Assembly: GCA_964016885.1 (NCBI GenBank)
Contig: OZ024754.1
Span: 21,700,001-21,764,000, forward strand
DNA from: Eledone cirrhosa
Taxonomy: Eukaryota
DNA length: 64,000 nt
Reading direction: 5' to 3'
The translations under genes and the position numbers were made by a program. Below the pieces are notes generated by a model that did no database searches, was not told the origin of the DNA, and worked only from the letters and a program-made list of their open reading frames with translations. Below are positions 1 through 64,000 of the stretch, piece by piece. Within the stretch, counting starts at the first letter, position 1. The number at the start of each line of letters is the position of its first letter.

Positions 1-353
1 ATTTTTCAAATGCGAGAGGGCGCTATAGAAGTGGTGGATAGCTTCCGGTACCTAGGAGATCAGATTAGCATGGGAGGAGGGTGTTCCGAGGCCATAGTAT
101 CTAGAATAAGGACGGGTTGGAAGAAGTTTAGGGAGCTGCTTCCTCTGTTGACGAAGAAGGGTTTCTCCCTGCGTACGAAAGGCCGGTTGTATGATGCCTG
201 TGTGAGGAGCGCGATGCTGCATGGTAGTGAGACATGGGCAGCTACCGCAGAAGATATGCGACGGCTGGAGAGAAATGAGGCAAGCATGCTCCGTTGGATG
301 TGCAGTGTAAATGTGCGTGAACGACCCAGCATAAATGTGTTGAGAGAGAAACT
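1..353 (+). mobile_element. RTE-clade LINE fragment (RT thumb/C-terminal region), cut at a (TGG)n run
   Basis: Translation [10 protein letters not shown]...[12 protein letters not shown]...[10 protein letters not shown]...[15 protein letters not shown], homologous to the RTE ORFs elsewhere in the window. Confidence 0.9.
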
Positions 354-399
354 GTGGTGGTGGTGGTGGTGGTGGTGGTGGTGGTGGTGGTGGTGGTGG

Positions 400-435
<36 letters not shown>

Positions 436-493
436 GTGTGTATATATATATATATGTGTATATGTATATATATATATGTGTATATATATATAT

Positions 494-537
<44 letters not shown>

Positions 538-546
538 GTGTATATA
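354..546. repeat. Compound microsatellite (TGG)n-(TG)n-(TA)n
   Basis: Directly visible. Confidence 0.95.
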
Positions 547-885
547 TCATCATCATCATCATTTTACGTCCGCTTTTTCCCTGCTTGCAAGGGTGGGACG
601 GGAACTGATTCTGGCTTGATTTCTACAGCTGGATGCCCTTCCTAACACCAACCTCATTTACAGTGAGTGCTGGGTGCTTTTTTACCATGGCACCTCCACG
701 ACCACTTTGCAGTGGAATGATAGGGACCCCAGTCCCTATCATCTCATTTCTACAGCTGAGTAAACTGGAGCAATGTGAAATAAAGTGTCTTGCTCAAGGA
801 AACAACACATCACCTGGTCTGAGAATTGAACTCACAACCTTTCGATTGCAAGCCCAATGCTCTAACCACTAAGCCATGTGCCTCC
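547..885 (-). mobile_element. tRNA-derived CORE-type SINE with RTE-derived 3' tail
   Basis: Minus strand reads GGAGGCACATGGCTTAGTGG (A box)...GAGTTCAATTC (B box), then MIR-CORE-like CCTTGAGCAAGACACTTTATTTCACATTGCTCCAGTTTACTCAGCTGTAGAAATGAG. The tail matches the RTE 3'UTR at ~18200-18350 and ends in (TGA)n. Near-identical copy at 34614-34945. Confidence 0.9.
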
Positions 886-888
886 ATC

Positions 889-4176
<3,288 letters not shown>

Positions 4177-4178
<2 letters not shown>

Positions 4179-4434
4179 CCAGTCCTAAACAAATGAGGTC
4201 GTGTAGGTGTCACGACAAAAAAACACAGTCCACGCTGTAATGTGGCGGTGTAGGCAACACGGTAAACACCTACCAGTCTACACTGTAAACGTGGTTGGTG
4301 TTAGGAAGGGCATCCAGTCGTAGAAAACCCGCCAGACAGTCCTATGCAAGCAAGACAACCACTCTTGTCTAAAGTGGGAAAACTCCCGTCCAAACCCATG
4401 CAAGCGTGGAAGATGGACGTTAAATGATAATGAT
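4177..4434 (+). mobile_element. RTE family A, 3' UTR only (extreme 5' truncation)
   Basis: Matches the tails at 10540-10805 and 31725-31994 (GTGTTAGGAAGGGCATCCAG...GGACGTTAAA-TGA repeats). Confidence 0.88.
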
Positions 4435-4437
4435 ATG

Positions 4438-4468
<31 letters not shown>

Positions 4469-4707
4469 GTGTATATGTAGGAGGTGAGTTTTATTGTAGT
4501 ACAATAAAGCAATGCAGATATCGGATAAGTAGCACTCTACAGTTCGTAGGACTGGAGTATAAATAATAATATATAAGATCAAAAGATGGTTAAAAGAGTT
4601 CCATGTATTTTATTATGTGCATTTCAAAAACAAATGTTGATTTTACATATGTTGATTTAAAACTGCACTATTCACAAGTGTGTTTTAACCTTCATATCAT
4701 GTCTCCC

Positions 4708-4778
4708 TATTTTATCTGACGAAAATGCAAATGTTATTGCATTATGATATTTGTGTTTGAAATGCGCATAATAAAATA
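4708..4778 (+). ncRNA. Type I hammerhead ribozyme (PLE-associated, short palindromic stem III)
   Basis: TATTTTAT-CTGACGA-[14-bp stem II with GU pairs]-GAAA-TGCGCA-TA-ATAAAATA: complete catalytic core and 8-bp stem I. Confidence 0.85.
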
Positions 4779-4844
4779 CATGGAACTCTTTTAACCATCT
4801 TTTGATCTTGTATATTATTATATATGTGTATATGTATATATACG

Positions 4845-4899
<55 letters not shown>

Positions 4900-5020
4900 G
4901 TATATATATGTATATATATATATGTATATATATATATGTATATATATATATGTATATATATATATGTATATATATATATGTATATATGTATATGTATATA
5001 TATGTATATGTATATATATG

Positions 5021-5132
<112 letters not shown>

Positions 5133-5334
5133 ATGTAGGAGGTGAGTTTTATTGTAGTACAATAAAGCAATGCAGATATCGGATAAGAAGCACTCTACAG
5201 TTTGTAGGACTGGAGTATACATAATATATAAGAACAAAAGATGGTTAAAGGAGTTCCATATATTTTATTATGCGCATTTCAAAAACAAACATCATCAATG
5301 AGAAAAAGATTCTAAATTGATAAAGAATTGAATA

Positions 5335-5960
5335 TTAGCTGTATACTTTGTGAAATGTTTTATGGAATTTATGCAAGCAGATAGAAAACAAGTCAGTTCC
5401 TCTATTTATTATAGAATCTAGATTAGAGATAATGGTAAATTTTTCATTTAGGCAGAGGTTGCAGATTTTAGATAGAGAGCTGTTCAAGTATTAAGACGCA
5501 GAAGAGACCTTCTTCCAAAAGATGGTATATTTAATGTTTTTGTCTTTCAAGGACCATATGAGTTCTGAGAGAGCCGTGTTGGTTCTTTTAAGTTTGTATT
5601 TAAAAGATGAATGATGATTATAGAGACGAGCTTTAAAAGAGGTGGAAGTGGAGCCAAAATAGGTGAAGGAATTGGTGTTAGTTATAACTTTACATTCATA
5701 AATTAAGTTTTTATCAAGACAATGGTTGTTCAGAGGACATTTATTTTTAATAGGGCAATTGCAATTGCAATTAGAGAGATTATGAATGAGTGACCTAGTG
5801 TTATCTATAGAAGGAATTGGATTGGAGAAGTTGTTTGCGATAGGAATAATAGTTTCTTGATTTAGAGTTGGATTATGAACATTTAGCGAAGTTGTGTTTG
5901 ACGTTGTATTTGGGTTTGCAGAAATTAGCCTAGGGTTTACAGAAATTAGCCTTGGGTTTA
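5335..5960 (-). pseudogene. PLE GIY-YIG endonuclease C-terminal remnant (Naiad-like Cys pattern), one in-frame TAA
   Basis: [26 protein letters not shown]...[20 protein letters not shown]...[11 protein letters not shown]...W...*YLNSSLSKICNLCLNEK...INRGTDLFSICLH; 5' end lost in a TA array. Confidence 0.85.
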
Positions 5961-6164
5961 CAATACATATATATACATATATATACATACATATATATAC
6001 ATATATATATACATACATATATATATATATATACATATATGTGTACATATATATGTACATATATATATATATATACATATATATATACATATATGTGTAC
6101 ATATATATGTACATATATATATATATATACATATATATATGTATATATATATATATATATGTAC

Positions 6165-6195
<31 letters not shown>

Positions 6196-6246
6196 TGTAC
6201 ATATATATATGTATATATATATATGTACATATATATATATATGTAC

Positions 6247-6295
<49 letters not shown>

Positions 6296-6510
6296 TATAT
6301 ATATATATGTACATATATATATGTATATATATATATATATATGTACATATATATGTACACACATATATATATATATATATATAATGTAGGAGGTGAGTTT
6401 TATTGTAATACAATAAAGCAATGCAGATATCGGATAAGAAGCACTCTACAGTTTGTGGGACTGGAGTATGCATAATATAAGATCAAAAGATGGTTAAAGG
6501 AGTTCCATAT

Positions 6511-6579
6511 ATTTTATTATGCGCATTTCAAAAACAAACATCATCAAGCAATAATATTTGTGTTTTCATCAGATAAAAC
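6511..6579 (-). ncRNA. Type I hammerhead ribozyme (second copy)
   Basis: Minus strand GTTTTAT-CTGATGA-AAACACAAATATTATTGCTTGATGATGTTTGTTTTT-GAAA-TGCGCA-TA-ATAAAAT. Confidence 0.85.
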
Positions 6580-7136
6580 AGGAGAACATGATATGAAGGC
6601 TAAAAAAACACTTGTTGATAGTGCAGTTTTTAATCAACATATGAAAAGTGGTTTTAGATTGATGTGTGATATTGGGAAAAATATTTTATTTAGAGGGGGG
6701 GGGGGAGGATGAAAAGGGAAGGAGATGAGAGGGAGAGATGGGTGATAGAGAGAAAGAGATAGTTTTTATAACTGAGAGGAGATATAATTTTTTACATAGA
6801 GGGGTTGAAAACTGTTGGAAGATACTGTATAAATTAAAAATTTTGAAAATTAACGAAGGGAGGATATGTGCGAGGAAAAAAAAAATTTTATTTAGGGAGT
6901 GGGGGGTGGAAAGGATGAAAAAAAGGGGGGAGGAGATGAGAGTGAAGGTGGAGAGGGAGAGATGGGGGATAGAGAGAAAGAGATAGTTTTTATAACTGAG
7001 AAAAAGATATATTGTTTTAATATAGAGAGGTTGGGAACCGTTGGAAGATAATGTATAAATTAAAGGAATTTGAAAATTAACGAAGGGAAATTATGTATAT
7101 CTTCATACATAATTTCCCTTCGTTAATTTTCAAATT

Positions 7137-7172
7137 ATATATATATGTATATATATATATATATATATGTAT

Positions 7173-7208
<36 letters not shown>

Positions 7209-7264
7209 GTATATATATGTATATATATATATGTATATATGTATGTATATATATATGTATGTAT

Positions 7265-7304
<40 letters not shown>

Positions 7305-7423
7305 GTATATATATATGTATATATATATGTATATATATGTATATATATGTATATATATGTATATATATGTATATATATGTATATATATATGTATATATAT
7401 ATGTATATATATATATGTATATA

Positions 7424-7520
<97 letters not shown>

Positions 7521-7533
7521 GTATATATATATG

Positions 7534-7586
<53 letters not shown>

Positions 7587-7599
7587 GTATATATATATG

Positions 7600-7635
<36 letters not shown>

Positions 7636-7781
7636 TGTATATATATTTATGTATATATATATGTATATATATATATATATATTTATGTATATATATATGT
7701 ATATATATATATATATATGTATATATATTTATGTATATATATATGTATATATATATATATATATTTATGTATATATATATG

Positions 7782-7840
<59 letters not shown>

Positions 7841-7851
7841 GTATATATATG

Positions 7852-7882
<31 letters not shown>

Positions 7883-7931
7883 GTATATATGTATATATAT
7901 ATATATATGTATATATATATGTATATATATG

Positions 7932-7986
<55 letters not shown>

Positions 7987-8001
7987 GTATATATATTTAT
8001 G

Positions 8002-8039
<38 letters not shown>

Positions 8040-8105
8040 TGTATATATATTTATGTATATATATATATATATATATTTATGTATATATATATATATATAT
8101 ATTTA

Positions 8106-8138
<33 letters not shown>

Positions 8139-8505
8139 ATATATGTATATATATATATGTATATGTATATATGTGTATATGTATATATGTGTATATGTAT
8201 ATATGTATATATGTGTATATGTATATATATATATGTATATATATATATGTATATATATATATGTATATATATATATGTATATATATATATGTATATATAT
8301 GTATATATATATATGTATATATATATATGTATATATATGGATATATATATATGTATATATATATATGTATATATATATATGTATATATATGGATATATAT
8401 ATATGTATATATATATATGTATATATATGGATATATATATATGTATATATATGGATATATATATATGTATATATATGGATATATATATATGGATATATAT
8501 GGATA

Positions 8506-8536
<31 letters not shown>

Positions 8537-8685
8537 ATATATGTATATATATGGATATATATATATATGTATATATATGTATGTATATGTATGTATGTAT
8601 ATGTATATATATATGTATATATATGTATATGTATATATATATATATGTATATATATATGTATATATATATGTATATATATATGTA

Positions 8686-8719
<34 letters not shown>

Positions 8720-8736
8720 CATATATATATATATAC

Positions 8737-8789
<53 letters not shown>

Positions 8790-8790
8790 C

Positions 8791-8847
<57 letters not shown>

Positions 8848-8965
8848 TATATATACATATATATATATACACATATATATATATATATACACATATATAT
8901 ATATATACACATATATATATATATACACACATATATATATATACACATATATATATATATACATT

Positions 8966-9017
<52 letters not shown>

Positions 9018-9021
9018 CATA
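7137..9021. repeat. ~1.9-kb interrupted (TA)n microsatellite with polarity switch near 8700
   Basis: G-interrupted (TATATG) up to ~8690, C-interrupted (TATACA) after. Confidence 0.95.
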
Positions 9022-10805
9022 TATAGAGGCATTAAATTAATCGACCAGGTCATGAAGGTCACGGAAAAAGTAATAGCGCAACTAATCAGAGAGAGAATTG
9101 ACCTAGATGAAATGCAGTTCGGGTTTGTGTTGGGCAAAAGCACCACAGACGCTCTTTTCATAGTACGACAACTACAGGAGAAGTACCTAGCTAAAGGTAA
9201 ACCCCTCTACTTAGCTTTTGTCGACCTGGAGAAAGCCTTCGACAGAGTCCCCCGCTCCATTATCTGGTGGGCTCTTAGAAAATTAGGCGTTGACGAATGG
9301 CTTGTGAGGTCTATACAAGCCATGTATAAAGAAACAGTCAGCAAGGTTAGAATTAACAACGAATATAGTGAAGAGTTTAGCGTAAAAGTTGGCGTCCATG
9401 AGGGCTCTGTTCTCAGCCCCCTACTATTTATTATTGCCCTTCAGGCTATAACAGAGGAGTTCAAGACAGGCTTCCTATGGGAACTCCTATACGCAGACGA
9501 CCTGACACTCATAGCGGAATCAATGGCCGAGCTAGAGAAGAAATTCCAAACATGGAAGCACGGCCTAGAGTCAAAAGGACTTAAAATTAACCTGGCTAAG
9601 ACCAAAGTTCTAGTTTGTAGGAAAGAAAACAAGGCGGCGGTCCCTTCTGGGAAATGGTCGTGCTCGGTGTGTAGGAAAGGCGTAGGTAGAAACTCCATTT
9701 TATGTCCTAAATGCAAAGTATGGGTGCATAAAAGATGTAGTGGGATCACAGGTAAGCTAACTAAGAACATAGATTTTACATGTGGCCGGTGTTCTGGTGC
9801 AATAAGTAGCAGCAAGTGCCCACAAAATACTAGCTCTTTCAATTGCACAGAGGGTTCTATAGAAATAGTGGACAGCTTCCGTTACCTGGGCGATAAAATC
9901 AGCAGTGGGGGAGGGTGCTCTGAAAGTACTGTAGCTAGAGTCAGAACTGGTTGGAAAAAGTTCAGAGAGCTTATACCACTATTAGCTGCTAAAGGGTTCT
10001 CCCTAAAAGTGAAAGGCAGGTTGTACGATGCCTGCATACGAACAGCAATGTTGCATGGTAGTGAGACCTGGGCATTGTGTGCAGAGGATATACGCAGACT
10101 AGAGAGGAACGAAGCTTGCATGCTCCGCTGTATGTGTAACAGTAATATACGTGAACGGCAAAGCATAAACGAACTAAGGAAAAAATTAGAGATAAGAGGG
10201 ATCAGATGTTGTTTACTCGAGAGAAGGCTGCGTTGGTATGGACACGTGATGCGCATGAAAGTCGATAGCTGTATAACAAAGTACAGGGCAATAAAGATAG
10301 ACGGTAGCCACGGAATAGGCAGACCTAGAAAAACATGGGATGAGCTGATAAACTCCGACCTCACACACTTACACCTCTCCAAGACAATGTCACTGGACCG
10401 AGACCTTTGGCGGTACTCAGTAACAGAGAAGACCCGCCTTGCCAGTAGGTATCTCTAACAAAATACACCCCGTCCCGCTACCACCCCCACCCCATCCACA
10501 CCACCCCGTTCTATGTAAAGTTATGTTGGTGCCGCGCCATCCAGGCCGAAACAAATGAGATTGTGTAGGTGCCACGACAAAAAAACGCACAGTCCACGCT
10601 GTAATGTGGCCGTGTAGGCAACACGGTAAAAACCTCCCAGACCCACACTGTAAATGTGGTTGGTGTTAGGAAGGGCATCCAACTGTAGAAAACCTGCCAG
10701 ACAGTCCTATGCGAGCAAGACAATCACTCTTGCCTCAAGTGGGACTACCCCCGTCCAAACCCATGCAAGCGTGGAACACGGACGTTAAACGTTGATGATG
10801 ATGAT
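9022..10805 (+). mobile_element. RTE family A, 5'-truncated, RT to 3' tail; frame open to stop at 10458
   Basis: [36 protein letters not shown]4HC3 finger, [14 protein letters not shown]; (TGA)n tail. Confidence 0.95.
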
Positions 10806-10837
10806 ATATATAGATATATATATATATATATATATAT

Positions 10838-13306
10838 GCGCATGGCCACTTCCCGGAGGGTACCGCCGCCTTATTTTCTTTCTTACAAACTAGAACTTTA
10901 GTCTTAGCCATGTTAATTCTAAGGCCTTTTGATTCTAGGCCGTGCTTCCATGTTTGGAATTTCTTCTCTAGCTCGGCCATTGATTCAGCTATGAGCGTTA
11001 GGTCATCTGCGTATAGGAGTTCCCATGGGCAGCCGGTCTTGAACTCCTCTGTTATAGCCTGAAGGGCAATAATAAATAGTAGGGGGCTAAGAACAGAGCC
11101 CTGATGGACACCAACTTTTACGCTAAACTCCTCACTATATTCGTTGTTAATTCTAACCTTGCTCACTGTTTCTTTATACATGGCTTGTATAGCTCTCACA
11201 AGCCATTCGTCAATACCTAGTTTTCTAAGAGCCCACCAGATAATGGAACGGGGGACTTTGTCGAAGGCTTTCTCCAAGTCGACAAAGGCTAAGTATAGGG
11301 GTTTACTTTTAGCTAGGTACTTCTCCTGTAGTTGTCGTACAATGAAAAGAGCGTCTGTGGTACTTTTGCCTGACACAAACCCGAACTGCATTTCATCTAG
11401 ATCAATTAGTTCTCTGATTAGTTCCGCTATTACTTTTTCCGTGACCTTCATGACCTGGTCGATTAATTTAATCCCTCTATAGTTACTCCTATCTAGGGCG
11501 TCTCCTTTACCCTTGTAACAGTTAATGATGATGCTGCTACGCCAGTCCTTCGGAACAACCCCATTCTGTATGACTTGGTTTACTATCCGGGTGACCATGG
11601 TGTGTCCCACCATTCCAGAGGCCTTCAGCATCTCAGCGACTATTTCCGAAGGCCCAGCCGCTTTACCCGTCTTCATATCTTTGATCGCCTTACTTATTAT
11701 ACTACCTTCAACTAACACTGCTGGTCCCTCTATTGGATCGATGTGGGGGAGACTGTCTTTCTCCCATTTATTCTCCTCATTTAGAAGCCTTTCGTAGTGA
11801 CACTTCCAAGCTACCTTCTTATCAGCGTCGGTGATGGCAAGTATGCCATCATCGTTAAGTACACACTTCTCCCCGACAATATCACAGTTTTCCTTGACAC
11901 ATTGCCTGGCAATCCTGAACACCTCACGTTTTTGGTCCTCACGTTGTAGAACATGCTTGAACTTTCTTTCCTCTGCTTCCCTTCTTGCGAAGTACACTTG
12001 TCTCCTAGCTTCCCTCCTGGCCACTTGATAGTCTTCTCTACTTCCCCCATCCCGCCATACTTTCCAAGCCTGCTTTTTGGCCTTAATTGACTCCTCCACC
12101 TTACTGTTCCACCACCATGTTACTCTCCTCCTACCTACAGGCCTGCTCCAGCCACAGACTTCGTCTGCCGCCCTCAGCAGGTTTGCTCTCAGGAATTCCC
12201 ACTGTCCCTCTATATTGTCCGACTCTAAATGCTCTTCCTTACTGTGAAAGCGTCAAGTAATATGCTTTGAAATTTATTTCTGGCTGTGGGGTCCTTTAGC
12301 TTCCATATTTTTCTCCTGAGGATAGTCCTCTTCTGCTGTCGAGTACGTCTCGTCCTGACTATGAGGTCGCTAATTATCAGTTGGGAGGTGCATTCTTCAT
12401 GGGGGAGGGATTTAGTGTTTACAACAGTCACTCTGTCACGTCTTCTGGTAAGGATATAATCTACCTGGCTGGTATGTTCCCTTGATCTGTAGGTGATCAA
12501 GTGATTGTCTCGTTTTTTGAAGTTAGTGTTACAGATTGTTAGGTTATTTGCGTCACAAAATTCCAGGATTCTGGAGCCTTCCTCATTTCTAGTACCAAAC
12601 CCATAGCCTCCATGGATTTCATCATAGCCGTCACAATGTTGTCCAACGTGACCATTTAGGTCGCCAGCAATAATTATATAGTCACTGTCGGTTATTTGGG
12701 AGGTAGTGAGCATCAGTGTCTCATAGAAAGTGTCTTTTATAGCGCCAGGCAGTCCGGATTGGGGCGCATACGCAGATATTATCGTCACAGCAGTTCTATT
12801 TAGAACAAGTCTTATTTTAATTATTCTGTCGTTTACTCTATTTACGTCTATTATCTTATCCACCCATTTTTCTACTAACATGATTCCTACCCCACGCAGC
12901 CCATTGTCATTTCCCACCCAGAAAAGCTTATAGCATCGTTTTTTACCCACAATGAATCTAGCAGACCCGCCCCTCCACCTGGTCTCTTGGATGCAGCAGA
13001 CATCAACCTCCTTACGTTCAAGCATTTCTACAACCTCGTTTGAGCGGCCTTTTAAGGTCCCTACATTCATGGTACCAACTCTGAAGTTTTGGATTGCGTT
13101 TGGTGGGTGGGGTGCAGGGAGGGGTGTGGTTGATGGGGTTGGGGTTATGTTGGCCATCCGCGGCCGCAGCAAAGAGGGTGGGGCTTTACCCTTTCGTCCG
13201 GCAGCATGAGGTGAATTTGTCGTTATCTTTTGCATTGTCTTCGGGTGTCCAGATTCTTCTGACTCTCCAGAAATTCCCTAGCTCATCCATCATATTGAAA
13301 AAGCAA
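10838..13306 (-). mobile_element. RTE family A copy, 5' end to RT, frameshifted, 3' part missing
   Basis: ORFs 12225-13235 (APE: GTMNVGTL, CCIQETRW, AYAPQ, AGDLNGHVG, QVDYIL) and 10735-12099 (RT); sequence stops at KWPCA in a TA run. Confidence 0.93.
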
Positions 13307-13364
13307 TATATGTATATATATATGTATATATGTATATGTATATGTATATATATATATGTATATA

Positions 13365-16300
13365 TCATCATCATCATCATCATCATCGTTTAACGTCCGT
13401 GTTCCACGCTTGCATGGGTTTGGACGGGGGTTTCCCACTTGAGGCAAGAGTGATTGTCTTGCTCGCATAGGGCTGTCTGGCAGGTTTTCTACAGTTCGAT
13501 GCCCTTCCTAACACCAACCACATTTACAGTGTGGGTCTGGGAGGTTTTTACCGTGTTGCCTACACGGCCACATTACAGCGTGGACTGTGTGTTTTTTTGT
13601 CGTGACACCTACACGATCTCATTTGTTTCGGCCTGGATGGTGTGGCACCAACATAACTTTACATAGAAGGGGGGGCGGTGTGGATGGGGTGGGGGTGGTG
13701 GGACGGGGGTGTATTTTGTTAGAGATGCCTACTGACTGTAGTAGGTTTTACTTTGTATTTAGGTAAGGCGGGTCTTCTCTATTACTGAGTACCGCCAAAG
13801 GTCTCGGTCCAGTGACATTGTCTTGGTGAGGTGTAAGTGTGTGAGGTCGGAGTTTATCAGCTCGTCCCAGGTTTTTCTGGGTCTGCCTATTCCGTGGCTA
13901 CCGTCTATCTTTATTGCCCTGCACTTTGTTATACAGCTATCGTCCTTCATGCGCATCACGTGACCATACCAACGTAGCCTTCTCTCGAGTAAACAACATC
14001 TGATCCCTCTTATTTCTAATTTTTTCCTTAGTTCGTTTATGCTTTGTCGTTCACGTTCACGTTCATTTTTAGGGAGAACCCTTTAGCGGCTAATAGTGGT
14101 ATAAGCTCTCTGAACTTTTTCCACCCAGTTCTGACTCTAGCTACTGTACTTTCAGAGCACCCTCCCCCACTGCTGATTTTGTCACCCAGGTAACGGAAGT
14201 TGTCCACTATTTCTATAGAACCCTCTGCGCAGTTGAAAGAGCTAGTATTTTGTGGGCACTTGCTGCTACTTATTGCCCCAGAACACCGGCCACATGTAAA
14301 ATCTATGTTCTTAGTTAGCTTACCTGTGATCCCAATACATCTTTTATGCACCCAAACTTTGCATTTGGGACACAAAATGGAATTTCTACCTACGCCTTTC
14401 CTACAATCTGCGCATGGCCACTTCCCGGAGGGGACCGCTGCCTTATTTTCTTTCTTACAAACTAGAACTTTAGTCTTAGCCAGGTTAATTTTAAGGCCTT
14501 TTGATTCTAGACCGTGCTTCCATGTTTGGAATTTCTTCTCTAGCTCGGCCATTGATTCAGCTATGAGCGTTAGATCATCTGCGTATAGGAGTTCCCATGG
14601 GCAGCCGGTCTTGAACTCCTCTGTTATAGCCTGAAGAGCAATAATAAATAGTAGGGGCTAAGAACAGAGCCCTGATGGACACCAACTTTTACACTAAACT
14701 CTTCACTATATTCGTTGTTAATTCTAACCTTGCTGACTGTTTCTTTATACGTGGCTTGTATAGCTCTCACAAGCCATTCATCAACACCTAGTTTTCTAAG
14801 AGCCCACCAGATAATGGAACGGGGGACTCTGTCGAAGGCCTTCTCCAAGTCGACGAAAGTTAAGTATAGGGGTTTACTTTTAGCTAGGTACTTCTCCTGT
14901 AGTTGTCGTACAATGAAAAGAGCGTCTGTGGTACTTTTTCCTGACACAAACCCGAACTGCATTTCATCTAGATCAATTCGCTCTCTGATTAGTTGCGCTA
15001 TTACTTTTTCCGTGACCTTCATGACCTGGTCGATTAATTTAATGCCTCTAGAGTTACTCCTATCTAGGGCATCTCCTTTACCCTTATAACAGTTAACGAT
15101 GATGCTGCTACGCCAGTCCTTCGGAACAACCCCATTCTGTATGACTTGGTTGACTATCCGGGTGATCATGCTGTGTCCCACCGTACCAGATGCCTTCAGC
15201 ATCTCGGCAACTATTTCCGAAGGCCCACCCGCCTTGTTCGTCTTCATATCTTCGATTGCCTCGTTAAGTACACACTTTTCCCCGACAATATCACTGTTTT
15301 CCTTGACACATTGCCTAGCAATCCTGAACACCTCACGTTTTTGGTGCTCACGTTGTAGAACATGCTTGAACTTTCTTTCCTCTGCTTCCCTTCTTGCGAA
15401 GTACACTTGTCTCCTAGCTTCCCTCCTGGCCACTTGATAGTCTTCTCTGCTTCCCCCATCCTGCCATACTTTCCAAGCCTGCTTTTTGGCCTTAATTGAC
15501 CCTCCACCTTACTGTTCCACCACGATGTTACTCTCCTACTGCCTACAGGCCTGCTCCAACCACAGACTTCGTCTGCCGCCGTCAGCAGGTTTGCTTTCAG
15601 GAATTCCCACTGTTCCTCTACCTTGTACGACTCTAATTGCTCTTCCTTACTGTCGAAAGCATCAAGTAATATGCTTTGGAATTTATTTTTGGCTGTGGGG
15701 TCCTTTAGCTTCCATATTTTTCTCCTGAGGATAGTCCTCTTTTGTTGTCTAGTACGTTTCGTCCTGACTATTAGGTCGCTAATTATCAGTCTATGTTGGG
15801 AGGTGCATTCTTCATGGGGGAGGGATTTAGTGTTTACAACAGACACTCTGTCACGTCTTCTGGTAAGGATATAATCTACCTGGCTGGTATGTTCCCCTGA
15901 TCTGTAGGAGATCAAGTGATTGTCTCGTTTTTTGAAGTTAGTGTTACAAATAGTTAGGTTATTTGCATCACAGAATTCCAGGATTCTGGAGCCTTCCTCG
16001 TTTCTAGTACCAAACCCATAGCCTCCGCCGTTTCCGTCATAGTCGTCACAATGTTGACCAACGTGGCCATTTAGGTCGCCAGCAATAATTATATAGTCAC
16101 TGTCGGTTATTTGGGAGGTAGTGAGCATCAGTGTCTCATAGAATCTGTCTTTTATAGCGCCAGGCAGTCCGGATTGGGGCGCGTATGCAGATATTACTGT
16201 CACAGTAGTTCTATTTAGAACAAGTCTTATTTTAATTATTCTGTCATTTATTCTATTTACATCTATTATCTTATCCACCCATTTTTCTGCTAACATGATT

Positions 16301-16909
16301 CCTACCCCACCTATCCCATTGTCATTTCCCACCCAGAAAAGCTTATAGCAACGTTTTTTACCCACAATAAATCTAGCAGACCAGCCCCTCCACCTGGTCT
16401 CGTGATACAGCAAATATCAACCTCCTTACGTTCAAGCATTTCTACAACCTCGTTAGAGCGGCCCTTTAAGGTGCCTACATTTATGGTACCAACTCTGAAG
16501 TTTTGGATTGTGTTTGGAGGATGGGGCGCAGGGAGGGGTGAGGGGGATGGGTTTGGGGTTATGTTGGCCATCCGCGGCCGAAACAAAGAGGAGGGGGCCT
16601 TGCCCTTTCGTCCGGCAGCATGAGGTGAATTTGTCGTTATCTTTGGCATTGTCATCGAGTGTCCAGATTCTTCAGACTCTCCAGAAATTCCTTAGTCCAT
16701 CCATCATATCGAAAAGCAGGCAGAAGTGATAGCATAGGCCGTTGACTTGTGATTGGTCCAAATAATAAGGTGGAGAGTCGGGGTGGGAGGGAGGGGTATG
16801 GGGTAGTTAGCAAAGAGAAGATTATTTAGAACAAATGGGGTAGTTAGCGAGAGGTTTTAAATGAAATCTTCGAATTTTGGGCGGCATAATTGGAGAAACA
16901 TATAACAGT
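13365..16909 (-). mobile_element. RTE family A, near full-length but degenerate (frameshifts, deletions at ~14060 and ~15260)
   Basis: Consecutive ORF pieces 16311-16655, 15244-16413, 14624-15433, 14037-14552 and 13759-13959; (TGA)n tail at 13365-13387. Confidence 0.95.
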
Positions 16910-18077
<1,168 letters not shown>

Positions 18078-18078
<1 letters not shown>

Positions 18079-21000
18079 ATCATCATCATCATCATCACCG
18101 TTTTACGTCCGTTCTTCCACGCTAGCATGGGTTAGACGGGTTGTCCTGTTGTGGGCAGTGTCTGGTCGGCTGACCATGCCTTGCTCATACAGGAACTGAT
18201 CTGGCTTGATTTCTACAGCTGGATGCCCTTCCTAACACCAACCTCATTTACAGTGAGTGCTGGGTGCTTTTTCGTGGCGCCTACACGTCCACTTTACAGT
18301 GTGGGCTGGGTGCTTTTTTGCCGTGGCACCTCCACGACCACCTTGCGGTGGGGGGGGGGGGGGGGCATATTGTTTATATGCTTCAGCATGTACCCATGGG
18401 AGGTCGGGTACCCTGTATTACTGCGTGACGCCAGAAGTCACGGTCGTGTGTCATTGACTTTGAGAGGTGTAGTTGGGTAAGGTCGGCTTTTATCACCTCA
18501 TCCCAAGTCATCTTGGGTCTCCCCACTCCGCGGTTTCCATCAACTTCTAGTGCTCTGCACCTTTTTATGCAGCTGTCATCCTTCATACGCATCACATGTC
18601 CATACCAGCGTAACCGCCTCTCCTGCACGCAGCATTTGATTCCTCTTATGCTCAGTCTCTCTCTCAATTCATTTATGCTTTGTCGTTCACGTATATTACT
18701 GTTACACATCCATCGGAGCATGCAGGCTTCGTTTCTCTCTAATCTACGTAAGTCTTCCACCTTCAGCGCCCAGGTCTCACTACCATGCAACATCGCTGTT
18801 CGGATACACGCATCATACAGTCTGCCTTTCATTCTGAGGGAGAAGCCTTTTGCAGCTAGCAGTGGTAGTAGTTCCCTAAACTTCTTCCATCCCGTTCTTA
18901 CCCTAGTTATTGTACTTTCTGAGCACCCACCTCCGTTGCTAATTCGGTCACCTAGGTAGCAGAAGCTGTCTACTGTTTCTACAGGGCCCTCCCAGAGATT
19001 GGTGGTACTTGTTTCCTGTGGCTGTTTGCTTGCTGTTTCAGCACAGCTGCTGCATGTGAATCCTACATTCTTAATTAAGCTTCCTGAGATCCCGCTACAT
19101 CTCTTGTGTACCCATTGTTTGCATTTGGGGCAAAGAATGGAGTTCCTACCTACACCTTTCCTACATACTGAGCAAGGCCATTTCCCTGAGGGGATCTGGG
19201 TTCTGTTTTCTCGTCTACTTATAAGGACCTTAGTCTTTGTCATGTTGACTTTGAGGCCCTTTCTCTCTAGTCCCTGCTTCCAGGTTTGGAATTTATTCTC
19301 TAGTTCTACCATAGATTCAGCTATGAGTGCGAGGTCATCAGCATACAGGAGTTCCCATGGGCATCCGGTCTTAAACTCCTCCGTTATTGCCTGCAGGACT
19401 ATGATGAACAGGAGAGGGCTAAGAACAGAGCCCTGGTGGACCCCAACCTGTACGCTAAATTCCTCGCTATACTCATTGCCAATCCTAACTTTGCTGACTG
19501 CTCCCCTATACATGGCTTGTACCGCTTTCACAAGCCATTCATCTACTCCTAGTTTTCTAAGAGCCCACCAGATTACTGCACGTGGAACTCTGTCAAAGGC
19601 TTTCTCAAGGTCGACAAATGCCAAGTAGAGTGGCTTACTTTTAGCTAGGTACTTTTCCTGTAATTGCCTCACAAGGAAGAGCGCATCAGTGGTGCCTTTC
19701 CCTGGAACAAACCCAAATTGCATCTCGTCTATATTCACCCGGTCCCTAATCAGCTGTGCTATAACTCTTTCTGTTACTTTCATGACCTGGTCCATCAACT
19801 TTATACCTCTATAGTTTCCTCTATCTAGTGCATCGCCTTTACCTTTGTAGCAGTTGACAATGATGCTACTGCACCAATCTTTTGGTATGGCCCCCTCTAG
19901 TATTACCTGGTTAACGATACGTGTGGTTATAGTGTGACCTACAGACCCAGATGCCTTCAGCATCTCGGCAGCTATACCCGATGGACCGGTTGCCTTCCCT
20001 ATCTTCATATCTCTGATTGCCTTACTTACTACGCTGCCGCTGACTTGTACTGCTGGTCCCTCTATAGGGTCTACGTGGGGTAGGGTCTCTTCTTCCCATG
20101 CATTCTCCTCATTTAGTAATCTATCATAATGACTCTTCCATGCATCTTTCTTCTCAGCACTTGTGAGGGCAAGCTCACCTTTATCATTCCGGATACACTT
20201 CTCTCCAATGACATCACAACTATCTCTGACACACTGCCTCGCAATCTTGAATACCTCCTGTTTCTGGTCCTCACGTTGTAAAACATGCTTGAATTTTCTA
20301 TCCTCTGCTTCCCTCCTAGCTAAGTATACTTGTCGTCTAGCTTCCCTCTTGGTCTCTATGTAATGTACCCTGCTCCCCCCGTTCTTCCATTCTTTCCATG
20401 CCTGTCTCTTGGCCTTGACTGCTTCATCTACCTTATTGTTCCACCACCAAGTCACTCTCCTCCTGCTTGAGGTCTTACTCCAGCCACAAACCTCATCCGT
20501 CGCCTCTAGTAAGTTATTTTTTAGGAACTCCCAGTTCTCTTCTACGTTAAATGTCTCTATCTGTTCTTCTTTACTGTCGTAGGCGTTGAGTAAAATATCT
20601 TTAAATCTGTTACTGGTTGAGGGGACTTTCAGCTTCCAGATCTTTCTTCTCCAGGTTGGCCTCTGTTTCAGGGCTCGTCTAGTTCTGACCGTGAGGTCGC
20701 TGACAACTAAGCTATGTTGGGATGTACATTCCTCACTAGGGAAGGCTTTTGTGTTTACGACCGTCCATCTGTCACGTCCTCTGATGAGGATAAAATCTAA
20801 CTGACTAGAGTGCTCCCCTGATCTATAGGTGATCAGGTGGTTGTCGGGTTTTTTAAAGTTTGTGTTACATATCGACATGTCATTGGCGTCGCAGAATTCT
20901 AGAAGTCTGAATCCTTCCTCATTCCTTGTGCCAACTCCATGGCCTCCATGTACTCTATTGAAGCCGTCGCAGTGTTTACCTACGTGTCCGTTAAAATCTC

Positions 21001-21811
21001 CTGCAATGATTAGGAAGTCCTTGTCGTCTGTTAGAGCAGTAGTGTGTATTAGGGACTCGTAAAACCTATCCTTAAGTTCGTCTGGCAGCCCCGATTGGGG
21101 TGCGTAAGCTGATATTATTGTGGTAATTGTCTTATTCAGGACTAGTCTGAGTTTAATGATTCTTGCATTTACCCTGTACACTGAGATTACTTTATCTACC
21201 CACTTGTCAGCTAATAGTATACCTACACCACCCATCCCATCGTCATTTCCCACCCAGAAAAATTTGTAGCACTGGCTTTTTCCTACAAGGACTCTAGCAG
21301 ACCCTCCTCTCCATCTAGTCTCTTGCACACAACATACATCAACTTCCTTTCGCTCTAGCATTTCTACGATTTCTCCTGCTCTTCCTTTCATTGAGCCTAC
21401 ATTGATGGTACCAACTCGGAGTTTTGGGCATTTGTCGACACTCGTAGGGGAGGGTCTCTGGGTTGGCGCTTCACGTGGGTGCTTGGTAGCTCGCAGATTC
21501 ATATTTCATCTATTGATTCAGAGTTGCTCGTGTATTCCCAGCTCATCCATCCCTAACGGTGAAAATTGAGGGCTAGAAGGACAGTGGTGGTGGGGTAATG
21601 GCAGGGTGTGTTGGGATGCGCCAGAGGAGGAGAGAGTTAGTTAGGCAGGTAGTAGAAGCAGCAGCAGCAGTGGAAATGGCATGCTAGGTTTGATTGGTCG
21701 AATAGGCTATGGTGGTGTGTGGGGGTGGGGGGGAGGGAAATTGTGAGGTAGGAACTGAGGGTCGCATGGTAAATATCCAAGTTAATACTACATCAGTAAA
21801 ATTAACAATAA
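18078..21811 (-). mobile_element. RTE family B, full-length LINE (5' boundary may extend to ~23214)
   Basis: Intact ORF, structured 3' UTR, (TGA)n tail at 18078-18097. Confidence 0.93.
18383..21502 (-). CDS. RTE-clade LINE polyprotein: APE endonuclease + reverse transcriptase with inserted PHD-type finger, 1039 aa, uninterrupted
   Basis: APE motifs GTINVG, CCVQETRW, AYAPQ, GDFNGHVG, QLDFIL, SQH. RT motifs NYRGIKL, QFGF, DLEKAFD, GVHQGSVLSP, YADD, FCYLG. C4HC3 at 19043-19174. Confidence 0.95.
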   Translation of the reverse strand: MNLRATKHPREAPTQRPSPTSVDKCPKLRVGTINVGSMKGRAGEIVEMLERKEVDVCCVQETRWRGGSARVLVGKSQCYKFFWVGNDDGMGGVGILLADKWVDKVISVYRVNARIIKLRLVLNKTITTIISAYAPQSGLPDELKDRFYESLIHTTALTDDKDFLIIAGDFNGHVGKHCDGFNRVHGGHGVGTRNEEGFRLLEFCDANDMSICNTNFKKPDNHLITYRSGEHSSQLDFILIRGRDRWTVVNTKAFPSEECTSQHSLVVSDLTVRTRRALKQRPTWRRKIWKLKVPSTSNRFKDILLNAYDSKEEQIETFNVEENWEFLKNNLLEATDEVCGWSKTSSRRRVTWWWNNKVDEAVKAKRQAWKEWKNGGSRVHYIETKREARRQVYLARREAEDRKFKHVLQREDQKQEVFKIARQCVRDSCDVIGEKCIRNDKGELALTSAEKKDAWKSHYDRLLNEENAWEEETLPHVDPIEGPAVQVSGSVVSKAIRDMKIGKATGPSGIAAEMLKASGSVGHTITTRIVNQVILEGAIPKDWCSSIIVNCYKGKGDALDRGNYRGIKLMDQVMKVTERVIAQLIRDRVNIDEMQFGFVPGKGTTDALFLVRQLQEKYLAKSKPLYLAFVDLEKAFDRVPRAVIWWALRKLGVDEWLVKAVQAMYRGAVSKVRIGNEYSEEFSVQVGVHQGSVLSPLLFIIVLQAITEEFKTGCPWELLYADDLALIAESMVELENKFQTWKQGLERKGLKVNMTKTKVLISRRENRTQIPSGKWPCSVCRKGVGRNSILCPKCKQWVHKRCSGISGSLIKNVGFTCSSCAETASKQPQETSTTNLWEGPVETVDSFCYLGDRISNGGGCSESTITRVRTGWKKFRELLPLLAAKGFSLRMKGRLYDACIRTAMLHGSETWALKVEDLRRLERNEACMLRWMCNSNIRERQSINELRERLSIRGIKCCVQERRLRWYGHVMRMKDDSCIKRCRALEVDGNRGVGRPKMTWDEVIKADLTQLHLSKSMTHDRDFWRHAVIQGTRPPMGTC

Positions 21812-23036
21812 TAACGTCATGAAAAAAGCTACTAAGAGAAACCCTCGAAAATTTATCGCTAATACAGCAGGGAAAATTTAACGCTAATACAGCAGGGAAC
21901 ATCATATTAACGACATGAAAAAGCTACTAAGAGAAACCCTCGAAAATTTATCGCTAATACAGCAGGGGAAATTTAACGCTAATACAGCAGGGAACATCAT
22001 ATTAACGACATGAAAAAGCTACTAAGAGAAACCCTCGAAAATTTATCGCTAATACAGCAGGGAAAATTTAACGCTAATACAGCAGGGAACATCATATTAA
22101 CGACATGAAAAAGCTACTAAGAGAAACCCTCGAAAGTTTATCGCTAATACAGCAGGGGAAATTTAACGCTAATACAGCAGGGAACATCATATTAACGACA
22201 TGAAAAAGCTACTAAGAGAAACCCTCGAAAATTTATCGCTAATACAGCAGGGAAAATTTAACGCTAATACAGCAGGGAACATCATATTAACGACATGAAA
22301 AAGCTACTAAGAGAAACCCTCGAAAATTTATCGCTAATACAGCAGGGAACATCATATTAACGACATGAAAAAGCTACTAAGAGAAACCCTCGAAAATTTA
22401 TCGCTAATACAGCAGGGAAAATTTAACGCTAATACAGCAGGGAACATCATATTAACGACATGAAAAAGCTACTAAGAGAAACCCTCGAAAGTTTATCGCT
22501 AATACAGCAGGGGAAATTTAACGCTAATACAGCAGGGAACATCATATTAACGACATGAAAAAGCTACTAAGAGAAACCCTCGAAAATTTATCGCTAATAC
22601 AGCAGGGAAAATTTAACGCTAATACAGCAGGGAACATCATATTAACGACATGAAAAAGCTACTAAGAGAAACCCTCGAAAATTTATCGCTAATACAGCAG
22701 GGGAAATTTAACGCTAATACAGCAGGGAACATCATATTAACGACATGAAAAAGCTACTAAGAGAAACCCTCGAAAATTTATCGCTAATACAGCAGGGAAA
22801 ATTTAACGCTAATACAGCAGGGAACATCATATTAACGACATGAAAAAGCTACTAAGAGAAACCCTCGAAAGTTTATCGCTAATACAGCAGGGAAAATTTA
22901 ACGCTAATACAGCAGGGAACATCATAATATTAACGACATGAAAAAGCTACTAAGAGAAACCCTCGAAAATTTATCGCTAATACAGCAGGGAAAATTTAAC
23001 GCTAATACAGCAGGGAACATCATAATATTAACGACA
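21812..23036. repeat. Tandem array, 13 units of ~95 bp with an internal 25-bp subrepeat
   Basis: Unit CATGAAAAAGCTACTAAGAGAAACCCTCGA-AAATTTATCGCTAATACAGCAGGGA-AAATTTAACGCTAATACAGCAGGGA-ACATCATATTAACGA; one 70-bp unit at 22294. Confidence 0.97.
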
Positions 23037-23214
23037 ATATGTAGGCTAAAATACCTTCGTAGATTAGGTGGATGGCTGGCTGGGAAAATTGAATCATCTC
23101 TAGTGGTACATTTTAGCAGAGAAGAATGGCAAAGTGTCTTATCTCTTCAATATTTTCAGATTGAATGAATTAGGTTAAAGACAGGGTAGTAAGCCTTAAA
23201 GAAGTGCATAGAGG

Positions 23215-23554
23215 TATGTATATATGTATGTATATATATATATATGTATGTATATATATATGTATGTATATATGTATGTATATATATATATATGTATATA
23301 TATATGTATATATATATATATGTATGTATATATGTATGTATATATATATATATGTATGTATATATGTATGTATATATATATATATGTATGTATATATGTA
23401 TGTATATATATATATATGTATATATGTATGTATATATATATATATGTATATATATATGTATATATATATATATGTATGTATATATGTATGTATATATATA
23501 TATATGTATGTATATATGTATGTATATATATATATATGTATGTATATATGTATG

Positions 23555-23594
<40 letters not shown>

Positions 23595-23955
23595 TATATG
23601 TATGTTTGACAAGCGCACCTCAGCGTGAAAGGTCGTTCTAAAAACGAAACAATATCTCCTACGTTAACCAAGAACTCCTAAGACCTAACCATCAACCACC
23701 AATTTAATTTATAAAATAATTTTTTTTAAGGCAACATGACCCTCCCAAAGTATAACAATATATATATATATACATATATATATATACATATATATATACA
23801 TATATATACATACATATATATATATATATACATATATATACATATATATATACATATAAACATGCATATATATATATATACATATAAATATATACATATA
23901 TATATATATACATATATATACATATATATATACAAATATATATACATATATATAT
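23215..23955. repeat. Two TA-rich microsatellites of opposite polarity separated by a 150-bp island (23605-23755)
   Basis: Directly visible. Confidence 0.9.
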
Positions 23956-26714
23956 AACTTTGAATAACTTTGAAATGTTTTGGCCAGTATTGGCCCAGGC
24001 CATGTCTAACTTAATAGCACCACCTGGCGAAGCCTTTCAATTCAGGATTTGGGCACCATGGCCCATTCGAGAAGAGAATTACTTTTTGCGGAGACATATC
24101 CGGGTGTGGGTGGTTTGTCCGGGATTACTTGGAGGAATTTGTCCAAAGACTTCTTGAATTTTATGTGGTCAGTTTCTGTTTTGACGTGTCCTGGTGTGAT
24201 GTTGAAGAGAGCAGGGCCGATTGAGGTGAAATAATTGTGCCGTATTGTTGTTATGAGTTGCGATTTAGATTTTTGAATGGGACGGATAGCACGGGGCCCA
24301 AGCCTTGGGTGTATCTTGAAGGCGATGCCAACATCATTTGGGCAGTGATGATGGAACATTTTCCACATCATGCAGATAATATAACGCTCACGGCGACGTT
24401 GGAGTGAGTAAAGTTTCAGGTTTTCTAATCGACCCCAGTAGTCAAGGTCTGACATGCCATCTATCTTTTTCATGATTGCCCTTTGAGGAGCTTCAAGTTT
24501 CATGATACTTTGTTTCGTGTGGGGAGACCACAGTGGACAACAGTATTCAAGGTGTGGTTGGGCGAAAGTAGAGAAGAGAAGGATAATGGTGCGGGAATCT
24601 CTCGACTGGAAGGTTCTGAGGATCCAGGAACACATTCTGCGGTCCATGTCAACTTTGCTGCTTATATGCGTGGTCCAGCTTATGTTGCTGTCCACGGTTA
24701 CTCCCAAGTCTCTGATGTTGTTAGATGCCACGAGAGTTTCCCCGGAGGGAAGGGAGTACGGGAGTTTCAGAGCATCCTCTTTTCCAAAGTGGATCAGTTC
24801 GAATTTGTCTTCGTTCAGTAACATGTTGTTCTTTTCTGCCCATTGGGTAACAGCCAGTAGGTCTGACTGAAGGCTTATCCGGTCATCCACGCCATTGATG
24901 ACCTTTTGGAGCTTGGAATCATCAGCGAAAATTTTAATGTTGCTGTGTTTGATGATGTCAGTGATGTCATTAATATAGATGATGAAGAGAAGTGGGCCCA
25001 ACACAGTGCCTTGTGGGACCCCACTACTGACTTTGGCTGGGCTTGATTTGACTCCCTCAACTACAACATGTTGGGTTCTGTTTGACAGGAAGCTCTTGAT
25101 CCACTGCAGCAGCTTTCCAGTGACACCAATATTGGACAGCTTTCTCAGTAGAATGTTATGATCAACCCTGTCAAAGGCCTTGCTGAAATCAAGGTAGATA
25201 ACATCAGTGTTGGAACCCTCTCCCAAGGCTCTCAAAATGTCATCAAAGTGATGCAGTAGCTGCGTCAGGCAATCCCTTCCATTACGGAATCCATGCTGGT
25301 TGGAGTTCAGCATATTGTTACTCTCAAGGAAGTGGGTCATTCGCGATCTCACCACTCGCTCAAATACCTTAATGATATGAGAGGTGAGTGAGATTGGACG
25401 GTAATTCACGGCAAGGGATTTGTTTCCCTTTTTGAAAACTGGGACAACAGACTGGGATAGAAGGTTTTCTGGCACATATCCAGCATCCAGTGAGTTCCGC
25501 CACAGATTGGCAAGAGGAGATGCAAGTTGGTGTTGACACGCCTTCAAGACACAAGCAGGGAACCTATCGGGACCTACTGCTGAATTATGCTTGATTTCCT
25601 TTATTGCCGCCAAGACATCAGGGGCGCCAAACGTTATGTCCGATAAGGTGTAATGGGGAGTAACATCGCCGATACAGCCCAGATCGGCCATATCAGGATT
25701 GCTGAAAACAGAGCAGTATTGTTTCTGCAGTATCTCACCCATGGTTTTAGCATTGTCTTGAAGAGTGCCATTTTCATCAATTAGAGGGCCAACAGTAGAG
25801 CCAGTGATTTTTTGTTTTTTTGCAAATGAAAAGAACACTTTGGGATTGAGTTTGATCTTCTCAATGGCCCAGGCCTCTTCAGCTCTTCTCTGATTGTTGA
25901 TGAGGGACATTATGTTGTTTTGGAGGTTATGTTTTTTAATCTCTAGTGATGAAATGGCAGTCAAGTTGATGTGTTGCTGCTGACAGTATTTCAGCTTGTT
26001 GATTTTTTTGTTCGTTCTCTTAATTTTTCTGATGAGCGTTTTTCTATTTCTAGGGATTCTGCTCTTAGATTTGTTTATAGTTCTTAATGGGGTGTGTTTA
26101 GCACATATGTTTGTAACAGTGTCCACAAATGTCTGCCAGGACTTTTTGATGTTAGTGGGTGTATGAGTGTGCGTGAAGGACCAGTCGACATGTGCAAGAT
26201 CATGACTGATCGCTTCCCAGTTTGCATTGTGGAAATCCATAGCGTCAAACGGATGGACAGGAGAGATGACATTGGGTTTGTATATTGGACGGTGGAATCT
26301 CAGATCACAGAGAACCATGTCATGATCAGAGAGTAGAGTTTTCTCCACTGCAATATTGTGGATATTGTCAGTGTGATTGCTGAAAATTAAGTCTAGGACG
26401 TTTTTGTGGCACCTCGTTGGTTCGAGCACCAGTTGGGATAGGAAGAAATCATCCATGAAGTCAAGAAGCGATTCCACAGCTTCCCTGTCAGAGGTTGAGG
26501 CAGAAGAACCTGGTGGCAGGCTGTTTGTGGACCAGTCAACTCCGGGGAGGTTGAAGTCCCCCATCATTAAGATGTTGTCAGGGTGACACTCTTGGATGAA
26601 ACACTTTATGCTGTTGAGGCATTCCTTGAAGCATGGTACAGGCGTTTGGGGTGGCCTATAGAGCCCAACTACTAATAGGTTGTTGGTTTGACTGAATACA
26701 GTGACTGCTTCACT
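23956..26714 (-). mobile_element. CR1-group LINE, 5'-truncated inside the endonuclease; remaining ORF2 open to stop at 24042
   Basis: GLYRPP, MGDFNLP, LDLIFSN, SDH; [47 protein letters not shown]; tail (TTCAAAGTTA)2. Confidence 0.92.
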
Positions 26715-26899
26715 GTGTATATGTATATATGTGTATATGTATATATGTATATGTATATATGTATATATATATATATATGTGTATATGTGTATATGTGTAT
26801 ATGTATATATGTATATATATATGTGTATATGTATATATATATACATATATGTGTGTATATGTATATATGTATATATATATATATATATATTTTTTTTTT

Positions 26900-27115
26900 G
26901 GATCGATCGACTTTCGTCAAATCGGACCGAAGAAAATGTTTCCCGTTGGTCTTTCCAGTTGCTAGTACTATCTATTGGTCGCAACTCCAGGTAGAAGGAG
27001 CAACGTGAAATAAAGTGTCTTGCTCAAGGACATAATGCATCGCCCGGTCCAGGAATCGAACTCACAACCTCAAGATTGTGAATCCAATTCTATAACCACT
27101 CAGCCACACGCCTTC
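26900..27115 (-). mobile_element. tRNA-CORE SINE, different tail subfamily
   Basis: Minus strand GAAGGCGTGTGGCTGAGTGG...GAGTTCGATTCC...CCTTGAGCAAGACACTTTATTTCAC. Confidence 0.8.
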
Positions 27116-27120
27116 ACTAT

Positions 27121-27205
<85 letters not shown>

Positions 27206-27211
27206 TATACA

Positions 27212-27995
27212 GGAGAGTGAAGGCGAAAAAGATATTGGATGCTGAATTTGCCGACAACATAGTTTTGGTGACAAACACAGTGTAGGGGGTAGAGGATTTG
27301 ATGCAGGAGGTGGAGACTGTCAATGAGTGTGGGGCTGAGAATGAATGAGATTACGACAAAATATCTGGTAGAGAATATTAAGAAGCCAGAGAAGATTACT
27401 AATGTAGGCGTGAAGCCACTAGAATTGGTTGAGGACTTCCTGTATTTGGCAGCAAAGATCGGGAATATGGAAGATGATGTGGTTGAGAGGAAGAGCAAAG
27501 CCTGGGTGGCGTTCCACAGCATGAGATTGGTGTGGAAGTCGGACCTTTGTAAAGACCTGAAAATCCGCCTCTTCATTGCTGTAGTGGAGTCTGTGCTGCT
27601 GTACAGGTCTGAGACTTGGACACTGACCAAGAAACTCACTCAGATGGTGGATGGGTGCTACACGAGAATGCTGAAGATGGCTCTGAACATTAATCAGTAT
27701 ACACTGAGGATGAATGTACGGGAGCCTCCCAAAAGTCAGCTCAAAAGTGACACAGAGGAGACTGAGATTAGCTGGACATGCTCACTGACATCCAGAGTTG
27801 ACACTGCATTCAGTGCTCCTGCATGGACACACTGGAAGAGGAAGACCGAGATTAACATATGTTGATGTCCTAAGGCCAGAAATATTGTGCCATGTCCTGC
27901 GTCTATTGGAGACGCAGGACATGGCAGCGATAATGAGGGACAGAGACCGCTGGAGAGAAATCATCCATGGATCTCGGGAATTTTACCCATCCTAG
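27212..27995 (+). mobile_element. Degenerate RTE-group LINE fragment (separate family, no PHD insert)
   Basis: EFADNIVL...GLRMNEITTK...VEDFLYL...LKIRLF...ESVLLYRSETWTL. Confidence 0.8.
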
Positions 27996-28137
27996 ATAGA
28001 TGTATGTATTTTATATATATATATGTGTGTGTTCGTATATATGTATGTATATCACTCATGCACACACAAACAAACAGTCCTTCTTATGAACAAACACATA
28101 CACGCCACTCACACACACTAACGCAGAATATATAAGC

Positions 28138-28846
28138 AGAATGTCCAAACATTGAGTCCCAAGTGACATCTTCTCAAATGCGCTGGACAGGACATATTGT
28201 CTGCATGAAAGAAAGCAGGATCCCAAAGCAACTGTTTTACAGTGGGCTTCATCTTGGAAAAAGACCTCAACACAAACCGAAAATGAGGTTCAGGGACAGC
28301 ATCAAAAACAATCTCAAAGAGCTGGGAGGAGATGGCTCTAAATAGGGTCTCAAACTGCTGGGAGGAGATGGCTCTAAATATTGTTGAGTAGAGAAAGCGC
28401 ATAAAGAGTATTTGCACAACTTTTGAGGTATGTTGTTTAGAACATAAACGACTGAACCGTGCTGACAGTCTTGATGAAGTCATCAGTAGTTGGACATGCT
28501 ATTTCTGTCAGCGTGTACCCCTCTCAAAGGCTGGTTATGTTAATACCTGAAGTCACATGAAAGTATAATCACCTGAAACACCACTCAACAAAGACCTGGT
28601 GAAACAACTTGCGTGAACAAAGTGCGTAGAACTAGTTCCGGACTAAAAAAACACATGGTGGTACATAAAGATTGTGTCCCACATGGTGACACCACCGGTT
28701 CTGTGGAAAGCACAACTCTTTTCTGTCACCTGTGTCATAAACCATGCGTATCTACAGCTGGCCTAAAAAGTCATGGGGACGCAGATGGGATGATAACAAA
28801 GAATCAATAAGAGACAGCAATCGTCTGTAAAGATGCTGCAATCCTC
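28138..28846 (+). mobile_element. Degenerate BovB-like RTE 3' end with C-terminal C2H2 finger remnants
   Basis: QMRWTGHIVCMKESRIPKQLFYSGL...KPKMRFRDSIK; then CYFC..., SGLKKHMVVH, CHLCHKPCVSTAGLKSH. Confidence 0.75.
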
Positions 28847-28849
28847 ATG

Positions 28850-28932
<83 letters not shown>

Positions 28933-29665
28933 ATATGGGTAATAACTTGGTAGAAATATCCAAGGTATAGAATAACTCAAGTCCGTAGAGCAAATTTTAA
29001 TATAATTATTAAAGCCAGTTACTACTAAATTTTATTGTCCATCATGCATTGTTTTATCCTTCTTAAATCAAATCTACATTATATATTTATATATGTACGT
29101 GTGTATAATATGTATAAAGTCAAGGAAACATGAAACGAATGAACAAGAGGATGCAATAACATAGTCCATTAGTTTCATGCTTGGAGAAAGAATGTATGAG
29201 TTGCATAGTCAACGTATCGGGTATTTGCCCCTCAATGGGAATGATGCAAAAAATAAAATTAAATAAACGGTAGTTGAAATAATGTTAGGAAGATATTACA
29301 AAAATAATAAAGAGGAGAGAGGGGGAGTGGTTCGGTGTCCTGGTGGAGGTGGGTGTTTATGTGTAGGTGAGGTGCACATTATGGTGCATTTGCGTGTGTG
29401 TGGGTGTTAAGTGTTTTGATGGTGGATGTGTGTGTTCATAAGTATGTGAGAGCATCTGTATGTTGTTGGTTGTGTATCTATATATGTCTCTCTCCTCTGT
29501 GTGTGTGTGTATATATATATATATGTGAATGCATTTTGTAATATGCAGTTTGAAGGTTACAAAAATTATCAATATACTACTTGTTTTGTTTTCATTTATC
29601 TCTTTGATAAAAAAAACCGAATGGCATTTGATTTGTGAATTTATTTATTTATTTATTTATTTCAG

Positions 29666-30289
29666 GTCCAGGGCAAAGATCCTTCAGTGGATATCACTCA
29701 AGACGTTGTAGAAGAATCTGAAGATGAGCGCTTTGATGACATGCCCGATGCAGCTCCACCAATTGAGTTGCCTCCGTGTGATTTAAGCAAACTCGAAGAG
29801 ATCTCAGAACTGTTTAACAACGTGCTTCCGTCGCCAATACGGCGAGAGAAACTCTCAGTAGCAATAGAAACTGAAAATTACATAAAAAAACTTATAGATT
29901 TATTTCATATGTGTGAGGACCTTGACAACATTGATGGTTTACATCACCTTTATGACATTTTTAAGAGCATCTTTTTGCTTAACAAAAATGCTCTATTTGA
30001 GATCATGTTTGCTGATGATATTATATTTGATGTCGTCGGCATCCTAGAATATGACTCTTCTCTATCTCAGCCAGCTAGACATAGAGAGTACTTACAAAAC
30101 ACATCGCGGTTCAAAGAAGTTATACCCATCATAAATACAGAATTGCGGAACAAAATCCACCAAACTTACAGAGTACAGTATATCCAGGATGTGATATTAC
30201 CAACACCTTCAGTTTTTGAAGAAAACATCTTGTCAACATTAAGTTCCTTCATATTTTTCAATAAAGTAGAAATTGTTACAATGATACAG
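29666..30289 (+). CDS. PPP4R3: PPP4R3/SMEK coding exon (first in window; EVH1-coding exons lie upstream)
   Basis: ttcag|[26 protein letters not shown]...[24 protein letters not shown]...[14 protein letters not shown]|gtaaat; 624 nt, phase 0-0. Confidence 0.95.
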
Positions 30290-30446
30290 GTAAATATTTC
30301 TTTTTACAACTTAACTTGTTTTTCAATTAGCTATTATATATTCTCCCTTATACTAGAATCTTCATTAATTAATGTTAATATTATGAGTGGCATATTGCTG
30401 AGAGAGAAGACAATGAATTGCTGAAAATCACGGGAGTTGAACCATT

Positions 30447-31994
30447 AACTAGGTGTTGATGAATGGCTTGTGAGAGCTATACAAGCCATGTATAAAGAAA
30501 CAGTCAGTAAGGTTAGAATTAACAACGAATATAGTGAAGAGTTTAGCGTAAAAGTTGGTGTTCATCAGGGCTCCGTCCTTAGCCCCCTCCTATTTATTAT
30601 TGCCCTTCAGGCTATAACAGAGGAGTTCAAGACCGGCCACCCATGGGAACTCTTATACGCAGATGATCTAACGCTCATAGCTGAATCAATGGCCGAACTG
30701 GAGAAGAAATTCCAAACATGGAAGCATGGCTTAGAATCAAAAGGCCTTAAAATTAACCTGTCTAAGACTAAAGTTCTAGTCTGTAGGAAGGAAAATAGGG
30801 CACCAGTCCCATCTGGGAAGTGGCCATGCTCAGTGTGTAGGAAAGGAGTAGGCAGAAACTCCGTTTTATGTCCCAAATGCAAAGTATGGGCGCATAAAAG
30901 ATGTAGTTGGATCACAGGTAAGCTAACTAAGAATATAGATTTTATATGTGGCCAGTGCTCTGGTGCAATAAGTAGCAGTAAGTGCCCACAAAATACTAGC
31001 TCTTTCAATTGCGCAGAGGGTTCTATAGAGATAGTGGACACCTTCCGTTACCTGGGTGACAAAATCAGCAGTGGTGGAGGGTGCTCTGAAAGTACAGAAG
31101 TTAGCGTCAAAACGGGATGGAAAAGTTCAGAGAGCTTATACCACTATTGGCCGCTAAAGGGTTCTCTTTAAAAATGAAAGGCAGGCTGTATGATGCCTGC
31201 ATACGAACAGCAATGTTACATGGCAGTGAGACCTGGGCATTATGTGCAGAGGATATACGCAGACTGGAGAGGAACGAAGCTTGCATGCTCCGCTGGATGT
31301 GTAATAGTAATATACGTGAACGGCAAAGCATAAATGAACTAAGGGAGAAATTAGGAATAAGAGGGATCAGATGTTGTTTACTCGAGAGAAGACTACGTTG
31401 GTACGGTCACGTGATGCGCATGAATGACAACAGCTGTATAAAAAAGTGCAGGGCGATAAAAATAGACGGTAGCCACGGAGTAGGCAGACCCAGAAAAACC
31501 TCGGACGACTTGATAAATTCCAACCTCACACACTTACACCTCTCCAAGACAATGTCACTGGACCGAGATCTTTGGCGCTACACAGTAATACAGAAGACCC
31601 GCCTTGCCTAAGTACAAAGCGAAACCTACAGTCAGTAGGCTCCGCTAACAAAAATACACCCGTCCCACTACCCCCACTCCATCCACACCACCCCTTCCAA
31701 TGTAAAGTTATGTTGCTACCACAACATCCAGTCCGAAACAAATGAGGTCGTGTAGGTGTCACGACAAAAAAACACACAGTACACGCTGTAATGTGGCCGT
31801 GTAGGTAACACGGTAAAAACCTCCCAGTCCACACTGTAAACGGGGTTGGTGTTAGGAAGGGCATCCAGCTGTAGAAAACCCGCCAGACAGTCCTATACGA
31901 GCAAGACAGCCAATCTTGCCTCAAGTGGGAAAATTCCCGTCCAAACCCATGCTAGCGTGGAAGATGGACGTTAAACGATGATGATGATGATGAT
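30447..31994 (+). mobile_element. RTE family A, 5'-truncated, intronic
   Basis: ORFs 30470-31171 and 31117-31611, 3' UTR and (TGA)n tail. Confidence 0.93.
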
Positions 31995-32001
31995 ATACAT
32001 A

Positions 32002-32301
32002 CAGTGGGACCTCGGTTCATGAACTTAATTTGTTCCTGAAGACTGTTTGCCAACCAAAACTATTTTCCCTATATGAAATGTTGAGAGAGAGACTGTTTGA
32101 AAGACATAGATATCACCTTAGTAACTAACTACACAGCAAGCAAGTGATGCTTTCCTGCCGATACTCCTTGTTGCCAACTGTTGTTGCCAGCCTGCATATT
32201 CGTTACTGGAGACACTGTGAACCGAGATATTTTGTTTGGAAAAATTGTTTGTGAACCAATTTGTTCGTGATGTGGGTCATTAGTGAACTGAGGTTCCACT
32301 G
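32002..32301. mobile_element. Tc1/mariner-pogo(Tigger)-like MITE
   Basis: TA|CAGTGGGACCTCGGTTCA...TGAACTGAGGTTCCACTG|TA: terminal inverted repeats with TA duplication. Confidence 0.8.
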
Positions 32302-32570
32302 TATTATTATTTTTCTAATGATGTTATTTTACAGAATTAAAGAGTAAAGATCTTGGTAGAGAAGATACTTCAATTGTGTCATAGTAACTTCCCTAATGCT
32401 TGTGCCATGATAAAACTCATCCAGCACACTCTGTAAAGTGGTTGGCAAATAGAATATTAAATATTTTAAAAGGTATTGAAATGTAACCTTAAAAATATTT
32501 AATTGGTCTTTTATATTGCTGGATGAATTACCATAAAGACCATGGAGAATGATGGTAATTTAAGAATTAA

Positions 32571-32788
32571 CCCTTTAGCATTTAAACCGGCCATATCCAG
32601 CCAGATTTCTCTCACCTCTTGCAGTTCAAACTGGCCATAACCGGCTGCTTATATTTATGTTAAGGTATTGTTCTCAAAATAAATATCAAAATCATGTAGA
32701 TTTGATATTATGTGAGATGATTATTTGAGATAAAGCCTTTACCATGAAAATATAATAGTATATCTAGAGTAATGTAAATGTTAAAGGG
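32571..32788. mobile_element. piggyBac-like MITE (copies also at 45035-45197, ~60177-60334 and 62700-62887)
   Basis: TTAA|CCCTTTAGCATTTA...TAAATGTTAAAGGG|TTA; shared internal sequence between copies. Confidence 0.78.
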
Positions 32789-33622
32789 TTATAGAAGCTC
32801 TCCTTATAAACAGGCATAAGCCGAACATCAATAATTGATCAGAGCTATATAGAGCAGACTAGCAGTTATAAGTTTGTGGGAACAGAACACTTTTTTTTTC
32901 TGCATTGATCATTTGAAAAGGTCTTTATCTTGAAGTATTATTAAAGTATATTGAGTAAAAAGATTTTGTTCTGTTTTGTCATCCTTTCATCCCAGTTCCA
33001 TCTTTATATTTCTATCAACATTGTTCAGGCTTTCCCAACATTTTATTATTTATTATGTATATTATGTATACAAATGTAAGAAAATAGAAATCTTTTACTC
33101 CAAACATAATCCATGGCCTTAAAATAAATTGAAAAAGACTAATAACTATTATTTTTCTGTTTATTAATAATTTACCATTATAGCATTTAAGTATGAATTG
33201 TTATGGGTATGTAACCTATTGGTTAAAGTGTTGGACTGAAAATGCTAAATTTGTGAGTTTGATTCCTGAAGCAGGGAGTGCATTGTGTTCTTGCAAAATA
33301 TTTCATTTCTTGTTGTTTTTAAGGATAGGACTAGGTCTCCATATCATTAAAACATCCGAGAAACCTCCTCTGAGATGCAATCTCGTTGAAGGATAGGTGT
33401 TCTTGAGCAAGATATTTAATTTTATGTTGTTTTTCAGGATAGGACTAGGTCCCCAATCATTAAAACACCTGAGAAACTGCAAATCTCATTGAAGGATAGC
33501 TAAATCTGCATCAGCGTGAGCTGTAAATGTTATTTGATTTCCATTTTCTTTGTTTATTATTGTTGGTATCTCTGTTGAAATATTTTGATACAATTGTATA
33601 TCTTCTTTCTTTGATGTTTCAG

Positions 33623-33772
33623 GAAGATGAAAAGTTCTTAAACAGTTTATTCACTCAACTTACTGATGATGAAACAGATGATGAAAAGAGGAGAGAATTA
33701 GTTCTATTCCTTAAGGAATTTTGTACATTTTCTCAAACGTTACAACCACAAAACAGGGACTCCTTTTTTAAG
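33623..33772 (+). CDS. PPP4R3: PPP4R3 coding exon
   Basis: ttcag|[15 protein letters not shown]...[23 protein letters not shown]|gtgaat; 150 nt. Confidence 0.95.
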
Positions 33773-34492
33773 GTGAATATTTTAATGTCAAAAGGAAAAG
33801 AAATAAAAGATCGTCGACTAGCATTGAGTTAATTTTGTAGAGCCAGTTAAAATTTTCTTTAAATTCTTGGTATTTTTTACGTAATATATTTAGATGCTTA
33901 AGTGACAAGATGTTAAACTTTTCCATTTAATTTGATAGCTATATATACACTGATAAAGATTTCAGTCTTATATTAGCAAGTAGTTCTGGCTATGAAACCA
34001 TTTGATTTAGAAATGGATACAATTCTTGATTCTTTTCTGGTTGTAAAACCATAACAATGTAAAATGATAGTAAAAATAAACCAGTCTCGTGAACCCTTTC
34101 ATTACTGCTATATAGAAAAAATAGTTTCAAATTCAGTCCCACAATATAGCATCATGGGTGAGTGCCTACTGCTGTAGCTTCAGACTAACCAATGTTTTGC
34201 AATTGGATTTGGTAGACAGAAATTGTAAGGAAGTCCCTTAGTGTATGTGTGTATACCAGTAGACAAAAGTCAGCAGGGTGTATATCATACTTAAAATAAA
34301 GTATGGGTTGGTGTCAAGAAAGAACATTGGGTCATAGAAAGCCAGCTGAAAAAAAGCTCTTCTAAAACGTGCGGACATGGAAAAAAACTGATGGAAAAAC
34401 AATGATGTTGAGAAAATAATGTCCAAAACCACCCATTTTAAACATATAATTTTATATAATAATCATTTAAGCTTACTAATACTATCTTAATA

Positions 34493-34607
34493 ATTGTTTC
34501 TACGTTAGGCACAAGGCCAGCAAATACCCAGTGTATTACTGGTACTTTATTTTATCGACCCCGTAAGGATGAAAGGCAAAGTTAACCTCGGCGGGATTTG
34601 AACTCAG
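34493..34607 (-). mobile_element. 5'-truncated SINE with Meta-like central domain
   Basis: Minus strand GAGTTCAAATCCCGCCGAGGTTAACTTTGCCTTTCATCCTTACGGGGTCGATAAAATAAAGTACCAG; same family at 45350-45480 and ~58010-58170. Confidence 0.78.
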
Positions 34608-34613
34608 AATACT

Positions 34614-34945
34614 GGAGGCACATGGCTTAGTGGTTAGAGCATTGGCCTTGCAATCAAATGGTTGTGAGTTCAATTCTCAGACAGGGTGATGTGTTGTTTC
34701 CTTGAGCAAGACACTTTATTTCACATTGCTCCAGTTTACTCAGCTGTAGAAATGAGATGATAGGGACTGGGGTCCCTATCATTCCACTGCAAAGTGGTCG
34801 TGGAGGTGCCACGGCAAAAAAGCACCCAGCACTCACTGTAAATGAGGTTGGTGTTAGGAAGGGCATCCAGCTGTAGAAATCAAGCCAGAATCAGTTCCCG
34901 TCCCACCCTTGCAAGCAGGGAAAAGCGGACGTAAAAATGAAATGA
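34614..34945 (+). mobile_element. tRNA-CORE SINE with RTE-B tail, full length
   Basis: Near-identical to 547-885; flanked by AATACT direct repeat. Confidence 0.9.
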
Positions 34946-35145
34946 AATACTATCTTAATATTGAAATAATTTTAGTAAATCCCCTAAAATTCTTCATTAC
35001 TTACATTAATTAATTGAAATAGAGTATATTTTATAAGAAATACTGTCACAAAAGGGTTAAATTATTTGAATAGGAGATTTTGGTTTATATTTCCCATTCA
35101 GTATTGTTTCAATGTTAGTTTATATCTAATATTTATTCCTCACAG

Positions 35146-35190
35146 ACTTTATCTAATCTTGGAATTCTGTCAGCTATAGAAATTATTTTG
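35146..35190 (+). CDS. PPP4R3: PPP4R3 coding exon (45 nt)
   Basis: cacag|TLSNLGILSAIEIIL|gtaagt. Confidence 0.9.
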
Positions 35191-35427
35191 GTAAGTAGAA
35201 CTTTTCTTCGTTGTTGTATTCTTGTTTGATGATTTCTATATTATTTTATATTTGAACAAACTCCAAATGGATAAAAGGCATAGTTGACTTCAGTGGGATT
35301 TTAACTCAGAGTGCAGAGAACTGAAACAAATACTGCAAGGCATCCTATCTGAAATTCTAACAACTTTGCCAGTTGGCCACCGGAAAAGAATAATAAAACA
35401 GCTAACAACATGAGACGTGTTATTATA

Positions 35428-35752
35428 TAGGTGTAGGCATGGCTGTGTGGTTTAAAGAGCTCACTTAATCATGTGCTTCCAGATTCAGTCCCACTGTGGG
35501 GCACCATAGGTGTCTTCTACCTATAGTCTCAGATTGACTGATGTCTTGCGAATGGAATTTAGTAGATGGAAACTAAAGATGTTCGTCGCATGTGTGTTTT
35601 GTGTGTTCTGTAACTTAGTGGCTCGAGAAAAAAACGATTGATAAAATAAGTACCAGACTTCAAAAATAAGATCTGGAGTTGATATGATAGACGAAAAAAT
35701 GGCTGTGCACCAGTGTAACTGCAGTTTAATGACTGAAACCAGTAAAAGAATA
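35428..35752 (+). mobile_element. Old tRNA-derived SINE (third family; related pieces at ~34120-34400 and ~39150-39410)
   Basis: GGCATGGCTGTGTGG...GATTCAGTCCCACTG head; shared GGATTTGGTAGAC.GAAA and TAAGTACCAGA segments between copies. Confidence 0.65.
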
Positions 35753-36606
35753 TATTAGTATGGGGATATCACACTAAACAGTTGTTTTGCTAATGAGATT
35801 GTGTGGTGCAAGTGTTTTCTGTAATGATTGCCATAATAACAGCAGAATTATGTGAATTTAGATTTTTTAAAATAAAACTATTTTATTGGTTTATATAGTT
35901 GGCTGTTGTAGAAATGTTTAATAATGTCTAATCTATTATAAAAGGCTGCAAAGTTGGACAGAATGCTTTATGGTCCTTGTTCTGGTGTTCTGAATTCAAT
36001 TCACATGGAGGTCACCTTTGTCTTTCATCCTTTTGAGGTCTATAAAAGAAGTGCTAGTCTAGTATTGGGGTTCAGCTGTTTGTCTATGTCTGAAAGCAAT
36101 TGGCTGTGTTCAGACATGAAGTGAAATGTATTCAGCCAGTTTTAAATGACCACAATGGTGTCCTCACATCCCCTCTCCATCAGGAGTTAAAGGCCTGTGC
36201 TGTTGAATCTACTCTATTAGATTGTTAATGATAAAATTATACATACTAAAACAAATGTATATTTTGTTTTCTATGAGAGAAGTATAGGTTTAACTCTTTC
36301 ATTACCATATTTCTAATGAAAAATACTGCCTATAATTAATAATGAAAATAATCAATAATTTGGATGGATTTAATGATATGGCTAACTTTCTCATTGTTAA
36401 GCTGGTGTTTGGAACAAAATTTAAAGGTGCTTAGAATTACGAGAGGTTTTTTTGATAAATCTAAACACCTTAAAAAATATAGTCTCAGAATTAGGAGCAG
36501 TTTTAGGCAATTGGTTATCAAAAGTGTTAATGATTCAAATTTCCAGAAAATGTGTTTACTTTATAATGGATCAAGTACTTGTTATAGAATGTGATTTCAA
36601 TTTTAG

Positions 36607-36723
36607 GGGTTAGATGACGAGCAGATGAAAACCGCAGCCATTGACATATTTTCCTACATAGTGGAGTTCAGTCCGTCCATGGTTCGTGAATTCATTCTTC
36701 TGGAAGGACAAAGTCAAGATGAT
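36607..36723 (+). CDS. PPP4R3: PPP4R3 coding exon
   Basis: tttag|[39 protein letters not shown]|gtaaga; 117 nt. Confidence 0.93.
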
Positions 36724-37080
36724 GTAAGAAACTTTTGTTCAATTTATTATTGTGTGTGAAGGCATGTAGCCTAGTGGCTAGGGTGTTGAACTTATGACCA
36801 TAAGGTCGTGTGTTCAATTCCTGAACTGGGCACCTCTTTTCACAATAGACTTGGGAGTTCCTATGAGATTCTATCTCATAGGAGGCCAGCTAAACCTGCA
36901 TAGGTATAACTGTAAATTTGTCATTAAAGCTTAAAATATTTGCATTATTTATGGTTACTGTTGTTAAGAAATTGTTGGGAAATATTTCATTTTATGAAAA
37001 AAAATACTGTTTTATTTTTTCTTTGATTTTGTCTTGTTTGGCAACTAAAATTATTTCTATAACTTATTTTACTTTCTTAG

Positions 37081-37135
37081 GAAGATTTATTAATCAACTT
37101 AGTCATTGAACAGATGATCAATGACACAGATCCAG
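37081..37135 (+). CDS. PPP4R3: PPP4R3 coding exon (55 nt, ends phase 1)
   Basis: cttag|EDLLINLVIEQMINDTDP-G|gtaag. Confidence 0.92.
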
Positions 37136-39440
37136 GTAAGATTCCTTTATCTAATTCTTACATTTACTCTATTTGTTATTTAATATTTTCTTACTTGTAT
37201 ATTTTTCATGTTAATTGTGTTGTCTCTGTGTTATTTGGTGTATCCGCTTTAGAATAGGCATACTATGTCTGGGCATTTTTAGAGGTGACTAAAAGGGTTA
37301 GTGCCTGGGAGGGCATCTGACTGTAAAACGGAAAGGACTCCATGATGAGCAGGCTGTCATGGTGCCCATAACGTTTACCCCTGGTTAAACAAAGAAAAAT
37401 CATCTTAAAACACTTGTTTTGTTTTGTATCTAGTTTGGTTTGTTTGTTTTGTTAGCAATTTTTTGCATGTTTATATATTGTAACATTTTTAATGAGTAGT
37501 GTAGAAACTTTGTGTGTGTATATGTATGTATATATTTATATAGCATTTTATTGGTGACAATGTAGAAGTTTTCTGTGTATGTATATATACAGTGTAGGAG
37601 TTTTCTTTGTATACATATATATATTTGTTGCATGTAACCTGTTCAGTCTTTAGTCATTATATTTTATGGGTTGTTTCAGTACTGATGGTTTTATATCAAG
37701 TTTTAAAATGACAATCTATAAAAGTTTTTTTTTTTTTTTAAATTTAATTAATAAAAAAAAAAAAAAGGTAACCTGCTAGTAACTGAAAAGCTTTTAAAAT
37801 CTTTCGTTATCATATTTCTAATATGAAGAATTTGGAAATTTAATTAAATACTATTTATAATAAATGATTCTTTTTAATGATGGAATATTTTAATTTAAAT
37901 AGGAATCTTTTAAAATGGGTGGTTGTGTTTCAAAGAACTGTGATCAATTTTTGGTTGAATTACAATCAAAAAGGTCAAAGAAGCATAGTGTTAATCATTC
38001 TTTTACTTGTTTCAGTCACTAGACTGGCCATGCTGAAGCACTATCTTGTAAAAGACTAGCATCCAGTCTCATCATTAAAACACCTGAAAAACTTCCTATG
38101 AGAGACAACCTCATAGGAGGCTACCTAAGCCTACATAGGTGAGAGTTGTAAAAAATATCCTGCTCCACTGGCCTTCCAGAGATTAGTGCATATTTCGCTC
38201 TGCCATTGCAATCCCCAATGTTTTGAAAGCATTTATTTTCTTTAAAATATCCTTGCTATTAAAACTTTTAAGTAATTTGTATAACTTCAACAAAAATTAA
38301 TATTATCTTAATTCTGAAAAGTATGTAGAACATGATAGATCTTTTCTAAGACATAACCATAAAAATATTAAGCTTAATTTAATTTATATATAACTTGCAC
38401 AAGACAACCTTTGCTTTTATTATTATTATTTTAATTAAAACCTTCCATCATAATTTTATGTATTCAAAGCCCCCTACATTATAGCAAAGTTAGTTTACAA
38501 AATCTCTTCAAATTCTTGAATATTTTGTAAAGTAATCGAAGCATTGACAGTAACTTTAAAAGAAATTTGGTAACAAAAGGGTTAAACAGAACAAAAAAAA
38601 ACAAAAAAGACATTAACACAGTTGTATTGCATACATAATGAAGTCTACATCATCATCATCCTCATCATTATCTTACTCTGCTTTCCTGGCGAGCATGGGC
38701 TGGATAGGTTGTCACAGTCTGAGACCAGATGGGTTGGAACAACCCAGTCTGTTCTCTTCCCTCTTATAGAACCGTGTATGTATGTTTGTGAGAAATTTGT
38801 TGAAAACATTTGAGAGGATCAAAAAAATAAATTGATTTGGGAATGACTAAAAGCTTAAATATGCTTGCATATATGTTCTTTTTTCAGTTTAAGATTTTAA
38901 TTTTTGGGTGCAGTTTATTTTATTCAGTATTTTTTCATGTACATTCGATATGTACAAACTGTATGTATCTGGTTTAGAATAGGCACACTGTATCACTGCA
39001 TCTTGAAGGTGATTAAAAGAGTTGGAACTCAGAAGGGTATCTGGTTGTAAAACTTTACTTCAAAAATTGAGTATGAAGCCTGTCTTGGACTTGCAAGGCT
39101 TTGCTTTAGCAAGGTAAATGATCTTAAAACAATTGTGATTAACATGAATGCTGGTTCAAATTTTATTAATGGACTAGTGTCTTCTATTATAGCCTTGTGT
39201 TGACCAATGCTTTGTAAGGGAAATTTGGTAGACAGAAATTGTAGAACCCTGTCGTATATATATGTGCATGCGTGCACGTGTCTAACTTAGCAGTTCGAAA
39301 AAAGAGTTCTCTAAAATACGTACCAGATTTCAAAAAATAAATACTAGGGTCGATATGACTTGGAAAAATCCCTTTAAAAGGTCGCAGCCTGAAACAAGTA
39401 AAAGAAAAGAATGAGTATATATCACCTATTTAAGGTTTAA

Positions 39441-40544
39441 CCCTTTAGCATTCGCATTCATTTTCAAATGTCACGCTTATCTGTTCGCATTATTTTGAAT
39501 AAATAAATAAATAAAGAAATCATTATTTTGAGTTAATCATACTCAAGAGGGTTATCAATTTTATTTGTTTATAACTTTCTTAATTTTCAATGTGCAGACT
39601 TGAAATTTTGTCAGATGTTTAAATATCAATAACTTACAATTATATAGATTTTTTTTGGGGTTAAATTTGACTTTTATGGGCAGGTGAAATTAATTAATAG
39701 GGGCATTTGAAGTATCAACCAGTTGCAAATACTGGTTTAATTTTAAATACGTTGTTTTCGGCATAATACTTGATATATAAGGATCACTAAACCTTATATA
39801 GTGCTCCAGTAATTCCACAGTCTTGGAAATTGTTTTATACCAAACATAATATTTATGGTAAAAAATGCTTGCATTTCCGCAGCATGTCGGTCGCCAAACA
39901 GATCAGGTTTTCCTCGATTTGAAATCTGTTGTTTGGCATATCAATTAATCTCTTTCGCCACAACTTCGAAGAAAGTTTGTGGTAAAAACAAAAAGAAATA
40001 ATCCAGTGCTTTAGCATTGGGAGCTAATGTGTGTTGTGGACCAGTATTTTGAATAAAATCGGGAACATATATTGATGTGGTATTTTACCACGTTGCTGTA
40101 ATATTTTCAATGGGTCCTGGAGATCTCCTTCGTTTTCACTTTCAAAACAACAATCATCGTCGGATGAAATTTCAGAAATGTAAACATCTGATTTATTTGA
40201 AGATAAATCACTAATATTATCTTTTGTTTCTTATTCATTTTGAATGTTATCGTGTGTAATACCTTCAAAGTCGGTATCGCTACTTTCACAAGCCATGTTG
40301 ATACACAAAAAATCTGTTCTACTTTCAATGTTAAAAAAACACGTGTTATTTTAAGTTGTTTCACTATATTGTGTTAATTTTCGTGGTAAGGGCCTAATCT
40401 TGCAGTAATTATCGAATTGATGAGAGTTTGATGATGGTTTGCTTATTTTTTTAACAATATTTTAGTGTGGGTATTTTCGGGCGGTTTGAACAAATGAAGG
40501 GGAAATAATTGTGGCCGGTTTCGGGCGGTTTGAACACTAAAGGG
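39441..40544 (-). mobile_element. Internally deleted piggyBac DNA transposon with decayed transposase N-terminus (~39690-40200); left boundary uncertain
   Basis: TTAA|CCCTTTAG...CTAAAGGG|TTAA. Subterminal repeat TTTCGGGCGGTTTGAACA x2. Minus translation PDFIQNTGP...ALDYFFLFL...KEIN*YA...EMQAFFTINIMFG...P...NYWS matches the piggyBac transposase pattern. Confidence 0.75.
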
Positions 40545-41446
40545 TTAATATAAATTTCTAATTTATTTTTCAAATCTTCATTTATATAAAAGTTTGTAAA
40601 CTGAAATTTTATATTTGTTAAACCGCTTTCTTCATATTTTGTAGTAGTGCAAATAAAATCTTTTGGTTGGAAATAATTGGAAGTAGCTGGTTTCTCTTTA
40701 CTTATTGTGTTTTGTTTTACTCAGAATGTTAGTGGATCTGTTGTAGGTCATTGCTGTTTTATGGGAACAATGTCCTTTTAGAATATTTTAAAAAAAGTTT
40801 TCATTTAAAGACAATATTAAATTATTTCTACTTTAATCTTACTTTATTTATCACTGATTGAGGTGGTTTGGTTTTATAGGTGTTACTGAAACATGAATAA
40901 TATTTCATTTAACTCATAATATCCTGCAATGATTTAGCAAAAAATATATAAAAACAAGTTTGTGATTTTAAATGTTTATAGCATCTTTACTAGTGGACTG
41001 ATTGTTGTGAAAATTTGCAACATTATAGTAAAAAATATTTTTAATGTGATGCAGCCATAGTGTTGTTTTGCTAATGCAGTTTCATATGGTACAGGATGTT
41101 AAGAGTTAAATTGGTACTTTTTATTTTAGTAAATTTTTTTTTTGCTGCATAGTTAAAGAGGGAAGGATACTGCCCGTGACCTTTTTTCAAACCCCCAAGA
41201 CTTGTGGGTGGGAAGGAGGAAGTTACCCCTGAAACTGGAGATCACTGCTGAATACTTGCAACAGTGGTATTGGTGTTTGCCTTTTCTCTTCATGGTTGAT
41301 GTAGGCTAGTTTGATGTGTTTATAATGTTATTTATTATTGTTTTTTTTTTTTTTTTTGTTTTTTTTTATTTTCTTCTCTTTCCTCCTGTTGGTTAAACTT
41401 TTATTTGTCCAAGATTGAGATATTTCCTCTGTTCATTCGCTCATAG

Positions 41447-41515
41447 AAATGAAAAGAAAGACATGTCTCAAGAGTTCACGCCGCCCGTTAAATCATTTGT
41501 TGGTCAGTAGATGGG
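41447..41515 (+). other. Candidate 69-nt in-frame cassette exon of PPP4R3
   Basis: Pyrimidine tract, catag|...|gtaaga, phase 1-1, open frame EMKRKTCLKSSRRPLNHLLVSRW. Confidence 0.4.
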
Positions 41516-43129
41516 GTAAGATGATCGATCTTTTCATGTATATGATTTTCTTACTACTTTATTTTTGATAGTCCATTTCTTCATATTTCTGTATAGATTC
41601 CTTTTTCTACTTGTAGCTGGTTCTCTACTACAGGAGCTAGTAAAGTGATTTTTCATTGATGGCTGTTTAGAATTAGAATTACATACAGTTTATATTTTAT
41701 ATAGATGTCAAGGTTATTTAAGTAGTTGATTCTTTTATTTTTTCTGGAAATTAGTTTAGATAGTAATAGTGCATGCAGTTGTTTATAACGGCCAATTTAT
41801 TTATCTTACTTTTAAAAAAATATTTTAATTTTAACCAACACTGGTCTCTGCTGCTTTAATAATTTCATGTTTAATAAATATTTGAGAAATAAAATGTTAG
41901 TTTTGACAACCTGTTATTATGATATAGATTTTATTAAAATAATGTAAATACACCTAATAGTTACCATATTTCTAATGTAAGATATTGCCTTTGATTTTCA
42001 AATGAATATAAACACTTCAAAGCAAACAGTTTTGTATCAGAACAAGAGAGAGTTTCAAGTAGTTTGGTATCAAAGTTATTAAAAATTATAATTGGTTGGC
42101 ATTTTGCAAAATATAATTGAAAACTTTAAATTTTGATGAAATGTAACAAGAATTTGATTGATATTTGTTTCAATAGTGTCTAATGTAGACTAACTGTTAG
42201 CTATATGTCGTTCCTTTTAAAATTCTGTTTCAGGCATTTAATGTTCCATTAGTGATAGTCTGAATTAAGTTGTCTATTATTCAAATATCAATAAAATTTG
42301 ATATTAGTCAAGGAGGGCAGAGCCTTTTTCTTTTTTTTAGGAACCCTGAGACTGGGGAGGAGACTGTACCATAATGCTTGCTACTGAGTGGATGCTGCTA
42401 ATTGTAGTCAATGGCCAAGTGTTGGTAGTAAATTGATATTGGTGCTGGCTTTTATTACTGTATGGTTAGCAAAGGAAGGGCAGTTCCCATATCAGTTTTT
42501 TACGTGGGAAGGAAGGAGGAAGGTGTCTTCACACTAGAGACCTCGCATGAGTACTTGCAGCAGAGTGGACTCTGCTAAATGCAGCCATGGACTAAGTGGT
42601 GGTGGTGGTGTTAAACTGGGTGACAAGTAGACCATAATGGTATTTGAACTTAGAATGAGAATGCAAAAAAGCTTGAACAAGTACACTATGTCATCTAACA
42701 TTTCTGTGATCCCATCACTCTGGACTAGTATTTTAGTTTATTGACAACGTAAGAATGAAAGGCAAAGTTGTCATTGGTGGAGTTTGAGCTGAGAATGAAG
42801 AGCTGGAATGAATACATATATTGAAATTGCTTCTAGAATTTGACTTGACCGCAAAGTGCAAAATGTCATCATACAATGTGTTTGACTGCTGGTTTATGTG
42901 CAATAGACTGACACATCTTACTGCTAGCATTTTTCCACTTTTTCCCACAGCATCTTGCTTGTCTCAGACTACCAAAACAGTTATATTTGAAATTTAATGA
43001 CATTGTTTTCATGCTTACCATACTTCTATCATTTTTATGTTTTTCCTACTTCGCTAACCTGTATTCTGTGAGGTCACAGCTGAAACTCCAAAGTAACAAG
43101 ACTCTTCACTTAGCCATAATAAAGAATAG

Positions 43130-43139
<10 letters not shown>

Positions 43140-43185
<46 letters not shown>
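43140..43185. repeat. (GT)n microsatellite
   Basis: Directly visible. Confidence 0.95.
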
Positions 43186-43189
<4 letters not shown>

Positions 43190-44841
43190 TTTCTGGCAAA
43201 GTTGATCCCCCATGACCTCTACCCATTAGTAGTTTATATATATATTCATGGTTTATCACAGAATTGCAGATTGTTAGTTATCTGCCCTTCCACTATTAAA
43301 TTGTTTGGGTCCTTTTGTGACCATGTTTCTAATGAAATAACACTGTATTTCAATTAATCTATTAAGTATTTAGAAGGGTTTATTAAAATTATTATTTCAT
43401 TAAGATTATATTTGTAACATAACTCATCATCATTTTACATCTGCTTTCCATGTTGGTATGAGTTGGATGGGTGTTAAAGTTAAAGATTAGACAGGCCTGA
43501 GAGACCTTATCTTGTTCGTACATTCTGAATTTGGCAATGGTTCCTGCAGCTAGATTCCCTTCATAACAGCAATCATCATACAGGGTTCTTATTGGATGTT
43601 TTTAAATTAAATAGGACCCCTTTAAAATAGGTGATTTTGATTCCTAGAAACAGGACGGTTACGGGCAGTTTGCTATCAAAATGGGTAATAGATGCTCTAG
43701 AATTTCTTTTTCTGTTCTCTTCTACCTTGTTTGTTTTCACTGACATCAGAAAACAATTCAAGTTGTGCTACTTCACCAATCTAGGAGGAGGCAATAAGAT
43801 TTTGACTCACTCTTTTCTGAAAATGAGAAAAAAATTCACGTTCATTTGGTTTTTCATGGTTGCATGAATTGTATGGAATTTGTAAACTTTTATATTTGCA
43901 TGTGAATTGTGGATCAAAATCTCTGAAAAGCCCCCTTCCCAATTCCACATGCCATTTCTGTTCTGTTTTATTCATCATCATCATCATCATCATCATCTAA
44001 TGTCCATTTTTCTATCAGACAAGGGCTGGACAGGGTCATTACAGACTAAGCCAGTACTTAATTAGAGCTGCTGTTTTCCTAAACAGTTGGGGAAGGGCAG
44101 GCAGGCATGCTTGCTTACATACATTTTGGTGAGTGCACCTCCTAACACCAACCACTTCACAGAGTGTGTTGGGTGTATTAAGGAGGTTGTCGTGTCTTTG
44201 ACACAAGTATTGTCAGAAGTAAAACAAAAAAAAAAAACAGTTATCTAAGCCAATACTGTCCAGTTTAGAGATGGTTTAATATCAATTTCTATATTCTATG
44301 AATATAAAAATTAATTTAACTTACAGTTTTTTTAAAACAATTTAAAAACTTTGTTTACTTTTCAATTGCAAAGAAATATTTTAAATGGGCAGAACATTTT
44401 GACTTTTAAATTATTTTGTTTTAAATATCTTCTGTAACTATTGCAATTTTAACATATTTTAGAGTACAAAGGAGATAACATATTTCTAAAAAAAGACATC
44501 GGCAATGATTTTAAAATAACTTTGAAAATTATCATGAATTTGGAGGAATTCAGTAATGTAACTAACTTTCTTATTATTAGGTTGGTTGGTGTTTGGAACA
44601 TAACTTAACAAAGGTTCTTACTTAGAATTATACTGGAAGGTTTTTAGATAGATATAATCACTTTAATATAAACATTTTAAAACCATAGAAATAGGGTCAG
44701 TTTTAGGAAATTTTGTAATTAAATGGGTAAAACCAGTGAAGTTTTATAAAAATTTAAGTCTTTTATGATTAACATTTTTTTAAATTTACCATTTTATAAC
44801 CATCTTGTTAATGTAAACTTTTTTTAAAAAATCTATTTCAG

Positions 44842-44918
44842 AATTGGGTGGTGCAATGCAGTTGATGGCAATCATAAGACTATTGATTGATCCTGAAAAT
44901 ATGCTTGCTACTGCCAAC
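44842..44918 (+). CDS. PPP4R3: PPP4R3 coding exon
   Basis: ttcag|(E)[25 protein letters not shown]|gtaagt; 77 nt, phase 1-0. Confidence 0.94.
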
Positions 44919-45349
44919 GTAAGTCTATATTAGATATTTTATTTATTAATTCTCTTATTGTCCTGTACCATATGAGACCACAGGATTTCATTAGTTAACA
45001 CTTTACATCCTATATCACATTAGATTACATTAAACCCTTAGCATTTAAACTGGCCATATCTGGCTGCTCATGCTTACGTTAAGGTATTGTTCTCAAAATA
45101 AATAAAATCAAAATCTCATAGATTCAATATTATGTGTGGTAAAGCCTTAACCAGGAAAATAAAATAGTATATATAGAGTAATGTAAATACTAAAGGGTTA
45201 ATCATGTTATGGTGTTAGTTAAAAATCTATGCATGTCTATATTATTTTACTGCAAGTGGTTTTCAATATAGTTAAAGTAATTTTTTTTTTAAATTAGGGT
45301 GTTTGGTTGTACAGAAAAATGAAAATAATGGAAGTCTTTTTTTATAATA

Positions 45350-45480
45350 ATTGTTTCTACTTTTGGCACAAGGCCAGCAAATACCCAGTACATTACTGGT
45401 ACTTTATTTTATCGACCCCATAAGGATGAAAGGTGAAGTTATCCTCGACGGGATTTGAACTCAGACCATAAAGGGACGTA
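45350..45480 (-). mobile_element. 5'-truncated Meta-like SINE with ~17-bp target-site duplication
   Basis: AAGTCTTTTTT(T)ATAATA at 45332-45349 and 45481-45497; homologous to 34493-34607. Confidence 0.82.
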
Positions 45481-45528
45481 AAGTCTTTTTTATAATAGTA
45501 AAAATGTAATGTTTTTTGTTTATTTCAG

Positions 45529-45631
45529 AAAACTGAAAAAACTGAATTTCTTAGTTTTTTCTATAAACATAGTATGCATGTATTGACTGCTCCGTTATTT
45601 GCCAATACTACAGACAATAAACCTAGTAAAG
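45529..45631 (+). CDS. PPP4R3: PPP4R3 coding exon
   Basis: ttcag|[35 protein letters not shown]|gtaagt; 103 nt. Confidence 0.95.
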
Positions 45632-45665
45632 GTAAGTTTTCTTTTTAAATAATACCTCTCTATTA

Positions 45666-46456
45666 TCTGTATATATATAAAATTGTGTGCGTGTCTGTGT
45701 ATTACCTATAGGGGCCTACATCTTACGACCGATTTTCATGAAACTTTACAGGCTCATAGATTAGTCATCGGGGCAGTGTTTTCTATATATCAGCGTATTG
45801 TTTTTTTATTCCGGGGTCATTCTGCAGATAAAAATCGATAGGGGGGTCACCTTTTTTAGGTATCGAAAAATAAGATTTTTGGCTCTAGCTCCCACATTTT
45901 TGCCACCGATTTCAAATTTTAAAGCAAAATAGAATTTATCATTGCACATCCTGTAATCGCTTTATATTTTGCATTTGTTCTTCAGGGATGGCGTGGCAGC
46001 CGCTTAACTATTAAAAAATACCACTTTTAGACTAAAATTTCCACTTTTTCGGCTCTAGCTCCCACATTAATCAACCTACTTTGTTCAAATTTTACACTAT
46101 GCTAGATCTGATTATTTCATGTCTTAAAGTGGCTTTACATTTTGGAATTTTTGTTCAGGAATGGCGTGGCAGCCGCTTAAATATTTGAAAATACCACCTT
46201 TTCGCTCAAATTTCCGCCTTTTCGGCTCTAGCTCCCACATTTTTCAACCGATTTCGTTCAGATTCAAAACTCCCTCCCCTAGCATGCCTCTTCGTCAGTC
46301 ACCCGCGTTTCCCAGTGATAGAGGTCATAACCACCCTTCCCCGCATGGCCTGTGTGTGGCCATAGATGAGTCATCGAGAAGCAGTTGCTAAGATCAACAC
46401 CTTTTCATCAAAGCAGATATTATTTTACCTACCCAGGCAACGCTGGGGACTGCTGC

Positions 46457-46459
<3 letters not shown>
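45666..46459 (+). mobile_element. Non-autonomous Helitron
   Basis: A|TCTGTATATATATAAAA 5' end; 3' hairpin CCCAGGCAACGCTGGG then CTAG|T; no TSD; internal ~170-bp repeats (GGCTCTAGCTCCCACATT x3). Confidence 0.85.
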
Positions 46460-46538
<79 letters not shown>

Positions 46539-46600
46539 AAAGAGTAAGGTTCTATACAAAACAGAGATAATAGAGAAAAAATGGAATTGGAAATGGCACA

Positions 46601-47434
46601 AAAAGTATATTTAATGGATCTGTTCTTTTCTTCTTGGATTCGTCAAAGTAACATTATTGAAAAAATGCGAGGAACAATTTTTTTTTTTTAAAAGAGGTGT
46701 TTTATAATATATATAAAATATCGGTTTCGATGTAGCAGTGTAATCCATCTTATCAAATGTTGAATATTACAATTAAAAAGGATTAAAAATTAAAGATTTA
46801 AAATTGTGTTGAAGCAGATTTGTTCATCTTGTTGAGAAAAAGACTGGATCTAAAATGGAATCTTATGTATATATAGAGAGAGGTAGTAGTAATAGTAGTA
46901 GTGGTGGTGGTGGTGGTGGTGGTGGTGGTAGTGGTAGTTGTGTCTTTCCACACTCACACATACACACTCATACTCTCTAAAACCATATTCCAAAATAGAA
47001 TTTCTTTTACAACCCTACTTTTGCCAATCCCATTTACCTCTCACACCCATAGAATTTGTCTCTAGCTTACAGTTCCTCTCTTCACATCTGAACCCTCTCT
47101 AAAAATAATTTTGTTCTGTGAAAAGACACAACTACCACCACCACCACTACTACTACTACCTCTCTCTATATATACATAAGATTCCATTTTAGATCCAGTC
47201 TTCTCAACAAGATGAACAACCCTGCTTCAACACTTAATTTTAAATCTTTAATTTTTAATTTTTTTAAATTGTAATATTCAACATTTGATAAAAGAGATTA
47301 CACTGCTACATCGAAACCGTTTATATTTTATATATATTATAAAACTCTTTCTTTTAAAAAAACATGTTCGTCTCATTTTTTCAATAATTTCATGAATCGA
47401 AGAAAAAAGAAAAACATCCTTTAAATATATTTTT
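46601..47434. repeat. Long imperfect inverted repeat (arms 46601-46951 and 47118-47434), probably a Penelope-like fold-back remnant
   Basis: Arms are reverse complements over ~320 bp; adjacent (TA)n at 46462-46533; decayed hammerhead-like motif in each arm. Confidence 0.85.
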
Positions 47435-48125
47435 CATATATTTTTGGGAATGTAACTAACTTTCTCATCATTAAACTGGTGTTTGGACAACATAAATTGT
47501 TTCATCTAAACCCATGCTAGCGTGGAAGATAGATGTTAAACGACGATGATGATGATGATGATGAAAATTAAGATGGGAAGTTTTTAGATAAATAGTTTTT
47601 AGACTTTAAAACAGTCTTCTATTTTTAAATCAGGGTGTATTCAGGCAGTTTGGTATCAAAAGGGTTAAATGATGAGAAATAGAGGAACAAAAACGGACCA
47701 TTCTTTAATCCTATTTGCGTAAAGAACTTGTAACTATACACTGTTACTATGGAACAATGTGAAAATATTGGAAAAATATAGAAAGTTAAGTTTACGGATA
47801 TAATAGCAAAAAAAACAACAACCTTCATTAAGATTTTATTCAGTCCAAATCTTTTTTTAAAGATATTTTCTACTAAATTATAACAAAATATTAAGAGTTA
47901 AATAAGACTAAAATAAAATTACAGCTATGATGATTATGTGTAAATTTGATTAAAATTATAGCTACACATTCTGTTGTGTTGTGAAAGGCTTCTCTGTTGT
48001 GGTTTTTATGTTTTACATTGATATCCTAGTTTTTCTCCTTATCGCCACCTCTTTGTTTCTTTGCAATCTTTCATACATAGAAAACCAATTTTGTAATATA
48101 TGAATTTTTGTTCTTTTTTCAACAG

Positions 48126-48284
48126 ATGATTATCAAACTGCTCAACTTCTGAGTCTTATAATGGAGTTACTTTCATTTTGTGTTGAACACCATACGTATC
48201 ACATCAAGAATTATATCATTAGCAAGGACCTTCTACGGAGAGTTCTTGTATTATTGAAGTCCCAGCATGCTTTTCTAGCCTTGT
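48126..48284 (+). CDS. PPP4R3: PPP4R3 coding exon
   Basis: aacag|(D)[53 protein letters not shown]|gtaagt; 159 nt. Confidence 0.95.
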
Positions 48285-49627
48285 GTAAGTCATTTAAATC
48301 ATTCTTGTTATTCTTATAATAATGATAATGAAAATATTGTGTACAGTACTCAGGTGCACAACAACTCATCATAAGTGTATGTATAGTACATAGGGTAATG
48401 TACAAATGTCAGGAAAATGAACATGATATACACGTGTACATGTGTATGGAAGGGGGATATCAGGTGTAGTTTTGGCGAATTTCGGGAAGCATGAGGGTTT
48501 TAAAGGATGCAGTGTCTCGGCAGCTAACAACTGACGCAGGCAGTTTGTTCCATGCTTCAGCAACTCACTGTATTTCGATTCATTATTTAAGAATTTTGAT
48601 GGATTTACTAAAATTATTATTTCACTACTTAACATTTGGTTCTTGTATAAAATTATGTTGGAAGATTTAAATTTAAATAGGAACATTTCAAAAATTGGGT
48701 ATTTTGGGTTCAAAATACCGAGAGCAAAATTTGGCTGGGTTGATATCAAAAGGATTAAATAAATAGCAGTTGATATTATTTATTCATTATTAAATACTAA
48801 ATTATCTCTTCTAAATAACTGTATTGTTGATTATAATATAATACTGCGCAGTATACAATTATCTGAAACTTATAAAAAAAAGTTTTAATTCATTTTTGTA
48901 CACTCTGTAAAAGTGGTTTCTGATGGATTGGAGATAACATAAGAAGGAGAAGACTTTTAAGACTTATGGAAGATATGCCAACCTTTCTAGTGCTGGTACT
49001 GTAAATGTTTGCTAATTGAATGGAGATAATGCAAGGCAAAGAGAACTCTTGAGACTAATGGAAGATATGACAACCATCCTAGTGCTGGTACCCCAATAAT
49101 ACAGACCTAGTACACCTGTTGATATTAGGAAGGGCATCCAATCGTAGAAACTATGCCAAAGTCAGAACATACGGGTGTGACATGGTCTTCTGATGGGTCT
49201 AGGAGAGTAGAAACTCTAAACTAGAAGTCCCTCAGTCTGTAACACTCCATCCAACCTATGACAGCTTGAAAAAACAGACATAAAATGATGTGTATGGATA
49301 TTGTTTATTGATCACTTCAAATTATCTAATCTTTTAGAATAGAAAATTAAAATTCTTGCTATTTAAAGCCAGTTTCATTATCTGTGTAGAGTCTGTATTG
49401 ATGGCCCATCGGCTAGTGTTGGATTCACAATAAGGTTGTGGCTTTCATTCCTGGATTAGACAGTACATTGAGTTCTTGAGCAAGACACTTTTTTTCACGT
49501 TGCTTTTCACTGAAGGACTGTGGCTCCTATCATTAAAACACCTGAGAAACATGCATTTTTCATTTCATTCCTGTATTGATTAGTATAAATATACATATAT
49601 TAAATTGCAATCACAACTCTATTCCAG

Positions 49628-49797
49628 GTGCCTTGCGATTTATGAGAAAGATAATTGGCTTGAAAGAGGAATTTTACAATCGTTACATCACAAAGGGAAA
49701 TCTATTTCAACCTGTTGTAGATGCCTTTAATGCTAATGGTGACAGATATAATCTGCTGAACTCTGCCATGATTGAGATGTTTGAGTTTGTGAAAATG
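49628..49797 (+). CDS. PPP4R3: PPP4R3 coding exon
   Basis: tccag|(C)[20 protein letters not shown]...[18 protein letters not shown]|gtaagt; 170 nt. Confidence 0.95.
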
Positions 49798-50500
49798 GTA
49801 AGTTGGGACATTTTAATTTTATTTTTAGAATTTTATCCCCAAAATATGTAAGTCTGCTTTTAGTAAAAATGGGGAAGATGATGATCACCATTGTTTTATG
49901 TCCAGTTTATCGTACTTGTATGGATTAGATGAGTCTTCTACAGCATTGAGGTCAGCTTTCATCACCTCTGCCCACACCTTATTTGGTCTTCCTCTTCTGT
50001 AGCTTCCTTCCACTTAGAACTCCTGACACTTCTTCATTCAACAATCATCATTCATGTACATTACATATCCATACCGGCACAGTCTTTTCTTCTTGCACAT
50101 ACATACATCGTTGTAGAACCAGGGTTAGTTTCAGGCGGTTTGGTATATTAGGCAGTAAATTGGTAAAGTCATTATAGCATTGGATTAATTTCTTCACTGT
50201 ATTTGTTCTGCCTATTGTTTGAAGGACAGTTATTTTATTTAGTTTGGGGGATGGGGTTGAGAAGACCCTTCAGTCGTGCCAGTGTAAGGCAACCTCTTTA
50301 GTGTCGGTGACCTACATGATAAACATACCCTGTACATATAAAGTGGTTGGTGATAGGGATATCCAGTTGCAAAAAGCTTGCCAAACAAAGGGCTAGGGGG
50401 ATCTTTCAGTTGTGTCAGACATGACAACCCCACAGTCTTGCATTCAACCGAGTGTACAAGAGAGGTTGTCATGTCTGACGCAACTGAAAGCTCCTCCCAT

Positions 50501-51271
50501 TGGGCATTGTCTGGAGGACCTGCGCAGATTGGAAAGGAATGAAGCATGCATGCTCCGTTGGATGTGTAATAGTAATACACACGAACGGCAAAACATAAAC
50601 GAACTAAGTGAGAAATTAGGAATAAGAGGGATCAGATGCTGTTTACTTGAGAGGAGATTACGTTGGTATGGTCATATGATGTGCATGAAAGACGACAGCT
50701 GTATAAAGAAGTGCAGGGCGATCAAAGTTGATGGAAGTTATGGAGTAGGTAGACCCAGAAAAACTTGGGACAACATGATAAAATCCGACTTTGCACACTT
50801 GTACCTCTCTAAGACAATGTCACTGGATCGAGATCTTTGGTGCCACGCAGTAATACAGAAGACCCACCTTCCGTACAAAGTTAACCTACAGTCAGTATGC
50901 CCCTCGTAACCAAATATACACCCCAACCCACTACCCTACTCCCTCCTCCAACTCCAACCAAGACGATCCTTTCTCTGTAAAGTTATGTTGGTACCACAAC
51001 ATCCAGTCCAAACTAAAGAGGTTGTGTAGGTGTCACTGAAAAAAAAGACACATAGTCCATGCTGTAATGTGGCTGTGTAGGAAACATGGTAAAAAGGGTT
51101 CCAGTCCACACTAAATGTGGTTGGTGTTAGGAAGGGCATCCAGCCATAGAAAACCTGCCAGATGCAGTCCTATACTAGTGAGACACGGTCACCCGATCAA
51201 TCTTGCCTCAAGTGGGACTATTCCTGTCTAACCTATGCTAGCGTGGAAGACAGACGTTAAACGATGATGAT
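50501..51271 (+). mobile_element. RTE family A-related copy, 5'-truncated, intronic
   Basis: [18 protein letters not shown]...RRLRWYGH...; 3' UTR and (TGA)n tail. Confidence 0.9.
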
Positions 51272-51390
51272 GTATAGAAATGGCTTCTACAGGACTAGAT
51301 GATTTCCTTTGAATGAAACAATTCCAGTCCTGTAGAAAAATTTCTTTGAATTATGTGAACAGAAAAATATTTTTTCTCTATTTCTTTTAG

Positions 51391-51536
51391 GAGGATATCC
51401 GATCTCTTTGCACAAACATTGCTGAAAATCACATTAAAGATCTAGAAAATGTTAACTATGTAAATACATTTAAATCTTTAAAACATCGGTATGAACAGCA
51501 ACAGGATAGAATTAGAGAAAAATCTGCAACTGAAAG
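51391..51536 (+). CDS. PPP4R3: PPP4R3 coding exon
   Basis: tttag|EDIRSLCTNIAENH...VNYVNTFKSLKHRYEQQQDR...|gtaaat; 146 nt, phase 0-2. Confidence 0.94.
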
Positions 51537-52910
51537 GTAAATATTTAGAATTGAAATCTTTGTCAAATTTTAAAATCTTTTTACATATATTTTTCTTAAA
51601 CTTTAAAAACTTACTAATTTTACAATTTTCTTTATCTAAGTAGCTTCAAGAATCCAAGCAGTTTTTTCCCCCTGTTCAGTGCTAACCACCCAACTGTAAA
51701 GTGTTAGTGCCATCTGCTATGGCAGATACATAGAATATCAGATAGAATATTTTGTGGTATTTATATCGGTTATCATTGGTCTGAGATGAAAGTCCTGTTG
51801 AGGTTCAACCTTTTGAAGTTGATAAAAAAAAATACCAGTCCAATAGTGGAGTGGATTCTGCCTCTACTTCTTTTCCTCTTTGGAAAAAAAGTGGCTGCAT
51901 TCAAACTTGGGGCTAGGTTTTGCCAGATTTAAAAAGCCCAAGATATTTGTCTTGACAGTACCCCTACAACTCTAGGGCTCATGGATGTCATGGATTATCT
52001 GGTAAAGAAAGTGCTAGATTGAAATGCCTATGAAAGAGTGTCAAGTAATGTGACATCCATATTGTAAAGTCCCTTAATCTTGACATTACAATTACTGCAT
52101 CCAATTTAACATTTCTGTCTTGGTTTTAAATGGATTTACTTCAAGTTATTGCAAAGAGAAATAACTCTTCCTTTCTCAGTGCTACTCGAAGCTTTTATTC
52201 ATTGCTGTTTACCAAAAATGTGTTACAGTATACAAGAGCTTAATCATGTTTTCTTAAATCTATTTGGAAATAGTGCCTCTTCATATATATTGAAGGCATA
52301 TGCATGACCAAGTGGTTAGGGTGTTTGGACTTAGAATCATACAGTTGTAGCTTTGATTTCTGGACTGTGTAGCATGTGTTCTTGAACAAGACACTTAAAT
52401 TTCATGTTATTTTTCATGATTGGACATGGGTCCTTGTTATTAAAATACTTGAGAAACCTTGTATGAGATGCTGCAACACTAATAAGATATAGCTCTTCCT
52501 TGCTTAGTGCATAAGCTTTTTTTTACCAAAAATGTGTTTTAGTCTACCAGGGCTTTAGTTTATTAATGTCTTAGTATAGTGTCACTTCATATATAGTAAG
52601 TTTAGGAGATGCATGGCCTAGTGGGTTAGGATGTTGGATTTGCAAACATGGTTGTGTGTTCAATTCCTGGACCAGGCATCATGTGGTATTCTTGAGCAAG
52701 ATGTTCCATTTCATGTTGCTTTTTATGTTAGGACTGTCTATTTCAGTTCCCTTCTCTCATTTAATTGTATGATTTCTCAAAAGAAGAATGGAAGCTAATA
52801 AAATGCCTGTTAGTCACAGCATGCTCATGTAATGATATGTATCTATATAATCTATGAAATACAGTTATTGAGTTTATAACTCTTTTTGCTGTTGTGTTTT
52901 GTTCCTTCAG

Positions 52911-53101
52911 CATGCCATCTATCCTTCGTAACAGTCGTTTCCGTCGTGATGAACGGGCACTTGATGAAGAAGAGGACATGTACTTTAATCAAGATGATGA
53001 TCTTGATGATGGAGAAAGTATTGTTCCTATGGGAGATATTCTAAAGAATAAACTGGATCCAGACTTTGATCAGATAAGTCGGTTTATTGAAAATAAAAGA
53101 G
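52911..53101 (+). CDS. PPP4R3: PPP4R3 coding exon
   Basis: ttcag|(S)MPSILRNSRFRRDERALDEEEDMYFNQDDD...FIENKR-G|gtaaaa; 191 nt, phase 2-1. Confidence 0.93.
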
Positions 53102-53179
53102 GTAAAAAAAGCAATATTTTCTATATGTGCTCTCGTATGTGTGTGATTTTTAACCTATTCATTTTCTATATTTTCTGTA

Positions 53180-53370
53180 CAGGTAAAAATTCTGTTATAA
53201 TGAATACCATTATAATGAATTTTTCAGTGTAATGAAATTTTTTTCAATCCATGAGCTAATAACAAACTAACGCTTGATTTGTTTCGGTCGATCTCGTTAT
53301 ATAAAGAATTTTTCGTTAACAACAAATTTTTTTTATCCCTCTTGAATTTTGTTATAATGGAATTTCACTG
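53180..53370. mobile_element. Old pogo/Tigger-like MITE
   Basis: TA|CAGGTAAAAATTCTGTTATAA...TTATAATGGAATTTCACTG|TA, imperfect TIRs with internal GTTATAA repeats. Confidence 0.6.
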
Positions 53371-53984
53371 TATTATAATTAATTCTCAAAATGTATAAGA
53401 ATTTTCCACCTAAGAAACTTATGAGGGATGTGACCTGATAGGAGGCCAACTAAAGCTACATCGTTGTAAGAACAATGTAATAGTTTCTCTAATTGTTATC
53501 TGGACAACTAAAAGAATATTTTAAAATAAACTTTATTTTTCCTCCTAAAACATTTGAAATAAAAATTCTTTAAAAATGTTGGTTATATTTCTGTTTATTT
53601 GAATTGTCTGTTATTCACTATTGATAGAACTGCCTGAATTATCAATATCACTGTTAGAAATAGATTCGGTTTGACGTCAATCACATCATTATATTTATTA
53701 CATTTTTAGTTTCTTGCAGTTGATTCTTTTTGACTAAAAGGGTTGGTAATAGGACAGGCATCGAGTTGTGCCCCCCCCCCCCCCCCCCCCCCCAGGATCC
53801 CATGTTGAGCTTGTTTGTAGCCTATCATTGGGCCCAGAAGAGTAACATTAAAACCCTTCTGTTATTTTCTATACTTTGCCTGTTCCAGCCCACAGGATGT
53901 GGTTATGCTGGGGCACTACAGTTAGGTATATGCATGTTTGATACTATTAATGTTTCAATTTTCTTAATTTTGGTTTCATTTTAG

Positions 53985-54217
53985 CTAAAGAGCAATCTGA
54001 ATTAACTAAAGATTGTCCTATAAAGTTGCATAACAAGACATCTCCAATAAGCATTAATATCAAAAGTAGCAGTCCTGTTTCAAGTCCAGGCAGTCCTAAA
54101 AGTCCTGGAAGTCCTACAAGCCCTAAAAGTCCGGGCAGTCCTGGAAGAACAAGTTCTGGCATTACTACTAATACAGGCAATTCACCAAGTGAAGAGAAAT
54201 CAGTTGTTACCAGAAAG
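53985..54217 (+). CDS. PPP4R3: PPP4R3 coding exon, Ser-Pro repeat tail
   Basis: tttag|(A)KEQSEL...SSPVSSPGSPKSPGSPTSPKSPGSPGR...VVTRK|gtaaac; 233 nt, phase 1-0. Confidence 0.9.
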
Positions 54218-55361
54218 GTAAACATTTATATCATCATCATCATTTAACATGAGTTTTCCTTATTAGCAAGGGTTGGATAGGTTGTCACGGACCAAGCCAG
54301 TACTTAATTGAAGCCACTATTCACATAAAAGTAAAACATCTAATCAAAAGTTCTTAAAAGTATACAAAAAAAAAAAAAAAAATGAAGTTTTAGTAAGTAG
54401 GAAAGAAGACATGATCCTGATTCCATCATGGAAATGTCCATGCTAAATATGCAGAAAAGGAGTAGGTAGGAATTCTATATTGTATACCCAGTGTAAAATA
54501 TGAGTACATAAGAGGTGCAAGCTTCATATGAAGCAGAGGAGCAGTAAACACTAAGAACACGCACGAAGTAGGCTCTATTAAATACTCATATGACTCTATA
54601 GAAGTACTTGACAGTGAGACATAGACCTTGAATTTAGAGGATTTATGAAGACTAGAATAAAAAATGACATGAGCATGCTTCGATGGTAATGTTAGTCTTT
54701 CCTACATTATGGCCTGCAAGTCTATTACTATAAACAGAAGGGGGCTAAAAACTGAGCATTGGTGACTAAATTCATCAGTGTACACCTTACTAACTGCATT
54801 CTTGTAAGTAGCTTGCATGGCACTCACAAGCCATTCATTGACTAGTTTCCTGAGTGCCCATCAAATTACAGAGCATAGTACCCTGGCACATAACCAAATT
54901 GCTTCTCATCTAGGTTAATTCTGTCTCTAATTAGTTACACTAACTTTTAGTAGACTTCATGATACCAATTTGATACCTGTATAGTTTCTTCTCTCTAATG
55001 CATCTCCTTTGCATTTGAAGATACTGTGCACAACCTTACCATGTCAGATATTTTCAGCGTCTCAGCAGCAGCTATACCTAACAATTAGCTGCCTTCATAT
55101 CTCTTTTGTGCAAAAATTGACTCTTGAGTTATTGCTTTACAAAGTTTACATCTACCCAGTCTATCTATTAGTGAGGATGTGTAACCTTCTGGTGAAGGTG
55201 TTGGACTCATAAGGTTGTGGGTGCAATTCCTCGATCGGGCAGCACATTATTCTTGAGCAAGTCTTCATTCCATTTCTTCCATATCTCTATTGTTGATGTT
55301 AACCTAACATTTTCAATGGATTTAAAAAAAAAAAAAAATGTTTATTTGTTTGTCTTTTCAG

Positions 55362-55478
55362 CCTGGTTTGATAGGTTTAGTGGATTATCCAGATGAAGAT
55401 TCTGATGAAGAAGAGGAGGAAGAGGAAGAGGCAGAAGTGACTGCACCATCATCTAAGCGGCCACGATTGGCTACTTAA
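55362..55478 (+). CDS. PPP4R3: PPP4R3 terminal coding exon
   Basis: ttcag|PGLIGLVDYPDEDSDEEEEEEEEAEVTAPSSKRPRLAT*; conserved GLVDYPD and basic NLS-like end. Confidence 0.95.
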   Translation, partial: PGLIGLVDYPDEDSDEEEEEEEEAEVTAPSSKRPRLAT

Positions 55479-56017
55479 AAAAAAAACAAAAAAAAAAAAA
55501 CAAGGGAATTTTGGCTGGTATTTGCTGTGTATCTGACTGTTGGCTGGAGTGGATAAAAATGAACATTATTATGGTAAAGAAAGATGGATGGCAGTAAAAG
55601 AAAACATTGTTTCTATGGACCAGCAGATATTTCCAAGTCAGTTAAATATATTTTAACTGGCTCTGGTAGTAAAGAAAGTATCTCAATGCAGCAATTAGCA
55701 TTCCGCATTCTAACTTCATTGATGTCAACCCTACAACAACAACAACAACAACATCCAAATACCCCCCCCCCCCCCTCATTGCACACATCTTTCTAGTTCA
55801 TCACTGATCAATTGGTAGCCACTGTCAAATGGGACTGTATCCTCAAAACGAGAGATATTCAATATAGAAATATTTCATTTTTCATTTGTTTTAAATTAAA
55901 ATTTTCAGTGGGGTGGGGTGGGGTGGGGGCATAAAAGTAAAATACAAACAAACAAAAAAAAAAAACAAAAGCAGTTCTTAAATTGGACTTCTTCTGCTAG
56001 AGGTTTTTTGCATTTAA

Positions 56018-56268
56018 CCCTTTCGCTACCATATTTCAAATGAAAGACATTGCCTATAATTTTCAAATAATTTTGAAAATAGGAATTTGGAGGGATTTAG
56101 CAATGTAACTAACCTTCTCATTATTAAGCTGGTGTTTGGAACATAAAAGTTCTTACCTAAAATTATGATGGGAGAGTGTTTTTGTTTTAGATATAAGCAT
56201 TTTGAAATAAACAGCTTTATATTGTAGAACCAGGGACAGTTTCAGGCAGTTTGGTATCAAAAATGGGG
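56018..56268. mobile_element. Old TTAA-flanked (piggyBac-like) MITE of an abundant family (related copies at ~36290-36530, ~44500-44730, ~47445-47667, ~60440-60675 and ~61226-61452)
   Basis: TTAA|CCCTTTCGCTACCATATTTC...GGCAGTTTGGTATCAAAA..GGG; shared core CTAACTTTCTCATTATTAAGCTGGTGTTTGGAACA. Confidence 0.65.
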
Positions 56269-59200
56269 TTTAAAGTTCAGTTAATTTTCCTCCTAATCAT
56301 AAAAATTCTAGAACAGAAAGAATGAGGTATATGATTTAGGATATATATTTCATGTTCAAAGGGGTTTAGTTACTTTCATTTAGCACATACAGACACATAT
56401 ATAACATATATATGTGTGTGTGTTTGTATGTTATGCTCTTGGTGTTGTACTGCTACTTCAATAAAGAGACTTCTATAGTCTTACTGGTTTGACAGTAATA
56501 CAATGGCCACCTCTACAAAACCATTCTGGCTTTAAATTCTACATTGAACAATAATTAAAATATATATATATATGTAACTTCTATAGGCGCAGCTGCATTT
56601 ATTCTAACATTAAAAAAAAAAGGCAGCAAATATTGGGGGTACTGTTCAGTTTGTACCAAAGGCAAGTCAAATTATGAACAATTTTGACAGAAACACGAGG
56701 TCAATCACTGGCTAGTTATTGTTTACATACAATCTCATTTCATTCAAAACATAGAACATTTTTTTAAATCTTCAAAGAAAAACAAGAAAAGGAAAAGAAA
56801 AAAAAAACACCTTTAAACAAACAAAAATATAACAACAAAAAAATGGTATAAAAGATGATTTTTGTTGTACATTAAATTTCTGTATGATAAATTAAAAAAT
56901 AATTTTGGGTCATGCTTTCTACATAGTATGTTGGCCCATAGTAGACTGTACTGTGTAAGTATTGTTAATAAAATGTGTTAATTGTGTATTGAAAAACCAT
57001 TTCTGGAATTTTAGCCCCAATTTTTCATCCATTATAAATATAAATTCACTAAAAAGTTTCCTTCACCACATTCATTGCAGATGTACCTATGTAGTTTTGT
57101 TCTGCCACAGAGTGCAAGACTTTTCAATGTATAAGAGGCAGGGCATGCAAGTACTATATGAGTGGAGTCAGCATTCAGTCATGGCTGGACATTCCTTCTG
57201 CTTTGGTCTGCTTGATGGACAGAAAAAAAAATATAAATGGGAAAACAAGGATGGCATTAAGAGAGACCCCCTCCCCCCTCCCCATCTGACCTGAGGAAAT
57301 GTATATATTTTTGATACAGTTTGGAAGAAAAAAAAAAAGAACCCCTTTCCCCTCACAAAAGATAGGCTATTGAGTGAGCCCAAACATTTAGATCTTGCTT
57401 TAGCAAGATATGTCAGATCTATTAGTAAAAAGAGAATTTGTATCTTGTAATCCTACTGTTGTTAATAAATGCCATGATATAAACAAATTAACTTGACTGA
57501 ACATTTGTCTGCTTCTATTATGTAGTCAGTCAAAAAGTTCTGGTTGAAGGGCAAAACAGTGCAACCAGTTAAAAACATTTAATTTTATATTCTCCATGAA
57601 TGAATCCCACTCCAAACACATTTGTCTCTCCTTGTTTCTTCTGCAGGGAATTATTTCTGGAAGTTTCTTTTTTAATTTACTGCTTTAATTAATTACAATT
57701 TAATTATTTTATATTGATTATGTAAATCAGAATTTTTAATTAGTTTTGCTCTTTAGTAAAATTTCTTGCACTATGGTAGCAGTTGAAAAGTAAGTTTGTT
57801 TTTAGAATTCTTCATTTTGTAGAATTCCTTTAGATAGTTTAGTACTTTTGTTTGGTTTAAATTATCAGTAATATATTGAGGATAAATACTTTTCTTCAAC
57901 GAAGATTGTTATAATTACAAAATTCATTAAACTATCATCACCGTAGAGTGAAAACATTTTAAAAAAATTACTTTTATTATTTACTTTATAAGTTTCAGAC
58001 AAAATATCTTTGAGGCATTTGTTTTGACTCTCTACATTCTAAGGTTAACTTTGCCTTACAACCTTTCTAGGGGTAAAAAAATAAAGTACCAGTCAAGTAC
58101 TGGGGTCGTTTTAATCGATTTTCCTCTACTCCCAAATTGCTGGCCTTGTGCCTAAATTAGAAACCATTATATATATTCTACAGTTCCCTTTGTCTAGTTT
58201 ATATATTTATTTATTTTTGTCTTTAAAAAATGAAGTTATTCTATCAGCTGTGTTTGATATATTTTCAAGAAAATGTTATTTGCTTCAGTAAATTTTTGTA
58301 GAATTCCATCTGGTTTTATGAATATCAGCAGAAACTGAACACCAAAATATCATCAGTGTTGTTGCTAATTCATTTGATAAAGTAGTAGTGTTAGAATCTA
58401 CAATGCTTAAGACATTTCATATAGATCAATTGCTTTCAATGGATATTATATATTTTGCTTACTTAAGGAAGCAATATTTTGTTTGAAAGTAAATTACAAA
58501 TAAAATTAATGGGTAAAGAAAAAAGTGAAAAGTAATTAATTGTATATAGCAGCAATGGTGAGGGCATTATTATACATTGTATAGAGATATTACCTGAAAC
58601 AGTTACTTGGTTAAGCATAGGAAACAGCTCTGTAAAATATTTCAGAATAATTTCTATAAAGCTAAAGATTTCAACTCTGTGACTATGTGGTGGCAGGAAG
58701 ATGAGAATCACAGCAAAAGAAAAAAAAAAAAATTCAAGGATGAAAATCTCATTGTTACTCATTTTGGATGTGTAATTTTCTTTTGTTTTTCAGCTGAAAA
58801 GCAACTTTTCTCATATATTGTAACCAAATTTTTGTATTCAGAATTCTAATCTCCGATGTGAATGCATATTTCCTATGTTTTGAAGTAAGTTGCTAATGTA
58901 AATAAAGATGTTGCCTTGACAGCAGGAGACATCAGCCAAATATTGGGGTGTCTTTTCAGTATAGAGCTACTCTTAAAGTTAATTTAAATCTTATTAAATT
59001 GGTCAGTGAGATAACGTGTCATTAACAATCACTAGGGTATGTAGCCCTACTCATTTTTTGAAGAAGGAATGTGCAAAGAGTAAATGCTGCTCTTTCTTCA
59101 GTGTATTTTAATCAACAGAAGTTTTATGTACTTGCCTTCACTTTCAGAGTGGTTGTCTTAAAAGAAATATACACTCCTTGGATATTTCTGACATAATTCT

Positions 59201-59626
59201 TACACATTACATGAGATTCGTAATAGTTTTGAAATTTTACAGCCAAAATATTCAAACATGGCTGGCTCTCTACAAAAAAAGAAAACATAGAAAACTGAAA
59301 TATTTATTTTCTTTTAGAAATTTCAAATTATTTTATCAATTTTCAAAACTCTGTACATTACATAAAGTTTTTGATTATTATATATATATAGTCAGAGCAT
59401 GAATTTTGACTGGTCACTTCAGACTCTCCTCATGTGGGCTCAATAATACATGAATATCTATATATATATATATTCAGTTGCTTCTAGTTTGAAAATGACT
59501 GACCATTTAGGTTGACGACACCTGAGGTCAAGGCACAACAGCTGGGTGAAATACAAGGAATTTTGCTTGCTTTTTTCCGTCCTCCCTACTTACGTTTTTT
59601 TTTTTTTTTTGTTTTTTTTACATTTT

Positions 59627-60022
59627 TTATTTCAATTTTTCTAAAATTTGCTCAACCATATCAAGTAGGTCATCTTTTTTCATGGAATAGTTACTATCTT
59701 TCCAAATACATTTCAATTTGGAAATAATTTTCTGAAAAAGCGAGCCTTTTGGAACATTTCGCGCTAACAAATCGTGTCCAGAAATTGGAAACTTTGGTGG
59801 TTCCCACTGTTGAAAAGTCTTTAATAGATCTTCATTACCATTATACTTCAGTAGTTCTGTGATGTATAATTTGATATTGTGTTCTTTTCTGTCCATTAAT
59901 AGCTGTTGACAATAGCTGAAGACATCATCTGTATTTCTCAGTTGATCTCGTTGCTGGATAATGAAGAAACCTTGGCGAAGTTCATCAGTAGAGATTTTTA
60001 CACGACTTTGGAAATTCATGAG
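59627..60022 (-). CDS. TRNT1: CCA tRNA nucleotidyltransferase 1, terminal exon
   Basis: tacag|LMNFQSRVKIS...ELLKYNG...QQWEPPKFPISGHDL...WKDSNYSMKKDDLL...*; 396 nt. Confidence 0.92.
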   Translation of the reverse strand, partial: LMNFQSRVKISTDELRQGFFIIQQRDQLRNTDDVFSYCQQLLMDRKEHNIKLYITELLKYNGNEDLLKTFQQWEPPKFPISGHDLLARNVPKGSLFQKIISKLKCIWKDSNYSMKKDDLLDMVEQILEKLK

Positions 60023-62205
60023 CTGTAATGAGAGATTTGTTCAGTTTCAAATGAATATGTTGAGAACAAGAGGTGAACGGAAATATTTACATTATTGAAA
60101 CCTCTTAATTCTTAACCCTTTCCTTGCTGATTATTTGAAACATATAACCAGTGTCATCATCATCACTCTATATTTTCACGGTAAAGGCTTTATCTCACAT
60201 AATATTGAAGCTATGAGATTTTGATATTATTTATTTTGAGAACAATACTTTAACATCAGTATGAGTGGCCGATTACAAACGGTTTGAACAGAAAGATGAG
60301 AGAATTATGGCTGGTTTAAATGTTAAAGGTTTAATGTCTGTTCTCTCTGTTAGCAATGATTTGACAAAAAATCCTCACCTGGACCACAATCTTTTATCCG
60401 ACCCTTGTTAGTAGGGAGAATGGGCGTTAAATGATGACTTCTAATGAAAGACACTACCTATGGTTATCAAATAATTGTGAAAATAAGAATTTGGAGGGAT
60501 TTAGCAATATAACTACTTTTTTCATTAATAATTTGTTGATTGGAGCTTAATTTAATAAAAGGTCTTACATAAAATTATAATGGAAAGTTTTTAGATAAAT
60601 ATAAACAACTTAATATAAGTAATTTTGTATTGTAGAAACAAGGCTGGTTTCATACAGTTAGGTATCAAATGGGATAATGTCCTGTACTGTATTAGCAAGA
60701 CATTCTTAGTACAAACAGCACAATGACTCTCTTTAATTTACTGCAAATTTTCATGATATGTCCACTAGTAAAGACACTATAATTATTTGAATTAACAAAC
60801 TTTTCACCCATATATACTTTTTGTGTTTTATATTCTGTAAATCTTTCATCAAAATTGATAATCCTTGAGCTGTAGAATGTTAGTCTACAATCATAAAGTC
60901 ATGGGTTTGATTCCTGAACTGGCCTGTTGTGTTCATTTCATGTTGCGACTGGGATTTCTATCATTAAAACACCTGAGAAACTTCGTATGAAATGCAATGT
61001 TGCAGGAGTCCAGCTAAATCTGCATAGGTGTAAGTTTCATTTTATTTTTGTGTCAGAAGTCCAGGTGTGAGGACTAGACTACATCTCACACTCATGTTGT
61101 AAATATATAGTTAATTCCATGATCAGAAACAGCAGCAGTGATAGGTGATCAATCAATGTGAATAATGAGTATAGTATATATATATATATAGCTCCTGTGT
61201 ATTGCTATTTCTAAAAGTTCAGTTTAACACTTCTGTTACTATATTTCTAATGAAAATTATTGTCTAACATATTCAAATATGATCATCAGTTTGGAAGGAT
61301 TTAGTAATATAACTAACTTCCTCATTATTAAATTGTTTAGAACATATCAAAGATTCTTACAATTATAATGGAAGTTTTTAGATAAATATAAATACTTCAA
61401 AACAAACAGTTTTGCATCATAGAATTAAGGGGTGTTTGATATTAAGAGTTAAACTGTCATATTGTATCTCTGACATTAGTGGTAACCATATCAACAGTAG
61501 TGGGTAAAACTAACTGATATAATATTTATTGTACATGGTTGCCATAACAAAGTGAGTAAAACTAACTTGCTCCAGCAGACCACTTTATTAAAAATCACAT
61601 TTGTAGTTTGTCTTTTTCAAGTTAAACTACATTTCATCTAGGTTAAATATATTCTGACTTTGTGCGAGGTAGAAGTATCACTGATGCTCTCTTCCTTGCA
61701 AGCAACTGCAACTGCAGAAGTAGGCCTTTGTACCTAGCATTTGTTGACCTGGAGAAAGCTTTTGATAGGTTATCTTGCTCCATAATGTAGGGGTAGATGG
61801 CTTGTTCAGAGGTGCAGGTGAGGCTCCACCGGGGCTCGGGGCCCCCTTTTCTTTATTATAGTTTTCCAGGCTATAATGGAGGAGTTAAATGATAGGCTTT
61901 CCCAGTCCTATCTTTGTGGACTTAAATAAATGATACTTATATAAAGTTAAGTCTCTAGGAAATTATATATATATTTATATATACACACACATTAATTAAA
62001 GTTTTGTGCATTTTTGAATGGTTAAAATGACTGCCACAATATAAATAGCTTTAGTTTCAACACAGTCTCAGATCAAGTCACTTGCCAGACATGTACAACT
62101 CTGAAATAATTAATAATTTTAGTAAATGGCTCAAAATGTTTCATTAATTAATTGAAATAAGGTAATGAAAAGTTTAAATAGAATATCTTGTTTAATGTAG
62201 CCTAC

Positions 62206-62318
62206 CTCTTTGTTAGTTTGTAACAGTGCAGTAATTAAAGTTATTGGTAATGGAGACAGATGCTGGTAGTTATCACAGACTTTCTGGAATTCTTCCACGT
62301 TACTTGTCTTTGGTAATC
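62206..62318 (-). CDS. TRNT1: TRNT1 penultimate exon
   Basis: ctcag|(G)LPKTSNVEEFQKVCDNYQHLSPLPITLITALLQTNKE|gtagg; 113 nt, phase 1-0. Confidence 0.9.
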
Positions 62319-63183
62319 CTGAGAGAGGAAATATTTAACTTAAAAAAGGAAAAGGTTTTGACGTAAATTTGAATTTTATTATTTGTGTTTATCTCTGTCC
62401 TTCATTTTTGAAATTGTAAGGAAATATAACCTCTGTTGTACTGGTACCACGATAAAGTACATCTAATAAAATGATTGGTGTAAGGAAAGGTATCCAACCA
62501 TAGGGTTGAAAGAACCCTTTAGTAGTGTCATGGACATGACAACTTCTCTAGTGCTGGTTCTACATTAAAATGTACTCAGTACACCCTGTAAAGTAGTTGG
62601 TGTTAGGAAGAGCACCCAGCTCCTGTAGAAACCATGTCAAAACCAGAACGTAAGTAAAGCATGATGTTCAACTTATCTGAGAGTAAAATAACTGATTAAC
62701 GCTTTAGCATTTATATTACTCTATATTTACTAATATATTTTCATGGTAAACATTTTATCTCACATAATATCGAATGAGATTTTTTTTATTTTGAGCACAA
62801 TACCTTAACATCAGTATGAGCGGCCAGTTTGAAGAAAAAGAGGTGAGAGAATTCTGGCCAGATATGGCTGATTTAAATGCTAAAGGGTTAAACACTTCCT
62901 GGGTTTGTGACAACTTATATTGAGAAAAAAACAGGTGTTAAATGACGATCATAACGTGGAACATTAAAAAGCTGTACTGCATGAAAATACAGTATCAGAG
63001 CACTCTTGAAACTATGAACTTTCTAATGGATTAGCCAGGATATTTTGAGACAATGTTTTACAGCTGGAGACCTCTGCTGGTGCACATTTTTTTAGTCACC
63101 TTTTATAACACGGAGGGGATATAGTGTACTTATTCTAAAAACAAGGATATGACTAACTAAAAGAAAAGTTAAATGAAACTTAC

Positions 63184-63291
63184 CGATGTAACAATGGACA
63201 CCTAGTTGTACAAGTGTAAACATAATATCTGAGGCAAGGGGACTGCTCACAATCTTCTTCAACTCCTGCCAGATACGTTCACCAGAAATAT
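63184..63291 (-). CDS. TRNT1: TRNT1 internal exon
   Basis: gacag|xISGERIWQELKKIVSSPLASDIMFTLVQLGVHCYI-G|gtaagt; ERIW.EL.K motif; 108 nt, phase 1-1. Confidence 0.92.
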
Positions 63292-64000
63292 CTGTCAAAT
63301 AACAATGTTGAACCTACCATGATGTCTTAGATGGGGGTATATAACAATGTTTTACACTTTCATTTCTCACAAACACACATTATTCCACACATTCACACCT
63401 CATTTTACACTTTCATTCTTCACACAGAAACACCACCATTTTATATTTGCTCTCCATATTAGCATATGTCATCATGGTTTCAGTTAGCTATTATACAAAG
63501 TTGCTATACTGCCGGATGGGTTATAGAACTATTTGGCATGGTTTCTAATGCTGGTTGTTCTTACACCAATTGTAGCAATTATTTTACTTTCCCTCCCATC
63601 ATGCTCTAGTATTGCCTTATTTACATTATTCTGTGTTGAATTTCTAAGCCAGTGGTAGCAGTGACTCAAATGAGTTACTGGACATTAATTTATCCCTTTC
63701 ATTAACATATTCTTAATGAAAGACACTGCCTCTGATTTTCAAATTATTTTGGAAATATTTAGTAAACTTTCTTATGTTGGTGGTTGGAACATTACTTAAA
63801 AGGATCTCAGACAGAATTAAACTCAAATAGTTTCACACCCTAGAGGAGGTTTCCAATTGAATACTACTTTTGGCCAGAAACAGCCTAATATTATATAAAT
63901 AAGAAACTTACTAGATAGACCGTGAGTGTTGTCCTTAAGAACCTGCAAAGTATCTGGATTGTGTTGACTGGATGAAGTAGCAATTTTGCCCCAAAACCTG

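Follow-up and report, generated by a model that had tools for sequence, protein, structure and literature searches.

The 3' tail of an RTE-like LINE of Eledone cirrhosa is a real, conserved, and probably pseudoknotted RNA region, although the part that can be regarded as proven is smaller than was claimed for it. The window analyzed here, a 64,000-bp stretch of contig OZ024754.1 (positions 21,700,001 to 21,764,000 of assembly GCA_964016885.1), contains two families of this LINE, A and B, and a SINE that shares their tail. The base pairings, the duplication of a unit within the tail, its conservation between the two families, and the retention of one unit in the SINE are all present in the window, and the fold of the tail and its binding by a protein are predictions built on them. 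The initial annotation of this DNA had presented the tail as a covarying ladder of stacked pseudoknots, serving reverse transcriptase (RT) recognition or RNA protection, of which it knew no description.

A single-ORF LINE and its surroundings

The window is AT-rich animal DNA (33.7% GC) with long TA microsatellites. The family B LINE carries a single intact ORF at 18383 to 21505 (-), whose 1,040-amino-acid frame matches Exo_endo_phos and then RVT_1, plus a PHD finger, giving an AP endonuclease followed by an RT in one ORF. The window copies end in (GAT)n short tandem repeats, not poly(A), as RTE-type elements do. Family B is therefore provisionally placed in the RTE clade, a label taken from architecture rather than from a tree. 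No named clade reference was among the matches in protein look-ups with family B; the highest-identity named relative is an Octopus bimaculoides protein (60%), and the RT is 50 to 60% identical to that of metagenome element L021, which itself has a twister-like 5' end. Family A and family B proteins are 76% identical over 471 amino acids. The PHD finger lies directly behind the RT domain (18660 to 19180 [-]; residues 778 to 821 of the ORF), is common among relatives of the family B protein, and is a candidate RNA- or chromatin-binding part.

Immediately upstream of the family B LINE is an array of ~13 units of 95 bases (21808 to 23036). The window also contains a second, different LINE with endonuclease and RT at 24042 to 27023 (-) and an exon of a PP4R3 gene at 29639 to 30424 (+). 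TA microsatellites enclose the younger LINE and SINE copies or receive their ends (540 to 886, 4177 to 4437, 10537 to 10830, 13300 to 13640, and 18060 to 18100), a hint of preferred targets, although target-site duplications were identified for none of these copies. Two short AT-rich repeat families are also scattered through the window, one at 32567 to 32791, 45044 to 45210, 60169 to 60335, and 62688 to 62891, the other at 36288 to 36526, 44476 to 44717, 56013 to 56265, 60439 to 60669, and 61222 to 61441, and at least one of them has apparent terminal inverted repeats (MITE-like).

Anatomy of the tail

In RNA order, the family B tail (minus strand throughout) runs from the stop codon through a C-run, a cap hairpin, PK1a, PK2a, PK1b, PK2b, a conserved hairpin, a variable middle, and a terminal hairpin to (GAT)n. 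The cap hairpin (18338 to 18351), taken from the centroid fold, has a GCAA loop and is likely a collapsed PK2 reduced to its stem 2, judging from sequence; the cap hairpin of the SINE aligns to PK2a with a 2-base gap. PK1a (18309 to 18338) is a predicted H-type pseudoknot with a 6-bp stem 1 (GTCGTG/CACGGC), a 2-base loop, and a 5-bp stem 2 in which loop GGTGC pairs with GCACC after an A6 linker. The CORE-like PK2a (18289 to 18308) is predicted to have a 3-bp stem 1, a 4-bp stem 2, and a TAAA linker, and may be a plain hairpin rather than a pseudoknot. PK1b (18263 to 18288), the second PK1 copy, has one stem 2 mismatch in the family B copy, and PK2b (18243 to 18262), with CTCA pairing with TGAG, is the part that best matches the CORE segment of the SINE itself. 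The whole ladder, PK1a to PK2b, spans 18243 to 18338, with the second module at 18243 to 18288, and lies ~145 to 240 bases upstream of the 3' repeats. Downstream of it are the conserved hairpin (AGGAAGGGCATCC motif; 18218 to 18243), which in related elements occurs in the 5' untranslated region (UTR) just behind a twister-like ribozyme, the terminal two-stem hairpin (18106 to 18138), whose shape recurs at the 3' ends of related elements, and the (GAT)n repeats (18078 to 18099), with a TA microsatellite next. The duplicated ~50-nucleotide module in a LINE 3' UTR, the flanking cap and terminal hairpins, and the (GAT)n end without poly(A) were all located as the initial annotation had described them.

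This design is common to five family-A-type tails and two SINE copies, and a profile search also picks up older remnants. The family A tails lie at 13376 to 13640 (-), with two modules; at 10537 to 10802 (+), with a shifted-register double change in PK1; at 31724 to 31988 (+); at 4177 to 4437 (+), in a copy 5'-truncated ~20 bases before the ladder; and, diverged, at 50999 to 51274 (+), where module 2 can pair GGAA with TTCC. A remnant of an older family (32402 to 32445 [+]) has T-A in PK2 where family A module 2 has A-T. The conserved hairpin also stands without the ladder, behind different upstream sequence, at 37292 to 37328 (+) and 53736 to 53769 (+) and in metagenome loci L017, L018, and L034; the elements of the window itself lack its motif in their 5' regions.

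The family B tail is also present in 20 of 24 listed sequencing runs (15 studies), with at least half of the sampled words in 14; none of the listed runs that carry it is an RNA run. Raw reads of run X22 gave no alignment to the tail. Contigs of two other organisms (K and G), compared up to 18288 as per-position values without linkage between positions, show changes on both sides of a PK2 pair (18244 and 18256). In runs X14 and X15, joints within 18092 to 18353 reach back 37 to 48 bases, pointing to additional modules, or variant ones, in the tails of other organisms.

Crossing pairs in module 1 exceed chance

A generic H-type search (stems of 3 to 7 bp, loop 1 of 1 to 3, loop 2 of 0 to 1, and loop 3 of 3 to 8), with rules set after the motif had been seen, found two flush pseudoknots in module 1 of three LINE copies, totaling 18, 17, and 16 bp and matched by 0 of 400 dinucleotide shuffles each. 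The SINE module likewise yielded two flush pseudoknots of 18 bp (matched by 1 of 400 shuffles), and antisense strands did not exceed 8 bp. In module 1 and in that of the SINE, the predicted stems cross, loops 1 and 2 are short, and loop 3 is A-rich, and the predicted pseudoknots of module 1 have textbook loop sizes. The claim that each module can fold as two pseudoknots is supported for these modules but not for module 2, of which two copies were tested: its PK1 was not recovered in either, and its PK2, the one knot recovered in both, was equaled by 188 and 128 of 400 shuffles. PK1 of B module 2 contains a C-A mismatch in the window copy, but most of the contig depth in the two other organisms reads the pairing base at this site (18279; 23.5 of 38.8 and 30.5 of 62.8). 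The AGG:CCT stem proposed for family A module 2 proved to be out of register, with 2 pairs in register.

The register itself varies in family A. The GTGC:GCAC stem reported at ~10560 to 10590 does pair, two bases off the family B register and using the first base of the PK2 stem, but in the family B register one pair is broken. This copy and the one at 13.5 kb differ at 3 of 109 positions, and two of the differences are compensatory solely in the register shifted by two bases, which borrows PK2's first base. The copy at 4.2 kb, with a 2-base deletion, retains only the shifted PK1 register; therefore, family A may trade one pair between PK1 and PK2.

Covariation was examined in 14 related module rows (13 distinct), with 19 pairs and 238 cells. 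Pairing is found in 87.8% of the cells, compared to 23 to 47% with slid partners. Both-sided changes affect 4 of the 19 pairs, the same as under shuffling (263 of 500 shuffles reach that number), and cells with such a change number 11 versus 5.0 ± 2.0 in shuffles (7 of 500), an excess that does not amount to a P value because the rows are related. The changes comprise T-A versus C-G in PK1 stem 1 between the family A modules, C-G in family B and the SINE versus T-A in family A in PK1 stem 2, and A-T versus T-A in PK2 stem 2; the diverged copy at 51 kb adds one further both-sided change, and at a different PK2 pair the remnant at 32422 has T-A. Pairing holds in 73% of cells for PK1 stem 2 and in all cells for PK2 stem 1 (CAG/CTG), which has zero both-sided changes within the window. 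Both-sided changes thus exist in the ladder, but as about four family-level events rather than many.

Conservation of the tail between families is clearer. Comparing family B with the family A copy at 31.7 kb, 109 of 192 third codon positions are identical (57%), versus 40 of 49 positions in module 1 and 37 of 48 in module 2 (77 to 82% for the ladder), 44 of 57 in the variable middle, and 31 of 34 in the terminal hairpin. The best-conserved part, with 34 of 37 positions identical, is the stretch 18205 to 18241 with the conserved hairpin, which the initial annotation had missed.

Folding energies were estimated roughly, as stacking sums with assumed pseudoknot loop penalties of 7 and ~10.8 kcal/mol. 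Family B PK1 reaches -11 to -15 kcal/mol versus -11.3 as a hairpin alone, and the PK2s range from 0 to -8 kcal/mol versus -3.9 for the nested hairpin in the B fragment. By these estimates PK1 is plausible, and PK2 would be marginal without tertiary contacts. Nested whole-tail folds are mildly better than shuffles (z scores of -1.66 and -2.00) and form hairpins from PK1 stem 1 and PK2 stem 2. We consider it fairly probable that module 1 adopts its pseudoknots at all, and rather doubtful that the full four-knot ladder forms in both families; for family A, a complete set of four knots finds no support.

One module and a predicted CORE-like knot in the SINE

A tRNA-headed CORE-type SINE at 34613 to 34945 (+) contains a predicted CORE pseudoknot (34732 to 34756), one ladder module (34797 to 34846), where two had been claimed, the conserved hairpin, and the terminal hairpin. 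In a second copy (540 to 886 [-]), the tRNA-derived head matches the Rfam tRNA model with 31.2 bits at 819 to 876; ARAGORN called no tRNA gene. The 53 bases that separate the conserved and terminal hairpins are absent from the SINE, and one module and the two hairpins are retained, a pattern better suited to mobilization than to translation. Separating the CORE segment from the LINE-derived tail, a perfect 11-bp hairpin (34755 to 34780 [+]; also in the copy at 540 to 886 [-]) has a similar counterpart in an older SINE family (33227 to 33499, 49415 to 49564, and 52157 to 52734), so the SINE looks chimeric. An identical 13-base stretch is found in its CORE segment (34744 to 34753 [+]) and in the 3' side of the conserved hairpin (18205 to 18222 [-]), possibly a template-switch point or a sign of common origin. 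Another SINE family, which we take to resemble the Nin/Deu type, occurs at 34488 to 34612 (-), 45345 to 45465 (-), and 42724 to 42796 (-), and one of its copies abuts the CORE SINE.

The PK2 pattern at 34732 to 34756 lies within the SINE body. This CORE segment and PK2b share 20 identities in 26 columns (7 of 2,000 shuffles); the corresponding counts are 644 for the A ladder, 160 for the whole B tail, and 89 for the whole A tail, making the likeness significant for the B ladder only, in a test picked after the match had been seen. In sequence, PK2 is similar to the SINE CORE domain's 3' half. CORE consensuses from paper supplements were compared by eye, without a statistic: alligator MIR1_AMi has CAG/CTG with TCCCCA:TGGGGA, marsupial MAR1 has CTCA:TGAG, scallop BivaCORE-SINE2 has TACTCA:TGAGTA, and oyster Cgi_CORE_1 has CAC/GTG with ACCCA:TGGGT. 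By eye, both stems are kept in all four, from vertebrates to molluscs, through compensatory changes at two positions of stem 2 and one of stem 1. The segment is missing or altered in six CORE-type families (MIR_Xt, WALLSI2, WALLSI4, SINE2-2_ACar, SepiaSINE, and BivaCORE-SINE1), WALLSI4 having TAG/CTA at the stem 1 positions in the published alignment. Collection scans for CORE-type motifs returned 0, 3 (apparent chance matches), and 0 hits, the tail motif had 0 hits in viral contigs, and the PK2-type pattern in 120 metagenome loci came down to 1 of 25 candidates, an unconvincing one.

The SINE body closely follows, by eye, BivaCORE-SINE2 as printed in the supplement of PMC4824008. Bipartite SINEs described by Kojima consist of a CORE-like piece, an RTE 5'-UTR piece, and an RTE 3' end (PMC5786205 and PMC7245038). 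The LINE tail has a CORE-like knot, then an RTE 5' piece, then an RTE 3' piece, and thus follows the bipartite-SINE order. The LINE may have captured a SINE-like body or a bipartite element, or the transfer may have gone the other way.

Related elements have the terminal hairpin without the ladder

In a metagenome scan for the conserved-hairpin motif, 120 of ~1,800 loci were sampled. Of 133 motif occurrences in this sample, 63 have a twister-like pattern immediately before them. Rfam twister-P1 matched 5 of 7 tested loci, with a best score of 50.5 bits, under the gathering score of 67.2, and 0 of 20 metagenome loci had an Rfam match at the gathering score. Matches to the family B protein were found in 13 of the 120 loci. 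In three loci (L013, L021, and L023), an ORF begins downstream of the motif, which is therefore 5' UTR there. More broadly, metagenome contigs L004 to L120 (e.g., L113:221-297 [+], L013, L021, and L023) contain abundant short elements and RTE-like 5' ends starting with a twister-P1-like ribozyme; the conserved hairpin comes directly after it, and some of these elements have a terminal hairpin ~170 bases later. The tail region of the window (18060 to 18420) had no match to twister (RF03160) at E values up to 10. The idea that PK2 is a twister relic was rejected, its likeness to the L113 twister being no better than that of shuffles (1,747 and 1,338 of 2,000).

At the other end of these elements, the ORF ends viewed (L012, L015, L029, and L039; 4 of 4) are followed by a short 3' UTR with solely a terminal hairpin and repeats. 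The terminal hairpin of relatives differs in sequence and has the same two-stem shape in 9 of 14 examples folded from 19 pattern matches shown, with a search pattern that itself favors this shape. We infer that the terminal hairpin is likely the general, primary RT handle and that the ladder would be a lineage-specific addition. Since the terminal stem-loop stands alone in 4 of 4 relatives' 3' UTRs, the ladder appears to be accessory rather than a universal handle.

What the ladder might do

Our preferred reading, held tentatively and at somewhat less than even odds of being correct, is that the ladder serves as an accessory grip for the element's own RT, upstream of the terminal stem-loop that positions priming. 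The terminal hairpin would position the RT, and the upstream knots would add binding surface or selectivity, like the R2 pseudoknot (PMC11601368). The tail would have been assembled from a SINE-like or bipartite element as a CORE-like knot, then a 5'-UTR-derived hairpin, then an RTE 3' hairpin. A selected structured tail is supported because conservation exceeds that of third codon positions, the SINE retains a module, and the crossing stems show a few compensatory changes. This much of the proposed RT-recognition module stands, but a general RT handle it is not: the grip model is weakened because relatives carry the terminal hairpin without the ladder, and the SINE may have kept its module passively, which also counts against it.

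Alternatively, the tail might be a string of ordinary hairpins (PK1 stem 1, PK2 stem 2, conserved, and terminal) whose crossing pairs are not formed together. Nested folding already produces PK1 stem 1 and PK2 stem 2, the cap hairpin looks like a PK2 cut down to stem 2, and PK2 stem 1 lacks a both-sided change in the window. However, PK1 stem 2 adds 4 to 5 pairs right after the A-run and differs between families in both of its strands, every cell pairs at CAG/CTG, and the oyster CORE consensus has CAC/GTG at that stem, leaving this reading unlikely. The pseudoknots could instead be real but act in RNA stability or translation, as a nuclease barrier or a tobamovirus-like substitute for poly(A). 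Tobacco mosaic virus (TMV) likewise has small pseudoknots in series in a poly(A)-free 3' UTR (PMC4683447), and the copy truncated ~20 bases before the ladder is what a 5'-to-3' barrier could give. That single truncation point is an anecdote, however, the SINE is presumably untranslated yet retains a module, and the distance of the ladder from the 3' repeats would leave the terminal hairpin unshielded from 3' decay; protection of a tail without poly(A), as the initial annotation had it, fits poorly because of this distance, and we regard such a function as quite unlikely. A further possibility is a passenger ladder: a piece inherited from a SINE, doubled by slippage, and by now in decay. PK1 of family A module 2 is degraded, contigs elsewhere have further duplications (the joints described above), and related elements manage without the ladder, all as expected of a passenger; against this, between-family identity is well above third-position identity, and changes between families mostly preserve pairing, which makes it decidedly improbable.

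Comparison with known systems

How RTE-type elements choose their RNA is little worked out, and the origin of SINE body domains such as CORE has been called enigmatic (PMC5786205). A 20- to 25-base pseudoknot with named pairs makes both RTE RNA choice and the cross-phyla conservation of SINE domains testable. If true, a LINE whose 3' UTR has the layout of a SINE body would mean that tail borrowing ran opposite to its usual direction; should the tail form hairpins alone, what remains is a stringent tail that is well conserved. An Rfam search of the tail gave no match. Literature searches, with many older SINE papers and all figures outside their scope, found no description of the ladder or of a CORE pseudoknot, and the word "pseudoknot" is absent from the available parts of PMC4758252 and PMC9115989. 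The tail itself is in this sense undescribed, as had been supposed, but R2 offers an earlier example of a functional pseudoknot in a 3' UTR (PMC11601368).

In TMV, three consecutive pseudoknots in a 3' UTR without poly(A) are important for replication and translation (PMC4683447). The tobamovirus domain is viral and is followed by a tRNA-like structure, whereas the window tail has no tRNA match and belongs to a retrotransposon; the likeness is in shape only. Perere-3 is an RTE element led by a twister ribozyme at its 5' end (PMC8501958). In the relatives, the conserved hairpin directly follows twister-like sequence, which fits such twister-led elements, but the window tail is without a twister match. 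Stringent LINE/SINE tails are known from zebrafish LINEs (PMC4176376) and from bivalve CR1/L2 tails (PMC4824008), where, as here, a LINE and a SINE share a 3' tail with a conserved stem-loop, short repeats, and compensatory changes. Those tails are described there as single hairpins, and the window tail adds a duplicated, predicted pseudoknot unit and a 5'-UTR-type hairpin. MAR1, WALLSI2, and the Ceph-SINEs (PMC5786205) have the same order of CORE-like, RTE 5'-UTR, and RTE 3' pieces; in the window, this order forms the 3' UTR of autonomous LINEs, and no RNA fold is proposed for CORE in the available part of that paper.

By analogy, the closest known case is the pseudoknot-hinge-stem of avian R2, a 3' UTR structure that binds protein and in which compensatory mutations rescue activity (PMC11601368). 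As in the A-clade R2 elements of birds and turtles, a predicted pseudoknot lies upstream of a 3' stem, and sequence diverges with the fold apparently kept; the one in R2 is protein bound. R2 has one pseudoknot, a 6-base hinge, a restriction-like endonuclease, and a fixed target (PMC11601368), whereas the tail in the window belongs to an element with an AP endonuclease and has two to four predicted tandem knots, whose distance to the terminal stem is ~100 bases greater.
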